The notes beneath the pieces were generated by a model, which had not been told where the DNA came from, ran no database searches, and worked only from the letters and a program-made list of their open reading frames with translations. This document shows, piece by piece, positions 1-64,000 of a stretch of DNA of 64,000 nucleotides. This stretch comes from an uncultured Dehalococcoidaceae bacterium (GTDB lineage Bacteria > Chloroflexota > Dehalococcoidia > UBA2979). Both the position numbers and the translations under genes were made by a program. The stretch is taken from assembly GCA_964565075.1 (NCBI GenBank), contig CAZMCK010000002.1, positions 27,603-91,602 on the forward strand, read 5' to 3'. Positions within the stretch are counted from its first letter, which is position 1; the number at the start of each line of letters is the position of its first letter.

Positions 1-1004
1 AGATCCAGGCGTTGCGTGAAGAGACCGGCTACTCCGTCGTGATCTTCGACGAGCAGCTCTCGCCCGGTCAGCAGCTCCGGCTGGAGTCCGCGCTCGACGT
101 GAAGGTGCTGGACCGCAGCGCGCTCATCCTCGACATCTTCGCGAGCCGCGCCAGCACCCGCGAGGCGGCGCTGCAGGTGGAGCTCGCGCAGCACGAGTAC
201 CTGCTGCCGCGGCTGCGCGGCCAGTGGCAGCACCTCGAACGGCTCGAGGGCGCCATCGGCTCGCGCGGGCCGGGTGAGACGCAGCTGGAGACGGACCGCA
301 GGCTCATCGGCGGCCGCATCAGCCGGCTCAAGCGCCAGATCGACGGCGTACGCCGGCAGCGTGAGTTGCATCGCAGTCGCCGCCGCCGCGAGGGCATCCC
401 GGTGGTCGCCCTCGTCGGCTACACGAACGCCGGGAAGTCGTCGCTGCTCCAGTCGCTCGCCGGCTCCGAGACGCTCACCGCCGACGCGCTCTTCGCGACG
501 CTCGACCCGCTCACGCGGCGCGTCGGGACGGACGACGCCGAGACGTTCCTGATCACGGACACTGTGGGCTTCATCCAGAAGCTGCCGACGCAGCTCATCT
601 CGGCGTTCCGCGCGACCCTCGAGGAGCTGGAGAGCGCCGACCTGTTGCTGCACGTGGTGGACGCCACCTCGGACGCGGCGGACGCGCAGAGCGAGACGGT
701 GCTGGAGACGCTCGCCGGGCTCGGCCTCGCCGGCATGCCGATACTGACCGTGCTCAACAAGGCCGACGAACTGGAGTTGCCGGACGGCTCGCCGCCGACG
801 TGCGAGGAGGACCTTGCGCGGATCGCGCTCGAGAATCCTGCGCGGGATGCGACCGAGGCACACGAGGAGCTCCCGAACCTCGGAACCGTGCTCGTATCGG
901 CGCTGACCGGCTGGGGTGTCGCCGAGCTGCGCGCGCGCCTCGGCTACGAGCTCTTCGCGAAGGGCCTGGTGTCGCCCTCGGCCGCGGGGGCGCTCGCGAC
1001 GTAG
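1..1004 (+). CDS. hflX: GTPase HflX, 5'-truncated by the window edge
   Basis: ORF 12..1004. HflX N-domain plus G-domain motifs GYTNAGKSSL, DTVGF and NKAD. The frame is open back to position 3, so the gene starts upstream of the window. Confidence 0.85.
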   Translation, partial: IQALREETGYSVVIFDEQLSPGQQLRLESALDVKVLDRSALILDIFASRASTREAALQVELAQHEYLLPRLRGQWQHLERLEGAIGSRGPGETQLETDRRLIGGRISRLKRQIDGVRRQRELHRSRRRREGIPVVALVGYTNAGKSSLLQSLAGSETLTADALFATLDPLTRRVGTDDAETFLITDTVGFIQKLPTQLISAFRATLEELESADLLLHVVDATSDAADAQSETVLETLAGLGLAGMPILTVLNKADELELPDGSPPTCEEDLARIALENPARDATEAHEELPNLGTVLVSALTGWGVAELRARLGYELFAKGLVSPSAAGALAT

Positions 1005-1037
1005 GCCGTCATCACCGGGTGTTGGTCGTCGCGGCCT

Positions 1038-1622
1038 CTATGCGGGCGTGATCACGCCGCACGCCAGGCGGTCGCCGGTGTCGGTCTCGGATGCCCCGTA
1101 CGAGTCCGGCCGCTCATGCACGATGATAGCCGAGCCGTCCGCGTCGAACAGCGAATGTCCCGGGCCCACGTCCAGCGTGACGCCCTCGGTGAAGAAGTCC
1201 GCTCGCGCCGACCCGTCGGAGGCGGCGTAGATGTTGGGCAGGTCACCGCCGTGCGCTTCGGCCGCCTCGCCGCGCTGCCAGGCTGAATGGAAGAACCCGT
1301 GCTCGACGCCGGTCGGGTTGAAGTGGTCGCCGGCAGCGGCGAAGTCCGGCGTACACGCGCCGAACTCGTGGATGGTGAACGCGTGGCCGCCGGGTGGCAG
1401 ACCCTCGATCTCGGCGATGATCAGGACACCGCTCGCAGTCTGCCGGAACTCCACGGTGCCGATGGCGTCGCCGTCCGGCGTCGCCAGCGAGGCCTCGGCC
1501 ACCAGCCCTGGCGTGGGCTCATGGTCTCCACCGGACCGGACGATGAGCAGGGCCACACCCGCCGCAATGAAGACCGCGGCCGGCAAGACGGCCAGGACGA
1601 CCGGCGGAAGCATCCGGACCAT
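1038..1622 (-). CDS. sodC: Cu/Zn superoxide dismutase, membrane-anchored
   Basis: N-terminal TM helix followed by a Cu-Zn SOD core (HAFTIHEFGAC, GDHFNP, GGDLPNI, HERPD). GGAGGAGGAG ribosome-binding site ahead of the ATG at 1622. Confidence 0.85.
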   Translation of the reverse strand: MVRMLPPVVLAVLPAAVFIAAGVALLIVRSGGDHEPTPGLVAEASLATPDGDAIGTVEFRQTASGVLIIAEIEGLPPGGHAFTIHEFGACTPDFAAAGDHFNPTGVEHGFFHSAWQRGEAAEAHGGDLPNIYAASDGSARADFFTEGVTLDVGPGHSLFDADGSAIIVHERPDSYGASETDTGDRLACGVITPA

Positions 1623-1832
1623 CGACTCCTCCTCCAGCGTCGATACCTGATCTCAACGATACTATATATCACGCGCACCATGTCACACGCACCGTACGAA
1701 GTGCGCCGCATCAGGAAGATGTGAGTCGCCCGAACCCTCGGCAGTGCGGCGAGGCGCGACGCAGGCGACGGCAAGATTGACCGGACGGGATCGAGGAATC
1801 AGGCGGGCTGAGCGGAGGTCGCGCAGCCTTGG

Positions 1833-2645
1833 CTAACCGCGGCCGCGCGGCGCGCGCAGCGCGAAGCGCTCCGGATCCTGCAACCACGGCCGGTTCGCGA
1901 ACTGTGCGCGCAACCCCGACGCGAGCTCGCGCAGCACGTCGGGCCCCGCGAGGGCGGCACGCCGCCGCGCGTCCTCGTCGCCGGTCAGGCTGTCGAGCCA
2001 CGGCCGCAGCCAGCGGCTGCGCTGCGTGGCGCGCGCGGCGGGGTACAGCCACTCGGCGGGCGGGTAGCTGCCCTCGTCGAGCAGGCAAGCGAGGCGCGCG
2101 ACGGCCCCGGCCGCCTCGCCCGCGGCGATCAGCGCCTCGGGCTCGGCAAGCGGGAGCGCGTCGAGGGCGGCGAACGCCTGCAGGTAGAGCGCGCGGGCCG
2201 CGCGCTCCAGTGCATCGACCTCCAGCCGGGCCGCCGCCCCCGCGATTGCGTCGTGCCGGCCTCGCGGGTCGTGGAGCACCCCGGCGTGGCGGAGCGTCCA
2301 CCGCGCCTCGAAGGCGCGGCGCGTGGAGGCTTCGAGGAGCGCCGCACAGCCCTCGCTGGTCAGGACCGTGAGCTCGGCGGCGTCGTCGCGCACGCGCCGC
2401 AGGCCGTCGCTCATGAGCGGGCTCAGCCACGGCTCGGGCAGCGTGCGCGCGTCGGCGGCGTCGACGAGCAGCCAGTACGCGGGCGTGAGGTCGTCGACCC
2501 GCGAGGCGTCCACCCAGTCGGCGACGGGCGGGCGGACGAGGAGCAGCGTGAGGTCACGCTCCATCTCGTCCCACGGCGGCTCATCGAGGAGTGCGAGGCG
2601 AGGGTCGCCCTCGGGCGGACGCGGCTCGGCGTCCTCGCTGGTCAT
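1833..2645 (-). CDS. hypothetical protein (270 aa)
   Basis: Internal ATG (MTSEDAEP...) of ORF 1833..3509. Its ATG overlaps the TGA of the upstream flavodoxin-like gene (ATGA coupling). The N-terminal 288 aa of the long ORF is Arg-rich antisense of the wrbA-like gene. Confidence 0.5.
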   Translation of the reverse strand: MTSEDAEPRPPEGDPRLALLDEPPWDEMERDLTLLLVRPPVADWVDASRVDDLTPAYWLLVDAADARTLPEPWLSPLMSDGLRRVRDDAAELTVLTSEGCAALLEASTRRAFEARWTLRHAGVLHDPRGRHDAIAGAAARLEVDALERAARALYLQAFAALDALPLAEPEALIAAGEAAGAVARLACLLDEGSYPPAEWLYPAARATQRSRWLRPWLDSLTGDEDARRRAALAGPDVLRELASGLRAQFANRPWLQDPERFALRAPRGRG

Positions 2646-3154
2646 GACGCCTCGGCCTCGAGCCGGACGGCGAGGGTCGCGACGCGCCAGCCGAGCGTGC
2701 GCGCCTGCTCGCGGTCGTCGTTGGTGAGTTCGCCGGCGGCGGTGGCGCCGTAGAAGGAGCCGGAGCGGCGCATGCGCTCGGTCCACTGCAGGCCGACGAA
2801 GATCATGCCGTGCCCGACGAGCAGGTGCAGGATCTGCTGCAGGGTCACCTCGAGCCCGCCGCGCGGCGACCAGCCCGCCGCGAAGGCGCCGCCCGGCTTG
2901 CCCGCCAGGTCGCCGCTCTCCCAGAGGTCGCCGGACTCGTCCAGCCAGCTCTTGAGGCGGCCGGTCACGCCCGTCCAGTTCGGCGAGCCGACGATCAGCG
3001 CGTCGGCCTCCAGCAGCTCGTCCTGGTCGGCGTCCTCGACATCGAGGAGCACCGGGGTCGCGCCGCGCACCAGCGCGATGCCCACGCCGACGTGCTGGGC
3101 CAGTCCGCGGATCAGGCCGGCCCGGCCGTCGTAGACCACCAGTACGCGCGCCAC
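2642..3154 (-). CDS. flavodoxin-like NAD(P)H:quinone oxidoreductase (WrbA type)
   Basis: 170 aa with flavodoxin fold signatures (VLVVYDGRAG...IVGSPNWTG). GC3-rich codons. Confidence 0.7.
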   Translation of the reverse strand: MARVLVVYDGRAGLIRGLAQHVGVGIALVRGATPVLLDVEDADQDELLEADALIVGSPNWTGVTGRLKSWLDESGDLWESGDLAGKPGGAFAAGWSPRGGLEVTLQQILHLLVGHGMIFVGLQWTERMRRSGSFYGATAAGELTNDDREQARTLGWRVATLAVRLEAEAS

Positions 3155-3181
3155 GGTGCGACGGAGCCCGGGTCGCCGCGG

Positions 3182-3451
3182 CTAGCCGTCGGTCCCGGTC
3201 TGCTCGGTGACGACGCGGCGGAAGTGGGTCACGCGTTCGTCGTCCTCGTCGATGACCAGCTCCTCGTCCTCGACGGTCTCGCGCAGCCAGGTGATGACCG
3301 CGGCAGCGCCGCCGTAGGCGACGAACCACTCGAGGCCCTGGAGCAGGGCGAGCAGGCCGACGCGTTCGCTGCCGCGGTAGCGCACCGTGCCCCATGCGAT
3401 ACCGCCGGCGAGTGCGGCGAGGGCGAACCCGAGTTGCTGCTTGTCGCTCAT
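3182..3451 (-). CDS. small hypothetical membrane protein (89 aa)
   Basis: Two hydrophobic segments. GGAGG ribosome-binding site ahead of the ATG at 3451. Confidence 0.4.
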   Translation of the reverse strand: MSDKQQLGFALAALAGGIAWGTVRYRGSERVGLLALLQGLEWFVAYGGAAAVITWLRETVEDEELVIDEDDERVTHFRRVVTEQTGTDG

Positions 3452-3591
3452 CGCGCGCCTCCTTCGTGTGTTCGGTGGGTCTTGGCATCATCGTACGTGG
3501 CGCGGGCACGCGGGCATAGCCAGCGGCTCAGAGGGCCGGGGATGCAGGCAACAGCAGTGGTTCGGGGCTCTCTGGTGGCGTCTCCCCCGTA

Positions 3592-3608
3592 GTTCTGACA
3601 CACTGCGC
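3592..3608 (+). promoter_or_regulatory. conserved motif GTTCTGACACAC-N-GCGCC, copy 1 (upstream of the Mo-hydroxylase operon)
   Basis: 17 of 18 positions identical to a second copy at 33337..33354. Both are preceded by a TTCGG(GG)CTCTC element. Confidence 0.5.
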
Positions 3609-3700
3609 CGGAAATCGGGAACCTTATAGGCGTGGGGTGGCGTACCCTGCGCGATGGCGCGCGCCCGAAGACGTGCGTCGCAGTCGGGAAGGGGAAGCGT

Positions 3701-4594
3701 TTGCAGGCACTAACGGTGGAACGCCCCGCGACGATCCAGGAGGCGGTGCAGCTGCTCAACGACGGCGGCGACACTGCGAAGGTGCTGGCCGGCGGAACGG
3801 ACGTGATCGTCATCGCGCGTTCCCGGCGCCGCACCATCGACTTGCTGGTCGACGTCAAGCGGATTCCAGAACTGACGGCGATCGAGTGGGACCCGGGTTC
3901 GGGCCTCACCATCGGCGCCGCAACGCCGTGCTACGAGCTCTACGGCGACGCGGACATCAACGCGAACTACCCGGCCATCATCGACTCTGCGTCGCTGATC
4001 GGCGGGACGGGCATCCAGGGCCGCGCGAGCTTCGGCGGCAACCTCTGCAACTCCTCGCCCTCGGGCGACACGATCCCGACACAGATCGTGCTCGAAGGGG
4101 TCGCGAACATCATCGGCCCCGGCGGCGAGCGGCAGGTGCCCGTGGAGGACTTCTGCACGGGCCCGGGCCGGAACGTGCTGGAGCAGGGCGAGTTCCTGGT
4201 CTCGCTGCACTTCCCGGCGCCCGAGGCGGGCAGCGGTGCGCGCTTCCTGCGCTTCATCCCGCGTAACGAGATGGACATCGCGGTCTGCAACGCGGCCTCG
4301 GCCGTGAAGATGGACGGCGACACCGTGCGCTGGGCGCGCGTATCCCTCGGCGCCGTCGCGCCGGTGCCCCTGCTGGTGCAGGGCGCCGCCGACGCGCTCG
4401 TGGGCAACCCGCTCAACGACGAGACGATCGCGGCAGCGGCCGCAGCCTCGCGCGAGGCTGCCAGCCCGATCGACGACATGCGCGGTTCGATCCGGCAGCG
4501 CAAGCACCTCTCTGCGGTGCTGACCACGCGCACGCTGGAGCAGGCCGGCGCACGTGCACGTGGGGAGCACGTCCCCTCGGTGGGAGGGCACTAA
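3701..4594 (+). CDS. molybdenum hydroxylase FAD-binding medium subunit (CoxM/XdhB family)
   Basis: ORF 3632..4594. The likely TTG start at 3701 follows GGGAAGGGGA and gives MQALTVERPATIQEAV..., matching CoxM N-termini. FAD-binding motifs AGGTD and GGN.CN are present. The GTG at 3632 is an alternative start. Confidence 0.85.
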   Translation: MQALTVERPATIQEAVQLLNDGGDTAKVLAGGTDVIVIARSRRRTIDLLVDVKRIPELTAIEWDPGSGLTIGAATPCYELYGDADINANYPAIIDSASLIGGTGIQGRASFGGNLCNSSPSGDTIPTQIVLEGVANIIGPGGERQVPVEDFCTGPGRNVLEQGEFLVSLHFPAPEAGSGARFLRFIPRNEMDIAVCNAASAVKMDGDTVRWARVSLGAVAPVPLLVQGAADALVGNPLNDETIAAAAAASREAASPIDDMRGSIRQRKHLSAVLTTRTLEQAGARARGEHVPSVGGH

Positions 4595-4595
4595 G

Positions 4596-5066
4596 TTGGC
4601 CAACCAGATCATCTCCGCCACCATCAACGGTGAGCCCATGGAGTTCCTCGCCGACACCCGCGACAGCCTCCTCGAGGCGCTGCGCGAGCGCATCGGCCTC
4701 ACGGGGACCAAGGAAGGCTGTAACGACGGCAACTGCGGCGCGTGCTCGGTCATCATGGACGGCCGGCTCGTGAACTCCTGCCTCGTCATGGCCGCCGAGG
4801 CCGACGGCTCGGACGTCACGACCGTCGAGGGCCTCGCCACCGAGGACGGGCTGATCCCGCTGCAGCAGACCTTCCTGGAGGAGGCGGCCCTGCAGTGCGG
4901 CATCTGCACGCCGGGCTTCCTCGTCGCCTCCAAGGCGCTGCTCGACGCCAACCCGAACCCGACAGAGTTCGAGGCGCGGTACTGGCTCGCCGGCAACCTC
5001 TGCCGGTGCACGGGCTACGACAAGATCATCCGCGCGGTCCTCAGGGCTGCTGAAGTCGAGGCCTAG
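4596..5066 (+). CDS. molybdenum hydroxylase [2Fe-2S] small subunit (CoxS family)
   Basis: TTG at 4596, 1 nt after the coxM-like stop, with a GGGAGGG ribosome-binding site. Product MANQIISATINGEP.. carries cysteine motifs CNDGNCGACSV and CGICTPG...CRCTGY. Confidence 0.9.
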   Translation: MANQIISATINGEPMEFLADTRDSLLEALRERIGLTGTKEGCNDGNCGACSVIMDGRLVNSCLVMAAEADGSDVTTVEGLATEDGLIPLQQTFLEEAALQCGICTPGFLVASKALLDANPNPTEFEARYWLAGNLCRCTGYDKIIRAVLRAAEVEA

Positions 5067-5076
5067 GCCTCGCATC

Positions 5077-5102
5077 GGACGGCCGCCGCGAGGCGGCCGT
5101 CC
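5077..5102 (+). promoter_or_regulatory. intra-operon stem-loop between the small and large Mo-hydroxylase subunit genes
   Basis: GGACGGCCGCC-GCGA-GGCGGCCGTCC: an 11-bp perfect stem with a GNRA-type loop, 11 nt after the small-subunit stop and 33 nt before the large-subunit GTG. Confidence 0.5.
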
Positions 5103-5134
5103 TGCATCCAACCACACGCACGAAGGAGACCTGA

Positions 5135-7423
5135 GTGGTTACCACTGACAAGCCCGAGTACAAGGTCGTCGGCACGCGCCCGATCCGCCCGGACGGGGCG
5201 GACAAGGTCACCGGCCGCGCCGAGTACGGGGGCGACTACCACGCAGCAAACCTGCTGCACGGCCAGGTGCTGCGCAGCCCGCACGCCCACGCCATCATCA
5301 AGAGCATCGACACCTCGAAGGCCGAGGCCCTCGATGGCGTGAAGTCCGTCATCACCAACGCCGACTTCCCGCAGCCCAGCGACGAGCTCGTCGACATGGG
5401 CGAGGGCGCGGCGACCAGCGCACGCTGGCTGCTGGACAACGTCCTCGCCGGTGAGAAGGCGCTCTACCGCGGCCACGCGGTCGCCGCCGTGGCGGCCACC
5501 GACGCGCACATCGCCGAGGACGCGATCGGCCTCATCGAGGTCGAGTACGAAGTGCTCGAGCCGGTGCTGGACGTGATCGAGGCGATGGACGAGAACGCGC
5601 CGCTGCTGCACGACTTCCTCCGCACCGAGGAGGTCGGGGGCATGTTCGACCCGCCGTCCGGGATCGGCGACCAGCCGACCAACGTCGCGAAGCACGCCCG
5701 TTTCGAGGCAGGCGACCTGGACGCCGGGTTCGCCGAGGCCGACGTCGTCATCGAGCGCGAGTTCCGCACCTCGATGGCGCACCAGGGCTACATCGAGCCG
5801 CACAACGGCAGCGCGTTCTACAACCGCGACGGCCACCTCACGGTGTGGACGAGCACACAGGGCTCGTTCGGCATCCGCGAGATGTGCGCCACGCTCATGG
5901 ACATGCCGCTGTCCAGCGTGACCTGCGTCCCGATGGAGATCGGCGGCGGCTTCGGCGGGAAGATCCCCGTCTACCTCGAGCCGCTCGCGGCGCTGATGTC
6001 GAAGCAGACCGGCCGCCCGGTCAAGCTCATCATGACGCGCCAGGCGGTCCTCGAGGCCACGGGTCCGACGTCCGGCACCGTCGTGCGCGCCAAGATCGGC
6101 GCGAAGAGCGACGGCACGCTCACGGCGGCCGACGTGTGGATGGCGTTCGAGGCCGGGGGCTACCCGGGCTCGCCGTTCACCGCCGGCATGATGTGCGCGC
6201 TCGCCCCGTACGAGTTCCCGAACGCCGTGGTCGAGGGCTACGACGTGGTCGTCAACAAGCCCAAGGTCTCGGCCTACCGCGCCCCGGGCGCTCCGCAGGC
6301 TGAGTTCGCCGTCGAGTCCGTCATGGACGAGATCGCGGATCGGCTGGAGATGGACCCGATGGACCTGCGTTCCATGAACGCCACCAGCGAGGGCTCGCGC
6401 CGTGTCGACGGCGCCGTCTTCGGGGTCATCGGCAACGAAGAGGTCATGGAGGTGGTCAAGAACAGCGACCACTACCGCTCCGAGCTGCAGGGTGAGAACC
6501 GCGGCCGTGGCGTCGCCATGGGCTTCTGGTTCAACGTCGGGTTCGAGTCGAGCGCCTACGCCAACGTGAACCCCGACGGCACGGTCAGCCTCGTGCTCGG
6601 CTCGGTCGACATCGGCGGTTCGCGCGCTTCGCTCTCGATGCAGATGGCGGAGTCGCTCGGCATCGCCGGCGACGACGTGAAGCCGCACGTGGTCGACACC
6701 GACTCGATTGGCTTCACCGGCGTCACCGGTGGCAGCCGCACGACCTTCGCCGGTGGCTGGGCCTGCCACGAGGCCGCGATGGACATCCGTCGCCAGATGG
6801 AGGAGCGCGCCGCCCAGATCTGGGAGGCCGACCGGGACTCCGTCGCCTACGGTGACGACGGCGTGATCCGCGGCCCCGGGGACGACCAGAGCTTCACGTT
6901 CGCCGAGCTGGCTGCCCAGCTCCCGCTGACCGGCGGCCTGATCCAGGGCCAGGCGGACGTCTCGCCCATGGAGTCCGGCCCCGCCTTCGCCGGCCACATC
7001 GTGGACGTCGAGGTGGACCCGGAGACCGGCAAGGTCGACGTGCTCCGCTACACGGCCGTCCAGGATGTCGGCACTGCGGTCCACCCCTCGTACGTCGAGG
7101 GGCAGATGCAGGGTGGCGTCGCGCAGGGCGTCGGCATGGCGCTGACGGAGGAGTACTTCTACTCCGACGACGGCACGATGCTGAACTCGAGCCTGCTGGA
7201 CTACCGCATGCCCACCGCGCTGGACCTGCCGATGATCGAGACGGTCCTCGTGGAAGTGCCGAACCCCGGCTCGCCGTACGGCGTCCGCGGCGTCGGCGAG
7301 GTGCCGATCGTGCCGCCGCTCGCGGCGGTCGCGAACGCGGTGTCCGCGGCGCTCGGCCAGCGCATGACCACGCTGCCGCTCACCCCGCGGCAGATCCTCG
7401 AGGAGACTGTCCTCGACGAGTAG
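5135..7423 (+). CDS. molybdenum hydroxylase large (molybdopterin-binding) subunit, paralog 1
   Basis: 762 aa. GAAGGAGA ribosome-binding site 8 nt before the GTG. Xanthine dehydrogenase / CoxL-family domains. The active-site loop reads AYRAPGAP. Confidence 0.9.
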   Translation: MVTTDKPEYKVVGTRPIRPDGADKVTGRAEYGGDYHAANLLHGQVLRSPHAHAIIKSIDTSKAEALDGVKSVITNADFPQPSDELVDMGEGAATSARWLLDNVLAGEKALYRGHAVAAVAATDAHIAEDAIGLIEVEYEVLEPVLDVIEAMDENAPLLHDFLRTEEVGGMFDPPSGIGDQPTNVAKHARFEAGDLDAGFAEADVVIEREFRTSMAHQGYIEPHNGSAFYNRDGHLTVWTSTQGSFGIREMCATLMDMPLSSVTCVPMEIGGGFGGKIPVYLEPLAALMSKQTGRPVKLIMTRQAVLEATGPTSGTVVRAKIGAKSDGTLTAADVWMAFEAGGYPGSPFTAGMMCALAPYEFPNAVVEGYDVVVNKPKVSAYRAPGAPQAEFAVESVMDEIADRLEMDPMDLRSMNATSEGSRRVDGAVFGVIGNEEVMEVVKNSDHYRSELQGENRGRGVAMGFWFNVGFESSAYANVNPDGTVSLVLGSVDIGGSRASLSMQMAESLGIAGDDVKPHVVDTDSIGFTGVTGGSRTTFAGGWACHEAAMDIRRQMEERAAQIWEADRDSVAYGDDGVIRGPGDDQSFTFAELAAQLPLTGGLIQGQADVSPMESGPAFAGHIVDVEVDPETGKVDVLRYTAVQDVGTAVHPSYVEGQMQGGVAQGVGMALTEEYFYSDDGTMLNSSLLDYRMPTALDLPMIETVLVEVPNPGSPYGVRGVGEVPIVPPLAAVANAVSAALGQRMTTLPLTPRQILEETVLDE

Positions 7424-7458
7424 CACTCCGCGCGTGAGCGCGAGCGACACGCTACAAA

Positions 7459-7490
7459 CACTGGCGGCGCCCAACCGGGCGCCGCCAGTG
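7459..7490 (+). terminator. perfect 14-bp-stem hairpin between the two large-subunit paralogs
   Basis: CACTGGCGGCGCCC-AACC-GGGCGCCGCCAGTG, 36 nt after the stop of paralog 1. Confidence 0.55.
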
Positions 7491-7558
7491 CTATGTGTGG
7501 GGCTTCCTCGCGGTGTCGCGGCGCGGCATACAGGGCGGGCACGCTCGGCCCTGCGGTA

Positions 7559-7564
7559 TACAAT
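7559..7564 (+). promoter_or_regulatory. TACAATCG -10-like box 39 nt upstream of large-subunit paralog 2 (internal promoter candidate)
   Basis: GGTATACAATCGCGCC. The same octamer precedes both double-domain CoA-transferase genes at the same distance. Confidence 0.4.
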
Positions 7565-7602
7565 CGCGCCGAAGCCGATCCCCGCGCCCTGGGAGGTTCG
7601 CC

Positions 7603-9897
7603 GTGGTCACCACCGAGAAGCCCGAGTACCGCGTCGTCGGAACGAGGCCGCTCCGGCCGGACGGCGCCGACAAGGTGACCGGACGCGCGCAGTACGGCGT
7701 CGACGTCTCGCTGCCCGGCATGCTATACGGCCGCGTGCTGCGCAGCCCCCACGCGCACGCTCGCATTCTCAGCGTCGACACCTCGAAGGCCGAGGCGCTC
7801 GACGGCGTCCGCGCCGTCGCCACCTTCGCCGACCTGCCGATCGATGACGAGGAGACCGTCGTCGACATCGGCGAGGGCGCGGCCGAGGGGCGCTGGATGG
7901 CGCGGCTCGTCTTCGCCGACGACAAGGCGCTCTTCAAGGGCCATGCCGTGGCCGCCGTCTGCGCCACCGATCCCCACATCGCCGAGGACGCCCTCGAACT
8001 GATCGAGGTCGAGTACGAGCCACTGCCGGTCGTCCTCGATGCGCGCGAGTCCATGGACGAGAACGCGCCGCTGCTGCACCCCGACCTGCTCACCGAGGAA
8101 GTCGCGGGCTTCGGCGTCGGCGACGTCTCCACGGCGCGGCCGTCGAACATCGGCAAGCACTGCGAGTTCGCAATCGGTGACGTGGACGCCGGGTTCGAGG
8201 AGGCCGAGATCATCCTCGAGCGCGAGTTCGAGACCTCGGCGTACCACCAGGGCTACATCGAGGCGCAGAACGGCGCGGCGATGTGGAACCCGGACGGCGA
8301 GCTGACCGTGTGGGTGAGCAGCCAGGGCCCGTTCGTGGTCCGCGCGCAGCTGGCGCAGCTGCTCGACATGCCGCTCAGCAAGGTGAAGGTCGTGCCGATG
8401 GAGATCGGCGGCGGCTTCGGCGGCAAGATCCCCGTCTACATGGAGCCGATGGCCGCGATCATGTCGAAGAAGACCGGTCGCCCGGTCAAGATGTACATGA
8501 CGCGGCAGGAGGTCCTCGAGTCCACCGGCCCCACGCCGGGCTCGTGGGTGCGGGCGAAGATCGGCGCGAAGCGCGACGGCACGCTCGTCGCCGCCGACGT
8601 GGCGCTGGCGTTCGAGTCGGGCGGGTTCCCGGGCTCGGCGTTCGTGGCCGGTGCGCGCTGTGCACTCGGGCCGTACGACATCCCGAACATGCACGTCGAG
8701 GGCTGGGACGTCGTCGTCAACAAGCCGAAGGTCGCCGCGTACCGCGCGCCCGGCGCCCCGCAGACGGAATTCGCCGTCGAGTCGCTGATGGACGAGCTCG
8801 CCGAGGTGCTTGAGCGCGACCCGATGGAGCTGCGCTACCAGAACGCCGCCGGCCAGGGCACGCGTCTCGTGGACGGCACGGCGCTCGGCGTGGTCGGCAA
8901 CACGCAGGTCATGGACGCGATCACGCAGAGCGACCACTACCGCTCCGAGCTGCAGGGCGAGAACCGCGGCCGCGGCGTCGCGATGGGCTTCTGGGGCAAC
9001 GGCGGCATGGAGACGAGCGCGCTCGCGAACGTCAACGCCGACGGCACCGTGAGCCTCGTCGTCGGCACCGTCGACATCGGCGGCCTGCGTGCGACGCACG
9101 CGATGCAGCTCGCCGAGACGCTCGGCCTCTCATACGAGGAGGTGCACCCGAAGGTCGTCGACACAGACAGCGTCGGGATGACCTCGGTGACAGGCGGGAG
9201 CCGCAGCACGTTCGCCGGCGGCTGGGCGATGCACGAGGTCGGCATGGACCTCCGCCGCCAGCTCGAGGCGCGCGCCGCGCAGATCTGGGAGGTCGACGCC
9301 GACGACGTGACGTACGGCGACGACGCCGTCATCCGCGGCCCCGCCGATGGCGACGAAGCGCGCAGCATGACGTTCGGTGAGCTGGCCGGCCAGCTCGCGA
9401 TGACCGGCGGGATGATCCAGGGCAGCGCCTCGGTGCGGCCGGAGACCGTCGGGCCGACCTTCGCGGGCCACATCGTGGACGTCGAGGTGGACCCGGAGAC
9501 CGGCAAGGTCGACGTGCTCCGCTACACGGCCGTGCAGGACGTGGGTACCGCCATCCACCCCTCGTACGTCGAGGGGCAGATCCAGGGCGGCGCGCTACAG
9601 GGTGTGGGCATGGCGCTGACCGAGGAGTACTTCTACGACGACGACGGCGTGATGCGGAACTCGAGCCTGCTCGACTACCGCATGCCGACGGCGCTCGACA
9701 CGCCGATGATCGACGCGGTGCTCGTCGAGGTGCCGAACCCCGGCCACCCCTACGGGGTGCGAGGGGTCGGCGAGGTGCCGATCGTGCCGCCGCTGGCGGC
9801 CGTCGCCAACGCGATCCACGATGCGGTGGGCGTGCGCATGGCGAAGCTGCCGGCCACGCCGCGCGCAATCCTCGAGGAGTTGGAGCCGGACGCCTAG
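7603..9897 (+). CDS. molybdenum hydroxylase large subunit, paralog 2 (tandem duplicate)
   Basis: Internal GTG of ORF 7495..9897, preceded by GGAGG, giving MVTTEKPEYRVVGTRP.. in parallel with paralog 1 (MVTTDKPEYKVVGTRP..). 764 aa, same AYRAPGAP loop. Near-identical C-terminal blocks (AGHIVDVEVDPETGKVDVLRYTAVQDVGTA). Confidence 0.9.
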   Translation: MVTTEKPEYRVVGTRPLRPDGADKVTGRAQYGVDVSLPGMLYGRVLRSPHAHARILSVDTSKAEALDGVRAVATFADLPIDDEETVVDIGEGAAEGRWMARLVFADDKALFKGHAVAAVCATDPHIAEDALELIEVEYEPLPVVLDARESMDENAPLLHPDLLTEEVAGFGVGDVSTARPSNIGKHCEFAIGDVDAGFEEAEIILEREFETSAYHQGYIEAQNGAAMWNPDGELTVWVSSQGPFVVRAQLAQLLDMPLSKVKVVPMEIGGGFGGKIPVYMEPMAAIMSKKTGRPVKMYMTRQEVLESTGPTPGSWVRAKIGAKRDGTLVAADVALAFESGGFPGSAFVAGARCALGPYDIPNMHVEGWDVVVNKPKVAAYRAPGAPQTEFAVESLMDELAEVLERDPMELRYQNAAGQGTRLVDGTALGVVGNTQVMDAITQSDHYRSELQGENRGRGVAMGFWGNGGMETSALANVNADGTVSLVVGTVDIGGLRATHAMQLAETLGLSYEEVHPKVVDTDSVGMTSVTGGSRSTFAGGWAMHEVGMDLRRQLEARAAQIWEVDADDVTYGDDAVIRGPADGDEARSMTFGELAGQLAMTGGMIQGSASVRPETVGPTFAGHIVDVEVDPETGKVDVLRYTAVQDVGTAIHPSYVEGQIQGGALQGVGMALTEEYFYDDDGVMRNSSLLDYRMPTALDTPMIDAVLVEVPNPGHPYGVRGVGEVPIVPPLAAVANAIHDAVGVRMAKLPATPRAILEELEPDA

Positions 9898-9927
9898 CGT
9901 CCGCGAACCTGGGCCGGGAGGCAGGAG

Positions 9928-10191
9928 ATGGCGAAAGTCTTCGTACCCGCGCTGATGCGCAAGCTGTCCAACGAGGAGCCGGTGGTCGACATACCCGGGA
10001 ACACGCTGCGCGAGGTGGTCAACAACCTCGACGATGCGTACCCGGGCATGAAGGACCTGATCATCGAGAACGGCCGCGTGCGGCCAGGCCTCGCGCTCGC
10101 CGTCGACGGTGTCATGTCGGCGACGGGGCTGATGGCGAAGGTGCCCGAGGACGGCGAGGTGCACATCCTGCCCGCCATCGGGGGCGGGTAG
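9928..10191 (+). CDS. MoaD/ThiS/CysO-family sulfur-carrier protein (C-terminal GG)
   Basis: 87 aa ending ...ILPAIGGG. Overall resemblance to CysO/MoaD beta-grasp carriers. GGGAGG ribosome-binding site. Confidence 0.7.
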   Translation: MAKVFVPALMRKLSNEEPVVDIPGNTLREVVNNLDDAYPGMKDLIIENGRVRPGLALAVDGVMSATGLMAKVPEDGEVHILPAIGGG

Positions 10192-10443
10192 ACCGCCGCT
10201 CCCCCGACAACCCGAGGGGCCTCGATCCGGGCCTGTGACGCTGATCGGTGCGCCTCCCAGTGACGCCGCCGGGTCGTGAGCGCGACTCGCGGTCGTGTTA
10301 TGTGCCCCTCGTAGCGCACCGCTCATGGCGTGGGCCGTTCTGCTAGACTGCGCCGCGACAGGAGCCGCTCCGCGGGCAGGTGCCCCGCGTTGCGGGGAAT
10401 CGCGGGCGGCTACCCGCACGAGGCACGACGCAGGAGGTGCAGA

Positions 10444-11301
10444 TTGACGCAAGACAGATACGGCGGAAACGTCGACGCCCCGATCGAGCGGACCCCGCTG
10501 CCGGACTGGCCGTACGAGGAACTCCTCTACGAGACCATCGACGACGGGCGCATCGCGCTGATCACCATGAACCGCCCGGAGCGCATGAACTCCAGCGACC
10601 CCGAGATGGGGCAGCGCTGGTACGACGCCTGGACGACGTTCGCCAACGACGACGAGCAGTGGGTCGCGATTGTCACCGGCGCCGGTGACCGTGCCTTCTC
10701 GGCCGGCCAGGACCTCAAGATCCGCGCCGAGCTGGAGCAGGAGGGCGGCGACGCCCCGTACCAGCGGCGGGCCCCGAACGTCACGCCCATCGGCGAGAAG
10801 CTCGGCTGCTGGAAGCCGACCATCGCGGCCATCAACGGCTTCGCGATCGCCGGTGGCTGGGCGACGGCGCAGAACTGCACGTTCCGCATCGCCGAAGAGC
10901 ACGCGCAGATGAACATCGCCGAGGCGCGGTGGAACCAGGGCGCGGGCTTCGTGGCGTGGCTGCCGCGGCTCATGCACACGGCGCACGCCCTTGAGGTCTG
11001 CATCATGGGCGACCGGCGCGTCAGCGCGCAGCGCGCCTACGAGATGGGCTTCGTCAACAAGGTGGTGCCGAAGGGCCAGTCGGTCGAGGAGGCCGTGGAC
11101 TGGGCGCGCACCATCACGCGGATGGCTCCGCGCGCGGTGCAGAACTTCCACCAGCTGATCTACCAGTGCTGGAACCAGAGCATCCCGGAGTCCCAGCAGA
11201 CTGCGGCGGCGCTCGAGTTCAACCTCCGCGGCATGGAGGACTCGCTCGAGGGCCCGCTGGCCTTCGCCGAGAAGCGGCCGGCGGTCTTCAAGAACCGCTA
11301 G
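10444..11301 (+). CDS. enoyl-CoA hydratase/isomerase family protein (crotonase paralog 1)
   Basis: TTG at 10444, 7 nt after AGGAGG, within ORF 10330..11301. Crotonase motifs ITMNRPERMN, TGAGDRAFSAGQDL and INGFAIAGG. The C-terminus ...EGPLAFAEKR is shared with the other three paralogs. Confidence 0.85.
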   Translation: MTQDRYGGNVDAPIERTPLPDWPYEELLYETIDDGRIALITMNRPERMNSSDPEMGQRWYDAWTTFANDDEQWVAIVTGAGDRAFSAGQDLKIRAELEQEGGDAPYQRRAPNVTPIGEKLGCWKPTIAAINGFAIAGGWATAQNCTFRIAEEHAQMNIAEARWNQGAGFVAWLPRLMHTAHALEVCIMGDRRVSAQRAYEMGFVNKVVPKGQSVEEAVDWARTITRMAPRAVQNFHQLIYQCWNQSIPESQQTAAALEFNLRGMEDSLEGPLAFAEKRPAVFKNR

Positions 11302-11320
11302 TCCGCAGCAAGTGAACAAA

Positions 11321-11350
11321 CATAAGGGCGGCCCTTGGGCCGCCCTTATG
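11321..11350. terminator. perfect 14-bp-stem hairpin between convergent genes (bidirectional terminator candidate)
   Basis: CATAAGGGCGGCCC-TT-GGGCCGCCCTTATG, located 20 nt after the crotonase stop and 40 nt after the stop of the opposing gene. Confidence 0.6.
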
Positions 11351-11391
11351 GTGTGCCGGGGTCGGCGGGAGCGGGTTACCTACATAACAGG

Positions 11392-12006
11392 CTAGTCGCC
11401 GAGGATGGTGTCGTAGCCGAGCGAGCGGATCTCCTCGACGTACTCGGCGCGCCACCCGGCGGCGGGGATGCGGCGGCGCAGGCTGCGGAACTCGGCGTGG
11501 TAGCGGAGGTACTCCTCCTCCAGGCGCCGACGCCACGCCGCCTCCTCGCGGGCCGCGTCCGGCGCGACCTCCTCGAAGGGGAGCTCGAACTGGTCCTCGG
11601 TGAGGTCGTACTCGTCACGCCAGTACTCGGCGAGGTAGTCGAGCGAGTCTTCCAGGTCGCGCCGGCAGTCCAGCATGTAGGTCTCGAGGAGTTGCCCGGC
11701 GTCGGCGAGGGTGCCGCGCAGGCGCTCGCTGCGCGCGCAGTCAACGCAGAGCGTGGTGAGCTTGCGCGCCTCGCAGGCGTCACCGCGCGGGCAGTTCTGG
11801 TGGCGGGGGGCAAACGGGGAGAGCGACGGCTTTCGCGAGTACCCGACGACGAGTGCATCGCAGTCGGCCTCACAGCGCGGGCAGGTGAGGCGACGCGCGA
11901 AGATCTGGTTGATCGCGTTCTCCCAGTCGATCTGCACGCCGCACGCTCCGATCAGTGGATGCTGCTCCGGCCGAGCGACGTTCCGTGGGTGGCCGCGAGC
12001 CGTCAA
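11392..12006 (-). CDS. hypothetical Cys-rich protein (putative zinc-binding)
   Basis: 204-aa ORF. Cysteine clusters CPRCEADC, CPRGDAC and CVDCARSE, followed by an acidic C-terminal half. The start codon is uncertain. Confidence 0.45.
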   Translation of the reverse strand: MTARGHPRNVARPEQHPLIGACGVQIDWENAINQIFARRLTCPRCEADCDALVVGYSRKPSLSPFAPRHQNCPRGDACEARKLTTLCVDCARSERLRGTLADAGQLLETYMLDCRRDLEDSLDYLAEYWRDEYDLTEDQFELPFEEVAPDAAREEAAWRRRLEEEYLRYHAEFRSLRRRIPAAGWRAEYVEEIRSLGYDTILGD

Positions 12007-12061
12007 TCGATGGTACGCGGGGCGCGAGAACTGTCAACGCGAGCGGGAGCGCTCTGGTGGG

Positions 12062-12592
12062 CTACGCCCGGACCGCCTCGATCCACCCCGGAGCCAGGTC
12101 GCGGCTGTAGCGGCCGCTCTGCCCCGGCATCTCCTCGATCTCCACCTCGATGCGCGTGAGGTTGCCGTGCTCACCCGCCGCCAGCGAGGCGAGCACGCGC
12201 CCGGCGACCCACTCCGCGAGCAGCTCTGCCGTGCTGTTCTCGATGGGCAGTGCGACGACGTCGCTCGCCGGGAAGCGGTAATCGCGGTCGCCGAAGCCGA
12301 CCGTCCAGCCGGCAGCGTCCTCGGTGATGTCGAGGAGGCGCGAGTCATGCTGGAGCAGGAAACGGTGGTCCAGCTCCTCGCACGCCTCGCGGACGGCGCG
12401 CTTGAGCACGCTGAAGTCGATGACCCACCGGTCGTCGGTGAGGGCGCCGTCGACACGGCAGCTTGCGATGTAGTTGTGCCCGTGGAGCGGCTCGAGGTCG
12501 TCGCCGAGCGTCGCCATGTGCGCTGCGGCGAAGCGCAGCCGGACGCCCTGGACGGTGACGGAGCGGGAGACGTCGAGGATGTCGTCAGTCAT
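12062..12592 (-). CDS. 6-pyruvoyl-tetrahydropterin synthase / QueD-family protein
   Basis: Internal ATG (MTDDILDV..) of ORF 12062..12850. PTPS motifs FAAAHM and LHGHNY plus a conserved Cys. GAGGA ribosome-binding site. Confidence 0.7.
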   Translation of the reverse strand: MTDDILDVSRSVTVQGVRLRFAAAHMATLGDDLEPLHGHNYIASCRVDGALTDDRWVIDFSVLKRAVREACEELDHRFLLQHDSRLLDITEDAAGWTVGFGDRDYRFPASDVVALPIENSTAELLAEWVAGRVLASLAAGEHGNLTRIEVEIEEMPGQSGRYSRDLAPGWIEAVRA

Positions 12593-12633
12593 GCGGTCCT
12601 CGGTTGCTGTGTCCAGCCCGGCGCTACATAACA

Positions 12634-12659
12634 GAATGGCAGCCGTTCGGCTGCCATTC
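12634..12659. terminator. perfect 12-bp-stem hairpin downstream of the ferredoxin-oxidoreductase operon
   Basis: GAATGGCAGCCG-TT-CGGCTGCCATTC, immediately adjacent to the CTACATAACAG repeat. Confidence 0.55.
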
Positions 12660-12716
12660 CAGTTGTGCGCTGCGAGGTGAGCGACGGGCGCGCGTGGCGC
12701 CCGCTGCTCCGCTCGT

Positions 12717-13589
12717 CTAGATCGCCAGCGTGTCGAGCATCTCCTCGACGGTGCGCTGCTTCGCCTTGGTGCGCTCGCGCGCTTCGGCGAGGCGCTCATG
12801 CATCGGCGTGCTCTCGCGTGCGCGGTAGAGCAGGCCGATGGGGATGCCACCTTGCTGCGCGATGTCGAGCGCGCTGGCGAGGTTCGACGGGTCGTGGCTC
12901 TCCGGGATGTCCCACGCGCCGGGGTCGATGCCCTTCGCCGGGTTGCCCTTCAGCGCCTCGTACGTGTCGTTGTACGTGGTGCAGGGCGACTGGACGTGGA
13001 CCATCGAGAATCCCGGGTAGTCCATGGCGTCGCTGATGTGCTGCGCCAGGACGCGCGGCTGCGTCGAGATGGCCGAGACGACGTAGCCGACGCCGTAGGA
13101 GAGGTACAGCAGCAGCGGGTTGATCTGGTCGTCCAGCTTCCCGTACGGGGTCGTCGGGGTGACCATCCCGAACTCGGTGGTCGGCGAGGCCTGGCCCTTG
13201 GTGAGGCCGTACACGCCGTTGTCCATGATGATGCAGGTCACATCCAGGTTGCGCTTCGCGGCCGGGGCGATGTGCTCGCCGCCGATGCTCAGGAAGTCAC
13301 CGTCGCCGGCGACGACCACCACGTTCAGGTCGGGCCGCCCGGACTTGATGCCGAGCGCGACCGGGAGCGTGCGGCCGTGGATGCCGTGGATGCCGAAGGG
13401 CTGCGGGCCCTCCTGCAGGTGCACGAGGTTCCCGGAGCAGCCGATGCCGGCCACCATCACGGTGTCCTCGATCGGCCGGCTCTTCGTGTTCACCCAGTCG
13501 GCGAGCGCCAGCTCGATGGAGCGGACGACGGCGAAGTCGCCGCAGCCGGGGCACCACTTGAAGTCGTAGTCGGGGTTTCGCTTGGTCAT
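12717..13589 (-). CDS. 2-oxoacid:ferredoxin oxidoreductase beta subunit (TPP-binding)
   Basis: 290 aa with CPGCGDF and the TPP-binding GDGD motif. ATGA start/stop overlap with the alpha subunit gene. Confidence 0.9.
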   Translation of the reverse strand: MTKRNPDYDFKWCPGCGDFAVVRSIELALADWVNTKSRPIEDTVMVAGIGCSGNLVHLQEGPQPFGIHGIHGRTLPVALGIKSGRPDLNVVVVAGDGDFLSIGGEHIAPAAKRNLDVTCIIMDNGVYGLTKGQASPTTEFGMVTPTTPYGKLDDQINPLLLYLSYGVGYVVSAISTQPRVLAQHISDAMDYPGFSMVHVQSPCTTYNDTYEALKGNPAKGIDPGAWDIPESHDPSNLASALDIAQQGGIPIGLLYRARESTPMHERLAEARERTKAKQRTVEEMLDTLAI

Positions 13590-15292
13590 ACCGTGGCCAG
13601 CCTTTCGGCTCCGCTGCGTGCACCGACCCGCGTGACAAGGTCACTGACCTTGAACGGCAGTCCGGTGATCTGCGTGACTGATTCGGCCTTCACTCCCTGC
13701 TGCCGCAGCCAGCCGGAGAACTGGCCGAGGTAGTTGAGCTCCGGCACGATGACCAGCTCCTTCGTGCGCAACTCTTCCAGCAACGCCGATGGGAGCGGGT
13801 TCAGATACATGGTGTAGTACCAGCCGATGTCGACGCCGGCGTCTCGCAGCTGCTCGAACGCCGCGCGCGAGGTCCCCTTCGCGCCGCCCCACGGCATGAT
13901 GGCCACGGAGGCGCCGCTGTTCTCGGCCTCAAAGTCGCTCTCGTCCAGCAGTTCGAGCTTGCCGAACCGCCGGCGCGTCATCGGCAGGTGCGTGTGCGGC
14001 TGGTGCACGGTGTCGCCCTGCTCGTCGTGCTCGGAGGCGTTGGCGACGTAGGCGCCGGGGCCGCCGGGCACCGGGAACGGGCTGAGCGTCTCACCGGCGT
14101 AGCGCCGGTTGCCGTCGGCGCCTTCCGACACCACGCGGTTCTCGATGGTGAATGCGGTCGGGTCGGGGCGCACGATGTCCTGCGCCCGCTCGGCGATCTG
14201 CATCTCCGTGAGCAGGATGACCGGGCCCTGGTACCGCTCGGCCCAGTTGAGGGACATGATGCCGGCCTTGAAGCACTCCTCGACGGTGCCGGGGGCGATG
14301 ACGGGGAGCCGCATGTCGCCGTGGCCCGGGTTGAGGCACGCCAGCAGGTCCGACTGCTCGGTCTTCGTCGGCAGGCCGGTGGCCGGGCCACCGCGCTGCA
14401 CGTCGACGACCACGCAGGGGATCTCCGCCATCCACGCGAACCCGAGTCCCTCGCCCATGAGGCTGAAGCCGGGGCCGGCCGTGGAGGTCATCGCCTTCTT
14501 GCCGGCGTAGCCCGCGCCGATGATGGCGGAGATCGACTCGATCTCCGAGCTGGCCTGCACCACCGACTTGTCGTGCCCGTGGAGGTTGCCCTCCATGAAG
14601 ACGAGGATGGTGGTCGCCGGCGAGATCGGGTAGCCGACGAAGACGTCAAGGCCGGCCGCGATGGCGCCGAGCGAGAGGGCGTCGTTGCCCTTGATCACGA
14701 CGCGCGGCTGCGTCTCCTCCGGCGGGTCCTCGAGGTCCGCGACCTTGAAGCCGGTCTTGGTGACCTCGTCGAAGCCCAGCCCGAGGGCCTGGATGTTCGC
14801 GCGGATGATCTCTTCGTCGTTCGGGCGGCCGCGCGTGAAGCGGACCGTGATGAAGTCCTCGAAGTAGTCCGGCGGCATCCCGCCGAGCGCGGCGACCGCG
14901 CCGATGACGACCATGTTCGCGGCGCGGGGGTTACCCGTGGAGCGAGCGAGCTCGTCGACGGCAAGGCCGATGGCGTTGCCATTCGACTCGAGCTCGAAGT
15001 CCTCGGCGTTGTAGACCAGCACGCCGCCATCGCGGAGATCGCTGATGTGGTCCTCGTAGGCCTCACGGTTGAGGACGACGAGCACATCGAGCGCGTCTCC
15101 GTCGTGGAGGATCGGCTCTGTGGAGATCCGGGTCTGGGCCCACGTGGGGCCGCCCTTGATCTGCGAGGGATAGGTGGCATACGTCTGTACGTGGTAGCCC
15201 ACGCGCGCTGCCGCCTCGGCGAGCCCCTCGGCTGCCGTGACCTGACCCTGTCCGCCCTCGCCGGCGAACCTGACGATGAGATCCGTACTCAT
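13586..15292 (-). CDS. 2-oxoacid:ferredoxin oxidoreductase alpha subunit (fused gamma-alpha)
   Basis: 568 aa, pyruvate/ketoisovalerate/2-oxoglutarate oxidoreductase alpha family. Coupled to the beta subunit gene. Confidence 0.9.
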   Translation of the reverse strand: MSTDLIVRFAGEGGQGQVTAAEGLAEAAARVGYHVQTYATYPSQIKGGPTWAQTRISTEPILHDGDALDVLVVLNREAYEDHISDLRDGGVLVYNAEDFELESNGNAIGLAVDELARSTGNPRAANMVVIGAVAALGGMPPDYFEDFITVRFTRGRPNDEEIIRANIQALGLGFDEVTKTGFKVADLEDPPEETQPRVVIKGNDALSLGAIAAGLDVFVGYPISPATTILVFMEGNLHGHDKSVVQASSEIESISAIIGAGYAGKKAMTSTAGPGFSLMGEGLGFAWMAEIPCVVVDVQRGGPATGLPTKTEQSDLLACLNPGHGDMRLPVIAPGTVEECFKAGIMSLNWAERYQGPVILLTEMQIAERAQDIVRPDPTAFTIENRVVSEGADGNRRYAGETLSPFPVPGGPGAYVANASEHDEQGDTVHQPHTHLPMTRRRFGKLELLDESDFEAENSGASVAIMPWGGAKGTSRAAFEQLRDAGVDIGWYYTMYLNPLPSALLEELRTKELVIVPELNYLGQFSGWLRQQGVKAESVTQITGLPFKVSDLVTRVGARSGAERLATV

Positions 15293-15641
15293 CTAACCGA
15301 CCTCGTCACGCGGTGATCCTGTTGCTGGGTGAACCCGATGGACACGGGGAGGCCCGGACGACCGGAAGAGCCGCCTGACGAGCCTGCGCGAGCATGTGCG
15401 GTGCCGCGGGCCTGCTGGCTCGGAGACCGTGATGCTCGTCGCTGTCTCATCCGGCGTGTCCGGTTGCGCTGAGCGTTCCCCGATGCAAGCACGCAAGCGT
15501 GCTCAAGAAGGGAGTATCCGCCTCGCACGCGGGTACGTTCAACCGTCCCCATGGTTATCCAAACCTGCGGCCATGGTATCGCGTGGAAGCCGCCCCGCGT
15601 ACCGTGTCGGGAAACCCCCCGCACGGCCCCCGGAGCGTGGT

Positions 15642-15902
15642 GTGGTCAAGACCTACGTGCTGATCGTGACCGACCCCGGCCGCACGCGTCGCGTCACCGC
15701 CGCACTGGCCGACGTACCGCACGTCGAGGCCGTCAACGAGGTGATGGGCCCGTACGACATCGTCGTCGAAATCGTGACCGAGAGCCTCACCGACATCCCC
15801 CCGATCCTCTCCGACCACATCCGCGTCCTCGAAGGCATCGAGTCGACCACGTCGCTCGTCGCGTTCCCCCAGCAGGCCCCGCCAGGCGAGGCGTCGTCGT
15901 AG
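15642..15902 (+). CDS. stand-alone Lrp/AsnC-type ligand-binding (RAM) domain protein
   Basis: GTG 6 nt after GGAG, within ORF 15396..15902. Product VKTYVLIVTDPG...VEAVNEVMGPYDIVVEIV... The upstream part of the ORF is Arg-rich junk. Confidence 0.5.
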   Translation: MVKTYVLIVTDPGRTRRVTAALADVPHVEAVNEVMGPYDIVVEIVTESLTDIPPILSDHIRVLEGIESTTSLVAFPQQAPPGEASS

Positions 15903-16781
15903 GTGGGCGTACACCTCGACCGCTGGCGGGCGCTCGTACGCGAGCGCCGCGAACAGATGGACCGGCACCTCGCCGCCCTGGGCGGGCCTCCCGAGGACTG
16001 GTGGGCGGGGCGCGCGGGACTGTTCACGCGCGGCATCGGCGACGCGGCGGCAGCGCCGCCCCCGGGCCTCGAGGCGATCGTCGGGCGGCTCGAGCGGCAT
16101 CACACCGTCCTCGATGTCGGGGCGGGCGCCGGCCGCTACGCCGTGCCGCTCTCACGCGCCGTGCGCCACATCACGCTCGTCGAGCCGTCGCCGGCGATGG
16201 CGCAGCTTGCCCGCGACGAGTTCGAGCGCCTCGGCCGCGGCAACTGGACGCTCGTCGAGCGCGAGTGGCTGGAGGCCGAGGACCTCGACCCGGCGTCGGC
16301 CGTGCTGCTCGCCAACGTGCTGAACCCGCACGAGGACCTCGAGGCGTGGATCGACAAGGCGCTGTCGCTGGCTCGCGGCTGGCTGTTCATCGTCCACGGC
16401 TCCATCCCCGAGATGACGCCCCACATGCAGCGCGTCGCGCGGGCACTCCACGGCGAGGAGCGCGTGCCGCAGCCGGGCATCAGCCACCTCATCCCGGCCC
16501 TGCACGACCTGGACATCTACCCCGACATAATGATGTTCGAACGTCGCTTCGCACGGTCCTACGCCGACGCCGGCGAGGCGGCCCGCGAGATCGCCTCGAC
16601 GCTGCTGGTCGAGCCGACCGGGGACGCGCTGGGGCGCATCCGGGAGATCGTCGAGCCGGACCTGCGGCTGCGTGCGGACGGCCGTGTCGCGCCGCCGGCG
16701 GTCACGGCGCCGCACGCGCTGCTGATCTGGCGCACCGCCGGGCGAGGCGATGGCCGCCGCTGGCGATGGCTGCGAGACTAG
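15903..16781 (+). CDS. class I SAM-dependent methyltransferase
   Basis: GTG start abutting the previous stop. Motif I reads VLDVGAGAGRY. Confidence 0.7.
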   Translation: MGVHLDRWRALVRERREQMDRHLAALGGPPEDWWAGRAGLFTRGIGDAAAAPPPGLEAIVGRLERHHTVLDVGAGAGRYAVPLSRAVRHITLVEPSPAMAQLARDEFERLGRGNWTLVEREWLEAEDLDPASAVLLANVLNPHEDLEAWIDKALSLARGWLFIVHGSIPEMTPHMQRVARALHGEERVPQPGISHLIPALHDLDIYPDIMMFERRFARSYADAGEAAREIASTLLVEPTGDALGRIREIVEPDLRLRADGRVAPPAVTAPHALLIWRTAGRGDGRRWRWLRD

Positions 16782-16799
16782 AGCCGGAAGGGAGCGTCC

Positions 16800-17282
16800 A
16801 TGCCTATCACCCTCGGCGCCGGGGATCCGGCCCCCACGTTCGAGCTGTCCGACCAGGACGGCGAGGTGCATCGCCTGGCGGACTACCAGGGGCAGACGGT
16901 GGTCCTCTATTTCTACCCTCGGGACTTCACGCCGGGCTGCACGACCCAGGCCTGCTCGCTCCGTGACACTCACCAGGAGATCGCCGACGAGGGCGCGGTC
17001 GTCCTCGGCGTCTCCACCGACGACGCCGAGTCGCACCAGAAGTTCCGCGAGGAGCACGGCTTGCCGTTCCCGCTGCTGGTCGACGCGGAGGCGAAGGTCT
17101 CCACGCGATACGGCGCGTGGGGCGAGAAGACGCTCTACGGCCGCAAGAGCATCGGCATGACGCGCGCGACGTTCGTGATCGGCCCGAGCGGGCGGCTGCT
17201 CAAGGTGTGGAAGCGCGCCCGCGCCGCCGACCACGGCGAGGCAGTCCTGAAGGCGCTGCGCGACCTCGTCGGCCACGCGTAG
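16800..17282 (+). CDS. bcp: thioredoxin-dependent peroxiredoxin Bcp
   Basis: 160 aa with FYPRDFTPGCTTQ and a resolving Cys. GGAAGGGAG ribosome-binding site. Confidence 0.9.
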   Translation: MPITLGAGDPAPTFELSDQDGEVHRLADYQGQTVVLYFYPRDFTPGCTTQACSLRDTHQEIADEGAVVLGVSTDDAESHQKFREEHGLPFPLLVDAEAKVSTRYGAWGEKTLYGRKSIGMTRATFVIGPSGRLLKVWKRARAADHGEAVLKALRDLVGHA

Positions 17283-17298
17283 CGCGCGCGGCCGGCGC

Positions 17299-19077
17299 TC
17301 AGCGCGCGGGGAGCCGGTCCTGCGCATCCCAGATGCGGTCGAGGATCGGGCGTCCCTCGCCGGCCGGGTCGACGAATTCCGGCCGGTAGATCCAGTGGAC
17401 CTCGCCGCCGTCGCCCCGGATGACGACGGGGCGGATGCGGTAGCCGATGAGCCGCTCCGGCGTGAAGCCCAGCTCCAGCACCAGCCCCTGCGCCGTCTCC
17501 TCGGACCAGTCCTGGTCGAAGACGAAGTTGCCGCCCGCGTAGGAGACGAGCGCCCCCTCGAAGTGCTCGACGGCCTGCACCCAGTGCGGGTGGTTGCCAA
17601 CCACGAGCGTTGCGCCGAGGTCCATCGCCAGCCCCGCCATCTCGCGCTGGTACCAGTTGGGGTCCGACTTGTACTCGATGCCCCAGTTCGCGCCGACCAC
17701 GACGTGGTCGGCCACCTCGAGGGCGGCGGCGATGTCCTCGCGCAGGCTCTGAGCCGTGAGTGGGGCCGTGCCGACGGCGGCGTCCGTGGCGTGGAACCAC
17801 GGCGCCATCGAGTCGTACCCGAGGAACGCGAAGCGCACCGGCTCGGCGGCGCCCTCCACCGTGAAGAGGGCAGGCGTGCGGGCCTCCGCCACGTGCTCAC
17901 CGGCGCCCGCGGTGGCGATGCCCGCCGCGTGCAGCCGCTCCAGCGTGTCGCGGATCGCCAGGGCCGCCGCGCAGCCCTCCCAGCAGTCGCCGATGTGGTT
18001 GCCGATGGGAAACACCACGTCGATCCCGGCCTCGGCCATCGCATCGACGGCGCGCGGGCTGCCTTGCAGCACGTAGGTCTCGATGCACTCCGTCGGCGCG
18101 CCGAGGTCGGTGAGCGAGCTCTCGAGCGACGAGACGGTGACATCCGCCGCAGTCATCAGATCGCGCACGCCGTCGAACATCGCGCCGTAGTCGTCGAGGT
18201 AGCTCAGCACGAAGTTCGAGCAGCGCACCGGGAGCAGCTCGCCGGTGACCAGCATCCCGGCCGGGTCGAACGGGGGCGCCTCGGTGAGCCCGGCGGCGGT
18301 GGCGAGCGCGGACGCGTCGGCGATGCCGGGAGCGCGTATCCAGCGCGCCCGGCGGAGCGGCGAGCCGCGCGCAGGGTCGCGGTAGGCGTCGTGCCCGTCG
18401 ACGGTGAGCGCGAGTACCCCCATCCGCAGGTCCTCGGGCGCGATGAGGGCGAACGCGCCCGGCGTGTCCGTGACGGCCGTCACCAGCTCCTCGTCGAGCA
18501 CCAGCCCGGCGCCCAGCACCGACGCCGACGCGCCCAGGGAGTCCACGATCCTCGAGGCCTGCGACGCCGGGAGGTAGACGGTGATCGGCTGCGCGCTGCC
18601 GCCGAGCTCGGACCAGTCGCGGATCTCGCCGCGCAGGATGCCCAGCACGTCGCCAAGCGTGAGATCGAGCACGTCGCGCCGCTGGTCCGTGATCGCAACC
18701 CAGCGGGCGAGCACGACCTCGATGCGAGCACCGGCGATGGGCCTGTCGGCGATGGCAAGACGCGCGGCGTCCGGGTCAGCGGCGACGGTGAACGTGTCGG
18801 TCGTTGCGAGCGCGGCCTCGATGCGTGCTCGCTCGGCTGCGTCGGAGACGAGGACGGCCACGGCGGGGCGTGGTTCCGGCGTCGGTGTTGTGGCCTGGGT
18901 GGGATCGGGTGGCGGCGCGGCGGTCGCCGCGGGTACCGGTCGGGCTGTCGCAGTCGGGTCGGGAGCGGGCGCCTCGGCGTCGCTCGTGCATCCGGCCGCG
19001 AGGAGCGGTAGCGCGCCGGCCACGAGCACCACGGCGCACGTTGCTCGCAGCAAGCGCACGCGTGCTAGAGCCGGCAT
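17299..19077 (-). CDS. CapA-family (PGA_cap metallophosphatase-like) lipoprotein
   Basis: Internal ATG (MPALARVRLL..) of ORF 17299..19206 with a lipobox LLAAGC. C-terminal CapA domain (GNHIGDCW...GNHPHW). Confidence 0.75.
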   Translation of the reverse strand: MPALARVRLLRATCAVVLVAGALPLLAAGCTSDAEAPAPDPTATARPVPAATAAPPPDPTQATTPTPEPRPAVAVLVSDAAERARIEAALATTDTFTVAADPDAARLAIADRPIAGARIEVVLARWVAITDQRRDVLDLTLGDVLGILRGEIRDWSELGGSAQPITVYLPASQASRIVDSLGASASVLGAGLVLDEELVTAVTDTPGAFALIAPEDLRMGVLALTVDGHDAYRDPARGSPLRRARWIRAPGIADASALATAAGLTEAPPFDPAGMLVTGELLPVRCSNFVLSYLDDYGAMFDGVRDLMTAADVTVSSLESSLTDLGAPTECIETYVLQGSPRAVDAMAEAGIDVVFPIGNHIGDCWEGCAAALAIRDTLERLHAAGIATAGAGEHVAEARTPALFTVEGAAEPVRFAFLGYDSMAPWFHATDAAVGTAPLTAQSLREDIAAALEVADHVVVGANWGIEYKSDPNWYQREMAGLAMDLGATLVVGNHPHWVQAVEHFEGALVSYAGGNFVFDQDWSEETAQGLVLELGFTPERLIGYRIRPVVIRGDGGEVHWIYRPEFVDPAGEGRPILDRIWDAQDRLPAR

Positions 19078-19451
19078 GGATACATGCGCAAATGTCTCGC
19101 CATACTCGCGGCCGTCACGATCATAGAACGCATCGCACAGTACCGCTGGATTCGTTGAGGCGAGCTGGCAGCCCGGAGGCGCACAGTTATGTCGATGACT
19201 GAGCATTGCGCGACGGTCTAGTGAACATAATGGGAATAGTGCGAAGTCAGGAACGGCGAAGCCGGCGCGGCTGCACGCTCACCCTCCCGCGCTCGACCCG
19301 CGTGCATCGCCCCCAGCCCCGGACCCCCGCGTGTCTGGGCGACGACGGGTCGAGGGCTGACCCAGCGCGGACCGGTGGTAGACTTGGACGGACGCAATCG
19401 CCCCACCGTCTCGTCCGCCGGTTCCGGCGGGCATCCCCGAGGAGCTCGTGA

Positions 19452-20774
19452 ATGAACTCCAACTTCGTGCAGACGTTGCTCGTGGGCGTCCTTTCCGTCT
19501 TCATCGCGGGCCTGCTGGTCGCCGCCGGCTTCCTCGCCCGTGTCGTGATCGAGGGCGACCCGGAGTCCGTCACGCAGATCCAGACGGTCGAGGTCACCGC
19601 CACGCCCGCCGCCGGCGATGCTGCTGCTGATGCCGACGACGCCGATCAGCCCGGCGTCTTCTCCGACATCGACGCCGAGCTGCTCGACGAGATCATCGAG
19701 ATCCTCGAGGACGACTTCGTCGAGCCCGACCTCATCGACCGCCAGCTCCTCCTCGAAGGCGCCATCAATGGCCTCTTCCAGGCGCTCGGTGACCCCCACT
19801 CCGTCTACATCGACCCTCAGACGTACGCGGTCTCCCGGGACGATTTCAGCGGCGCCTTCGAGGGCATCGGGGCGACGGTGTCACGACAGGATAATTATGT
19901 CGTGATCGTGCGCCCGCTCCCGAACACGCCCGCCGAGCGCGCCGGTGTCCGCGCCGGCGACATCATCCTCGCCGTCGACGGCGAGGACGCCGAGGGGTGG
20001 AGCGTGGAGAAGGCCGTGCTGCGCATCCGCGGCCGCCGCGGCACCGAGGTCGACATCACCGTCCGCCACACCGACGGCACCGAGGAGACGATCACGATCG
20101 TGCGCGACAACATCCTCGTCGCCTCGGTCGACACCGCCCCACCCGGCGGGATCCTCAAGGACAGCGCGGGCGACGAGGTCACGAACATCGGCTACATCCG
20201 GATCCGCAGCTTTACAGCACGCACGCCGCAGGAGCTCAGCGACCTGGTGCGGCAACTCGAGGACACCGGCGAGATCGACGCGCTCATCCTGGACGTCCGC
20301 GCCAATCCCGGCGGGCTCCTGGACGAGACAGCGGAGACCGCCGACCTCTTCCTCGACGACGGCACGATCCTCGTGCAAGTCGACCGCAGCGGGACCGAGC
20401 AGGTCTACCGCGCCGACCGCAACATCGTGACCCACCTCCCGATCGCCGTGGTGCAGGACGAGTTCTCGGCGTCGGGCTCCGAGGTGCTCGCCGCGGCGAT
20501 CCAGGAGAACGGCCGCGGCATCGTCGTGGGCTCGACGTCGTTCGGCAAGGGCACGGTCAACCGGGCGCGTGACCTGAGCAACGGCGGCGCGGTTTATGTC
20601 TCGATCGCGCGCTGGCTCACCCCCGACCGCAACATCATCGAGGGCCGCGGCGTGATCCCGGACATCGAGGTCACGCTCACCGCCGACGACATCGAGGCGG
20701 ACCGCGACCTTGCCGTGTACCGGGCGATCGAGGCCCTGCGCACCATGCTCTCCTCGTCCGCGCAGGGTTCGTAA
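19452..20774 (+). CDS. S41-family C-terminal processing protease (PDZ domain, N-terminal TM)
   Basis: 440 aa with an N-terminal TM helix, a PDZ domain and the S41 catalytic region (GSTSFGKGTV). Confidence 0.85.
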   Translation: MNSNFVQTLLVGVLSVFIAGLLVAAGFLARVVIEGDPESVTQIQTVEVTATPAAGDAAADADDADQPGVFSDIDAELLDEIIEILEDDFVEPDLIDRQLLLEGAINGLFQALGDPHSVYIDPQTYAVSRDDFSGAFEGIGATVSRQDNYVVIVRPLPNTPAERAGVRAGDIILAVDGEDAEGWSVEKAVLRIRGRRGTEVDITVRHTDGTEETITIVRDNILVASVDTAPPGGILKDSAGDEVTNIGYIRIRSFTARTPQELSDLVRQLEDTGEIDALILDVRANPGGLLDETAETADLFLDDGTILVQVDRSGTEQVYRADRNIVTHLPIAVVQDEFSASGSEVLAAAIQENGRGIVVGSTSFGKGTVNRARDLSNGGAVYVSIARWLTPDRNIIEGRGVIPDIEVTLTADDIEADRDLAVYRAIEALRTMLSSSAQGS

Positions 20775-20871
20775 GCGCATACTGAACGGGTAGTTATGTC
20801 CCGTCCCTGCCCTCCGGGTTCCACCCGGGGGGTGCGGGCGCGTGGCGACGATGAGGGTGAGGACGGGCGCG

Positions 20872-21366
20872 GTGGCGAAGCGCTCCTCGAAGAAGAAGCA
20901 GCCCGAGCTGCGCGAGGGTGGCACCATCGCGACGAACCGTCGCGCCCGCTACGACTACAGCATCGAGGGGACCTACGAGGCCGGCCTGGTCCTCACCGGC
21001 TCCGAGATCAAGTCGATACGCTCCGGCCGCGCCGACATCGCCGAAGGCTTCGCGCGCTTCGAAGGCGGCGAGCTGTGGCTGCATAACGTGCACATCGCCC
21101 CCTACGCGCCCGCCGGGGTGAACCATGAGCCGCTGCGGACCCGCAAGCTGCTCCTGCACCGCAACGAGCTCGAGCGCCTGGAGCGGGCGCTGCGCGAGCA
21201 GCCCGGGATGACCATCGTCCCGCTGCGGCTCTACCTGGCGCGCGGACTGGCGAAGGTCGAGATCGGCCTCGCGCGTGGCCGCCGACGCTACGACAAGCGC
21301 CAGGCGATCGCGAAGCGCGAGGCGGAACGGACCATGCAGCGGGCGATGCGACGGGACGCGCGCTAG
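20872..21366 (+). CDS. smpB: SsrA-binding protein SmpB
   Basis: ORF 20842..21366. The GTG at 20872 (8 nt after GAGGA) yields a 164-aa product of canonical SmpB length. Motifs IATNRRARYDY and TRKLLLH. Starts at 20842, 20851 or 20857 remain possible. Confidence 0.85.
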   Translation: MAKRSSKKKQPELREGGTIATNRRARYDYSIEGTYEAGLVLTGSEIKSIRSGRADIAEGFARFEGGELWLHNVHIAPYAPAGVNHEPLRTRKLLLHRNELERLERALREQPGMTIVPLRLYLARGLAKVEIGLARGRRRYDKRQAIAKREAERTMQRAMRRDAR

Positions 21367-21409
21367 GACGGGCTTCCATTGCGCGAGCCGACGTGGGAGC
21401 ATGGATATG

Positions 21410-21766
21410 TGGGGACGAAAGGGGTCGACAGCGGTTAACGGACACGGTTTGCGGGTCGAGGCGCCACCAACCTCGTAAAACAGGTGGCACCTTCATAACA
21501 GGCGATAACGAACTCGCCCTCGCCGCTTAGACAGCGGTGACGTTGTCCCCGGCTCTCGCCTGGCGAGCCGGGAGACAGCGCCGAAATGCCGGGCTGCAAT
21601 CGCGGGCGCGCGTCACAGGCCTCGCGACCAAGACTACTGCGACTGGCCGGCAGCCTCCCTCGTCAGCGCAGGGATGCCGGTGAGAACCCGCCGCTGACTA
21701 CGCCCGTAGCAGATCCGTGACGAAGGCTTGCTGGACGGGGAGTTCAATTCTCCCCCGTCTCCACCA
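21410..21766 (+). ncRNA. ssrA: tmRNA (ssrA)
   Basis: 5' GGGGACGAAAGGGGTCGAC pairs with 3' ...CGTCTCCACCA to form a 7-bp acceptor stem. T-arm GGACGGGGAGTTCAATTCTCCCCCGTC. Internal tag reading frame ...GGC GAT AAC GAA CTC GCC CTC GCC GCT TAG (..NELALAA*). Lies directly after smpB. Confidence 0.85.
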
Positions 21767-21945
21767 ACCACCACCCCCTATGCCCGCCAGGGCCGCGACG
21801 ACCGCCGGACAGCCGGCGCCACCGTCGACGTGCCCGGCGCGGCTCCGGCGCCCGCAGGACCCGCCAACCCGACGTGCGACGTGAGCTCGGAGCGTGGCGA
21901 GGACGCGACGCGTAGGCTCTGCAGTGCCACTGCCGGGGAGCCGCC

Positions 21946-23226
21946 GTGGATGAGCGCACCGAGCAAACCACTGCCGAGCACCGAGGCGTCGTCCGCCGCG
22001 CGCTGCGCTCGCTGAGGTTCCCGGGGTTCCGCTACTTCTGGGCCAGCAACTTCATCGTGGCGATGGGCCTGATGGTGCAGTTCACCGCGCGCGCCTGGCT
22101 GGTCGTGCAGCTCACCGACTCCGCGCTCGTCCTCGGCGCCGTCGAGGCGGCCTGGGCGCTCAGCTTCGCGCTCGGGTCGATCCCGATGGGCCTCGTCGCG
22201 GACCGGTTCAACCGACGCAACCTGCTGCTCATCGACAACCTGGTCGCGGTGCTCGTGGCGCTCACGATCGGGGTGCTGGTCGTTGCGGACCTCGTGGCGG
22301 TCTGGCACGTCTTCGCCGCGTCGCTGATCAGCGGGCTGCTCGGTGCGGTGCGCTTCCCGGCGAGCCAGGCCATGACAGGCCGCCTGGTGCCGCAGGGGTA
22401 CTTCATGAACGCCGCGTCGCTGAACACGGCCAGCCACAGCGTACCGAGCGTGGTCGGCCCGGCGCTCGGAGGGCTGCTGGTAGGCGGGGTGGGCGTCGGC
22501 GTCGTCTACTTCGCAACGTCCGGCGCGCACCTCGCGGCCGCCGTGATGCTGATGGTCGGCGTCGCGGCCTCGTTCGGGTCGATCGAGCGCACCGATGCCC
22601 GGTCGCTGACCGCGGACCTGCGACAGGCGATCGACTACATGCGGGCGGAGCCGGACCTGCTGCGGCTCACAGCAGTGGTCGTGACGCCGTTCGTGCTCGG
22701 CCAGTCGTTCATCCTGCTCCTGGCGCTCTTCGTCGAGCGGGAGCTCGGCGGCGGCGCGGCGATGTTCGGGTTCCTCAGCGCGTCGCTCGGCGCGGGCGGT
22801 GCGACCGGAGCGATGGTCGTCGCAGCCACGGGACGGCAGCGGCAGATCGGCCAGCTCATCTTCCTCGGGATCGCGGGCATCGGCGTCGCGGGCGTGGTGT
22901 ACGGCTTCTCCCAGTGGCTCCTGGTCACAGCCGCCGCCCTCTGTGTCGCGGGCGCGGCGCAGAGCGCCCTGTTCGTCGGCTTCGAGACGTTCCTGCTGCT
23001 GCGCGTGCCCGACGAGATGCGAGGCCGCGTGATGGGCCTCACGTTCACGGTGTTCGGGCTCTTCCCGGTGGGCGCGATCTTCGCCGGCGCACTCGCCGAC
23101 CTCATCGGCCTGCGCGCCGTCGCCATCCTCGAGGGCTTCGTCGTGCTCGCCCTCGCGCTGCTCGGCTGGCGGTTCGCGCTGCGCCGAATCACGGGGGACG
23201 GGGCGGGCGTCGGTGCTTCCGGGTAG
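21946..23226 (+). CDS. MFS transporter (DHA3/EntS-like)
   Basis: 426 aa with 12 predicted TM helices and MFS motifs. Confidence 0.8.
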   Translation: MDERTEQTTAEHRGVVRRALRSLRFPGFRYFWASNFIVAMGLMVQFTARAWLVVQLTDSALVLGAVEAAWALSFALGSIPMGLVADRFNRRNLLLIDNLVAVLVALTIGVLVVADLVAVWHVFAASLISGLLGAVRFPASQAMTGRLVPQGYFMNAASLNTASHSVPSVVGPALGGLLVGGVGVGVVYFATSGAHLAAAVMLMVGVAASFGSIERTDARSLTADLRQAIDYMRAEPDLLRLTAVVVTPFVLGQSFILLLALFVERELGGGAAMFGFLSASLGAGGATGAMVVAATGRQRQIGQLIFLGIAGIGVAGVVYGFSQWLLVTAAALCVAGAAQSALFVGFETFLLLRVPDEMRGRVMGLTFTVFGLFPVGAIFAGALADLIGLRAVAILEGFVVLALALLGWRFALRRITGDGAGVGASG

Positions 23227-23330
23227 GTCGAGGCTCGCCCCGCGAGCGGCGATGGATGCGAAGCGGCGCGGCCCCTGCGAGCCGCGCCGCCTGACTGGCC
23301 TTGCCTCGCGTCCTCGACGCCTCGGCGTCG

Positions 23331-24200
23331 TTACGCGTCGATGAAGTTCGGGCGGCGCTTCTCCGAGAACGCCGTCGGGCCCTCGATCGAGTCCTGCATC
23401 CCGGCGAGGTTCTGCTCGAGCGCGTTCCCCCACTCCTGCGCGACCTCCGGCGGCATGTTGAAGCCGCGGTAGAGCGCCTGCTTGTTGTTGCGGACCGCGC
23501 GCGGCGCCATGTCCAGCATCCGCTGCGCGTACTCCATCGCCGTGTCCATGAGCTGGTCGTCCGGCACCACGCGCTGCGCCCAGCCGAGCTGGTACGCGCG
23601 CTGCGCGTCCCACTGCGTGTCGCCCCACAGGGTCAACTCGAGGGCCGAGCTCAGGCCGATCTGGCGCAGGACGGGGATCATCCAGCCGGCGCCTGGCATG
23701 TTCCACCGCACCTCGGCGATGCCCACGCGCGCCGACTCGGCCATGATGCGGATGTCGGTCTGCATCGCATACATGAAGCCGCCGGCGATCGCGAAGCCGT
23801 TGATGGCGGCGATGGTTGGCTTCCACAGCCCCATGCCCTCGGCGAGCGGGACCGAGTTCTTGCGCGGGCCGGCCGCGGGCCTCGGCGCGTCGTCACCCGA
23901 CGCCTCGGCCTGGCGGGTCTCCGAGGTCTGGATGAGGTCGGCCCCCGCGCAGAACGCCTTGTTGCCGGCGCCCGTGAGGATCGAGACGCGCGCGGTGGGG
24001 TCGTCGCGGAACTCGGCGTAGGCGTCGTAGAGCGCCTCGCCGAGGCCGTCGCCGATGGAGTTCATGCGGTGCGGGCGGTTGAGCGTGATCACGTGGATCT
24101 TCCCGCCCTCGTGCTTGTCGACCTTCACCACTGGGCCGAAGGTCTCCTGCGGCGTGTCACGGCCGTGCTTCTGCGGGTCGTAGGCTTCGTACTCGGGCAT
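23331..24200 (-). CDS. enoyl-CoA hydratase/isomerase family protein (crotonase paralog 2)
   Basis: Internal ATG (MPEYEAYDP..) of ORF 23331..24287, preceded by GGAAGGAG. Motifs ITLNRPHRMN, TGAGNKAFCAGADL and INGFAIAGG. Confidence 0.85.
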   Translation of the reverse strand: MPEYEAYDPQKHGRDTPQETFGPVVKVDKHEGGKIHVITLNRPHRMNSIGDGLGEALYDAYAEFRDDPTARVSILTGAGNKAFCAGADLIQTSETRQAEASGDDAPRPAAGPRKNSVPLAEGMGLWKPTIAAINGFAIAGGFMYAMQTDIRIMAESARVGIAEVRWNMPGAGWMIPVLRQIGLSSALELTLWGDTQWDAQRAYQLGWAQRVVPDDQLMDTAMEYAQRMLDMAPRAVRNNKQALYRGFNMPPEVAQEWGNALEQNLAGMQDSIEGPTAFSEKRRPNFIDA

Positions 24201-24324
24201 GTCTGCTGCTCCTTCCGGCGCTCCGGGCGGCGCCGCTGGCAGTGTAGTGCGATGGCGTTGCGCCTGCGTCGACGGGACGCCGCGCACGTGGAGCGCGCGG
24301 GCATGCGACGTGCGGGCATACAGA

Positions 24325-24351
24325 AGGGCGGCGTCGCGATGACGCCGCCCT
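24325..24351. terminator. 11-bp-stem hairpin downstream of the lipoprotein gene
   Basis: AGGGCGGCGTC-GCGAT-GACGCCGCCCT. Confidence 0.45.
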
Positions 24352-24404
24352 CCGCGTTGTCGAGTCCGCGTGCCCGGCGCAGCAGCGGCCGGGCACGTCG
24401 GGCG

Positions 24405-25184
24405 CTAGCTTCGGACCTGCCGTCGCCTCCCGGTGACGGCCCTCGCCGCCAGCACCACGACGACCGTCGCCAGCGCGACCGCAGCGAGGGTGCTCGCGCC
24501 GGTGCTGCCGTCGTAGGCGCCGGCGAGGATGCCGTGGCCGTCGTCGGGCTTGGCGGGCATGACGTCCCCTGAGGCCGTCGTGCTCGCCCTGAGCTGACGC
24601 GGCTCCGAGCTGGTGAAGTCGATGTCCCAGATGAACGCGCCGCCCTCGATGCGGTCCGCGTTATGTTCGGCCGGCACGCCCGGCAGCTCGACGCGCACGC
24701 GCGCCCAGCCGCCCTGGAGCAGCTCGGGCGGCAGTGCATCCGCGCCCGCGGCCTGCGGTCCAGCGGCCTCGGCGGCGGGTGCGAGGGTCGTGGCGAATGA
24801 CCACCCGCCCTGGCCGTCGGGCCGAATCTCGAAGTCGCTCGTGATGGAGTCGACCTGCGGCGCGCCGAGGTAGAGCGCGAGCTGCTGGAGGCTCGCGAAC
24901 GGCAGCGCCAGCTGGATGCCGGTGAACCCGTCCTGGCTGTACTCCTCGACGGTGGCCCCCGGCGGAGGCTGGCCGCCGAGCCCGAGGGCGTCCTCGGTCG
25001 TCATGCCGGTCATGGCCGTGACCTGGTCGCTCAGCGCCATGAGCACGTTCATCGCGCCTGACCCGTCGGCATTCACGACGAAGCCAAGCTCGTAGCGGAT
25101 GCAGCCGACCATCGAGAACGCCGTGACCGCCAGCACAAGCGTCAACGCCCGCACCCGGCGGGTCGCCGTCCGTGTCCATCTCAT
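24405..25184 (-). CDS. hypothetical lipoprotein with a C-terminal hydrophobic anchor
   Basis: Signal peptide plus lipobox (AFSMVGC), taking the start at M6 after a GGGAG ribosome-binding site. C-terminal TM followed by RRRQ. Confidence 0.5.
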   Translation of the reverse strand: MRWTRTATRRVRALTLVLAVTAFSMVGCIRYELGFVVNADGSGAMNVLMALSDQVTAMTGMTTEDALGLGGQPPPGATVEEYSQDGFTGIQLALPFASLQQLALYLGAPQVDSITSDFEIRPDGQGGWSFATTLAPAAEAAGPQAAGADALPPELLQGGWARVRVELPGVPAEHNADRIEGGAFIWDIDFTSSEPRQLRASTTASGDVMPAKPDDGHGILAGAYDGSTGASTLAAVALATVVVVLAARAVTGRRRQVRS

Positions 25185-25327
25185 GTCGATTACTCCCATC
25201 GCGCGCGACCATCCTACGACGCAACGGCGTCGATGGCACTACCGCCGATACCCGGTCGCCTTCCGGCGGCGCGAGACGGCGCGGCGCTGGGTTGCTACCG
25301 TCTGAGCGTCGGGAGAGGAGCACCGCG

Positions 25328-26389
25328 ATGCGCGTGACAGCGATGTACGACCTGCGAGGGGTGATGGGCGACGCCGTCGAGTGGGCGACGCAGCACGAAG
25401 CGCTCGGCTTCGACGCGATCCACTTCCCGGAGGTGGCCCGCAATCCGTTCACGTCCCTGACGCTCGCGGCCGAGCACACCGAGTCGATCCGCGTCGGCAC
25501 GAGCGTCGCGATCGCCTTCGCGCGGTCGCCGTACGTGATGGCGAACCTCGGGTGGGACCTGCAGGAGTACTCCGGCGGCCGGCTCATGCTCGGCCTCGGC
25601 ACGCAGGTGAAGGGCCACAACGAGCGGCGCTTCTCCGTGCCGTGGGGTCCGCCCACCGCGCGACTGCGCGAGTACATCGAGATGATGCGCGCCATCTGGC
25701 ACACGTGGCGCACGGGCGAGCGCCCGGACTACGAGGGCGAGCACTACCGCTACACCCTCGACAGCTACGTCTTCAACCCCGGACCCATCGACTACCCCGA
25801 CCCGCGGATCGCGGTCGCCGCGGTGCGCCCTCGGAACACTGCGCTGGGCTGCGAGATCGCCGATGGCGTGATGTGGCACGGGATGCTGAGCTGGGCGTAC
25901 CGCGACCAGGTGCTGCTCCCGGCCGTCGAGGAGGGCGCGCGTGCCGGCGGCAAGGATCCGAAGGACCTCATCATCTCGGGCGGAGGCTTCGTCATCACCG
26001 CGCCCGACGAGGAACGCCTGCGCGAGATGCTGGGCGAGGCGCGCCGGACGATCGCCTTCTACGCCTCGACGCGGTCGTACCAGGACAGCATCAAGATGGC
26101 GGGGTTCGAGGACGAGGCGGCGCTGCTGCACCGCCTGTCGGTGGAGCAGCGCTGGGCAGAGATGGCGAAGATCGTCGACGACGACTTCGTCGAGCACTTC
26201 GCCATCGTCGCCACGTGGGACGAGCTGCCTGCGAAGATGGCGGAGCGCTATGCGGGCGTGAACACCGAGGTCGCCTTCAGCGCCCGGCTCGAGACGCCCG
26301 AGGACGCCGAGCACGCGCGCGAGGTCATCGAGCAGCTACGGGCGATCCCCGCCTACGGCGAGGTCGAGCCGGCAGCGGTCTCTGGGTAG
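25328..26389 (+). CDS. LLM-class (luciferase-like) F420-dependent oxidoreductase
   Basis: ATG at 25328 after GGAGAGGAG, within ORF 25172..26389. Luciferase-like monooxygenase fold signatures. Confidence 0.8.
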   Translation: MRVTAMYDLRGVMGDAVEWATQHEALGFDAIHFPEVARNPFTSLTLAAEHTESIRVGTSVAIAFARSPYVMANLGWDLQEYSGGRLMLGLGTQVKGHNERRFSVPWGPPTARLREYIEMMRAIWHTWRTGERPDYEGEHYRYTLDSYVFNPGPIDYPDPRIAVAAVRPRNTALGCEIADGVMWHGMLSWAYRDQVLLPAVEEGARAGGKDPKDLIISGGGFVITAPDEERLREMLGEARRTIAFYASTRSYQDSIKMAGFEDEAALLHRLSVEQRWAEMAKIVDDDFVEHFAIVATWDELPAKMAERYAGVNTEVAFSARLETPEDAEHAREVIEQLRAIPAYGEVEPAAVSG

Positions 26390-26458
26390 CGCACGGGGCG
26401 TCTGGCGCGCGGGGGCAAGGTAGCGGCGCCAGTCGCCGGCGCTGTGATGCCGTCGTGG

Positions 26459-26704
26459 TCAGGCAACGGCGAGTCGGCCGACGGGCCGCAGTCCCTCGCG
26501 AATGATCGCCTTGTCATCGTCGTCGATGCCGTCGAGCGACACGCCCGAACTCACCGCGAGGAACTCGTATGCGAAGACGCTTCCTGACCGGTCAACATGC
26601 GCAATGCGTCGATGGTCGAGGCGTCGCCCGCCGCCCTCACCGCCCTGGGCGGCGCGGAGCGCGATGAAGAGCGCGTCGGCCTCGGAGTCGTAGCGGAGTT
26701 GCAC
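26459..26704 (-). CDS. DUF2283-family small protein
   Basis: 81 aa with YDSEADALFI, resembling the DUF2283 signature. Confidence 0.5.
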   Translation of the reverse strand: MQLRYDSEADALFIALRAAQGGEGGGRRLDHRRIAHVDRSGSVFAYEFLAVSSGVSLDGIDDDDKAIIREGLRPVGRLAVA

Positions 26705-26760
26705 GGCGAGCTGCGACAGGACGAGGAGCAGGCGCGCCGCGCGCGGACCGACCGTGCGCG

Positions 26761-27210
26761 CTACCCGCGCGAGGGCAGCAGCACCGTGCCGGTCGCGCGG
26801 GTCGCCATGCCCTCGCGGTCATTCTGGATCGAGAGCTCGATCTCGACGACGTTGCCGTCCTCGGTCGCTTCCTTGCCCACGACTTCGCCGCTCACCACGA
26901 TCGTGTCGTCCGCCATGTTCATGCGGCGCATCTCGAAGTGGAGCTTGCGCACCCAGCCATCCGGGCCTGCGTAGTCGGCGAGCAGGCGGTAGAGGTTCGC
27001 CCGCGTCCAGCCGGTGTTGTAGAAGATCCCGCTGTGCCCGCCCGACTGCGCGAACGGCGGGTCATGGTGCACGGCGTAGAAGTCCTGCGAGCCGCTGACC
27101 TGCTTGACCATCTCGGTCCAGGTCAGGTCGTAGCTGAAGCCGGGGAGCTTGTCGCCGACCTCGACGTCCTCGAAGTACGTCTGCGGCAGCGGGTCGAGCT
27201 TGACGGCCAT
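26761..27210 (-). CDS. MaoC-like (R)-hydratase hotdog-fold protein
   Basis: 149 aa, hotdog / MaoC dehydratase family. Confidence 0.75.
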   Translation of the reverse strand: MAVKLDPLPQTYFEDVEVGDKLPGFSYDLTWTEMVKQVSGSQDFYAVHHDPPFAQSGGHSGIFYNTGWTRANLYRLLADYAGPDGWVRKLHFEMRRMNMADDTIVVSGEVVGKEATEDGNVVEIELSIQNDREGMATRATGTVLLPSRG

Positions 27211-27237
27211 GATCGATCCTCCCTCGTCGGGGTGAGC

Positions 27238-27813
27238 TTACTTCGTCTGCAGGCCGAGCGGGTCGGGGTTGGCCTCGACCTCCTCGGGCTCACGGTGGCG
27301 GAGGCCGGTGTTGCGGCTGATCGCCACCAGTTCGTCGTCCTGGTTGTAGAAACGGGTCTCGTTCACGATCCAGATCGCGTTCGGGTCCAGCCGGATCGGC
27401 TTCACGAACACGTCGGCCACCGAGGGCTGGGACCACAGCACGTCGCCGATCTTGATCGGCCTGAGGAACTCCCACGTCGTGCTGAGGTTGATCGCGCGGT
27501 CCCCGATGGTCGGCACGTCGAGGTTCGGGTCGCCGCGGCTCGGCAGCTCGTGGCCGCCGTTCCAGGACGGCCAGGTGCCGTCGCCGGCGAAGTAGTCGGC
27601 CATCACGCTCGGCGCGATGGTGCTGCCGTACTGGCTCTCGCGCCCGTACGCGGGGTCGAGGAACAGCGGGTTGGTGCCGTAGCACATGTGCTCATGGCGG
27701 CGGATCGGGTCGTGCTCGACGGGATACAGCCCGTCGGATCGCTCGCCCAGCTTGCCCACGTACTCGGTCCGGACCTGGTCGATGTCGAAGTCTTCCGGGG
27801 CGACCTTGCCCAT
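27238..27813 (-). CDS. hotdog-fold protein (MaoC N-terminal / FAS1-like dehydratase type), partner of the downstream MaoC-like gene
   Basis: 191 aa, adjacent and co-directional with the MaoC-like gene. Resembles the ChsH1/ChsH2-type heteromeric hydratase arrangement. Confidence 0.55.
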   Translation of the reverse strand: MGKVAPEDFDIDQVRTEYVGKLGERSDGLYPVEHDPIRRHEHMCYGTNPLFLDPAYGRESQYGSTIAPSVMADYFAGDGTWPSWNGGHELPSRGDPNLDVPTIGDRAINLSTTWEFLRPIKIGDVLWSQPSVADVFVKPIRLDPNAIWIVNETRFYNQDDELVAISRNTGLRHREPEEVEANPDPLGLQTK

Positions 27814-27904
27814 GCGCCTCCCCCTCCTCGCACGCTTGATTTCGGCGCCAGCATACCGGATGAGGCGCGGTCATGGCTGGACGGTGGCCGCGTGGCGCGC
27901 CCTG

Positions 27905-29473
27905 CTACTGGATGCGCCAGAGCTCGCTGTCCGGGTAGAACACGTACCACCCCAGCCAGAAGGCGATGTGCCCGTTGATGCGCTCGAGGCGTTCACCGGC
28001 CGGACCGACCAGCGCCTCCTCGGTGACAGTCCACTCCCCGCCGCCCTCGTCGAGGATCGTGTCCGGGTCCGGCCCCGGTGAGAACGTGTCGCGCCCGCGC
28101 TCGAACGAGCGGATCTCGCCGCCGTAGTCGTAGTTCGGCCACGGGATGCGGACCTCGATGTCCTCGACGTCCGCGAGCCCGCGTGTGGCGACCAGCACGA
28201 TGGGCTCTCCCGCGAAGTCGTCGTTGAGCACCTGCTCCCCGACGAGGTCATCGATGACCCAGGCCTTGCGGATGCCGCCCAGGCGAAGCCCGTAGACGCG
28301 CTGCTTGGGGTGCAGCTCGTCGCTGCGGAGGAACACGGGGAAGCGGATCTCGTTGGTGCGGAAGTAGTCGCCGTAGGGCTGCCCGAAGACCTCGTAGATG
28401 CGGTCGTGGCCGGTCCTCACGTCCAGCACCTCGGTGTTCGGGTGCTGCTCCAGCCAGTCGCGCCACGAGGTAGTCACGGCGGGCAGGAGGTTGAGCTCGA
28501 GCGCGTCCGCGTCGGCGGCGAGGGGGCCGAGCACCGGCTTGCCGGTGAACTGGTTCCACAACGTCCGCGTGGTCCGGTCGTACATGAGCTTGTTGCTGCG
28601 GTAGAGCAGGCCCGACGTGCCGAACGTGTAGGTGTTGCCGTCCGGCGCGCTCCCGTCGAACGCGATCCCGGCGCCGCAGAGCGTGCAGTACGCGAGCGAG
28701 ACCGGCACGCCGCCGATGACGTCGTTGGCGAGCTCGTGCCAGTCCAGGATGCGCACCGGGTACGCCATCGCCTCACCGTTGAGGGCGATGCCGAAGACCG
28801 GCTCGTCGGGGTCGAGGTAGGTCGCAGCCTCGGGGCTCAGCCGGTCCGCGTTGTCGAGCGACGGGATGCCGTCGACGCGCACGCCACCCCAGATGACCTC
28901 CTCGACGCGGATGGTCGTGGGGCTGTCGGGCGCGAGGAAGCCTGCGAACAGGGGGTCGATGCGGGAGAGGAGCTGGCCCTTCCAGCCGGTGAACCCCGGT
29001 GGGGGTTCGAGATCGGTCCCCGCGTACCACTCGAACCATCCGAACCAGTGCGGTCCGAGGTCGACGCCGGACATCGCGATCAGCGCGTCCTGCACGACGT
29101 TGAGCGACTCGATCCCCTGCACGCTGCGGTGGAACGATGCGCGAATGATCTCGAGGAATGGCGCGATGAAGCGGTAGTCCCGAGCCTCCTTGATGCGCTC
29201 GACGGTGGCGACGGTGAGTTCGAGGTTGGTCCCCACCTCGAGCAGGTCCTCCAGGAGCTGGCGGGCCTCCACGTCGGGGATCGGCGGCGTCGGGGTGGGC
29301 TCGGGTGTCGGTGCCGCGGCGGTGGGTTCCGGCGTCTCCGCCGCGGGCTCGGGCTCGTCGTCGGTGCATGCGGCGACGAGCAGCAGGAGGATGGTGAGCG
29401 AAGCAAGGGCGAGCCCTCGCAACGAAGACGTGATGCCGGGGCGAGCAGGACGCCCGCCGGTTCGAGCGCGCAC
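27905..29473 (-). CDS. secreted lipoprotein of unknown function (DUF3179-like)
   Basis: ORF 27905..29494. GTG at 29473 follows AGAGGAG (5-nt spacing). Lipobox LLLLVAAC and a Pro/Thr-rich linker. Conserved YCTLCGAG segment. Confidence 0.6.
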   Translation of the reverse strand: MRARTGGRPARPGITSSLRGLALASLTILLLLVAACTDDEPEPAAETPEPTAAAPTPEPTPTPPIPDVEARQLLEDLLEVGTNLELTVATVERIKEARDYRFIAPFLEIIRASFHRSVQGIESLNVVQDALIAMSGVDLGPHWFGWFEWYAGTDLEPPPGFTGWKGQLLSRIDPLFAGFLAPDSPTTIRVEEVIWGGVRVDGIPSLDNADRLSPEAATYLDPDEPVFGIALNGEAMAYPVRILDWHELANDVIGGVPVSLAYCTLCGAGIAFDGSAPDGNTYTFGTSGLLYRSNKLMYDRTTRTLWNQFTGKPVLGPLAADADALELNLLPAVTTSWRDWLEQHPNTEVLDVRTGHDRIYEVFGQPYGDYFRTNEIRFPVFLRSDELHPKQRVYGLRLGGIRKAWVIDDLVGEQVLNDDFAGEPIVLVATRGLADVEDIEVRIPWPNYDYGGEIRSFERGRDTFSPGPDPDTILDEGGGEWTVTEEALVGPAGERLERINGHIAFWLGWYVFYPDSELWRIQ

Positions 29474-29551
29474 AGGCGCTCCTCTCAGGAGCATGGTGGT
29501 AGCGGCTGCCCTACCAGCCTATCACCCGCGCGAACTGTTGCCTGCGGCACG

Positions 29552-29872
29552 CTAATGGATGGCCTGCTCGACGGCCTCGGTCAGCCAGGCGTTGAGGCTC
29601 TTGCCCCGGGCGCGCGCGGTCTCGGTGGCGGCGCGATGGAGGTCCGGACCGATCCTCAGCGGGATGTTGCCGGAGTACGCCTTGTCAGGGGTGCGCCCGC
29701 GCTCGGCGCATACCTGCAGGTACTCGTCCACCGACGCGGCGAACGCCTCGCGCAACTCCGGCACCGACGTCCCCTGGAACGTGATCACGTCGCGGGTCCC
29801 CACCACCTCGCCGTGGAACAGCTCGGCGTCGTCGTCGAACACGACAGTGGCGCGGTATCCCTGGTACTCCAT
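29552..29872 (-). CDS. hicB: type II antitoxin HicB
   Basis: 106 aa, HicB fold with a C-terminal RHH-like segment. Directly downstream of the hicA-like gene. Confidence 0.75.
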   Translation of the reverse strand: MEYQGYRATVVFDDDAELFHGEVVGTRDVITFQGTSVPELREAFAASVDEYLQVCAERGRTPDKAYSGNIPLRIGPDLHRAATETARARGKSLNAWLTEAVEQAIH

Positions 29873-29888
29873 GACGACTCTCTACCCC

Positions 29889-30149
29889 CTACTCGGTAGG
29901 CTGGATCCCTGCGTGGGCGAGGAATCGCTGGACAGACGCTACCGATCCCTTGTCAGCCTCCTTGCGCGGGTGCGGGCGATGGAAGATCGCGATCACGTCG
30001 TGCAACTCGACCGCTATGCGCGAGCCCGCGCGCTCCTCGATGTCCGCACCACACGCGACGAGGAGTGATTCGACATCCGCCCAGCGGATACCAGCCTGTG
30101 TCGGCTGGCGAAAGACTGCCTCCAGCGTGCGACGATGCCGCCGCCTCAC
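29889..30149 (-). CDS. hicA: type II toxin HicA (mRNA interferase)
   Basis: 86 aa, YcfA/HicA-like. A GATATC...GATATC palindrome lies just upstream. Confidence 0.65.
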   Translation of the reverse strand: MRRRHRRTLEAVFRQPTQAGIRWADVESLLVACGADIEERAGSRIAVELHDVIAIFHRPHPRKEADKGSVASVQRFLAHAGIQPTE

Positions 30150-30199
30150 CGGCGTATGATATCACTACAAGATATCGTCTGCACGCCGCCTGATGCCGC

Positions 30200-30613
30200 T
30201 CACGCAGGCACGAACACCGGGATCGGGTACTCGCCCTCGTCCTGCTCCTCGAACGACACGCGCACGCGCATCCCGCACTCGATGTCGGTGGTGGGGTTCT
30301 CCACGCCCATGATGTTCGTGAAGATGCGGAACCCCTCGTCCAGGTCCACGTACGCCACGGCGTACGCGCCGAGGTCCGAGAAGCTCGGGTTCCGGTTCTG
30401 CCGCACCACCGAGTACGTGTAGACGGTGCCCTCGCCTGCCGAGGTGCGCCACTCGAGGTCGTCGGTGCCGCACGCCGTGCAGTGCAGCCGGGGTGTGAAC
30501 ACCACCTCGGGGCAGGTGTTGCACGTCTGGTAGCGCAGCTTGCGCTCCTTGACGCCCTCCCAGTACGGCTCGGTGTTCGGCTCGGGGAATCGTGGCTGGG
30601 GCCGGTTCGGCAT
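30200..30613 (-). CDS. DUF35 OB-fold / Zn-ribbon protein (thiolase-partner)
   Basis: 137 aa with a CxxC...CxxC zinc ribbon (CNTCPE..CTACG) followed by an OB-fold. Co-operonic with the SCP-x thiolase. Confidence 0.8.
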   Translation of the reverse strand: MPNRPQPRFPEPNTEPYWEGVKERKLRYQTCNTCPEVVFTPRLHCTACGTDDLEWRTSAGEGTVYTYSVVRQNRNPSFSDLGAYAVAYVDLDEGFRIFTNIMGVENPTTDIECGMRVRVSFEEQDEGEYPIPVFVPA

Positions 30614-30655
30614 TGCTGTACTCCGTTCGTGTCGTTCGTTGTGTGGGCGTCCGCG

Positions 30656-31858
30656 CTAGTCGCGCGCGAGGATGACGGTGCCGCCGGAGTGTGACCCGCC
30701 CAGCGTGCCGCCGTTGCCGTGCGCTACGGCCAGGCTTGCACCCTCCACCTGCGAGGTGGACTCGCCACGCAGCTGCCGCACCGACTCGAGCAGCAGGAAC
30801 AGCCCTCGCATGCCCGGGTGGTTCGAGGACAGCCCGCCGCCGTCCGTGTTGAGTGTCGGCCTGAGCCCGCTGTCGAAGCGCAGCCGGCCGCCCTGCACGA
30901 AGTCGCCGATTTCGCCCTTGCCGCAGAACCCGAGGTCCTCGATGCACGTCGCCGTGGTGATCGAGAACGAGTCGTAGATCATCGCGATGTCGATCTCTTC
31001 AGCCGTGACGCCTGCCTGGGCGTAGGCGATCGGCGCGCTCTGCGCGCCGGCGGTGGTGGTGATATCGCCGCCGTTCTCGCGGTACTTCGTCGCCTCGCCG
31101 GTGCCGAGGATCCAGACGGGCGGCTTTGCGATGTCCTGCGCCACCTCGGGCGAGACGATGACGAGCGCCCCGCCGCCGTCGCTGACCATGCAGCATTCGA
31201 GGAGGTGCAGCGGGTCGGCGATGACCCGCGAGTCGAGCACGTCCTCGATGGTGATCTCGCTGACGGGGTGGACGGCGCCGAACTCGAGGTCGTTCATCGC
31301 CTGCACGGCCTCGGGGTTACGCATCGCGTGGGCGCGGGTAACCACGGAAAGCTCCGCGAAGGCCTCCTCGGGAGTGCCGTACTCGTGCATGTGCCGCATC
31401 TTCACCATGGCGTAGCCGGAGATCAGCGTGAGGCCGTAGGGGTCCTCCATGTTGCCCTGCCAGTTGGCGGGCCCCTGCCCGGTCATGCCGCCGGTGCCGA
31501 TGGCGCGCCGGTCGGAGTGCGACGTCGAGCCGTAGCTGAGCACCGCGACGTTGCAGGCGCCCGCGGCGATGTCGCGCAGGGCGTGCGCGGTCTGGAACTC
31601 GAACGCCGACCCGCCGACCTGCGTGGTGTCGGTGACGGTGGGCTTGATGCCCAGGTACGCGGCCATGCCGAGGCCGCCGCCACCCTCGCCCTCGTCGCAG
31701 TCGTAGAGGCCGTCGACGTCGGACCAGTCGAGGCCGGCGTCGGCGAGTGCCGCGCGGATCGACTCGACCTTGATCTGCATCGCACTCACGCCGGGCGCGA
31801 CGCGCAGGGGGTATTCGTGGATGCCGGCGATCGCCGCCAGCCGGCTCTGGGTGGCCAT
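30656..31858 (-). CDS. thiolase-like SCP-x / lipid-transfer-protein family enzyme
   Basis: Internal ATG (MATQSRLAAI..) of ORF 30656..31936, 7 nt after GAAGGAG. Thiolase-fold motifs. Confidence 0.8.
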   Translation of the reverse strand: MATQSRLAAIAGIHEYPLRVAPGVSAMQIKVESIRAALADAGLDWSDVDGLYDCDEGEGGGGLGMAAYLGIKPTVTDTTQVGGSAFEFQTAHALRDIAAGACNVAVLSYGSTSHSDRRAIGTGGMTGQGPANWQGNMEDPYGLTLISGYAMVKMRHMHEYGTPEEAFAELSVVTRAHAMRNPEAVQAMNDLEFGAVHPVSEITIEDVLDSRVIADPLHLLECCMVSDGGGALVIVSPEVAQDIAKPPVWILGTGEATKYRENGGDITTTAGAQSAPIAYAQAGVTAEEIDIAMIYDSFSITTATCIEDLGFCGKGEIGDFVQGGRLRFDSGLRPTLNTDGGGLSSNHPGMRGLFLLLESVRQLRGESTSQVEGASLAVAHGNGGTLGGSHSGGTVILARD

Positions 31859-31957
31859 GGGTGACTCCTTCGGCGGCGCCGCGGTGCCTGCGGCGCGTTG
31901 CACGCGCACTAGAGCACTCGTGCGCGAGCGCGTCAACGCCGCGAAGCAGGAGTCGCG

Positions 31958-32263
31958 TTACGTCGTGTCGACTGGGTCGATTGAGGTGAGTCGGTCGCCC
32001 AGGCGGTCCTCGGCGAGTTCGAGGTCGTACTGGTTCTGCAGGCCCATCCAAAAGCGCGCGCTGGTACCGAAGTAGCGGGAGAGGAGCAGCGCGGTTTCCG
32101 CGGTGATGGACCGCTCGCCATGGACGATGGCGTGGATGCGTCGCGCGTCGACGCCGATCGCCTTCGCCAGGCGGTACTGCGTGATCTCCATCGGCCGCAG
32201 GAACTCCTCGTCGAGGATCTCTCCGGGGTGGATGGATGGGAGGGTGCGGTCCGTTGTCGTCAT
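31958..32263 (-). CDS. higA: type II antitoxin HigA (XRE-type HTH)
   Basis: Internal ATG (MTTTDRTLPSIHPGEIL..) of ORF 31958..32353. HigA-family HTH. Confidence 0.7.
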   Translation of the reverse strand: MTTTDRTLPSIHPGEILDEEFLRPMEITQYRLAKAIGVDARRIHAIVHGERSITAETALLLSRYFGTSARFWMGLQNQYDLELAEDRLGDRLTSIDPVDTT

Positions 32264-32286
32264 TTCGATCTCACGCTCTGTTCCTG

Positions 32287-32577
32287 CTAATCGTAGTCCA
32301 CGATCTCTACCCCGTGGGCTTCTCCGTCGATCCAGACGAAGCAGCTCCGCCACTGGTGGTTGATCCTGATGCTGTGTTGGCGTCGCCGATCGCCAGAGAG
32401 TGCCTCGAGGCGATTGCCCGGTGCGGCTCTGAGGTCGTTCAGGTCGTCAGCGCTATTCAGCATCATGAGTTTCCGCTGCGCACGGCGCTGGATGTCGGGC
32501 GGGAGCCTCCGCGCGCGGCGTCCCTCGGTAAGGGCACGGGCGTCGGGATCTCTGAAGCTCGCGATCACGACATCCAC
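32287..32577 (-). CDS. higB: type II toxin HigB (RelE/ParE superfamily killer protein)
   Basis: 96 aa, killer-protein family pattern (...NRLEALSGDRRRQHSIRINHQWRSCFVW...VEIVDY). Confidence 0.7.
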   Translation of the reverse strand: MDVVIASFRDPDARALTEGRRARRLPPDIQRRAQRKLMMLNSADDLNDLRAAPGNRLEALSGDRRRQHSIRINHQWRSCFVWIDGEAHGVEIVDYD

Positions 32578-32670
32578 GATAGCTCGCTGCGCTAATAGCG
32601 CAACCCACTATTACAATGTGGATTTGCGGCATGCCTTGCCCGCCGCGCGAGGCGCGGCTACGGTTCGGCG

Positions 32671-33300
32671 ATGCGAGTAGGTCTCATCTCGGATACGCAT
32701 CTCCCCTCCCTCATCCGCCACCTCGACGGGCTCGGGCCGGAGCCCGCCGCCTTCCTCGAGACCGTCGACTTGATCCTGCACGCGGGTGACATCAGCACCC
32801 GCACCGTGCTCGACTGGTGCGAGCAGTTCGCGCCGGTCCTCGCCGCGCGCGGCAACCACGACGTCTTCGACGACCCACGGCTCGCCGAACGCCAGGTCGT
32901 GGAGCTCGAGGGCTGGCGCATCGGCATGACCCACGACCTGCGGCCGCGCACTGCGCCGCCCGTAGACCTGGCCGCGCTGCACTTCGGCGGCGCCGAGCTG
33001 GACGTGATGGTCGGGGGCGACACGCACGTCGAGTGGCTCGAGTACCGCGACAGCGTGCTGCTGGTGAACTCCGGCAGCCCGAACCTGCCGCACAACAAGG
33101 AGACGCGGCTCGGCACCGTCGGGCTGCTCGAACTCGAGCGCGGCCGGCTGCGGGCCGAGATCCTGACGCTCGGCGAGACGGATGGGCGACCAAACCCCGG
33201 TAGCCGCCAGCACGTCGAGATCGAGGGTGGCCGCCTCATCGGGAGCTCGTACAGGGACGACCACACCGCCGAGCCGCCGCGCGCCGCCTTGCGAGGCTAG
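32671..33300 (+). CDS. metallophosphoesterase (YfcE/MJ0936 family)
   Basis: 209 aa with GDxH, GNHD and GHTH-like motifs (ISDTHLP, HAGD, GNHD, GDTHV). Confidence 0.75.
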   Translation: MRVGLISDTHLPSLIRHLDGLGPEPAAFLETVDLILHAGDISTRTVLDWCEQFAPVLAARGNHDVFDDPRLAERQVVELEGWRIGMTHDLRPRTAPPVDLAALHFGGAELDVMVGGDTHVEWLEYRDSVLLVNSGSPNLPHNKETRLGTVGLLELERGRLRAEILTLGETDGRPNPGSRQHVEIEGGRLIGSSYRDDHTAEPPRAALRG

Positions 33301-33336
33301 CGGCCCCAGCCGGGTGCGGCCTTCGGCTCTCCCAGG

Positions 33337-33354
33337 GTTCTGACACACGGCGCC
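33337..33354 (+). promoter_or_regulatory. conserved motif GTTCTGACACAC-N-GCGCC, copy 2 (upstream of the SSF symporter)
   Basis: See copy 1. Lies 52-61 nt upstream of the symporter start. Confidence 0.5.
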
Positions 33355-33405
33355 TCCATCGCTAACCTCATTCGTGATTGAGACGACGTAGCCCCGTCGA
33401 CGGGA

Positions 33406-34911
33406 GTGGTCCTGGTGTTCAGCCCCGTGGTCGTTGCGGTCTTCGTCGGCTACTTCCTCGCGCTGGTCGGCATCGCCATCGTGCGGGCGCGGCGCATGAA
33501 CGCCATGTCGGACTACGTGCTCGGCGGGCGGCGCATGAGCAGCCTCACCTCGGGCCTCAGCGCGAGCGTCTCGACGACGAGCGGATGGACGATGCTGGCG
33601 CTGCCGGCGCTCGCCTTCACCGGGGGCGCGAACATCCTCTGGCTCGTCGGCTTCCTCGCCGTGGGTGTCTGGCTCAACTGGACGCTGGTGGCGAAGCGGC
33701 TGCGACGCTACACGATTGCCGCCGAGGACTCTCTGACCGTGCCCGAGTTCTTCGAGCGCCGCTTCGCGGACGGCAGCGGGGCGGTGCGCGCCGTGGCGGC
33801 AGTGCTCACGATCTTCTTCATCGTCTTCTACACCAACTCGGGCCTCATCGCGGGCGCCGAGCTGCTCGGCTCGGTGTTCGAGATCGACCTCAATCCCGGG
33901 ATCTGGATCACGCTCTTCGCCGTCGCCTCGTACACGTTCATCGGCGGCTTCCTCGCCGTGTCGCGGACGGACGTGTTCCAGGCCGTGCTGATGCTGGCGG
34001 GCTTCATCATCATCCCGCTCACGCTGTTGTTCCTCGCCGACGACCCGTTCGGCGAGGTGGGCGACCAGCCGGGGTTCTTCAACCCCTTCACCGACCCACA
34101 GGGCGAGGTCGTGACGCCGGTGTATCTCATCGGCCTCGCAGGCTGGGGTCTCGGCGCCTTCGGTTCTCAGCGCGTGCTGCAGCGCTTCATGGCGGTGGAG
34201 AGCGAGGCCAAGATCGACGAGAGCCGCAACATCTCCGCGGCGTGGATCATCGGCATCTACGCGCTGAGCTTCCTGCTGGGGCTGCTGGCCCATCCCGCGC
34301 TCGAGGCGGCGGGGATCGAGACGACGGACCCCGAGCAGGTCTACTTCGCGGTCGTGGACCACTTCTTCCCGGCGTTGATCGGCGCGCTGCTGCTCTCGGC
34401 GGTCATCGCTGCCGTCATGAGCACGGCCGACTCCCAGCTGCTGCTCGCCTCGGCGGTCGCGTCGAACGACCTGCCGTACGTTCGACGCATCAGCGCGGCC
34501 CTCGACACGCGACGCCAGGTCTGGCTGGGCCGCGCCTGGCTGGTCGTCGTCGGCCTCTTCTCCGGCGTGCTCACGGTCGCGTTCCCTGACTCGATCCTCA
34601 ACCTCGTGGCGTACGCGTGGGGCGGGATGGGCGCGGCCTTCGGGCCGGTAGTGCTGCTGGCGCTCTACTGGCGGCGGTTCAACGCGGCGGGGGCGCTGGC
34701 GGGCATGCTCGCGGGGTTCGGAGTGGCCACGCTCTGGCAGTTCGGCCTCGAGGGCGGCCCGCAGGGCGTCTTCGACATCATGCCCGCCTCGCCAGGGTGC
34801 ATCGCCGGAACCGCCGCGGCGATCGTCGTGACGCTCCGGACCGCGCCGCCGGCCGCGCACGTCCTCGCCACGTTCGACGAGGTCGCAGGGCGCGCAGCGG
34901 CCCGCCCCTGA
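33406..34911 (+). CDS. sodium:solute symporter family (SSF) transporter
   Basis: 501 aa with about 13 TM helices, PutP/SSF family. Start may instead be the GTG at 33415. Confidence 0.85.
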   Translation: MVLVFSPVVVAVFVGYFLALVGIAIVRARRMNAMSDYVLGGRRMSSLTSGLSASVSTTSGWTMLALPALAFTGGANILWLVGFLAVGVWLNWTLVAKRLRRYTIAAEDSLTVPEFFERRFADGSGAVRAVAAVLTIFFIVFYTNSGLIAGAELLGSVFEIDLNPGIWITLFAVASYTFIGGFLAVSRTDVFQAVLMLAGFIIIPLTLLFLADDPFGEVGDQPGFFNPFTDPQGEVVTPVYLIGLAGWGLGAFGSQRVLQRFMAVESEAKIDESRNISAAWIIGIYALSFLLGLLAHPALEAAGIETTDPEQVYFAVVDHFFPALIGALLLSAVIAAVMSTADSQLLLASAVASNDLPYVRRISAALDTRRQVWLGRAWLVVVGLFSGVLTVAFPDSILNLVAYAWGGMGAAFGPVVLLALYWRRFNAAGALAGMLAGFGVATLWQFGLEGGPQGVFDIMPASPGCIAGTAAAIVVTLRTAPPAAHVLATFDEVAGRAAARP

Positions 34912-34950
34912 GGGCGGGCCGCGTGGTGCGCTCCGAGCGGATGCGGGTGA

Positions 34951-35733
34951 CTATGCCTGCGCGAGCAGCGGGCGGTCGTAGACGACGTTGCCGGTGTACG
35001 CGCTCGGGTCCTGCTCGCAGATCCAGACCGTGGCTTCACCCATGGGGTCGGCTGCCTCGAAGTTGAGGTCGGGGTTCTCCGGGTCGTTGCCGGCGAAGAT
35101 CAGTCCGGGCGTGCGGTAGCCGCTCTCCGGCGAGAGCACGTTGACGGCGATGTTGTCGTCCTGCAGCTCGACGGCCTGCGACTGCGAGAAGTGCTCAAGG
35201 CCGGCCTTGATGCCGCCGTAGAGCAGGTCGCCGCCACGGCGCACGTCGTCGCCGTACGGGCCGGGGCCGGGAGCGATCGCGCCACGCGAGGAGATGTTGA
35301 TGATGTGTCCGCCGCCGCCCTCGCGCATGTGGGGGATGGCCGCCCGCATCATCATGATGTAGCCGATGTAGTTCACCTCGAGGCTGAGGTGGATGTGGCG
35401 CTCTCGCGCGGACTCGATGGTGCCCGGGATGAAGATCGCGGCGTTGTTGACCAGGATGTCGATGCGGCCCCACTCGTCCATCACGGTCTGCGCGCACGCC
35501 ATGATGCTCTCGGCGTCGCGGAGGTTGAGCACCACGGGCATTGCAGTCCCGCCGGCATCGGTGATCGCCTCGGTGACCGAGTGGATGGTGCCGGGCAGGC
35601 GCGCGTCCTGCACGCTCTCGGTGCGGGCGGCGACGGCGGTCTTCGCGCCCGCCGCTGCGAGGTGTCGAGCTATGTCGGCGCCGATCCCGCGGCTCGCGCC
35701 GGCGACGATGGCGACCTTTCCGTCCAGCGACAT
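34951..35733 (-). CDS. SDR-family oxidoreductase
   Basis: Internal ATG (MSLDGKVAIVAGASRGIG..) of ORF 34951..35946, after an AAGGAGG ribosome-binding site. Rossmann TGxxxGxG motif and the NNAA motif. Confidence 0.85.
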   Translation of the reverse strand: MSLDGKVAIVAGASRGIGADIARHLAAAGAKTAVAARTESVQDARLPGTIHSVTEAITDAGGTAMPVVLNLRDAESIMACAQTVMDEWGRIDILVNNAAIFIPGTIESARERHIHLSLEVNYIGYIMMMRAAIPHMREGGGGHIINISSRGAIAPGPGPYGDDVRRGGDLLYGGIKAGLEHFSQSQAVELQDDNIAVNVLSPESGYRTPGLIFAGNDPENPDLNFEAADPMGEATVWICEQDPSAYTGNVVYDRPLLAQA

Positions 35734-36133
35734 GTGATCCTCCTTGATGCGTCGAGGCGGGGCCCCCGCCGCGCCTCGGTGTATGTCCGTCTCGGCTGGC
35801 GAGTCTAGCCCGATCCCGCCGCGCGCACACCCCGAGGCCCCACGATGCTCTCCCCGCAGTGTCTGATAGGTTGGAAGCGGAGCATGAGTGCGAGGAGAGT
35901 CTTCGTGTCTGACCCACCTGATCGCCGACCTCATCGTCGCGGCCACGAACAGCCATGGCGAGCGTTACTCCCCGACACGTCCTCGCCCGAATTCGCCGCC
36001 GAGGCCCGTCGGCAGTCGCTCATCGTTGCGAACAGCCCGCACGCGGAAGAGGACCAGGCGTTCGTCGACTCCATCTCCCACTGGCCGGAGTGAGAGCGCC
36101 CCCGCGCCGCCTCTCATCCCCTACACTCCCCCC

Positions 36134-37513
36134 ATGACCCCCACCGGCAGGCAGCCGCGACGGCGCGGCGACGCGCCTCCCGGGCTCCAACGCGACTTCT
36201 TCAGCGGCGATGAGCCTCGCCTCCCCGACGGCGCTGTCGGCGATGCGCCGCGCGGCTCCGCCCCGCTCGCCACACGGCAACGCCCGAGGGATCTCGATGA
36301 CTTCGTGGGGCAGGAGGAGGTCGTGGGGCCGGGGAGCCCGCTGCGCGGGATGATCGAGCGCGACGAGACTCCCTCGCTCGTGCTGTGGGGGCCTCCCGGC
36401 TCCGGCAAGACCACGCTCGCCGCCATCATCGCACGGCGCACGCAGCGCTACTTCGAGCCCCTCTCGGCCGTCGACGCCGGTGTCGCGGACATCCGCCGCG
36501 TGGTGGGCGACGCGCGGCAGCGCCGCTCGGCGGGCGGCGTCGAGACCATCCTGTTCATCGACGAGCTGCACCGCTTCAACCGCGCGCAACAGGACCACGT
36601 GCTCCCCCACGTCGAGGACGGCACGGTCACGCTCATCGGCGCGACGACGGAGAATCCGTCGTTTTATGTCGTGGCGCCGCTCATCTCGCGCGCCCGCGTC
36701 TTCAAGCTCGACCTGCTCACCGAGCACGACGTCCGCACCATCGTGATGCGTGCGCTGGAGCGCGACGCACAGCTTGCCGGCCTTGAGCTCGACGTGGCCG
36801 AGGACGCCGTCGACGCCATCGTGCGGCTCGCGGGCGGCGACGCGCGCGCGGCGCTCAACCTGCTCGAGCTCGCCGCGACCTCGACGCGCCCCGGTGGCGA
36901 CGGCGTGCGTCATGTGACGCGCGAAGCCGTCGAGGCGACCGGGCAACGGCCGACCGTGCTCTACGATCGCATGGGCGACGCCCACTACGACCACATCTCC
37001 GCGTATATCAAGTCGGTGCGGGACTCCGACCCGGACGGCGCGCTGTACTGGCTCGCGCGGATGATCGAGGCCGGCGAGGACCCGCTGTTCGTGGCGCGCC
37101 GCATGGTGATCCTCGCCGCCGAGGACGTCGGGCTCGCCGACCCGCAGGCGCTCGTCGTCGCGGTGTCCGGGCAGCAGGCCGTGCACTTCCTCGGCATGCC
37201 CGAGGCGCGACTACCGCTCGCCGAGGTGACCGTGTACCTGGCGCGCGCGCCGAAGTCGAACTCGGCCTACGCCGCCTACACCCGCGCCGCCGCCGACGTG
37301 GAGCGCACGCGCAACGACCCCGTCCCCATCCATCTCCGCAACGCCGCGACCCGGCTGATGCGCGACTTCGGATACGGCGAGGGCTACCGCTACGCACACG
37401 ACTTCGAGGGCCACGTCGTGCCCGACCAGACCCACCGCCCCCCTTCGGCCGAAGGGAACGTCTACTACGAGCCCGGATCGCTCGGCGACGAGGCCCGATC
37501 CGACGACGTCTAG
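36134..37513 (+). CDS. rarA: replication-associated recombination protein A (RarA/MgsA AAA+ ATPase)
   Basis: Internal ATG of ORF 35888..37513. Walker A GPPGSGKTT, Walker B IDELHRFN and the MgsA C-terminal domain. Confidence 0.85.
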   Translation: MTPTGRQPRRRGDAPPGLQRDFFSGDEPRLPDGAVGDAPRGSAPLATRQRPRDLDDFVGQEEVVGPGSPLRGMIERDETPSLVLWGPPGSGKTTLAAIIARRTQRYFEPLSAVDAGVADIRRVVGDARQRRSAGGVETILFIDELHRFNRAQQDHVLPHVEDGTVTLIGATTENPSFYVVAPLISRARVFKLDLLTEHDVRTIVMRALERDAQLAGLELDVAEDAVDAIVRLAGGDARAALNLLELAATSTRPGGDGVRHVTREAVEATGQRPTVLYDRMGDAHYDHISAYIKSVRDSDPDGALYWLARMIEAGEDPLFVARRMVILAAEDVGLADPQALVVAVSGQQAVHFLGMPEARLPLAEVTVYLARAPKSNSAYAAYTRAAADVERTRNDPVPIHLRNAATRLMRDFGYGEGYRYAHDFEGHVVPDQTHRPPSAEGNVYYEPGSLGDEARSDDV

Positions 37514-38625
37514 CCGGCCGCGCCCATCCCGAGCGTCGAGGGTGGCGTCGCGGCCTCGAAGGCTGCGTGCTCGGCTCGGCGTCGCTCGATCTCGCCCGAC
37601 GCCGGGCCGCTCCCCGCGTCGAGCGCCGCAACCAGCTCGGAGCGGGCGAGGTAGAACACGTCGCGCCCGTCGGCCAGTGCGCCGCGCGACTCGAGGTCCG
37701 CGCCGGCGCGGAGCCACATCGACCGCGCCGACGCGATGAGGCGGCCGACCGGCTCGGCCAGGGCGTCGACCGCGAGGCCCTGCTCCTGGGCCTTCGGCAG
37801 CAGCTCCATCAGGTCGGCGACGCCCGGCAGCATGGCCGCACGGGCGAGTTCCGCCTGCACTGTGCTGCGCTGATGGAGGCGTTGCTGCTGCGCCGCGATC
37901 GGGCTCGCCTCGTCCCGCAGTCCCGACGCCGCTCGAACGGCTCTCGTAATTGTCGAGTGATCCTCGCCCCACGCGGGCACGTCCTGGCGGTACCCCGGCA
38001 CGCGGAACGGGAACTCTTGCTGCGCACGGTCGCGAAGCTGCATGTAGTCGCGCTGTCCCCCTGTGGGGCCGAACGTCCTCGAGAGCCTGCTGCCCTGGCT
38101 GCGCACCAGCCGGCTCATCTCCCACACCACGGCCGCGCGTCGCGACGCCCGCGACGGGATCGCCTCGATCAGCGTCCGTGCGTCGTCGTCGCGCCCCTCG
38201 CCGAAGTGGGTGATGAACGCCTCGACGAACGCGGCGGCCGCTCGCGCAGCCGGTTGCAGGACCTCGTCTTGCACGCCCGCAGCGACGTCGCTCCACTCGT
38301 CGACGTGTTCGGCGAACGTGTCGGTCCCGAGCTGCGCGGGCTCGACGCCGTCCAGCGAGGCGGCGAGCGCCTCCACGCGCGGCAGCCACTCGACGTAGAG
38401 GCGGTCGAGTGGCCCCGTCCCCTCGCCGGCGGTGTCGGCGCGCCCCTGCGCGTCGTCGCGCGTGTAGAGGTACCCCCCGACGACCAGCGCGCCCTCGCCC
38501 TGGATCGCGGCGTAGAGCTCGGCGATGAGCGGCGGATGGGCTTCCGCGTCGCCCGGGCACGCGAGGCGCCATCGGTGTACCGCGAGGGCGGGACTGGGTA
38601 GCTCGAATGAGATGCCGCTGCTCAT
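37510..38625 (-). CDS. hypothetical protein (371 aa), C-terminal region resembling the linker segment of PEP-utilising-enzyme family proteins
   Basis: ATG at 38625 after GAGGAG. GC3-rich codons and balanced amino-acid composition. The upstream 309 aa of ORF 37510..39552 is antisense to ribBA. Confidence 0.45.
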   Translation of the reverse strand: MSSGISFELPSPALAVHRWRLACPGDAEAHPPLIAELYAAIQGEGALVVGGYLYTRDDAQGRADTAGEGTGPLDRLYVEWLPRVEALAASLDGVEPAQLGTDTFAEHVDEWSDVAAGVQDEVLQPAARAAAAFVEAFITHFGEGRDDDARTLIEAIPSRASRRAAVVWEMSRLVRSQGSRLSRTFGPTGGQRDYMQLRDRAQQEFPFRVPGYRQDVPAWGEDHSTITRAVRAASGLRDEASPIAAQQQRLHQRSTVQAELARAAMLPGVADLMELLPKAQEQGLAVDALAEPVGRLIASARSMWLRAGADLESRGALADGRDVFYLARSELVAALDAGSGPASGEIERRRAEHAAFEAATPPSTLGMGAAG

Positions 38626-38779
38626 GCCGCTCCTCTGCCACTCGGCTCCCGGCCGTCCGCGCCATGCTAAGGCCGCGAGCGCCACAGCGGGAGCGGGAGC
38701 GGGCAGACCGCCCCGCCTCGGTGATACCCTCGCAGGGTGAAATCGTGACGAGGTGCACGGTGGGCACGACGAGGTGGCG

Positions 38780-39994
38780 ATGACGACATCGGAGGCAGGG
38801 GCGCTCCATCTCGGAGCCCCGGAGCGGGTAAGCGCTGTCGAGGCAATCGATGAGTTCCGGCGGGGACGTCCCATCATCATCGTCGACGACGAAGGTCGCG
38901 AGAACGAGGGCGACCTGTGTATCGCCGCGCAGTTCATCGACGCGGAGATGATCGCGTTCATGACGGCCGGTGCGCGCGGGATGATGTGCGTCGCCATGGC
39001 CGGTGAGCGCCTCGACGCGATGAACGTGCCGCTTATGACAGGGAGCAACACGTCACCGCTCTCGAAGCAGTTCACCGTCTCCGTCGAGGCGCGCGACGGC
39101 GTCTCCACCGGAGCGTCGGCCGCCGACCGCGCCCGCACGATCCAGGTGCTCGTCGGCCCCGATTCCACGCCCGAGCAGCTGACACGGCCGGGGCACATCT
39201 TCCCGCTGCGCGCCCGCGACGGCGGGGTGCTCGTGCGCGCCGGCCACACCGAGGCGTCCGTGGACATGGCGCGCCTTGCCGGGTGCACGCCCGCTGCGGT
39301 CATCTGCGAGATGCTTGACGAGGACGGCTCGGTCGCCCGCACCCCGGACCTCGTGGCGTTCGCCCGCGAGCACGACATCAAGATCGTCACCGTCAACGAC
39401 GTGATCGCGCACCGGCTCCGCACCGACACGCTCATCGAGCGCGTCACCGATGCCGGCCTGCCCAGCCGCTTCGGGGACTTCACCGCGGTCGCGTACCGCA
39501 CGCTCGTCGACACTCGCGAGCACATCGCCTTCGTGCTCGGTGACATCTCCACGCCCGAGCCGGTGCTGGTGCGCGTGCACGACCAGTGCGTGACGGGCGA
39601 CGTGTTCCGTTCGCTCAGCTGCGACTGTGGCTACCAGCTGCGAGCCGCCATGAACCTCGTCCGCGAGGCCGGACGGGGCGTCGTCGTCTACCTGTACCAG
39701 CAGGGGAGCGCCCTCTGCCTGCACCCGACGGGCACCCAGCCCGCCGAGGCAAGCGATGGCGAGGCGTCGGCCGCGATCGAGTCGCTCGGGTTGCCCGACT
39801 ACGGGATTGGCATGCAGATCCTCGTCGATCTTGGCCTACGCGAGATGCGGCTCATCACCGACAACCCGGTGAAGCGGTCCGGCCTTGAAGGCTACGGCCT
39901 TGAGATCGCCGAACTCGTCCCCCTCGCCGAGCGTACGCACGCACAGCGCGAGGAGGCGCTCGCCGCCGCCCGCCGGGACGACGAGGGCGCGTAG
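38780..39994 (+). CDS. ribBA: bifunctional DHBP synthase / GTP cyclohydrolase II (RibBA)
   Basis: ATG at 38780, 6 nt after GAGG, within ORF 38753..39994. Motifs RENEGDL, HTEAS and the CDCG zinc site. Confidence 0.9.
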   Translation: MTTSEAGALHLGAPERVSAVEAIDEFRRGRPIIIVDDEGRENEGDLCIAAQFIDAEMIAFMTAGARGMMCVAMAGERLDAMNVPLMTGSNTSPLSKQFTVSVEARDGVSTGASAADRARTIQVLVGPDSTPEQLTRPGHIFPLRARDGGVLVRAGHTEASVDMARLAGCTPAAVICEMLDEDGSVARTPDLVAFAREHDIKIVTVNDVIAHRLRTDTLIERVTDAGLPSRFGDFTAVAYRTLVDTREHIAFVLGDISTPEPVLVRVHDQCVTGDVFRSLSCDCGYQLRAAMNLVREAGRGVVVYLYQQGSALCLHPTGTQPAEASDGEASAAIESLGLPDYGIGMQILVDLGLREMRLITDNPVKRSGLEGYGLEIAELVPLAERTHAQREEALAAARRDDEGA

Positions 39995-40072
39995 CACCGC
40001 AGTGCTACGCGCCCGCATTGCGTTCCGCCCAGCGGGACGACGCGCGCCCCGCGCGGGATCAATCGAGCCGTA

Positions 40073-40591
40073 TCAGTCGATCAGCGCCGCGATCACCTCG
40101 TCGATGACGGCGTCCGCCTTGGCGTAGAGCTCGTCGTCCGTCGCATCCTGGATCGGGTGCTGGACGAACGAGCGCTGCATGGCCGGCAGGCCGAGCGAGA
40201 CCGCCTGCGCCTCGGCGGCGTCGACGAACTCATCGGAGGCCATCATCACCGAGGGAATGCCCTGAATCTCGAACCAGACCGTGTCGTGCACACTGCACGT
40301 CGTGCACGAGCCTCAGTCGGCGAGGGCTTCGATGACGAAGTCCACCTCCTCCATCATCTTGCGCCGCAGCTCGTCCGGCGCGGGCTTGGCGAAGGTCGGC
40401 TTCATGTAGCGGTTGACCTGCACCTCGGGCACGCGCTCGTTCAGCAGCGACTCGATGCGGTCGAGCAGCACGTTGCCGCGCGGCTTGCTGATGTCGAGCA
40501 GGCCGACGGTCCCGGTGATGTGCTCGGGGCGCTTCGTGAGTTGCCGCCCGATCGGTTCTCGTTCATCCGTCGGGTCAAGAATCGTCGTCAT
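40073..40591 (-). CDS. UGSC-family selenoprotein (172 aa); the in-frame TGA at 40313-40315 is decoded as selenocysteine
   Basis: ORFs 40313..40591 and 40073..40291 are in the same frame, separated only by TGA plus seven sense codons. Readthrough gives ...EALAD-U-G-S-C-T-T-C-S-VHDTVWF... Neither ATG nor a ribosome-binding site is present for the second ORF. A SECIS-like hairpin lies directly 3' of the TGA. The ATG at 40591 overlaps the stop of the upstream gene. Confidence 0.65.
40284..40309 (-). promoter_or_regulatory. candidate bacterial SECIS stem-loop
   Basis: On the mRNA the sequence reads UGA GGC UCGUGCAC-GACGUGCAGU-GUGCACGA, an 8-bp stem with a 10-nt loop beginning 4 nt after the UGA. 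Confidence 0.45.
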
Positions 40592-42159
40592 ACGACCTCC
40601 TCGATGATCCTGCTGTCCAGGCCGCTGGCCCAGCCCGGGAAGATCGACGTGAACTTCCCGGCGCCGCTCCCGGCTACCACGATGTGGATGTTATCGGGCG
40701 ATTGGAACTTCGGTATGAGCTCCTCGAGCTGCTCCTCGCTCGGCCCGTCCGGGCCAAAGCTCTCCGGCGGGATGCCGGCGCCTGCCCGCTCGTCGATGAG
40801 GAGCTCACGGACCGGCCGGTGCGTGAGCTCCCAGAGCCGTTGCTGGAGCTGCGCCCGCGTCCAGCCGTCCCTCGAGATGGTGTCGACGTGCTCGGGGCAG
40901 ATCACCATGAGCACCTCGCCCGACCTCGATCGCGGGTGCCCGATCGCCTGCAACGACATGGCGAGGCTGCCCGCGAGCGCCTCCGCCGTGCGCGATGTCT
41001 GGTCGACGCACACCAGTGGCCCCGGCGAGGCCGGGAAGACCGAGACCACGCTCTCCGTGGCGTCGTAGCCATGCCCGGCGTGGAACGGCTCCCAGGGGCT
41101 GGCCTCCTCGCGCTCTGCGAACGCGAGCGTGAACTTCGCCGGCGACCCGAGCATCGAGCGCTCGGTGCCGCCGGGTTTGGCCCCGCCCACGTTGCGCAGC
41201 ACGAGCCGGACGGCGCGCCCGATGGTCGCGTTCGCGCGGTTGCCCTGCCCGAGCGCGCCCAGGCCTGAGTTCATCCTGATGCGGTCCCGGATCGGCCCGT
41301 TCACGATGACGGCGGGCGAAGCGCCCATCGTCGTGGCCATCACGCCGTGTGCGTTGAACTGCTCGGTGCAGACGGCCTCGACGGCGGCGAGGACGACCGG
41401 GAGGTACTCGGGCTTGCACCCGGCGAGCACCGCGTTGATCGCGATCTTCTCGACCGTCGCCTCGCCCATGTTGGGCGGCACCACGGCGACCACCTCCTGC
41501 GCGTCGCGGCGGGTGCCGCCGAGCATCCGCAGCACGCGCTCCGGGCTCGGGGCCACGACAGGGAGCCCGTCCGTGAAGCCCTGGTCGAACATGAACTCGT
41601 CGATGTCGTCGGCGCTCCCCACCTCGATGCGCCGCGCGCGCAGCGGGCTGCCCTCGGCCTCGGCGGCGAGCCGCTCGGCGATGCCGGGCTCGAGGGTGCG
41701 CGAGCCGCAGCCGGGCTGCGATATCGGGTAGCGCTCCCAGTCGACATCGCCGGCCTCTGTATCGGAGAGGTCGGCGAGCCGGCCGTAGAGTGCGCGCCAG
41801 TCCTCGCGCCCGAAGCCGACGAAGCGGTCGACCTCGGCGCCCTCGCCGTCGGTGAGGATCACGGTCGGCACCGTCTCGAGGTCGTAGTTGTACGAGACCG
41901 CAAGCTCGGAGTCGTCGAGCAACGGGAGCGTCAGGTCGTGGCGGTCGACGAGGATGGCGTTGCCCTCGGCCTCCTGGCCGATCGCGAGCACGTCGACGGC
42001 GCTACCGAAGGCGCGGTGCGCGCCCTCGATGAGCGGCATCGAGGTGCCGCATGTCGGGCAGTCCTCCTTGACGAAGGCCAGGAGCGTCGGGCGGCCGGTC
42101 GGGAACGCGCGTTCCTCGCTGCGCTGGTCCAGCAGTTCGAAGCCGGGTAGCTCGGTCAC
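40588..42159 (-). CDS. thioredoxin-fold (CPTC) N-terminal domain fused to a large uncharacterised domain; translationally coupled to the selenoprotein gene
   Basis: 523 aa. N-terminal ~110 aa thioredoxin-like with CPTCG. The remainder (...GLPVVAPSPERV...AINAVLAGC...) is not recognised. Its TGA stop overlaps the ATG of the downstream gene. Confidence 0.7.
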   Translation of the reverse strand: MTELPGFELLDQRSEERAFPTGRPTLLAFVKEDCPTCGTSMPLIEGAHRAFGSAVDVLAIGQEAEGNAILVDRHDLTLPLLDDSELAVSYNYDLETVPTVILTDGEGAEVDRFVGFGREDWRALYGRLADLSDTEAGDVDWERYPISQPGCGSRTLEPGIAERLAAEAEGSPLRARRIEVGSADDIDEFMFDQGFTDGLPVVAPSPERVLRMLGGTRRDAQEVVAVVPPNMGEATVEKIAINAVLAGCKPEYLPVVLAAVEAVCTEQFNAHGVMATTMGASPAVIVNGPIRDRIRMNSGLGALGQGNRANATIGRAVRLVLRNVGGAKPGGTERSMLGSPAKFTLAFAEREEASPWEPFHAGHGYDATESVVSVFPASPGPLVCVDQTSRTAEALAGSLAMSLQAIGHPRSRSGEVLMVICPEHVDTISRDGWTRAQLQQRLWELTHRPVRELLIDERAGAGIPPESFGPDGPSEEQLEELIPKFQSPDNIHIVVAGSGAGKFTSIFPGWASGLDSRIIEEVV

Positions 42160-42239
42160 GTCGAGCTCCTCAGGTGCGGCATCCCGTCCGCGTGCATTCT
42201 AGCCACATCGAGGGACCAGCGTGTTGTGAGCCGCGTGGC

Positions 42240-42644
42240 TCAGGTCCGCGCGTCGATGCGGTCCATCTCGCCGGGCCACTCGAGGAGCCGCTCGTCGGCG
42301 GTCAGCAGCCGGCAGTCGTCGAGCGTGAGCGCCGTGGCGGCGATGATCCGGTCGGCGGGGTCGCCGTGCATGTCGGGGATCTCGCCCGCGAGCGTGGCGA
42401 TCTCAGCGGTCACCCCGACCTCTCCCAGGCCGGTGGCGCGCAGGCCCGCTCGCCAGCCCAGCACGTCGCGCGTCACCCCCACGCGGCCCTTGCGCTGCAG
42501 CATCGCGACTTCCCAGAACGTAATGGTTGAGACCGCGGCCTCGCCGTCCGGCCAGGCCCGATCGAGCAATGCGCGAGCCCGCCGCCCCAGGTCACGGGTG
42601 TCGAGATGCATCCAGACCAGCACATGGGTATCGAGCAGGATCAC
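42240..42644 (-). CDS. vapC: PIN-domain toxin (VapC-like)
   Basis: 134 aa starting MILLDTHVLVW, PIN fold. Confidence 0.8.
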   Translation of the reverse strand: MILLDTHVLVWMHLDTRDLGRRARALLDRAWPDGEAAVSTITFWEVAMLQRKGRVGVTRDVLGWRAGLRATGLGEVGVTAEIATLAGEIPDMHGDPADRIIAATALTLDDCRLLTADERLLEWPGEMDRIDART

Positions 42645-42653
42645 GGGCGCCGG

Positions 42654-42977
42654 TCAGGGATTGAGCACGCGGTCCGGGTCGGCAAGCACGTCTATCTCGT
42701 CCTCATCCATGGGGCTGATGATGTCCCCGAGGATGCGGATCTGACCCTTGCCGGCGCCCCACGGCGCCTTGCGCGGGTGCTGATACGGCGTCAACTTCGC
42801 CACAGGCTCCCCCCGCTTCATGATGATGACCTCCCGGCCGGTCTCGGCGACCTCATCCATGAGTTGCAGGCATTTTGCCTTGAACTCGGACGCCTTGATG
42901 AACCGCCGCGTGCTGTACACGCCAACGAACTCCCTGATCAAGGAGCCCCTCGGTTCCTCTTGCTCAACCATGGTCAT
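42654..42977 (-). CDS. Phd/YefM-family antitoxin
   Basis: ORF 42654..43004; start could be M1, M10 or M12. Phd/YefM-like (...YSTRRFIKASEFKAKCLQLMDEVAETGREVIIMKRGEPVAKLTP). Confidence 0.7.
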   Translation of the reverse strand: MTMVEQEEPRGSLIREFVGVYSTRRFIKASEFKAKCLQLMDEVAETGREVIIMKRGEPVAKLTPYQHPRKAPWGAGKGQIRILGDIISPMDEDEIDVLADPDRVLNP

Positions 42978-43089
42978 GACTATAGTGCCATCTCCCGGGG
43001 TCATGCAAGCCCCCGCGCCACCGTGCGGAGCCTAGCTCCGGGGGCTGGTAGGCTCGTTTGAACCTCTGACGAGACTGGAGCTTTCGCGA

Positions 43090-44391
43090 GTGAGACTGCT
43101 GTCGGCGCCGCGCGTCTTCTACGGCTGGTGGATCGTTGTCGCCGGTTTTGGCACCCAGTGGCTCGTCGGCGCACTCATGCTCCACCCCTTTGGCCTCTAC
43201 GTGGTCGAGTTCGAGAAGCACTTCGGCTGGAACCGCACCGAGCTGGCGATCGCCTTCTCCCTCGCACGCGTCGAGGACGGGCTGCTCGGTCCGATCCAGG
43301 GCTGGATGATCGACCGTTTCGGGCCTCGGGCCGTGATCAGGGTCGGCATCGTGCTCTTCGCGCTCGGGTTCGTGGCGTTCAGCCAGATGAACTCGCTCGC
43401 GATGTTCTACGTCACGTTCCTGCTCATGGCGGTCGGCGCCGCGATGGCTGGATTCCTGTCGGTCAACACGGCGGTCGTCAACTGGTTCGTCCGACGCCGC
43501 ACGCTCGCCGTCAGCATCGCGCTGATCGGGGTTGCCGGTGGCGGCTTCGCGGCGCCCGCTATCGCGTTCCTGATGGAGGAGATCGGCTGGCGTGGCACCG
43601 CCCTCGCGTCGGCGGCACTCATCCTCATCATCGGGCTGCCCGCGGCCCAGCTCATCAGGCATCGCCCCGAGCCGTACGGCCTGCGCCCAGACGGCGACCC
43701 CGCCCCGCCTCCGACGGGAGGAGACGGCGCCTCCCAGTTCGCCGAGGTCAGCATGACCCCCCAGCAGGCGCTGCGGAGCCGGGCGTTCTGGGCCATCTCG
43801 TTCGCGCACGCGGCGGCGCTGCTCGTGGTCTCGGCGGTGATGGTGCACTTCGTCGCGCACGTCGAGGAGCAGCTCGACTACAGCCGTGCGCAGGCAGCTT
43901 CGCTCATCACGCTCCTGACCGTCATGGTCATCGTCGGACAGGTCGTGGGCGGCTGGGCCGGCGACCGCCTCAATACGCGCGCGATCATCGCCGTGTGCCT
44001 CCTGGGACACGCGACCGCCATGCTCTTCCTGACGTTCGCCACGACCCTCTGGATGGTGGTGGCGTTCTCGTTGCTGCACGGCGTCGCCTGGGGTGTGCGA
44101 GGCCCGGTCATCCTCTCGATGCGCGCCGAGTACTTCGGCCCGCGCTCATTCGGCACGATCATGGGTTTCTCGTCGCTGATCGTGATGCTGGGGATGATCG
44201 TCGGCCCGATCTTCGCCGGGATGGTCTACGACAACACCGGCTCGTACGAGGTCGGGTTCACGCTGCTGGCCCTGATTGCAGGCGCCAGCTCGCTGCTGAT
44301 GTTCTGGGCGGGGAGCCCACCGCCACGCCCTGCCAGCATGCCCGCGGCGACGTCGCTGGCTGCCGAGGCAAGTGAGGCGCCTGCCGCGTAG
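43090..44391 (+). CDS. MFS transporter (same subfamily as the 50878..52266 gene)
   Basis: 433 aa with 12 TM helices and the shared N-terminal pattern FYGWWIVVAG. Confidence 0.8.
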   Translation: MRLLSAPRVFYGWWIVVAGFGTQWLVGALMLHPFGLYVVEFEKHFGWNRTELAIAFSLARVEDGLLGPIQGWMIDRFGPRAVIRVGIVLFALGFVAFSQMNSLAMFYVTFLLMAVGAAMAGFLSVNTAVVNWFVRRRTLAVSIALIGVAGGGFAAPAIAFLMEEIGWRGTALASAALILIIGLPAAQLIRHRPEPYGLRPDGDPAPPPTGGDGASQFAEVSMTPQQALRSRAFWAISFAHAAALLVVSAVMVHFVAHVEEQLDYSRAQAASLITLLTVMVIVGQVVGGWAGDRLNTRAIIAVCLLGHATAMLFLTFATTLWMVVAFSLLHGVAWGVRGPVILSMRAEYFGPRSFGTIMGFSSLIVMLGMIVGPIFAGMVYDNTGSYEVGFTLLALIAGASSLLMFWAGSPPPRPASMPAATSLAAEASEAPAA

Positions 44392-44406
44392 CCCTGGGCG
44401 AGCCCG

Positions 44407-45366
44407 CTACGCCCGCCCGACCGCCGCGTCGATGCGCGCCATCACCTCGCCCTCCAGGGGTCCGCGCGCTTCGGCCTCGACGCATTCGCGCAGCTCTACT
44501 CGGTGCTTCACGCCGAGCACTACCGTGGCGATGCCCGGCATCGACAGCGCGTAGCGATGCGCGAGCGCGGCCGGCGACTCGCCGAGCTCGCGCGCCAGGT
44601 CGCGGAACGGCGCGGCGCGCTCGAAGTCCACGGCGTCGCCGTGCTCCTCCGGCAGCTCGCGGTCGATCCCGTCGGTGAGCGCGCCCGCCTGCACGGCGCG
44701 GATGCCCATGACGCCGACACCTTGCTCGGCAGCGGCCGCGATCACCTCGCGCGGGCGGAGCGCGCCGTCGAAGCGCTGGATCGCTCCGGCCGAGTCAAGC
44801 AGGTTGGCGATGCACTGCACCGCTCCGGGGGGCGCGTCCGAGCGCAGCGCGGCGATCACGGCGTCGGGGACGCCGATGCCCGTGATGCCCCACGCGCCCG
44901 CCAGCCCCTCCGCCACGAGGCCCTCGAGGGCGGGCCGCACCGCCTCCTCGAAGAGCGTCAGCGGCGTCCCCGCGTAGCGCTCCGCGTCGGCGTCCGCGAC
45001 CAGCATGTTGTGCACGAGGAACAGGTCGACGCGCTCGAGGCGGAGCCGATCGAGGCTCGCGGTGAGGCTGGAGCGCAGCAGGCCGGCGACTTCATCGGCC
45101 GGCGGGGTATTGACGCGGCACTTGGTCGAGACCAGGACACCGTCCGGGAGCCGACCGTCGAACGCCTCGCCGACCACGCGCTCGGCCTCGCCGTCCCCGT
45201 AGCTGGGGGCGACGTCGAGCAGGTTGATGCCCAGCTCGATCGCCTCGCGGGTGGTGGCGACGGCCTCTTCGCGGGTGGTCGGCCCCCACACCTGGCCAAT
45301 GCCCCCGCCTCCGAGCGAGAGCGCGCTGACGTCGGATCCGAGGCTGCCGAACGGTCGTCGTTCCAT
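44407..45366 (-). CDS. aldo/keto reductase
   Basis: Internal ATG (MERRPFGSLGSDVSALSLGG..) of ORF 44407..46110. AKR TIM-barrel motifs. Confidence 0.85.
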   Translation of the reverse strand: MERRPFGSLGSDVSALSLGGGGIGQVWGPTTREEAVATTREAIELGINLLDVAPSYGDGEAERVVGEAFDGRLPDGVLVSTKCRVNTPPADEVAGLLRSSLTASLDRLRLERVDLFLVHNMLVADADAERYAGTPLTLFEEAVRPALEGLVAEGLAGAWGITGIGVPDAVIAALRSDAPPGAVQCIANLLDSAGAIQRFDGALRPREVIAAAAEQGVGVMGIRAVQAGALTDGIDRELPEEHGDAVDFERAAPFRDLARELGESPAALAHRYALSMPGIATVVLGVKHRVELRECVEAEARGPLEGEVMARIDAAVGRA

Positions 45367-45371
45367 GAGCG

Positions 45372-46649
45372 CTAGCCGAACGCGCCAGCCTCGCGCAGCG
45401 AGGCGATCTCCTCCGGTGTGAGGCCGTGCTCCGCCAGTACCTCGTCGGTGTGGCCCCCGAGGGGCGGCGACGGCCGGTCCGTGCCCGTCGGAGCGTTCGT
45501 CATGCGCAGGATCGGGCCGACCAGCTGTTCGGGGCCCGTGAGGGGGTGGTCGATGTCCACCATGTAGCCCATCGCCTGCACCTGCGGGTCTTCCGACATC
45601 TCCTCGGGGAAGTTCACCTTGGTTGCCGGCGCCCCCTGCGCGTCGAGGAGCTCGATCCACTCGTCCATGGTCTTGGTGCGGTACAGCTGCCTGACGCGCT
45701 CCTGGAACGCCTGCGCCTTCGCCTCCCACTCCGGGTCGAGGGCGTCGAAGTCCGGGTCCTCCATGGGATCCTCGCCGGTCAGTCCCAGCGCCTCGCGGAT
45801 CTGCGCCTGGTTGCGAGGGGTGAGCGCACCGACGACGATCGCGCCGTCCTGCACCACGTAGGTGCCGTAGTACGTCAGGAACGCCGTCGCGATCGCGCGC
45901 TGGCCCTCGTGGATGTCCATCAGCTCCTGGTAGTTGGCGCCTGCCTGCTGCGCGGCGGTGAGGGCCTCCATCATCGGGTCCCGCGTGATTGCGTCCTGCA
46001 CGGGCACTCGCCCGACGGAGGCGCCGAGCAGCGACAGCGCCGAGTTGAGCAGCGAGGTCTGGATGAACTCGCCCTGCCCCGTCAGCTCGCGGCGGAACAG
46101 CGCGGCGCACACGCCCATCGCCATTGCCAGTCCCGTGCTCATGTCGCCGATCGCGATCGACATCATCTGCGGCGCGCCGTGCTCGTCGAGCTTGTGGTTG
46201 TTCGCCATCAGGCCCGAGTAGCCCTGCGAGACCACGTCGGAGCCGGAGCGCTCGGCGCTCGGCCCCTCGGTGCCGAAGCCGGTGCTGTCGACGTAGACGA
46301 GGTCCGGGCGGAACTGCCGCAGCGTGTCGTAGTCCACCTTCAGGCGCTTCGAGACGCCGGGGCGGGCGTTGATGATGAAGACGTCGTAGTCCTTGATGAT
46401 GCGGTGCACCAGCCCCTGCGCGTCGGGGCTCTGGAGGTTGAGCACCAGCCCCCGCTTCCCGCGGTTCACGACGTGGAAGAACTTCGACTCGTTCGGGACG
46501 ACGGCGCCCAGGATGCGGGTGCTGTCGCCGTCCGGTGACTCGACCTTGAGGACGTCGGCCCCGAGGTCGGCGAGCATCATCCCGCCGTACGGCGCCGCCA
46601 GGATCTGTGACACCTCGAACACCTTGATGCCTTCAAGTGGACCACCCAC
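45372..46649 (-). CDS. CoA-transferase family III (CaiB/BaiF) protein, single-domain
   Basis: ORF 45372..46832. The start is placed at the GTG for V62 (8 nt after GGGGGG), since a strong hairpin upstream (46672..46704) must precede the gene. N-terminal GPLEGIKVFEVSQILAAPYGGMMLADLGADVLKVE. Confidence 0.8.
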   Translation of the reverse strand: MGGPLEGIKVFEVSQILAAPYGGMMLADLGADVLKVESPDGDSTRILGAVVPNESKFFHVVNRGKRGLVLNLQSPDAQGLVHRIIKDYDVFIINARPGVSKRLKVDYDTLRQFRPDLVYVDSTGFGTEGPSAERSGSDVVSQGYSGLMANNHKLDEHGAPQMMSIAIGDMSTGLAMAMGVCAALFRRELTGQGEFIQTSLLNSALSLLGASVGRVPVQDAITRDPMMEALTAAQQAGANYQELMDIHEGQRAIATAFLTYYGTYVVQDGAIVVGALTPRNQAQIREALGLTGEDPMEDPDFDALDPEWEAKAQAFQERVRQLYRTKTMDEWIELLDAQGAPATKVNFPEEMSEDPQVQAMGYMVDIDHPLTGPEQLVGPILRMTNAPTGTDRPSPPLGGHTDEVLAEHGLTPEEIASLREAGAFG

Positions 46650-46671
46650 GATGCGCACCCCCCGGATTGCA

Positions 46672-46704
46672 AGCGGGGCGGGTGCTTGAGCACCCGCCCC
46701 GTCG
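46672..46704. terminator. 13-bp-stem hairpin after the rhodanese gene
   Basis: GCGGGGCGGGTGC-TTGA-GCACCCGCCCCG(C). Confidence 0.5.
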
Positions 46705-46729
46705 AGCGTGTGGCTTCGGCCGTATCGTA

Positions 46730-47908
46730 CTAGGACTCGATGGGCGTGTCTGTGCGGTTGCCCCACTCGGTCCAGGAGCCATCGTAGACCTTCACGTTCT
46801 CGTAGCCGAGCAGATCGCTCAGCACGAACCACGTGTGGGTCGCACGCACGGCCGTCTGGCAGAGCGTGTAGATGGTCTTGCCGCCCACAACGCCCTCGCC
46901 CTCGTAGAGCTCGCGGAGCTCATCGGCGGGGAGGAACGTGCCGTCCTCGGCCAGCGCGCGGCCCCAGTCGACGTTGACCGACTCGGGGATGTGGCCGCCG
47001 CGGTCAGCACGGACGTCACGCCCGGCGTACTCCTCGGCCGACCTGGCGTCGCAGACCAGCGACGAGGGGTCCTCGATCTGATCCACGATCTCCTGCCAGC
47101 CGGCGATGATCGCCTCGTTCGGAGCCGCGCTGAACGCGTACTCCGCAGCCGTGGGCGACGGCACGTCGGTGCTCACCTCGCGGCCCTCTGACTGCCAGAG
47201 CGGGAAGTCGCCGTCGAGCAGCCGCACATCCGCGTGCCCGTAGACCGCGAGCACCCACACGGCGCGCGAAGCCCAGATCGAGCCCCTGGCGTCGTAGAAG
47301 ACCAGCGTGTGGTCGGGCGTCACGCCGAATGATGCGAGCGATGCCGCCACTTCCTCGGCGGGCGGGATCAGGCCCGCGACGCCGTCGATCTCCTTCTGGA
47401 AGACCGCACCGGCCTGCATCCGGACCGCGCCCGGGATGTGGCCCTCGCCGTACTGTTCCTCGTTGCGGAGGTCGAACAGCAGCACCCTGTCGTTGTCGAG
47501 GTTGTCCTCGATCCACTGGGTGGTCACGAGGCGGCTCGTGTTCGCGTAGCCCCGGTCCTCGAGGCCCGTAGCCTGGGCGACCCCGGCGTCGTCCGCGTCA
47601 CCCTCCTCGGAGGTGGTGGCGGCGGTGTCGTCCGCGTCGTCGTCCTCCTCGGTGGCGGCGGCGGTGTCATCCGCGTCGTCGTCCTCCTCGGTGGCGGCGG
47701 CCGTGTCGGTGGCGTCGTCGGAGTCGTCGGTGGCCGCGGCCTGCTGCGTGGCGGGCGTCGCCTGCGTGGTCGTCGCCGCGTCGTCGTCATCGTCGTCGCC
47801 GCACGCGATGAGCAGCGCCGAGGAGGCGATCACCAGCAGCGCAAGCAGCGCGGCACCGCGTCCGAGCAGGCCCCAGGCGGGCCTCGTTCGTACTTCTGTT
47901 GCCATCAT
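46730..47908 (-). CDS. secreted two-domain rhodanese (thiosulfate/3-mercaptopyruvate sulfurtransferase) lipoprotein
   Basis: 392 aa with lipobox LLIACG, an acidic linker containing a tandem TAAATEEDDDADD repeat, and two rhodanese domains with the catalytic Cys (CQTAVRA). Confidence 0.8.
   Translation of the reverse strand: MMATEVRTRPAWGLLGRGAALLALLVIASSALLIACGDDDDDDAATTTQATPATQQAAATDDSDDATDTAAATEEDDDADDTAAATEEDDDADDTAATTSEEGDADDAGVAQATGLEDRGYANTSRLVTTQWIEDNLDNDRVLLFDLRNEEQYGEGHIPGAVRMQAGAVFQKEIDGVAGLIPPAEEVAASLASFGVTPDHTLVFYDARGSIWASRAVWVLAVYGHADVRLLDGDFPLWQSEGREVSTDVPSPTAAEYAFSAAPNEAIIAGWQEIVDQIEDPSSLVCDARSAEEYAGRDVRADRGGHIPESVNVDWGRALAEDGTFLPADELRELYEGEGVVGGKTIYTLCQTAVRATHTWFVLSDLLGYENVKVYDGSWTEWGNRTDTPIES
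47620..47700. repeat. roughly 39-bp tandem direct repeat (x2) inside the rhodanese gene
   Basis: A GTCGTCGTCCTCCTCGGTGGCGGCGGC(G/C)GTGTC unit repeated on the + strand, encoding the duplicated acidic linker TAAATEEDDDADD. Confidence 0.6.
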
Positions 47909-47965
47909 GCTTCCCTTCGGGCCGGGACGCGTCCGCGCGCCGGCACTATCGAGGGCGGTGCGGGG

Positions 47966-48223
47966 CTAGCCCGCCGCGCCCGCCTCCGCGTTGAAGATGC
48001 GGATTTCCCACTCGCCGGCAGCCCGCTCGGCGATCTCGCAGCCGTAGCCGCGCTTCATCGCCTCGGGCGGGATCGTCGACAGTGCGGGCGGGTGGTCCGT
48101 CCACACGCGCAGCTCCGGCACGCCGGGCTGCACCTCGTCGAGCTCCCGGTTGGTGCGCAGCATGGGGTACGGGCAGATCTCGCCGCGCACGTCCAGGACT
48201 GGCGCTTCGCTCTGATCGGTCAT
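47966..48223 (-). CDS. tusA: TusA-family sulfurtransferase
   Basis: 85 aa with the CPYP motif (LDVRGEICPYPMLRT). Confidence 0.8.
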   Translation of the reverse strand: MTDQSEAPVLDVRGEICPYPMLRTNRELDEVQPGVPELRVWTDHPPALSTIPPEAMKRGYGCEIAERAAGEWEIRIFNAEAGAAG

Positions 48224-48242
48224 GGAGTCTCCTCCTTGCTCC

Positions 48243-48500
48243 CTATTCAGTGGCCGCCACCGGGCGTGCGCCCGGCGACAGCGTCATCTCGCGCACGCCC
48301 TCGGCGGGCGGCTCGAGGCGGCATCGCACGCCGCGCTCGGCTGCCGCGGGCAGCACGTACGTGGCGACGACGTCGAGATCGGTGACGATCCGCACCGCCG
48401 TTCCCTCGGCGGCCTGCTCGACAGCGGCGTGCGCGGCCTGCATCTGCTCCGGCGGCGGCTTGCCGCGCAGGTCCAGCACCTCGGTGGTCTCGTTGGTCAT
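48243..48500 (-). CDS. TusA-like / DUF2249-type small protein lacking the CPxP cysteine
   Basis: 85-aa C-terminal part of ORF 48243..49628 (MTNETTEVLDLRGKPPPEQM..). ATGA coupling with the YeeE/YedE gene. Confidence 0.5.
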   Translation of the reverse strand: MTNETTEVLDLRGKPPPEQMQAAHAAVEQAAEGTAVRIVTDLDVVATYVLPAAAERGVRCRLEPPAEGVREMTLSPGARPVAATE

Positions 48501-49789
48501 GGGAACCGCCGGATGAACGCGGTGCCGCCGTACGCGCCGATCGCCAGCGCGATGGCGTAGATCCAGCCGTTGAGCGCGAGCGACGGGATCGCCGAGAAGA
48601 ACGCGCCGATGGTGCAGCCGAGGCCGAGCCCCGCGCCGTAGCCCATGATCAACCCGCCGCCGAGCGACTGGATGTAGCGACGCGGCCCGCGCGGCACGCG
48701 CAGCCGGAACTCGCGCGCCAGCAGTGCGGCGGTGAAGGCTCCGGCGATGATGCCGGCGTTGAGCATGAACGCGTCGGTGAACCACGTCCCCTCGACGAAG
48801 CGGGGCACGCAGCCGGGGATGTCGTTGATGCCGTTGAGCTCGCCCACGCCGGCGCCGATGTTGTTCGCGAAGTCCGTCGACCAGCGCGTGAGCTCGCCGA
48901 CGACGCCGAGCGGGCGGTAGCGGATGAAGATCAGGACGTTGACCGCCGCCAGCGCGATGCCGCCGACAAGCGGCGTCCACTCGGCGCGGAAGATCTTGTG
49001 TGCGAGCGCTCCGAGGGTGGTGTCGGCGCCGGGCGCGGCCCCTGCGGTGGCGGTGCCCGGGATGACCGGAAGCGTGAAGTTCATCCCCGCGAACGCGCGG
49101 CGCTCCCACCACGAGACGGCGGCCCACGCCAGGCCAAGCAGCACGAACGTCGCCACGACAGCGCCCGTGTAGTTCATGTCCGTGGGCAGCCAGGAGAGGC
49201 GGTCCATGCTGATCTGGTTGTCCCACCACCAGTTCCAGGTGCTGGCCATCGCGTAGAGCCCCACGAGGACGCCGAAGATGGCGACCCATGACCCGAGGTA
49301 GCCCTCGCCCATGCGGTAGAGCGTGCCGCTCACGCAGCCGCCGGAGAGCACCATGCCGAACCCGAACATGAGGCCGCCGAGCACCGTGGCGATGCCGAGC
49401 GGCAGGATGTGCGCGTCGGACGGCAGCACGCCGCTGCCGGGGTTGGGGATGACGGTCGCCATGATCATCGCGAAGCCGGCCGTGCCGATGGCGAGGCCGG
49501 CGATGATGCCGCGCATCATCCGTCCCTGCTTCATGAGGAACAGGTCGCGGAATCCCGCGACGAAGCAGAACCGGCTGCGCTGGCAGATTACCCCGAAGGC
49601 GACGCCGGACACCCAGAACACCGGCCACGCGGCGTCGGTGCGCAGCGCGATCACGTACACGACCACGAGGCCGGCGACGGCGAGGATGCCGACGCCCGTC
49701 GAGCGGTCGATCGTGCGGACGGTGTCCATGGACATGGGGAGGGCGCTCATCCCGGTAATGTTCACATAGTTGAGTCGGCTACTCAACAT
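48497..49789 (-). CDS. YeeE/YedE-family (TsuA-like) sulfur-compound transporter, duplicated-domain
   Basis: C-terminal 417-430 aa of ORF 48497..50767 with two YeeE/YedE repeats carrying conserved Cys (SGGCVSG, GLGCTIG). Start may be ATG 49789 or 49750. Confidence 0.8.
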   Translation of the reverse strand: MLSSRLNYVNITGMSALPMSMDTVRTIDRSTGVGILAVAGLVVVYVIALRTDAAWPVFWVSGVAFGVICQRSRFCFVAGFRDLFLMKQGRMMRGIIAGLAIGTAGFAMIMATVIPNPGSGVLPSDAHILPLGIATVLGGLMFGFGMVLSGGCVSGTLYRMGEGYLGSWVAIFGVLVGLYAMASTWNWWWDNQISMDRLSWLPTDMNYTGAVVATFVLLGLAWAAVSWWERRAFAGMNFTLPVIPGTATAGAAPGADTTLGALAHKIFRAEWTPLVGGIALAAVNVLIFIRYRPLGVVGELTRWSTDFANNIGAGVGELNGINDIPGCVPRFVEGTWFTDAFMLNAGIIAGAFTAALLAREFRLRVPRGPRRYIQSLGGGLIMGYGAGLGLGCTIGAFFSAIPSLALNGWIYAIALAIGAYGGTAFIRRFP

Positions 49790-49894
49790 CTCTCCGTTAT
49801 GGCCGCACTGCGCGTGTGATGCGGTCCCGCGCTCTGTATCATCGCGACCGCAGGCGACAGCGCCAGACGGCCAACGGCCAGAGAGGGAGGAGAC

Positions 49895-50716
49895 ATGCCT
49901 CCGAACACAGAAACCGTCCTGTACGAGAAGCGCGACCGCGTCGCGTGGGTGACACTCAACCGCCCCGAAGCGATGAACGCGCTCAACCCCGAGATCAGCC
50001 TCGGCATCAAGGAAGCGATCGACGAGGCGACCGCGGACGACGACGTCCTCGTCGTCGTGCTGATCGGCAACGGCGGCCGCGCGTTCTGCGCCGGCATGGA
50101 CCTCAAGTGGCGCGCCCAGGAGGACGCTGCCGGCGGTACCGACATGTCGGGTGACGATGTCGGGCCGGGCACCGGCCTGGACGCCGTCGGCGCATGCCCG
50201 AAGCCCGTGATCGCGGCCATCGACGGCTACGCACTGGCGGGCGGCATGCAACTCAGCAACCGCTGCGACATGCGCATCGCGACGCGGAAGTCGCGGTTCG
50301 GGATGCCCGAGGCGCGCCGCGCCCTGGCGGCCGTGGGCGTCGAGGACACGCCGGAGCTGTTCACGACGCCGGGCGAGGCGGCGTGGATCCTGCTCACCGG
50401 CGGCCACATGACCGCCGAGCGTGCCTATCAGAACGGCCTTGTGCAGGTCCTGGTCGAGGACCGCGATGAGCTGATGCAGGCGGCCGAAGACCTCGCGGGC
50501 GAGATCAAGCTCTGCGCGCCCCTCGCGATCCGCGCCATCAAGGAGACGCTGCGCACCAAGCGCAACATGCCCGCCCCGAATCCCGGCCAGACCGAGCTCG
50601 ACAAGCTCGCCGAGCTGACCTTCGAGGTGAAGGAGATCAACAACAACAGCGAGGACCGGCTCGAGGGACCGCTGGCATTCGCCGAGAAGCGCGACCCGAA
50701 CTGGAAGAACCGCTAG
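49895..50716 (+). CDS. enoyl-CoA hydratase/isomerase family protein (crotonase paralog 3)
   Basis: 273 aa with motifs VTLNRPEAMNAL, GNGGRAFCAGMDL and IDGYALAGG, and the shared C-terminus EGPLAFAEKR. Confidence 0.85.
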   Translation: MPPNTETVLYEKRDRVAWVTLNRPEAMNALNPEISLGIKEAIDEATADDDVLVVVLIGNGGRAFCAGMDLKWRAQEDAAGGTDMSGDDVGPGTGLDAVGACPKPVIAAIDGYALAGGMQLSNRCDMRIATRKSRFGMPEARRALAAVGVEDTPELFTTPGEAAWILLTGGHMTAERAYQNGLVQVLVEDRDELMQAAEDLAGEIKLCAPLAIRAIKETLRTKRNMPAPNPGQTELDKLAELTFEVKEINNNSEDRLEGPLAFAEKRDPNWKNR

Positions 50717-50826
50717 CCGGGAGCATCGAGGAGAGAGAGCCACCAGGTCACCCGCGTGCAGCACCACTGCATGCGGCCGACGATCGGACCCCGCCGTGGC
50801 TCGCCACGCCGGGGGCGCGAGCGAGA

Positions 50827-50849
50827 GGAGCCCTCCACACGGAGGGCTT
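50827..50849 (+). terminator. 9-bp-stem hairpin after crotonase paralog 3
   Basis: GAGCCCTCC-ACAC-GGAGGGCTT. Confidence 0.4.
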
Positions 50850-50877
50850 CTTCGCGACTGCCCACTGAGCAGCGTCG

Positions 50878-52266
50878 ATGACGGTCACGCACGCCGGCAT
50901 GTCCGAGGTCGCCGAGCTCATCGCCGAGCGTGCGGTGGTCGCGGCGCGGCGCGGCCTGTTCTACGGCTGGTACATCGTCGCGGCGGGCGCGGGCACCAAC
51001 TTCCTCGTCATCGGCCTCGTCACGTTCAGCTTCGGCGTCTTCATCGGCCCGATGCGCGACGAGCTGGGGTGGAGCGTCGCGGCGATCGCGGCCGGCCAGT
51101 CGCTGCGCAGCTTCGAGCAGGGGCTGCTCGCGCCGGTCACGGGCGTGATGATCGACCGGCTCGGGCCGCGCAAGATGGCGATCACCGGGATCGTCTTCAC
51201 GACCATCGGGCTGGTCGTCTTCTCGCAGGCCCGCACGCTCGAGATCTACTACCTGGCGAGCCTGGTACTGGCCTTCGGGCAGAGCCTCGGCTCGCTGCAG
51301 CCGTTCTCCGCGGCGTTGATGTTCTGGTTCCAGCGCAAGCGCGGACAGGCGATGGGGCTGCTCAACACCGGCAACGGGGCGGGGCACCTCATGGCCCCGG
51401 TCGTCGCGCTGCTCGTCCTCTGGGTGGGATGGCGCTCGACGCTGCTGTTGGCCGCCGTGGTCGTCTTCCTGCTCGGCATCCCCCTCGCGATGGTGCTTCG
51501 CGACCGCCCCGAGCCCTACGGCTACACGGTCGACGGCGATGCGCCCGAACCGGGCGCCGGTGAGCCGTCCGTCGCCCCCGACGCCACGGGGATGTCCGTG
51601 GGCGAGGGCCTGCGCACGCCGACGTTCTACCTGCTGTCGGTGTCCTCGGCGCTGGCCGGGGGCCTGATCGTCTCGTGGATCGTCCACCAGATCCCGCACC
51701 TGGAGAGCGTCGGGTTCTCGACGGCCGGTGCCGCGACGATCGTCGGCATCTACGGCGTGTGCCAGCTCGGGCTCCGCCCGATCGTCGGGTGGCTGGGCGA
51801 CCGCTTCGGGCGCGTCCGCCTCTACTCGTTCGCGTTCGTGTGCCAGGGCCTCGGGATGATCATCTTCGCGAACCTCACCGCGGACCGGCTGTGGCTCCTG
51901 CCGCTCTACTACGCGCTGTTCGCGTTCGGGAGCTCGGCCTGGATCGTGCTCCAACTGGCGCTGGTCGCCGACTACTTCGGGCCGAGGCGGTACGCGACGC
52001 TGCGCGGGTTTGCATCGACGCTCAACATGCCCGTCGGGATCGTCTCGCCGTTCGTGGCGGGCTACATCTTCGACCGCACCGGGAGCTACGTGGAGATCTT
52101 CATGGTCTTCGGGGTGCTCGCGATGATGGGCTCGATCATGATCCTGATGATCCGCCGCCCGTTCTGGGCCGACTTCGTGCGTGAGCGCGAGGAGGCGGCC
52201 GCCGCCGCCCGCGCCGCCGAGGCAGCAAGGGCGTACGCCACGCGCATACAATCGCCTCCCCGGTAA
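50878..52266 (+). CDS. MFS transporter (OFA-like subfamily)
   Basis: 462 aa with 12 TM helices. Paralog of the 43090..44391 gene. Confidence 0.8.
   Translation: MTVTHAGMSEVAELIAERAVVAARRGLFYGWYIVAAGAGTNFLVIGLVTFSFGVFIGPMRDELGWSVAAIAAGQSLRSFEQGLLAPVTGVMIDRLGPRKMAITGIVFTTIGLVVFSQARTLEIYYLASLVLAFGQSLGSLQPFSAALMFWFQRKRGQAMGLLNTGNGAGHLMAPVVALLVLWVGWRSTLLLAAVVVFLLGIPLAMVLRDRPEPYGYTVDGDAPEPGAGEPSVAPDATGMSVGEGLRTPTFYLLSVSSALAGGLIVSWIVHQIPHLESVGFSTAGAATIVGIYGVCQLGLRPIVGWLGDRFGRVRLYSFAFVCQGLGMIIFANLTADRLWLLPLYYALFAFGSSAWIVLQLALVADYFGPRRYATLRGFASTLNMPVGIVSPFVAGYIFDRTGSYVEIFMVFGVLAMMGSIMILMIRRPFWADFVREREEAAAAARAAEAARAYATRIQSPPR
52247..52252 (+). promoter_or_regulatory. TACAATCG -10-like box 42 nt upstream of CoA-transferase gene 1
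   Basis: The same TACAATCG octamer recurs at 7559 and 54760, about 40 nt ahead of start codons. Confidence 0.4.
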
Positions 52267-52293
52267 CGGGAAGAGCATCAGCGGGAGGGACTC

Positions 52294-54726
52294 GTGCCTG
52301 ACACCGCACTGGACGGTCTCCGCATCATCGAGCTCGCCGAAGGGGTGGCCGGCCCCTACTGCGGCAAGCTCTTCGCCGACCTCGGCGCCGACGTCATCAA
52401 GGTCGAGCCGCCCGAGGGCGACCGCACGCGCCGGGAGGGCCCGTTCAAGGACGGGGTACCCAACCCGGAGGGCAGCGGGCTCTTCCTCTACCTCAACACC
52501 AACAAGCGGGGCGTCACCGCCGACGTGACCACGGACGAGGGCCGCGAGGCCCTCCTCGGCCTGCTCGCCGGCGCTGACGCGCTCGTCACCGACATGCACG
52601 AGGACGACCTGCGCGCACTCGGGCTCGACTACGCCGACCTGCGCGAGCGCTTTCCAGCCCTCGTCTTCTCCTCGCTCACGCCGTTCGGCCGTGGCGGCCC
52701 GCACGGCGCGTACCGGGGCAATGCGTTCCTCGCGTACCACGCCAGCGGGATGAGCTGGGAGACGCCGACGAACCAGGTGCGCGACCCGGCCACCCAGCCA
52801 CCCCTCGCGCCCGGGAACCCGCAGGCCGACTACCTCACGGGCTCCACCGGGGCCGCCGCGACGCTGGCCGCGATCTTCCAGCGCGAGTCGACCGGCCGTG
52901 GGCAGCTCGTCGACATCTCCGGGCAGGAGGCGAACGCCAACCACATCCGCACGACGATCTCATCCGTGATCCACACGCCCGACCTCGTTCCGGGTCGCGA
53001 GAAGAGCAACTTCGACTTCCTCGTGCCGTGTAGTGACGGTTATGTCTTCCTCACCCCGTACAACTTCGACCACTGGTGGGAGCGCCTCCAGCACCTCATG
53101 GGCGACCCGGAGTGGGCGAAGAGCGAGGCCTTCGCCACCACGGCCGACCGCGCCCTCAACTGCGACGCGATCGAGCCGCTCGTGGCCCTCTGGTCGGCGG
53201 AGCACACCCGCGCGGAGCTGTACCAGATGTCGCTCGACATCGGGATCCCGTGCTTCCCGGTGTACTCGCCCGCCGAGATGATGGAGTCGGCGCAGTTCGC
53301 GTTCCGCGACTTCCTCGAGTCCGTCGAGGACCCCGAGGCGGGCTCGTTCGTCCGCCCGGGCCCGGCAGCGCTGCTCTCGCGGACGCCGTACCGGCAGGAC
53401 AGGCGCGCGCCGCGTCTCGGCGAGCACAACGCCGAGTTGCTCGCGCAGCCCGCCGCCGAGCCCTCGCCCGCGCCGCCCGGCGACCAGCGACCCGAGTACC
53501 GCAGGGGCACGGGCAACCTGCCGCTGAGCGGGGTGCGCGTGGTCGACTTCGGGTGGATCCTCTCCGTCCCGCACTCGACGGCCTGGCTGGGCACACTTGG
53601 CGCCGAGGTGATCCGCGTCGAGTCCGAGCAGCGCCTCGACCTGCTGCGCGCCATGGGCATGCAGCGCGGCTCGAGCGGGATTCACGGGCTCAACCGCTCG
53701 GGGCCGTTCAACGGCCTCAACTACAGCAAGCACGGCGTGACGCTGAACCTCCAGACCGACCGCGGCAAGGAGCTCGCGAAGGAGCTGATCAGCCGCGCCG
53801 ACATCGTCACGATGAACTACGCGGCCGGGGTGGCCGAGCGACTCGGCCTCGGCTACGAGGACCTCACGGCCATCAAGCCCGACCTCATCATGCTGTCGGG
53901 CTCCCCCCTCGGGCAGACCGGGCCGGAGGCGCACTCGACCGGCTGGGGCCCGACGACGCTCGCCTACACGATGCTGCCGTATATCACCGGCTACCGCGGC
54001 GGGACGCCCAGCTCGATGGGCGGCTCCTACCCGGACTTCGTCGTCGGCGTGCACATGGCGTTCGCCATGATGAGCGCGCTGCGCCACCGTGAGCGCACCG
54101 GCCACGGCCAGCACATCGATGTCGCGATGGGCGAGACCGTCGTGGCGATGACGCCCGAGCCGCTCCTGCAGTGGACGATGCTCGGCGTCGACCCGGTGAT
54201 GCTCGGCAACCGCGATCCCGGGTGCGCGCCGCAGGGCGCCTACCCGTCGGCCGGCGAGGACCGCTGGGTCGCCGTCTCCGTCGAGGACGACGCGATGTGG
54301 GCGCGGCTGCGAGGCGCCCTCGGCGACCCCGCGTGGGCGCGGGACCCCGGGCTCGAGACCCTCGAGGGCCGGCACGCGCGCCACGACGACATCGACCGTG
54401 AGCTCGGCGCCTGGACCGCCCAGCGCACTGCGTACGAGGCCGCTGACGCACTCCAGCGCGCCGGCGTGGCGGCCACGGCCGTGCTCGACGCGGCGGGGCT
54501 CCTCGACGACCCGCAGCTTCGCCACCGCGGCTTCTTCGTGGACATCGACCATCCCGAGATCGGGGTGACCGCGTCCGCGGGCATCCCGGTGCGCTTCAGC
54601 GAGACGCAGCTCCACTACGGTTCGGCGCCGCTGCTGGGCGAGCACAACCGCGAGGTGTTCACGGAGCTCGTCGGCCTCGAGGCGGCGGAGTTCGAGCGGC
54701 TTGCCGCGGAGGACGTGATCGTCTAG
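52294..54726 (+). CDS. double-domain CoA-transferase family III (CaiB/BaiF) fusion protein, copy 1
   Basis: 810 aa. GTG after a GGGAGGGA ribosome-binding site. Two complete CaiB-type modules in tandem (N-termini LRIIELAEGVAGPYCGKLFADLGADVIKVE and VRVVDFGWILSVPHSTAWLGTLGAEVIRVE). Confidence 0.85.
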   Translation: MPDTALDGLRIIELAEGVAGPYCGKLFADLGADVIKVEPPEGDRTRREGPFKDGVPNPEGSGLFLYLNTNKRGVTADVTTDEGREALLGLLAGADALVTDMHEDDLRALGLDYADLRERFPALVFSSLTPFGRGGPHGAYRGNAFLAYHASGMSWETPTNQVRDPATQPPLAPGNPQADYLTGSTGAAATLAAIFQRESTGRGQLVDISGQEANANHIRTTISSVIHTPDLVPGREKSNFDFLVPCSDGYVFLTPYNFDHWWERLQHLMGDPEWAKSEAFATTADRALNCDAIEPLVALWSAEHTRAELYQMSLDIGIPCFPVYSPAEMMESAQFAFRDFLESVEDPEAGSFVRPGPAALLSRTPYRQDRRAPRLGEHNAELLAQPAAEPSPAPPGDQRPEYRRGTGNLPLSGVRVVDFGWILSVPHSTAWLGTLGAEVIRVESEQRLDLLRAMGMQRGSSGIHGLNRSGPFNGLNYSKHGVTLNLQTDRGKELAKELISRADIVTMNYAAGVAERLGLGYEDLTAIKPDLIMLSGSPLGQTGPEAHSTGWGPTTLAYTMLPYITGYRGGTPSSMGGSYPDFVVGVHMAFAMMSALRHRERTGHGQHIDVAMGETVVAMTPEPLLQWTMLGVDPVMLGNRDPGCAPQGAYPSAGEDRWVAVSVEDDAMWARLRGALGDPAWARDPGLETLEGRHARHDDIDRELGAWTAQRTAYEAADALQRAGVAATAVLDAAGLLDDPQLRHRGFFVDIDHPEIGVTASAGIPVRFSETQLHYGSAPLLGEHNREVFTELVGLEAAEFERLAAEDVIV

Positions 54727-54759
54727 CCGCCGATCGTGCAGGGGCCTCTCCGACCCGCC

Positions 54760-54765
54760 TACAAT
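54760..54765 (+). promoter_or_regulatory. TACAATCG -10-like box 46 nt upstream of CoA-transferase gene 2
   Basis: Duplicated together with the GGGAGGGACTCGTG start context. Confidence 0.4.
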
Positions 54766-54810
54766 CGGTTCCCCCAACACCGGGAGGGAGCAACACGGCG
54801 GGAGGGACTC

Positions 54811-57243
54811 GTGCCTGACACCGCACTCAACGATCTCCGCATCATCGAACTCGCCGAGGGGGTGGCCGGCCCCTACTGCGGCAAGCTCTTCGCCGACCTC
54901 GGCGCCGACGTCATCAAGGTCGAGCCGCCCGGAGGCGACCGCGCCCGCCGGGCGGGCCCGTTCAAGGACGGCGAACCGAACCCCGAGGGCAGCGGGCTCT
55001 TCCTCTACCTCAACACCAATAAACGCAGCGTCACCGCCGACCTCGACACCGACGAGGGCCGCGACGCCGTGCTCAGCCTCCTCGCGGGCGCCGACGTGCT
55101 GGTCACCGACCGGTACGAGGACGACCTGCGCGCGCTCGGGCTCGACTACGCCGACCTGCGCGAGCGTTTCCCCGCGCTCGTCTTCACGTCGCTGACCCCG
55201 TTCGGGCGAGGCGGACCGCACGGGTCGTACCGGGGGAACGCGTTCACCGTGTACCACTCGAGCGGCCTCGGCTGGGAGACGCCTGCGCAGCAGGTGCGCG
55301 ACCCGGCCAACCAGCCGCCCCTCGCACCCGGCAACCCGCAGGCCGACTACTTCACGGGCGTGACCGGAGCGGCGGCGACGATGGGCGCGCTCTACCAGCG
55401 CGAGTCCTCGGGCCGCGGGCAACTCGTCGATATTTCGGGGCAGGAAGCGAACGCCAACCACGTGCGGCTGACGATCTCCTCGGTCGTACACACGCCCGAT
55501 CTCGTCCCGGGGCGAGCGAAGGGCAACTTCGACTTCCTCGTGCCGGCCAGGGACGGTTATGTCTTCCTCACCCCGTACAACCTCGACCACTGGTGGGAGC
55601 GCTTCCAGTCGATCATGGGCAACCCCGACTGGGCGGCGAGCGACGCCTTCCTGACGGCCGAGGACCGCGGCCTCAACTGCGACGCGATCGAGCCGCTGGT
55701 CAATATGTGGTCGACGCAGCACACACGGGCCGAGCTGTACCAGATGGCGCTCGACATCGGCATCCCGTGCTTCCCGGTCTACTCCCCCGCCGAGATGATG
55801 GAGTCGGCCCAGTTCCAGTCCCGCGGGTTCCTCGAGACCGTCGAGGACCCCGAGGCCGGTTCGTTCGTGCGGCCCGGGCCGGCTGCAGTGTTCTCCGCGA
55901 CCCCGTCCAGCCAGGACGGCCGCGGGCCTCGCCTCGGCGAGCACAGCGCCGAGCTGCTCTCACAGCCCTCCTCGGAGGCGGCTCCCGCACCGTCCGGCGA
56001 CCGCCGCCCTGCGCACCGCAAGGCGGCCGGCGACCTGCCGCTGAGCGGCGTGCGCGTCGCCGACTTCGGGTGGATCCTCTCCGTCCCGCACTCGACGGCC
56101 TGGCTGGGCGCCCTCGGCGCCGAGGTGATCCGCATCGAGTCGGAGCAGCGCCTGGACCTGCTGCGCACGATGGGCCTGACTCGCGGCTCCGGCGGCATCC
56201 CCGGCATCGAGCGGTCCGGCAACTACAACGGGCTCAACTACTCGAAGCAGGGCGTGACGCTCAACATCCAGACGGACCGCGGCAAGGAGCTCGCGAAGGA
56301 GCTCGTGAGCCGCAGCGACATCGTCACCATGAACTTCGCGGCCGGGGTCGCCGAGCGCCTCGGCCTCGGCTATGAGGACCTCAAGGCGGTGAAGCCCGAC
56401 GTGATCATGATGTCCGGCTCGCCCCTCGGGCAGACCGGCCCGGAGAGCCACTCGACGGGCTGGGGTCCGACGACGCTTGCCTACACCACGCTGCCCTACG
56501 TCACGGGCTACGAGGGCGGCACGCCGAGCTCGATGGGCGGCGCCTACCCCGACTTCGCCATCGGCGTGCACATGGCGTTCGCGATGATGAGCGCGCTGCA
56601 CTACCGCGACCGCACGGGCCACGGCCAGCACATCGACGTCGCGATGGGCGAGACGGTCGTGGCGATGACGCCCGAGCCACTCCTCGAGTGGACGATGCTC
56701 GGCGCCGACCCGCAGCGGCGCGGGAACCGCGACCCGAACCGCGCGCCGCAGGGCGTGTACCCCTCGGCGGGCGAGGACCGCTGGGTGGCGATCTCGGTGG
56801 AGGACGACGCCGCGTGGGCAGCGCTCCGGAGCGCCCTCGGCGACCCCGCGTGGGCACAGGACGCCGCACTCGCGGCGCTCGACGGCCGGCTTGCGCGGCA
56901 CGACGACATCGACCGCGAGCTCGCCGCCTGGACCGGCGCGCGCACCTCCCACGAGGCGATGCACCTGCTCCAGGCCGTGGGCGTTGCGGCTGTGGCCGTC
57001 CTCGACGGCCCCGAACTCGTCGCCGACCCGCAGTTGAGGCACCGCGGCTTCTTCGTCGACATCGACCACCCGGAGCTGGGCGTGACGGCGTCGGCGGGCA
57101 TCCCGCTCTCGTTCAGCGAGACGCAACTCCACTATGGCTCCGCGCCGCTGCTCGGCCAGCACAACCGCGAGGTCTTCACTGAGCTGGTCGGCCTTGAGCC
57201 CGAGGAGTTCGAGCAACTCGTGCGGGACTCGGTTATCGTCTGA
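54811..57243 (+). CDS. double-domain CoA-transferase family III fusion protein, copy 2 (tandem duplicate, ~88% aa identity)
   Basis: Internal GTG (VPDTALNDLRIIELAEG..) of ORF 54736..57243 with the identical GGGAGGGACTC GTG context. 810 aa. Confidence 0.85.
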   Translation: MPDTALNDLRIIELAEGVAGPYCGKLFADLGADVIKVEPPGGDRARRAGPFKDGEPNPEGSGLFLYLNTNKRSVTADLDTDEGRDAVLSLLAGADVLVTDRYEDDLRALGLDYADLRERFPALVFTSLTPFGRGGPHGSYRGNAFTVYHSSGLGWETPAQQVRDPANQPPLAPGNPQADYFTGVTGAAATMGALYQRESSGRGQLVDISGQEANANHVRLTISSVVHTPDLVPGRAKGNFDFLVPARDGYVFLTPYNLDHWWERFQSIMGNPDWAASDAFLTAEDRGLNCDAIEPLVNMWSTQHTRAELYQMALDIGIPCFPVYSPAEMMESAQFQSRGFLETVEDPEAGSFVRPGPAAVFSATPSSQDGRGPRLGEHSAELLSQPSSEAAPAPSGDRRPAHRKAAGDLPLSGVRVADFGWILSVPHSTAWLGALGAEVIRIESEQRLDLLRTMGLTRGSGGIPGIERSGNYNGLNYSKQGVTLNIQTDRGKELAKELVSRSDIVTMNFAAGVAERLGLGYEDLKAVKPDVIMMSGSPLGQTGPESHSTGWGPTTLAYTTLPYVTGYEGGTPSSMGGAYPDFAIGVHMAFAMMSALHYRDRTGHGQHIDVAMGETVVAMTPEPLLEWTMLGADPQRRGNRDPNRAPQGVYPSAGEDRWVAISVEDDAAWAALRSALGDPAWAQDAALAALDGRLARHDDIDRELAAWTGARTSHEAMHLLQAVGVAAVAVLDGPELVADPQLRHRGFFVDIDHPELGVTASAGIPLSFSETQLHYGSAPLLGQHNREVFTELVGLEPEEFEQLVRDSVIV

Positions 57244-57315
57244 CGGGTCCGCTGCCTGGCGGGCGAACACGGTTCGGACGCGGCAGCCTGCGGGGCTGCG
57301 CGTGCATGCGCGCTC

Positions 57316-57331
57316 GGCAGCCGAAGCTGCC
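57316..57331 (+). terminator. short GC hairpin after the CoA-transferase pair
   Basis: GGCAGC-CGAA-GCTGCC. Confidence 0.35.
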
Positions 57332-57352
57332 TCAGGGAGGGCCGGGAACGGT

Positions 57353-58210
57353 ATGGAGTACCACCACATCCTCGTCGACCGGGAAGACGGCGTCGTGACG
57401 ATCACGATGAACCAGCCCGAGCATCTCAACCCGTGGCTGATCCCGATGATGGAAGAGATGATGGTCGAACTCGACCTCATCGCCGTGAACCCCGACGACA
57501 AGGTGCTCGTCATCACCGGGGCGGGGCGGGCCTTCTCATCCGGCGGCGATGTCTCGTCGATGGGCGGCATCGACCACGCAGACCCGCACTTCATGAAGTG
57601 GCTGCCCGACCACAAGCGCGGCCTCCTCACGTACCCGACCATGACGGCCGAGGAACGGATGCAGAACCAGACGTTCAGCGGCACACCCATCCACAAGAAG
57701 GTGTTCGCCCTCGACAAGCCGACGATCGCCGCCGTCAACGGCGTCGCGGCCGGAGCCGGCGCGGACCTCGCGTTCACGTGCGACCTCCGCATCGCCTCGG
57801 ACACCGCACGCTTCATCGAGGTCTACGTGCGTCGCGCGTTCACCCCGCTCGACGGCGGCGCGTTCTGGGCGCCGTATCACCTCCCGCACGCCAAGGCAAT
57901 GGAGATGCTGCTGACCGGCGACCCGATGAGCGCCGAGGAGGCGAAGCACTTCGGCCTCGTCAACGACGTCGTGCCGCGCGACGAGTTGATGCCGCGCACG
58001 ATGGAGCTCGCGAAGCGCCTCGCGAAGGGGCCGACGGTCGCCATGCAGCTCACGAAGCACATGGTCCGCGAGATCTTCATGCGCGAGGGCTACGAGCACA
58101 TGTGGGACTTGGCGAAGCAGGCCACTCCGCATTCGATGTCGTCCCGGGACGCCGACGAGGGTGTGCAGTCGTTCCTCGAGAAGCGGCCGCCGGAGTTCAA
58201 GGGCTACTGA
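57353..58210 (+). CDS. enoyl-CoA hydratase/isomerase family protein (crotonase paralog 4)
   Basis: Internal ATG (MEYHHILVDREDGVVTITMNQPEHLN..) of ORF 57134..58210. Motifs TGAGRAFSSGGDV and VNGVAAGAG. Confidence 0.85.
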   Translation: MEYHHILVDREDGVVTITMNQPEHLNPWLIPMMEEMMVELDLIAVNPDDKVLVITGAGRAFSSGGDVSSMGGIDHADPHFMKWLPDHKRGLLTYPTMTAEERMQNQTFSGTPIHKKVFALDKPTIAAVNGVAAGAGADLAFTCDLRIASDTARFIEVYVRRAFTPLDGGAFWAPYHLPHAKAMEMLLTGDPMSAEEAKHFGLVNDVVPRDELMPRTMELAKRLAKGPTVAMQLTKHMVREIFMREGYEHMWDLAKQATPHSMSSRDADEGVQSFLEKRPPEFKGY

Positions 58211-58226
58211 CGACCGGACCAAGCGC

Positions 58227-58700
58227 CTATGGCGCGGCTCCGTTGCTCTCGTCAGAGGCGACCACGGAGTCGCGCCACTCGTCGATCTCGCCGGGATCGA
58301 GGCGTGTCACTCCGGGTATCTCGTCGAAGTGCCTGTCGGCTGAGACGATCCACTCGAGCCCGAGTCGGCGCATGACAGCGACGTGGACGAGGTCCCGCGA
58401 GTTGATGCGCTGATGCTCTTCGGCTAGTGCGATGGCCGCCTCGACGTCCTGCGCAAACACCGGCTCTACCCGGCTGCGCATCAGAGTGGCGAACCCCTCC
58501 AGTACTTCACGCCCGGCCGCCCACTGCTCCGGCGAGAGGTATCGATGGAGCAACTCTTGCAACACCTCGACGCTCGTCATGAACGAGCGGGGATGCAACG
58601 CGGCCAGCCCCAGCACCTCGCGAGCGGGCGCACGATAGCGATGCGCGCCGCCCGCCGCGTACATCGGGACGTTCGCGTCAATGAAGGTCGGGGGGCTCAT
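58227..58700 (-). CDS. vapC: PIN-domain toxin VapC
   Basis: 157-aa C-terminal part of ORF 58227..58952 (MSPPTFIDANVPMYAAGG...), PIN fold. Confidence 0.7.
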   Translation of the reverse strand: MSPPTFIDANVPMYAAGGAHRYRAPAREVLGLAALHPRSFMTSVEVLQELLHRYLSPEQWAAGREVLEGFATLMRSRVEPVFAQDVEAAIALAEEHQRINSRDLVHVAVMRRLGLEWIVSADRHFDEIPGVTRLDPGEIDEWRDSVVASDESNGAAP

Positions 58701-58929
58701 AGCGCTCTTCAAGCTCGTTGCACAGGTCCGCCGGATCGTCCGGCACATCCAGCTCAACGCTGGTGATGCGGCGCACCGCCGAGAGGCGCCGCTCCAGCGT
58801 GATCGTCTCCCACGCGTCGTCGATGAGGCGACGCACCAGTTCGGAGACGGGGACGTCCCGCTCCCTGGCGATCTCATCCAACCGCCGCCGACGCTCTTCG
58901 TCCAGTCGGACCTCGAGTCGAGAGACCAT
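58678..58929 (-). CDS. vapB: ribbon-helix-helix antitoxin VapB (CopG family)
   Basis: M12 of ORF 58678..58962 (MVSRLEVRLDEERRRRLDEIARERDVPVSELVRRLI), RHH fold. Overlaps the vapC start. Confidence 0.65.
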   Translation of the reverse strand: MVSRLEVRLDEERRRRLDEIARERDVPVSELVRRLIDDAWETITLERRLSAVRRITSVELDVPDDPADLCNELEERYEPPDLH

Positions 58930-59086
58930 GATGCCTCCTGTCCGGCACCCACCGTACGGCACGCCTCGTACGGCCTAGATTGTACGGCACGATCCGTACG
59001 GTATGCGATACCCGGATGAGCGCACCGGTCGATCTGCCATACTCGCGCACGGCCCAGGCAACGCGACGCAGGCCGAGGAGGACAAC

Positions 59087-60085
59087 ATGCAGGCCCACCA
59101 GCTCACCCCCGGCGGCGGCATCGACGGCGTCACACAGGTCACGCTGGACGACCCCGAGCCCGCCGCCGACGAGGTCGTCGTCCGCGTGCGCGCCACCTCG
59201 CTCAACTACCGCGACCTGATGCTCACGCAGGGCAACCGCGAGGCCGTCATCCCGCTCTCCGACGGCGCCGGCGAGGTCGTCGCGGTCGGCGACGAGGTCA
59301 CCCGCTTCGCCGTCGGTGACCGGGTGACGAGCTGCTTCTTCCTCGACTGGCTCGACGGCGACGGGACACCGGCGAACACGCGCCGCGCGCTCGGCGGCGC
59401 AGACACCAACGGCACGCTCGCCGAGCTGGTCGCGCTGCCCGAGCGCGCCGTCGTCGCCACTCCGGCGCACATGACGGACGAGGAGGCCGCGACGCTCTCG
59501 TGCGCCGCGCTGACCGCGTGGTGCTCGATGTTCCCGGTGGCCGGGCTGCAGCCGGGGTCGAGCGTGCTGCTGCTCGGCACGGGGGGCGTCTCCATCGCCG
59601 GGCTGCAACTCGCCGCGATTGCGGGGGTGCGCAGCATCATTACGTCGAGCAGCGACGAGAAGCTGGCGCGCGCCCGCGAGCACGGCGCGGACCACACCAT
59701 CAACTACGTCGACGACGACAATTGGGGCCGCACGGTCCGTGACCTCACGGACGGCCGGGGCGTCGACCTGACGCTCGAGGTGGGCGGTGAGGGCACGTTC
59801 GCGAAGTCGATGACCGCGACGCGCTTCGGCGGGGACATCGCGCTGATCGGCGGGCTCGCGCGTGAGGAGTCGGACGAGACGCAGGTGCCCCTCGTCGGCC
59901 GCGGGCTGCGGGCGAGCCGCATCTACGTCGGCAGCCGCGCGATGTTCGAGCAGATGAACCGCGCGCTGGCGCTGCGCGAGGTCCACCCGGTGATCGACCG
60001 TGTCTTCGAGTTTGGCGAGGCGCGCGAGGCGTATCGCTACCTGGAGTCGCAGCGGCACTTCGGCAAGGTTGTGATCCGCGTCTGA
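59087..60085 (+). CDS. zinc-binding alcohol dehydrogenase / quinone oxidoreductase (MDR family)
   Basis: ATG at 59087 after GAGGAGG, within ORF 59003..60085. MDR Rossmann motif LLLGTGGVSIAGLQLA. Confidence 0.85.
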   Translation: MQAHQLTPGGGIDGVTQVTLDDPEPAADEVVVRVRATSLNYRDLMLTQGNREAVIPLSDGAGEVVAVGDEVTRFAVGDRVTSCFFLDWLDGDGTPANTRRALGGADTNGTLAELVALPERAVVATPAHMTDEEAATLSCAALTAWCSMFPVAGLQPGSSVLLLGTGGVSIAGLQLAAIAGVRSIITSSSDEKLARAREHGADHTINYVDDDNWGRTVRDLTDGRGVDLTLEVGGEGTFAKSMTATRFGGDIALIGGLAREESDETQVPLVGRGLRASRIYVGSRAMFEQMNRALALREVHPVIDRVFEFGEAREAYRYLESQRHFGKVVIRV

Positions 60086-60176
60086 CGCCGCCGCACAGCG
60101 CTCGGCACCACGTCACAATCACAAGCAGGTGGGCCGCCACGGGGCGGCCCACCTCTGGTGCTGCGGTCGGCGCCCG

Positions 60177-61388
<1,212 letters not shown>

Positions 61389-61460
61389 CGTTGTCCTCCT
61401 TGAGCAGCCGGCCGTGCCGGCCCTGTACCGCGACTATACGAGCCCCGCTCGCGCCCCCGA

Positions 61461-61988
61461 CTATCCGCCGAGGCGGTCCGCGAACTCGGCGGCGGTGATG
61501 ACCGTCGCCTGGCGCGGGAATACCTTCTCGGTGAGCACGCGGTGCACCTCTTCGTCGCCGTCGTCGCAGCCGTCCTTCACAACGACGAGGTTGTAGCTGA
61601 TGTCCGCGCCCCAGCGCAGCGTGGACAGGACGCACCCGCTCGTCGCGACACCCATCAGCACCAGCGTGTCGCGACCGTCCTCGCGCAGGATGGCGTCGAG
61701 GCCGGTAGTCGAGAACGAGCCGGCGCGCACCTTGCGGATCACCTGCTCACCCTCGACCGGCGCGACGCCGGGGTGGATCTCGACATCCGGCGAGTCGGCC
61801 TCGAACGGCCCCCCGCGGTGCACGATGTGAAACACCGGCACGCCCGCGCCGCGCGCGGCCGCAAGCACCGAGGCCGCACGTTCGACGACCTGCTCGGGGT
61901 TGCTGGCGTAGGGACCGACGATCCCCACCTGGAAGTCCATGATCACGACCGCCGTGCGGCCGGGATCGATCGCTGTCTCCTGCGTCAT
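61461..61988 (-). CDS. isochorismatase-family cysteine hydrolase
   Basis: Internal ATG (MTQETAIDPGRTAVVIMDFQ..) of ORF 61461..62069 after GAGGAGG. Catalytic Cys within GVATSGCV. Confidence 0.8.
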   Translation of the reverse strand: MTQETAIDPGRTAVVIMDFQVGIVGPYASNPEQVVERAASVLAAARGAGVPVFHIVHRGGPFEADSPDVEIHPGVAPVEGEQVIRKVRAGSFSTTGLDAILREDGRDTLVLMGVATSGCVLSTLRWGADISYNLVVVKDGCDDGDEEVHRVLTEKVFPRQATVITAAEFADRLGG

Positions 61989-62040
61989 GGCGCCTGCCTC
62001 CTCGTCACTTGTGCGTCGCCTCCGCGCGCGCGTCGCGCGC

Positions 62041-62754
62041 TCACCAGGCGAGCGTGCCTCCTCCGTCAACCGTGCGAAACGTGCCCGCGTCGTCCGGCCC
62101 CGCGCCTAGCACGAGGTCCGCGAGCCGCCGCGCCGACTCACCGGGCGTCAGCGGGGCCGCCGAGCCACCCATCGAGGTCGAGACCCAGCCGGGGCTCGCC
62201 GAGAACGCGACGATGCCGTCGCGACGCACCGTCGCGGCGAGCTGCTTCGTGAGCGCGTTCTGGAGCGCCTTCGCGGGCGCGTAGTACGTCGAGCCCGCGT
62301 CCATGTCCGCGATGCTGCCGAGGCTCGACGAGACGCTCACGGCGACGGCGCCGCGCCCCATCAGCGGCAGCAGCGCGCGCGTCACGCGCAGCATCCCGAC
62401 GCCGTGCACCTGCAACTGGTACTCGAGGTCCTCGATCGACGCGGTCACGACCGAGCCCTCGCTGGCCCCGATCCCCGCGTTGTTCACGAGGAGGTCGACG
62501 TGTTCGAGGTGCTGTGCGCACCAGCGCCCGAAGGCCTCGGCCGAGGCATCCGAGGTCACGTCCACCTCGGCGGCGAGCACGTCCGGGTCCGATGCGGCCG
62601 CGTCGAGGAGCGCCTCGGCGGTAGCGGCGTCGCGGTACGTGCCGACGACGGGCGCGCAGCCGCGTGCTCGTAGCTCGCGGACAAGCGCGAGGCCGATGCC
62701 GTCGGCGCGGTTGGCGCCGGTGACGACGGCGGTACGGGCTGAGGGTGCGGTCAT
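62041..62754 (-). CDS. SDR-family oxidoreductase
   Basis: Internal ATG (MTAPSARTAVVTGANRADGIG..) of ORF 62041..62820 after GGAGG. NNAG and YxxxK motifs. Confidence 0.8.
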   Translation of the reverse strand: MTAPSARTAVVTGANRADGIGLALVRELRARGCAPVVGTYRDAATAEALLDAAASDPDVLAAEVDVTSDASAEAFGRWCAQHLEHVDLLVNNAGIGASEGSVVTASIEDLEYQLQVHGVGMLRVTRALLPLMGRGAVAVSVSSSLGSIADMDAGSTYYAPAKALQNALTKQLAATVRRDGIVAFSASPGWVSTSMGGSAAPLTPGESARRLADLVLGAGPDDAGTFRTVDGGGTLAW

Positions 62755-62924
62755 TGGCGCCTCCGCGAGCAGTCTAGCGTCCGCGGAGAGGGCACGGGCG
62801 CGCCGGGTCGAACGATGCATCTACCATCACGCGTGGTACGTTCGAGGCAGCGGGTGCGGGGGGCCCGCCGAGGGCGGCGCAGCGGTCAGTCCGGGACGCC
62901 GCTTCCGCAGCGACGGAGGGTGCG

Positions 62925-64000
62925 ATGTCGGGGACCCCGAGCTTCCTGTCCAGCGTCATGGAGCAGTTCGACCGTGCCGCCGGGTATTCGAACCTGCCCC
63001 CCGGACTCATCAACCAGGTCCGCTCCTGTAACTCCGTCTACCACCTCCGCTTCCCGGTCGAACTCGAGGACGGCAGGATCGAAGTCGTCGAGGCGTACCG
63101 GGCCGAGCACAGCCACCACCGCCTCCCGACCAAGGGCGGCCTCCGCGTCAGCACCGACATCACCGAGGACGAGGTCACGGCGCTCGCGGCGCTGATGACC
63201 TTCAAGTGCGCAGTCGTCGAGGTGCCCTTCGGCGGGGCGAAAGGCGGGATCTGCTTCGACCCGCACGCGCCGGAAGCGGTGCGCCGCCGCGTCATCCGCC
63301 GCTACACCGCCGAGCTCATCGAGAAGAACTTCGTCGGCCCCGGCGTCGACGTGCCCGCGCCCGACTACGGCACCGGCGAGCAGGAGATGGGCTGGATCGC
63401 CGACACCTACCGGGCGCTCCGCGGCGCGGACCTCGACGCCTGGGGCTGTGTCACCGGGAAGCCGGTGACCCTGCACGGCATTCCCGGCCGCATCGAGGCG
63501 ACGGGACTGGGCGTCTACTACGGGATCTCCGAGGTGGTGGCCGACCCGGAAGAGATGGCGAAGCTGGGCCTTGCGGCAGGCACCGAGGGCAAGCGGGTCA
63601 TCGTGCAGGGGCTGGGCAACGTCGGCTCGCACGCCGCCGCCTGCCTCCAGGACGAGGGTGGCGCCACCATCGTCGGCATCGCGGAGATCGACGGCGGCAT
63701 CTACAACCCCGACGGCCTCGACGTGGGCGCCGTTCTCGCCCACCACGCCGAGCGGGGCTCGATCCTCGACTTCCCCGGCGCGACGAACGTCCCGACGTGG
63801 CAAGAGACGATCGAGATGGACTGCGACATCCTCGTGCCCGCCGCGGTCGAAGGCGCCATCACCGCCGCGAATGCGTCCCGCATCCGGGCGCGCATCATCG
63901 CCGAGGCGGCCAACGGCCCCGTCTACTCAGACGCCGAGCCGATCCTCGCGGAGATGGGGACGCTGCTCATCCCCGACGTCTGGCTGAACGCGGGAGGCGT
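62925..64000 (+). CDS. Glu/Leu/Phe/Val dehydrogenase family (glutamate dehydrogenase-like), 3'-truncated by the window edge
   Basis: ATG at 62925 after GGAGGG. The frame stays open to the window end. Motifs KGGLR, GGAKGG and the NAD-binding GLGNVG. Absent from the ORF track because no stop falls in the window. Confidence 0.85.
   Translation, partial: MSGTPSFLSSVMEQFDRAAGYSNLPPGLINQVRSCNSVYHLRFPVELEDGRIEVVEAYRAEHSHHRLPTKGGLRVSTDITEDEVTALAALMTFKCAVVEVPFGGAKGGICFDPHAPEAVRRRVIRRYTAELIEKNFVGPGVDVPAPDYGTGEQEMGWIADTYRALRGADLDAWGCVTGKPVTLHGIPGRIEATGLGVYYGISEVVADPEEMAKLGLAAGTEGKRVIVQGLGNVGSHAAACLQDEGGATIVGIAEIDGGIYNPDGLDVGAVLAHHAERGSILDFPGATNVPTWQETIEMDCDILVPAAVEGAITAANASRIRARIIAEAANGPVYSDAEPILAEMGTLLIPDVWLNAGG

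Follow-up and report, generated by a model that had tools for sequence, protein, structure and literature searches.

The window, the 64-kb stretch of DNA analysed here, carries two short 'hypothetical' open reading frames on its minus strand that are in fact one gene of the known UGSC selenoprotein family, read through an in-frame UGA. With good confidence, we conclude that UGA codon 93 specifies selenocysteine (Sec), that a hairpin 17-31 nt from the U of the UGA belongs to the Sec signal, and that the gene and the translationally coupled partner gene preceding it form one functional unit. The features are collected in Table 1.

Table 1. Features of the UGSC locus, in window coordinates
Feature	Coordinates	Strand	Details
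UGSC-family selenoprotein gene, 172 residues	40073..40591	-	Sec = codon 93; stop TGA 40075-40073; NF041046 and PF24696 matches
In-frame UGA, U of the U-G-S-C-T-T-C motif	40313..40315	-	TGA 73, TGC 1 among 74 neighbouring UGSC genes
Conserved SECIS-like hairpin CGUGC-AGUGU-GCACG, nt 17-31 from U of UGA	40285..40299	-	67/67 paired
8-bp hairpin of the initial annotation, UCGUGCAC-N10-GUGCACGA	40284..40309	-	local MFE structure; not conserved
523-aa partner gene	40588..42159	-	GTG start 42159, GAGGAG 6 nt upstream; >8000 homologs
N-terminal thioredoxin-fold domain of partner, residues 1-135	41755..42159	-	C34-P-T-C37 at 42060-42049
C-terminal ~390-aa domain of partner, probably 'Unknown_1' of the GOS study	40591..41754	-	Cys248 (MAGCKPEY) at 41418-41416
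13-bp perfect inverted repeat GGGCGCGTAGCAC/GTGCTACGCGCCC, 4-nt loop	39985..40014	.	between convergent ribBA and UGSC genes

Two open reading frames form one UGSC gene

The initial annotation had proposed that the minus-strand ORFs 40313..40591 and 40073..40291 share one frame and are split only by a TGA and seven sense codons, and the coordinates bear this out. The ATG ORF, with GAGGAGG ahead of its start at 40591, terminates at the TGA; next come the in-frame codons G S C T T C S, and after them the GTG at 40291 that the ORF lister had taken as the 'start' of the second ORF. Joined, the two constitute a single gene whose sole interruption is the UGA. The product reads ...FVIEALAD-U-GSCTTCSVHDTVWFEIQG... 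(Sec-spanning peptide ...MMEEVDFVIEALAD-U-GSCTTCSVHDTVWFEIQG...) and contains the predicted U-G-S-C motif with its adjacent CxxC (EALAD-U-GSCTTCSVHD). Codon-position GC is 0.67/0.37/0.91 before the TGA and 0.66/0.41/0.94 after it, and both alternative frames of the second half are interrupted by stops; thus coding runs in frame across the TGA.

With UGA translated as Sec, the product scored 164.1 bits against NF041046 (cutoff 125; profile positions 4-146 of 147) and 167.5 bits against PF24696 (threshold 25; positions 1-170 of 172, spanning the UGA), passing both curated cutoffs and upholding the proposed UGSC identity. Within the UGSC alignment G94, S95, C96, C99, H102 and D103 are invariant, as is the UxxCxxC motif. 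A Pfam search of 26 UGSC members at E <= 10 returned weak matches, none of them consistent, and a UGSC profile search of PDB sequences returned no meaningful match. The family dates back to work of 2005-2008 and is represented by dedicated models in NCBIfam and Pfam; the gene described here is an ordinary member. Since the Sargasso Sea and GOS studies the family has counted as one of the most abundant selenoprotein families of prokaryotes, as described in the GOS report (PMC2398784), and it continues to be listed as functionally uncharacterised (PMC13188914). The claim that split ORFs hide a UGSC selenoprotein therefore stands in that two calls are one gene, but the family itself is neither hidden nor new. 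Similarly, Prodigal-type calling does split the gene, as had been anticipated, but an NCBI record for one related locus (L084) gives a 174-residue product, which is the read-through length.

Were the TGA a true stop, the locus would encode a 92-aa protein and an independently initiated 72-aa protein. Gene callers divide the locus in this way, as they do in a 74% relative (92 + 72 aa), and about 100 of the best 120 database matches end at ...LAD. However, the second ORF has neither an ATG nor a Shine-Dalgarno sequence, as the initial annotation had stated, and its GTG is the codon for a conserved Val/Leu/Met101; in 74 loci the two halves share one frame and exactly a single codon separates them; and the family HMMs cross the junction while Cys-form orthologs are continuous over it. 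We give termination at this codon almost no credence and treat the locus as a single read-through gene.

The UGA codon is conserved among relatives

The comparison set comprised 80 related loci with a homolog of the 523-aa gene, 74 of which have a linked UGSC gene. These linked orthologs span Chloroflexota, Proteobacteria, Acidobacteriota, Actinomycetota, Myxococcota and other phyla, and all but one of them have TGA at the aligned Sec codon. Conservation of the region downstream of the TGA, on which the selenoprotein proposal depended, is evident: 73 of the 74 related loci, drawn from many phyla, have the in-frame TGA flanked on either side by conserved coding sequence, a comparison that places the arrangement far beyond chance. 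Orthologs with Cys that align across the UGA also exist; the homologs P0007, P0017 and P0308 are continuous over the Sec position, and L056 is a further Cys form. An alternative-code TGA was considered for P0001, one of the homologs with W, G or R at the Sec column, and was rejected, the codon being a real sense codon on an error-prone or decaying contig.

A short hairpin downstream of the UGA is under constraint

The initial annotation had placed a candidate SECIS element immediately 3′ of the UGA. The 8-bp hairpin it described (nt 7-32) is present at 40309-40284, but it is not conserved; conservation falls instead on a shorter hairpin, at nt 17-31. The two structures are mutually exclusive, and in this sequence the 8-bp hairpin is thermodynamically favoured as the minimum free energy structure (-14.8 kcal/mol for nt 1-37). 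For this 70% GC sequence the folding energy is no better than chance (z = -0.58 over 61 nt, -1.08 over 37 nt).

The family consensus of the shorter hairpin is CGUGC-AGUNU-GCAYG, and the window keeps it exactly. Its five core pairs are retained in all 67 distinct sequences, and the loop residues G23 (40293) and U24 (40292) are invariant; pairing of G15 with C33 may extend the stem to 40301-40283. Only one compensatory change was seen (G-C to A-U), and covariation is minimal because these codons must also preserve the conserved amino acids they encode. A constraint at the RNA level is visible in codon usage: among sense codons, synonymous entropy is zero only at Cys99 (TGC in 71/71) and Ser100 (AGT in 68/68), and these frozen codons are also kept in the window. 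The hairpin folds at -7.4 kcal/mol, and in the Cys form L056 the fold and the frozen codons are both lost. At nt 17-31, therefore, the mRNA has what is expected of a bacterial SECIS element, a stem-loop a short distance 3′ of the UGA whose loop carries a conserved G(U), and this G23-U24 would be offered to SelB to aid insertion of Sec at codon 93.

That the 8-bp hairpin is nevertheless the working SECIS in this organism is unlikely. It is the most stable local structure, and the five inner pairs (nt 10-14 with 25-29) are largely conserved, but the three lower pairs are disrupted in 20-54 of the 67 sequences and its overall pairing (76% of cells) equals that of shuffled controls, pair counts that rule it out as a conserved SECIS. 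It also gives no account of why codons 98-101 have frozen third positions. The mRNA stretch just past the A-site codon lies within the ribosomal mRNA channel, and the 5′ arm of the 8-bp hairpin, beginning only 4 nt past the UGA, would sit inside the ribosome. We thus retain the nt 17-31 hairpin as the candidate SECIS.

Selenocysteine machinery and the integrity of the locus

A search of the 64-kb window for selA, selB, selD and tRNA-Sec with ARAGORN, Rfam and tblastn found none of them, so it is the conserved UGA and hairpin that carry the case for Sec decoding here. An ARAGORN 'tRNA-Thr' at 59348-59436 (89 nt) was considered as tRNA-Sec and discarded, having no Rfam tRNA match at E <= 10; it sits in GC-rich, coding-like sequence.

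The lack of Sec genes in the window would fit a pseudogene, in which a UGA nonsense mutation or loss of the Sec machinery leaves only a truncated product. Some database relatives, moreover, have G, W or R in the Sec column, and one of these lies on a contig where the partner gene is frameshifted. Against this, the conserved TGA (73/74) is the ancestral state, the window retains the exact consensus hairpin together with the frozen codons, the codon-position GC signature continues intact past the UGA, and neither gene is truncated; in any case, 64 kb samples only a small part of a genome. Decay of the locus is accordingly highly improbable, and the conserved UGA and hairpin suggest that the organism, or a recent ancestor, uses selenocysteine.

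The partner protein and its coupling to UGSC

The 523-aa product has homologs annotated only as TlpA/redoxin. Its N-terminal domain is, as had been noted, thioredoxin-like with a C34-P-T-C37-G motif, and has the thioredoxin fold with CxxC of TlpA/ResA proteins. It scores far below the equivalog cutoffs for ResA (NF002854, 30.4 bits vs 170), MauD (26 vs 189) and StoA (20 vs 210) and barely above that of Pfam AhpC-TSA (27.0 vs 26). No N-terminal membrane anchor or signal was apparent on inspection by eye.

The large C-terminal domain, in which Cys248 is universally conserved, could not be placed by the initial annotation, and it has no Pfam, PDB-sequence or convincing fold match. When the full 523-aa model was compared with PDB folds the thioredoxin domain alone was matched, and the C-domain was therefore remodelled by itself; Pfam, PDB-sequence and fold searches yielded no informative structural or sequence relative, the sequence search against PDB giving nothing meaningful. 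Assignment as a class I (Fe-S) fumarate hydratase or other Fe-S hydro-lyase was rejected, since a match to the global fold of that class together with three conserved Cys ligands for the cluster was not found.

As reported initially, the UGSC ATG overlaps the stop TGA of the partner gene (42159..40588) as ATGA at 40591-40588. The UGSC gene lies directly downstream of the 523-aa homolog in 74 of 80 loci, while the surrounding neighbourhoods vary and no third gene is conserved (the next commonest family occurs in 17/81 loci). The C-domain is also fused to UGSC in both orders, some of the fusions being cut at the UGA, and a C-domain gene that stands alone likewise has an overlapping Sec-UGSC gene after it. 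The suggested functional coupling of the two genes is borne out by this adjacency and by the domain fusions. The GOS study (PMC2398784, Fig. S1A) describes fusions in which UGSC is joined to a conserved domain that has a conserved Cys, and the partner C-domain is probably this 'Unknown_1'. Downstream of the pair, the inverted repeat in Table 1 is likely the transcript-end hairpin of the two-gene operon; it is missing from a consensus terminator scan because it has no T-run.

These features suggest a working scheme. The large domain of the partner would bind a substrate and act on it via Cys248, with the Sec93/Cys96 centre of UGSC (UxxC, then Cys99) as redox-active partner forming a selenenylsulfide, which the fused thioredoxin domain may then re-reduce through C34/C37.

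Genomic context in selenocysteine-using relatives

In 11 loci selA-selB-tRNA-Sec lies directly upstream of the pair (selA TIGR00474, 590 bits; selB TIGR00475, 262 bits), and in two of these an Ndh-SelD fusion lies directly downstream. Such a position could indicate that the pair acts in selenium handling, for example in selenium delivery or reduction for SelD, instead of as a general substrate-reducing enzyme. Sec machinery, however, commonly clusters with its main client selenoprotein, so co-transfer with the client explains the adjacency equally well; some 63 other loci, like this window, have no sel gene near the pair, and Cys forms exist. We regard a role in selenium handling as rather improbable.

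A wider reading, in which we have slightly less belief than doubt, is that 'Unknown_1' and UGSC, with an optional thioredoxin domain, make up a widespread, undescribed two-component selenoenzyme whose catalytic fold has no solved relative, and that in some Alphaproteobacteria it is the client of a mobile Sec island. On the same tentative footing, the island would be complete and mobile, with the layout selA-selB-tRNA-Sec-partner-UGSC-(Ndh-SelD), in Henriciella, Phenylobacterium and Sulfitobacter sp. M05. The last of these (locus L034) is cultured, and in it the module sits within a Sec gene cluster. For annotation, the gain is that two 'hypothetical protein' calls become one selenoprotein gene. 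UGSC is abundant in aquatic metagenomes, and the obligate partner domain, the conserved partner Cys, the optional thioredoxin and the minimal SECIS provide handles on its function.

Comparison with known systems

The gene resembles the 'UGSC-containing protein' family of Zhang and Gladyshev in length (~170 aa), in having U-G-S-C at the same column and in its full-profile scores. Sec predominates and Cys is rare in both data sets, at 73 to 1 here and 255 to 21 in the GOS counts (PMC2398784). In line with the GOS fusions of UGSC with 'Unknown_1', the partner C-domain, probably the same domain, occurs fused to UGSC, here in both orders; unlike the fusions described there, the genes in the window are separate and translationally coupled, and the large domain carries an additional thioredoxin domain.

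As in the Escherichia coli fdhF SECIS, the hairpin lies directly 3′ of the UGA inside the coding sequence. In fdhF the upper stem-loop spans nt 15-31 and its apical loop holds G23 and U24 (PMC8659212); the conserved UGSC hairpin has the same register with G23-U24 in its loop. It has only 5-6 conserved base pairs, however, and where fdhF has a bulged U17, UGSC position 17 is a C paired with G31 in 67/67 sequences; the irregularity falls instead at 16/32, as an A16/A32 mismatch in the window, where about half of the family has a U-A pair.

Compared with TlpA/ResA/CcmG oxidoreductases, the partner N-domain scores far under the ResA/TlpA cutoffs (30 bits vs 170) and is joined to a 390-aa domain. 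Membership of GrdA, GrdB or PrdB was rejected on sequence homology: the corresponding Pfam models (PF04723/PF07355-type) had no match at E <= 10 among 26 UGSC and 36 partner members, and the UGSC motif has the order UxxC whereas that of GrdA is CxxU. The likeness to glycine and proline reductase is one of functional analogy only, in that a small (~17-18 kDa) Sec/Cys selenoprotein, a larger protein and a reductant of the thioredoxin type act together.

One gene with a conserved selenocysteine codon

The initial annotation had read two small ORFs as a single UGSC-family selenoprotein gene with an in-frame UGA. Translation across the TGA gives ...FVIEALAD-U-G-S-C-T-T-C-S-VHDTVWFEIQG...; the ATG is preceded by GAGGAGG and overlaps the stop codon of the upstream 523-aa partner gene as ATGA (40591-40588). 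Codon-position GC matches on the two sides of the TGA (0.67/0.37/0.91 ahead of it, 0.66/0.41/0.94 behind it), and the second half of the gene contains stops in both remaining frames. The 172-residue product, scored with U replaced by C, matched both NCBIfam NF041046 'UGSC family (seleno)protein' (164.1 bits; cutoff 125) and Pfam PF24696 (167.5 bits), and because the latter match spans profile positions 1-170 of 172, it crosses the UGA. Of the 120 best-matching database relatives, about 100 have a length of 94-112 aa, the short ones examined stop exactly at ...LAD, and a few full-length proteins carry Cys at the Sec column (P0007, P0017). Some full-length entries have G, W or R there (P0001, P0002, P0004, P0005, P0006, P0060); a single base change separates TGA from each of GGA, TGG and CGA.

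One genome per species was scanned with an alignment of the 523-aa family, yielding 80 loci from Chloroflexota, Gamma-, Alpha- and Betaproteobacteria, Binatota, Acidobacteriota, Actinomycetota, Myxococcota and others. Wherever both UGSC halves were detected (74 loci), they lie in one frame with exactly one codon between them, which is TGA in 73 and TGC in one (L056, Lysobacter). The shared frame and one-codon gap, with TGA at the same position in all loci but the one with TGC, refute both a real stop followed by a second protein and a nonsense mutation. Together these results show that the locus is one gene with a conserved Sec codon, as had been proposed, with Cys orthologs aligning across the UGA position. 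In related locus L083 (2501-3043) the Sec column is a real Gly sense codon and the adjoining partner gene carries a frameshift, suggestive of an assembly error or of decay.

The expectation that automatic annotation would miscall the gene held only in part. In L082 (10001-15456; 3.48-Mb contig) it is split into ORFs of 92 and 72 aa that both match PF24696, but the NCBI record for L084 gives a product of 174 residues, the read-through length. L082 encodes a partner 74% identical to that of the window and is partially syntenic with it (partner, UGSC, then convergent ribBA), with a luciferase-like monooxygenase and an SDR inserted between these genes.

Features of the window and of related loci and proteins
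Feature	Position or entry	Strand	Remark
UGSC first ORF	40591..40313	-	ATG start; stop TGA at 40315-40313
UGSC 'second ORF'	40291..40073	-	opens with GTG; same frame, seven sense codons past TGA
Initially proposed hairpin, UCGUGCAC-N10-GUGCACGA	40309-40284	-	present in window
Conserved hairpin	40299-40285	-	G23 = 40293, U24 = 40292
Perfect 13-bp inverted repeat, 4-nt loop	39985-40014		between ribBA (ends 39994) and UGSC (ends 40073)
PIN-domain toxin	42240-42644	-	directly 5' of partner, same strand
Phd-family antitoxin	42654-43004	-	5' of partner, same strand
Sec islands	L015:2476-10431, L023:2515-10389, L017, L027, L029, L030, L031, L033, L034, L054, L066		
Fusion, UGSC + C-domain	P0308, P0338		P0308 is a Cys form (GDCGSCTSW)
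Fusion entries starting right past the UGA position	P0267, P0282		
Fusion, C-domain + N-terminal half of UGSC	P0319, P0362		P0319 ends ...LALAD, the UGA position

A minimal hairpin downstream of the UGA

An 8-bp hairpin had been put forward as a SECIS candidate. It exists, but its folding energy is unremarkable for a 70% GC sequence (z = -0.58 and -1.08). Over 67 distinct sequences only 76% of its cells pair, a level that column shuffles also reach, and the three lowermost pairs are disrupted in 20-54 of the 67. Synonymous-codon entropy at conserved residues is typically 0.6-2.3 bits in the 71 Sec-form genes; it is zero at two sense codons only, Cys99 (TGC in 71/71) and Ser100 (AGT in 68/68, with six Ser codons possible), 18-24 nt past the UGA. 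At codons 98 and 101 the third base is also always G, save for a single exception at codon 98. RNAalifold places here a shorter hairpin, CGUGC-AGUNU-GCAYG, in which nt 17-21 pair with 27-31 (U of UGA as nt 1). All five pairs hold in 67/67 sequences; one of them alternates between G-C and G-U, with a single compensatory A-U (L073). Because conserved amino acids are encoded by the same codons, true covariation is minimal. Folded on its own, the element reaches -5.6 to -10.9 kcal/mol in Sec forms, and the segment from the Cys form L056 gave no fold at all. This synonymous-site freeze, with its loss in the Cys form, is the main argument for a putative SECIS, and the comparison shows RNA-level constraint with SECIS geometry at the UGSC gene. 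In the E. coli fdhF SECIS, the upper stem-loop comprises nt 15-31, its loop includes G23/U24, and G23 contacts SelB (PMC8659212); the UGSC hairpin has its invariant loop nucleotides, G23 and U24, in the same register, but lacks the bulged U17.

UGSC and its partner domain

The proposed coupling of UGSC to a thioredoxin-fusion gene was borne out by the ATGA overlap and by related loci and proteins. UGSC lies directly 3' of the partner on the same strand in 74/80 loci, in most cases overlapping it or lying no more than about 100 nt away; in L071 (12313-12816) it is ~5 kb away. An exhaustive phmmer search recovered 5303 partner relatives among 1.84 billion cluster representatives: standalone (~345 aa), thioredoxin-fused (~525 aa), tandem (~715 aa) and UGSC-fused in both orders. 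The window product carries C34-P-T-C37-G in its thioredoxin domain; the sole universal Cys of the C-domain across architectures is Cys248 (window numbering), in MAGC[KR]PEY. In L084 a UGSC gene with in-frame TGA follows and overlaps a standalone C-domain gene. This arrangement and the fusions identify C-domain plus UGSC as the core module, with the thioredoxin domain as an add-on. Gene order and fusions show UGSC to be obligately linked or fused with the partner domain.

Near the partner homologs of L007, L037, L038, L080 (and L012), no UGSC was found by tblastn or by a UGSC HMM, run on loci without a tblastn match; two of the UGSC-less loci are Vicinamibacterales. Tandem C-domain proteins (P0257, P0274, P0281, P0306, P0325, P0334) carry two tandem copies of the C-domain, probably the 'Unknown_1' domain of the GOS study; at L085 (4001-6154) one neighbours a gene for an SBP_bac_5 solute-binding protein, and the genes called in the following ~500 bases of contig include no UGSC.

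Gene neighbourhood and Sec islands

Across 81 loci the pair has no other conserved neighbour. The next commonest families, acyl-CoA dehydrogenase, family III CoA-transferase and SDR, occur in 12-17 of 81, as do thiolase/OB-fold genes. Such neighbours lie at 45375-46832 (-) in the window, L083:3026-4195, L084:5577-7306, and in L001, L004, L005, L006, L021, L026, L045, L047 and others. They might or might not reflect CoA-thioester metabolism; since genomes of this kind are rich in such genes, enrichment is unproven. The immediate neighbours in the window are a Phd/PIN toxin-antitoxin pair, an MFS transporter, an aldo/keto reductase and convergent ribBA. The toxin-antitoxin pair (42240-43004) lies outside the conserved module, and the inverted repeat, which overlaps the ribBA stop and has no T-run, may be a bidirectional transcript-end hairpin.

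In 11 loci, selA (TIGR00474, 590 bits), selB (TIGR00475, 262 bits) and tRNA-Sec stand immediately 5' of the partner; one, L034, comes from a cultured strain, Sulfitobacter sp. M05. Two Henriciella loci also have an Ndh-SelD fusion (TIGR03169 + TIGR00476) directly 3' of UGSC, which completes a Sec island with the pair at its centre. These islands could mean that the pair serves selenium handling, which is less likely given that most loci lack sel neighbours and that Cys forms exist. Within the 64-kb window there are no sel genes or tRNA-Sec. An 89-nt ARAGORN 'tRNA-Thr (ggt)' at 59348-59436 (-), considered as tRNA-Sec, had no Rfam tRNA match at E <= 10, resembles GC-rich coding DNA and is almost certainly a false positive. 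A tmRNA gene lies at 21411-21766 (+; Rfam 134 bits, tag peptide GDNELALAA).

Discussion

The UGSC protein here belongs to an abundant and long-known family of selenoproteins with uncharacterised function, and the novelty implied for the locus was overrated. The GOS metagenome study counted 255 Sec and 21 Cys forms, placed UGSC among the five most abundant selenoprotein families, found it most often in non-marine samples, and described its fusion to a conserved domain named 'Unknown_1' (PMC2398784). The family recurs in later surveys (PMC5029168, PMC9312934) and with recoded Sec codons in Geodermatophilaceae (PMC5330540); a 2026 review citing NF041046 lists it among selenoproteins whose functions 'remain largely uncharacterized' (PMC13188914). 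We found no paper on the operon with the Trx-'Unknown_1' partner or on the arrangement of the Sec islands; literature coverage was incomplete and novelty is not proven. What is added here is the comparative picture of an obligate partner, fusions, a minimal SECIS and Sec islands, which together open UGSC function to experiment.

We infer a thiol/selenol relay between UGSC and its partner, in which the partner's large domain would act on a substrate through Cys248, Sec93/Cys96 (plus Cys99) of UGSC would form the redox centre, and the fused CPTC thioredoxin domain would recycle that centre. No homology to the glycine and proline reductase systems was detected; the proposed relay would be like them in logic only.

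Follow-up and report, generated by a model that had tools for sequence, protein, structure and literature searches.

Why an uncultured Dehalococcoidaceae bacterium should keep, side by side, two genes that each encode 810 residues with two family-III (CaiB/BaiF) CoA-transferase domains, and what these enzymes do, is the question raised by the locus described here, which lies in a window of 64,000 nucleotides (the whole stretch of DNA analyzed). An earlier note on this DNA had read each gene as a fusion of two family-III modules, and this is borne out by two full-length PF02515 matches per protein (E 1e-178 to 1e-186) and by the recurrence of the architecture in homologues; the scores, 618 and 594 bits for the two proteins against a cut-off of 23.3, place both in family III. 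The features are collected in Table 1, where the start of gene 2, whose longest open reading frame begins at 54736, was set at 54811, as indicated by the RBS and by VPDTAL, a conserved N-terminus. We propose that the two genes probably encode fused-heterodimer type III CoA-transferases that rely on Asp581 for catalysis and activate an acid imported by the MFS transporter and processed by the crotonases, the two paralogues having diverged from each other.

Table 1. Features of the locus, with positions counted from the first letter of the window.
Feature	Position	Strand	Remarks
Single-domain CaiB (third CaiB of the window)	45375-46919	-	
Operon YeeE (PF04143)-TusA-double rhodanese-single-domain CaiB	45375-49750	-	Opposite strand, 145 bp upstream of the five-gene block
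Upstream crotonase / enoyl-CoA hydratase (ECH_up)	49895-50716	+	PF00378, E 8e-44; opens the putative five-gene unit
MFS transporter (MFS_B)	50878-52266	+	PF07690; oxalate/formate antiporter and monocarboxylate transporter-related
Upstream element, copy 1	52247-52293	+	TACAATCG-CCTCCCC-GTAACGGG...GGGAGGGACTC
Gene 1	52294-54726	+	GTG start, 810 aa; two-domain family-III CoA-transferase
Gene 1 N-domain	52294-53448	+	aa 1-385
Gene 1 linker			aa 386-408
Gene 1 C-domain	53518-54726	+	aa 409-810
Gene 1 Asp codons	D179, 52828-52830; D581, 54034-54036	+	
Upstream element, copy 2	54760-54810	+	Non-coding
Gene 2	54811-57243	+	GTG start, 810 aa; tandem paralogue of gene 1
Gene 2 Asp codons	D179, 55345-55347; D581, 56551-56553	+	
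Downstream crotonase / enoyl-CoA hydratase (ECH_dn)	57353-58210	+	285 aa, intact

Each fusion had been regarded in the earlier note as a covalently linked homodimer, a view that does not hold. The N- and C-halves of one protein share only about 26-30% identity, and are thus not two equivalent modules, and they group with different subunits. Where two separate, paired genes encode the subunits, the product of the first lacks the Asp and is the one with which the N-half groups; the C-half groups with the product of the second, catalytic gene and also with the catalytic chain of BbsEF, the succinyl-CoA:(R)-benzylsuccinate CoA-transferase. This chain (PDB 9fn0, 9fol) is the nearest solved relative of the C-half (E 6.5e-73, 36% identity), while the N-half is related to the non-catalytic chain of BbsEF (E 3e-40), although 4ed9, a CaiB/BaiF homodimer from Brucella, comes slightly nearer to it (E 2.6e-47) than this chain (chain A) does. 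BbsEF consists of two separate polypeptides and carries Tyr at the position of chain A that matches D179, whereas in gene 1 and gene 2 the halves are fused and Asp179 of the N-half is kept. Unfused, overlapping pairs of N-like and C-like genes were also found (L012, 4385-1901, minus strand; Rhodococcus plasmid L026, 5983-8447), whose N-like subunit carries Gln or His where the Asp would be. The pair of the Rhodococcus qingshengii plasmid NZ_CP147922.1 (36788-39252) sits in a beta-oxidation cassette with ACAD, hydratase, thiolase and SDR genes; its N-like gene comes first and overlaps the C-like gene by 4 nt, the identities being 32% to the N-half and 37% to the C-half; the N-like subunit has His for Asp, and the pair differs from gene 1 and gene 2 in being two genes rather than one chain. 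In the fused chain the non-catalytic type precedes the catalytic one, just as the genes are arranged in the unfused pairs that we examined. Judging from these sequence relationships, each protein is a fused heterodimer and not a linked homodimer. The Pro-rich linker of about 24 residues that joins the halves is poorly conserved (mean conservation 0.19 versus 0.61-0.66 for the domains), and the AlphaFold2 model, confident across the linker, is a single rigid body (pLDDT 94.3, pTM 0.95) in which each half superposes on ring-shaped family-III protomers (TM 0.95 and 0.84), the C-half matching the catalytic chain of BbsEF with TM 0.95 and an rmsd of 1.6 A. A search of the PDB found no solved structure of a two-domain family-III enzyme.

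Alignment of the halves and mapping of the catalytic Asp, as the earlier note had proposed, places an Asp in both, D179 and D581. In family III the catalytic Asp stands where the long central helix begins. D581 aligns with Asp169 of YfdW/Frc and with D178 of BbsEF, the residue that bears the CoA adduct according to the title of PDB 9fol, and for D179 of the N-half the aligned residues are D175 of Rv3272 and the catalytic Asp of 4ed9. D581 is invariant in 122/122 close homologues and is present in 143 of the 145 aligned sequences of a diverse set made up of gene 1 and 144 representatives. Such invariance agrees with published work in which it is the C-terminal domain of two-domain enzymes that has the conserved Asp and D430 mutants of PtmU4 lose activity (PMC6006322). 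Class-wide, only the C-terminal Asp is conserved. It is quite possible, though we lean against it, that the N-half, in spite of Asp179, serves as a scaffold without catalytic activity, leaving one active site per chain as in BbsEF and most two-domain relatives. Position 179 varies freely in the family, being D, E or M among the 122 close homologues and E, D, Y, S, A, Q, H or W in the diverse set (D in 23/145, E in 36/145), and the corresponding subunits of unfused pairs and of BbsEF have no Asp. Nevertheless, neither paralogue has lost D179, nor has any relative of at least about 56% identity, D or E being found down to about 45%, and the residues E38, G42, R46 and K71 of the N-half nucleotide-binding motif are nearly invariant in the diverse set, both of which speak against a dead scaffold.

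The tandem duplication claimed for the two genes stands, but the 88% amino-acid identity attributed to them is their similarity, the ungapped proteins being 80% identical. Purifying selection acts on both, with a dN/dS of 0.27 and a dS of 0.45 between the copies, and the pair is older than the split of the related MAG species. Identities are 83-96% for orthologues of copy 1 and 86-95% for those of copy 2, compared with 80-82% between copies. A duplication of the start context, TACAATCG...GGGAGGGACTCGTGCCTGACACCGCACT at 52247-52321 and 54760-54838, was also confirmed, the pattern TACAATCG-N25-50-GGGAGG occurring exactly twice in the window versus 0 expected. The duplicated promoter reported with it was not: a -10-like TACAAT is the only promoter-like feature, a scan with the sigma-70 consensus returned nothing at this context, and a promoter there is at most putative. 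Copy 1 of the upstream element begins within the 3' end of the MFS gene, overlapping its last ~20 nt, so that the MFS stop codon TAA (52264-52266) falls inside it, and copy 2 retains a relic of that 3' end. The element is conserved 5' of the orthologues of gene 1 (L001, L002, L004, L005 and L007) and of gene 2 (L001, L002, L005 and L006). These data bear on the suggestion that the paralogues are both kept because they are subunits of one gene 1-gene 2 hetero-oligomer, resembling the (BbsE-BbsF)2 tetramer, which we find unlikely. Retention of the tandem pair in every related MAG locus examined, selection on both copies, and the fact that each chain type of BbsEF is present twice in the deposited entries would suit such an assembly; against it, an RBS and a conserved upstream element precede each gene separately, many two-domain homologues stand as single genes (L023-L025), and three of the 19 differences fixed between the paralogues, S578A, V583A and V584I, adjoin Asp581 and fit specificity divergence better. 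The paralogues represent an old, retained duplication whose members most likely differ in substrate specificity.

The flanking genes described in the earlier note, an OFA-like MFS transporter and crotonases, were found again, as were the third, single-domain CaiB and the four crotonases of the window, which also holds a second MFS transporter. The neighbors of the pair are ECH, MFS, ECH and PIN genes, and the opposite strand encodes an ACAD and an SDR at a distance of 2-5 kb; a domain scan of the window revealed neither a thiolase nor a glycyl-radical enzyme nearby, and no AMP-binding enzyme in any scanned ORF. Comparative genomics showed the block ECH-MFS-gene 1-gene 2-ECH to be syntenic in five related Dehalococcoidia MAG loci (L002-L006). 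The upstream crotonase, syntenic in L002-L005 and L007, has generic EchA1/EchA19-type hydratases as its nearest PDB relatives, and the downstream one, with an insertion of ~25-30 aa in its N-terminal part, has orthologues of 86-95% identity directly 3' of gene 2 in L002-L006. Farther away, two-domain homologues are flanked by crotonases or ACADs (L011, L022, L023 and L025), with a crotonase on each side in L011. It counts against the proposed pathway that synteny of the MFS gene is seen only in close relatives, where it is expected anyway, and that the contexts of distant homologues vary, L024 having no acyl-CoA genes nearby. The dicarboxylic or aromatic acid suggested earlier as substrate remains a guess, as no gene of the five-gene block matches an NCBIfam equivalog model at its cut-off. 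For the CoA-transferases, compared with the formyl-CoA, succinate-glutarate, succinyl-CoA:mesaconate, oxalate and carnitine transferases and mesaconyl-CoA isomerase, the best scores (cut-offs) were 368 (442), 358 (750), 356 (504) and 339 (700) bits; the MFS transporter reached 170 bits for SfMCT (320) and 109 for the oxalate/formate antiporter (335), and every match of the upstream crotonase fell below its cut-off.

The fused two-domain architecture is itself an established class, already described, and DddD and PtmU4, its characterized members (PMC6006322), were the only two-domain enzymes of known chemistry that we found in the literature. DddD is also a lyase and PtmU4 thiolates acyl-CoA to a thiocarboxylic acid, as reported in 2018, both thereby departing from plain CoA transfer (PMC6006322), which weighs against our proposal and raises the prospect of non-canonical chemistry, either a DddD-type elimination or a PtmU4-type sulfur transfer that could be linked to the sulfur-trafficking operon lying divergently upstream (Table 1). 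We consider this improbable. Compared by architecture and context, gene 1 and gene 2 share with the PtmU4 class the tandem PF02515 domains, the poorly conserved linker and the invariant C-terminal-domain Asp, but differ in the Asp retained in the N-domain and in their host, Dehalococcoidia rather than Actinobacteria or Proteobacteria. Moreover, over 90% of the PtmU4 thioacid group, delimited by a similarity network at E 1e-80, have a PtmA3 homologue, an acyl-CoA synthetase, no more than two genes away (PMC6006322), whereas none lies that close to our pair, which thus does not form a "thioacid cassette". With DddD, which reportedly branches outside the remaining two-domain enzymes (PMC6006322), the likeness lies in size and in the two CaiB-like domains (about 820-830 aa in the Marinomonas enzyme, UniProt A6W2K8; PMC7174347), and context was compared as well. 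Neither a BCCT transporter nor dddB/dddC/dddR-type genes occur in the block or its flanks. A ddd context comprises the BCCT transporter DddT, the dehydrogenases DddB/DddC and a LysR regulator. An operon of this type (DddT, DddB/DddC, LysR) is described in PMC7174347. Sulfur genes are likewise missing from the loci of distant homologues examined, and the flanking hydratases fit beta-oxidation-type processing. The genes of the bbs/bss operon (BbsG, BbsH, BbsCD, BbsAB, BssABC; PMC10818641) are also absent around the pair, which only crotonases adjoin.

Returning to the fused-heterodimer CoA-transferases that we favor, the N-half would correspond to the "E-like" and the C-half to the catalytic "F-like" type of a heterodimeric family-III enzyme, the chain being predicted to reproduce within itself the interlocked dimer typical of family III, in which two ring-shaped protomers thread through each other. 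The nucleophile would be Asp581 of the C-half, onto which a donor thioester, possibly succinyl-CoA or another short acyl-CoA, would transfer first its acyl group and then its CoA, by way of the Asp-bound anhydride and thioester intermediates of family-III catalysis, and the bound CoA would be passed to a free carboxylic acid, while the small domain of the N-half may close the active site of the C-half. The acid is probably imported by the adjoining MFS transporter, and the resulting acyl-CoA probably hydrated or isomerized by the two flanking crotonases. Since Asp179 is kept in the clade, a second, non-equivalent site may be active as well. A bolder combination, to which we give little credence, is that the N-domain, degenerate in most relatives, has a working Asp in the Dehalococcoidia clade, providing two non-equivalent CoA-transfer sites per chain and four per pair, and that the upstream element, whose conservation extends to its non-coding copy, is a new cis-regulatory leader for both genes; if true, two sites per chain could permit a CoA relay among donor, substrate and product in one uncharacterized pathway.

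Although a single-base error could fuse an unfused pair with overlapping stop and start codons, such as do exist, an origin of the 810-aa frames by frameshift, named in the earlier note as what would overturn its reading, or by misassembly is effectively refuted, because the uninterrupted frame occurs twice in the window and again in independent assemblies (L001-L007), the collinear architecture of about 800 aa recurs in 120/120 of the best 90%-identity clusters and in about 140/150 of the best 50%-identity representatives, and the linker is a real segment, modelled confidently. Gene 1 and gene 2 are real, conserved genes, each encoding one chain of two unlike halves.

The architecture, the catalytic Asp of the C-terminal domain and the expansion of paralogues are known already, and this genome leaves that knowledge unchanged. 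Two-domain family-III CoA-transferases are numerous, with thousands of sequences and, when grouped at 50% identity, about 140 clusters or more. They belong to the CaiB/BaiF paralogue expansions that are thought to let SAR202-type Chloroflexi oxidize recalcitrant organic acids without ATP expenditure (PMC5395668); SAR202 Chloroflexi reportedly have CaiB/BaiF paralogues that match DddD best in Swiss-Prot (PMC5395668). Within this family, a conserved syntenic pair accompanied by a transporter and hydratases is a fair choice for biochemical characterization, and could serve to ask if the N-domain site is functional in the minority that retain its Asp.

Each protein of the tandem pair, gene 1 and gene 2, contains two full-model matches to Pfam CoA_transf_3 (PF02515), in agreement with the earlier note, which had described two complete CaiB/BaiF modules per gene, and this architecture is common to the best homologue clusters. 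Nearly all of the best 120 clusters (90% identity) are about 770-915 aa long with 96-100% query coverage, the exception being P0018 (724 aa, 89% coverage), and among the best 150 matches of a phmmer search against 1.84 billion representatives about 140 are two-domain proteins of about 800 aa, all with E <1e-115. Uninterrupted frames are also found in independent assemblies; the nearest genomes are uncultured Dehalococcoidia/Chloroflexota MAGs, with OZ242017.1 at 96% identity. An artefactual 810-aa fusion is effectively ruled out by the recurrence of the same frames in these assemblies and by the ~800-aa architecture of the homologues. Fused homologues were likewise detected by plasmid tblastn in Variovorax, Rhodococcus, Neorhizobium and Diaphorobacter (31-35% identity), annotated solely as 'CoA transferase'. 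The gene pair, in a window of about 70% G+C, is thus genuine, conserved and correctly spotted. The maximal open reading frame of gene 2 begins at 54736, and its start was placed at 54811 because of a GGGAGGGACTC Shine-Dalgarno context as in gene 1 and a VPDTAL N-terminus in all orthologues. The alignment of the two proteins is gapless, with 80% identity and 88% similarity, hence the 88% identity first attributed to the copies is the similarity value.

Features of the window, with the unfused counterparts of the two-domain proteins found elsewhere
Feature	Position	Strand	Remark
FAD-binding subunit	3599-4594	+	ahead of both large subunits
Molybdopterin-binding large subunit	5135-7423	+	xanthine dehydrogenase/CODH family
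Molybdopterin-binding large subunit	7438-9897	+	xanthine dehydrogenase/CODH family
Crotonase	10513-11292		after molybdopterin-binding pair
Crotonase	23343-24128	-	
Luciferase-like monooxygenase	25127-26389		
MaoC/FAS1-type dehydratase-region protein	27238-27870	-	
DUF3179	27905-29518	-	
SCP-x-type thiolase-like protein	30656-31957	-	
PIN-domain (VapC-like) gene	42240-42653	-	
Single-domain CaiB	45375-46919	-	
Double rhodanese	46730-47965	-	
TusA	47966-48283	-	
YeeE/YedE sulfur transporter	48497-~49750	-	PF04143
Crotonase (ECH)	49895-50716		
MFS transporter, OFA/MCT-like	50878-52266		
Upstream element, gene 1	52247-52293		
Gene 1	52294-54726	+	GTG start, 810 aa
Upstream element, gene 2	54760-54810		
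Gene 2	54811-57243	+	GTG start, 810 aa
Crotonase (ECH), downstream	57353-58210		intact
PIN-domain (VapC-like) gene	58227-58952	-	wedged right after downstream crotonase; marks block end
Unfused N-like/C-like pair	L012 4385-1901	-	Chloroflexota MAG
Unfused N-like/C-like pair			Rhodococcus plasmid, within ACAD-ACAD-CoAT-CoAT-MaoC-MaoC-thiolase-DUF35-SDR cassette

The fusion had been taken for a covalently linked dimer of the kind that these enzymes form as homodimers. The two halves of one protein, however, share just 26-30% identity, and each is akin to a different chain of the benzylsuccinate CoA-transferase BbsEF: the C-terminal half matches chain 9fn0_B strongly (E 6.5e-73), while the matches of the N-terminal half include chain 9fn0_A (E 3e-40) and a homodimeric CaiB/BaiF protein of Brucella (4ed9, E 2.6e-47). 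Unfused counterparts exist as overlapping gene pairs in which an N-like gene precedes a C-like one, the same order as the fused halves. The N-terminal half shares 32-36% identity with the unfused N-like subunits and 25% with the C-like subunit from Rhodococcus, the sole C-like one aligned, whereas the C-terminal half shows 37% identity to that C-like subunit and 26-32% to the N-like ones. Judged by these alignments, each protein is a fused heterodimer and not a linked homodimer.

Mapping of the catalytic aspartates, a check proposed in the earlier note, placed D581 of the C-terminal half opposite D178 of BbsEF chain B, the residue of the PDB title '9fol ... D178-CoA adduct', and Asp169 of YfdW/Frc, and D179 of the N-terminal half opposite D175 of Rv3272 and the Asp of 4ed9; both halves of both paralogues therefore carry an Asp. 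D581 is invariant in all 122 close homologues and present in 143 of 145 sequences of a diverse alignment, the two exceptions having another domain order and being misaligned. In contrast, position 179 is M, D, E, S or T in the close set, and E (36), D (23), Y (17), S (15), A (12), Q (10), H (9) or W (7) in the diverse one, while Gln or His is found in the N-like subunits of unfused pairs and Tyr in BbsEF chain A. Among the relatives listed, every one down to ~56% identity keeps Asp at this position, and most of those down to ~45% have either Asp or Glu; Asp179 may thus form a second site in this clade. This near-invariance of D581 beside a variable position 179 points to the C-terminal site as the conserved catalytic centre across the two-domain family, with an N-terminal nucleophile that is, on residue conservation, dispensable in most lineages.

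AlphaFold2 (83-sequence alignment) gave a model with pLDDT 94.3 and pTM 0.95, a confidence that predicts one rigid body with the halves in a defined arrangement. Foldseek against the PDB returned targets of ~400 aa only (query-normalised TM <=0.48) and no two-domain family member in the PDB copy searched; the top match was the catalytic chain of BbsEF (target-normalised TM 0.95, rmsd 1.6 A), followed by its non-catalytic chain (TM 0.83-0.84). A literature search for the BbsEF structure found no paper describing it. Family III CoA-transferase protomers are ring-shaped and interlocked, and the prediction agrees with such an interlocked-dimer arrangement formed within a single chain.

Across related Dehalococcoidia MAGs, orthologues are closer to each other (83-96% identity for copy 1, 86-95% for copy 2) than the copies are (80-82%), and the duplication is therefore older than the divergence of these MAGs. 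Between the window copies dS is 0.45 and dN/dS 0.27. Nineteen positions are fixed differently between the paralogue lineages, including S578A, V583A and V584I beside D581, a pattern that fits diverged specificity. Copy 1 of L003 (MAG OZ244720.1, 10001-12433) is 86% identical to the copy-2 lineage versus 83% to its own and is a mosaic at the 19 diagnostic sites; the two tandem genes may have undergone partial gene conversion there. Two or three adjacent two-domain paralogues were also observed in other Dehalococcoidia and Actinomycetota MAGs (L015 4-7494, L009 6808-11950, L014 10001-17001), hence local arrays of such genes appear to be common.

The start context was duplicated with the genes. 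The gapped pattern TACAATCG...GGGAGGGACTCGTG occurs at 52247 and 54760 and at no other site in the window (expected 0), and in the related loci fetched it is found only upstream of orthologous genes. The claimed duplication of a promoter and ribosome-binding context holds for the upstream sequence and the RBS; as to the promoter, scanning of the block gave no promoter-like site and no sigma-70 consensus. Terminator-like sites in the block did not exceed shuffles. The gene 1 element starts within the last MFS codons and includes the MFS TAA stop; the duplicated unit was therefore MFS tail, leader and gene. Upstream of gene 2 the element is non-coding, yet its TACAATCG...ATAACG...GGGAGGG string is kept across MAGs, and the full string TACAATCG-CCTCCCC-(G/A)TAACG-...-GGGAGGGAC is conserved in L001, L002 and L004-L007, conservation that suggests a regulatory role. 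Two GGGAGG(G) tracts lie further downstream, the RBS among them, and both are complementary to the CCTCCCC pyrimidine tract of the element. A structured leader RNA is not supported, as the RNAalifold consensus of 12 element copies reaches merely -4.4 kcal/mol with two weak helices and no convincing conserved hairpin; an Rfam scan of 49600-58400 (E<=1) gave just chance-level eukaryotic/archaeal snoRNA and miRNA matches.

The neighbours are those originally described, an OFA-like MFS transporter and flanking crotonases, with a third, single-domain CaiB and four crotonases in the window; two of these four lie outside the block, as does a second MFS transporter. Comparative genomics of the block confirmed synteny of ECH-MFS-gene1-gene2-ECH in the related loci L002-L006, and partial synteny in L001, L007 and L008. 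After the block follow PIN (-), a Zn-dependent dehydrogenase, ACAD (-), isochorismatase (-) and SDR (-). This PIN gene is only 50-55% conserved between MAGs versus ~90% identity of flanking genes. Of the more distant two-domain homologues, that of L011 sits between two crotonases, crotonase or ACAD neighbours are also present in L022, L023 and L025, and L024 has none. Divergent from the block lies a sulfur-trafficking operon (45375-49750, minus strand), in which the double rhodanese is followed by the single-domain CaiB/BaiF CoA-transferase; L003-L005 and L007 share this gene arrangement, which by analogy recalls PtmU4-type thioacid chemistry. Tandem paralogues occur a second time in the window, as two genes for molybdopterin-binding large subunits (xanthine dehydrogenase/CODH family). 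Further acyl-CoA catabolic genes at 23343-31957 include a luciferase-like monooxygenase of a type expanded in SAR202, and as a set resemble steroid-type side-chain degradation sets.

Two-domain family III enzymes, with tandem domains and a poorly conserved linker, have been described by Dong et al. (2018, PMC6006322), who counted 2,401 two-domain homologues and noted a conserved Asp in the C-terminal domain, whose mutation in PtmU4 (D430) lowered activity 125- to 400-fold; the two characterised members that they name are DddD, a CoA-transferase/lyase, and PtmU4, which forms a thioacid from acyl-CoA. Large CaiB/BaiF paralogue families, some with DddD as best Swiss-Prot match, have been reported in SAR202 Chloroflexi (Landry et al. 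2017, PMC5395668). Architecture and asymmetry are therefore already published, and gene 1 and gene 2 encode uncharacterised members of this class. Neither protein matched any of seven related NCBIfam models at cut-off, NCBIfam scans of all neighbours (crotonases, MFS transporter, ACAD, dehydrogenase) gave nothing above cut-off, the two crotonases, searched by sequence against the PDB, matched generic enoyl-CoA hydratases only, a literature search on Rv1866 found nothing, and others aimed at fusions among family III CoA-transferases yielded nothing relevant. Most characterised relatives matched (BbsEF, SUGCT, Frc/YfdW, Mct) act on dicarboxylates, several with succinyl-CoA or formyl-CoA as donor, which by analogy makes a dicarboxylate acceptor plausible. 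We hypothesize an ATP-free activation in which an imported acid would receive CoA at Asp581, with a thioester of central metabolism as the donor; the flanking crotonases would then process the acyl-CoA product.
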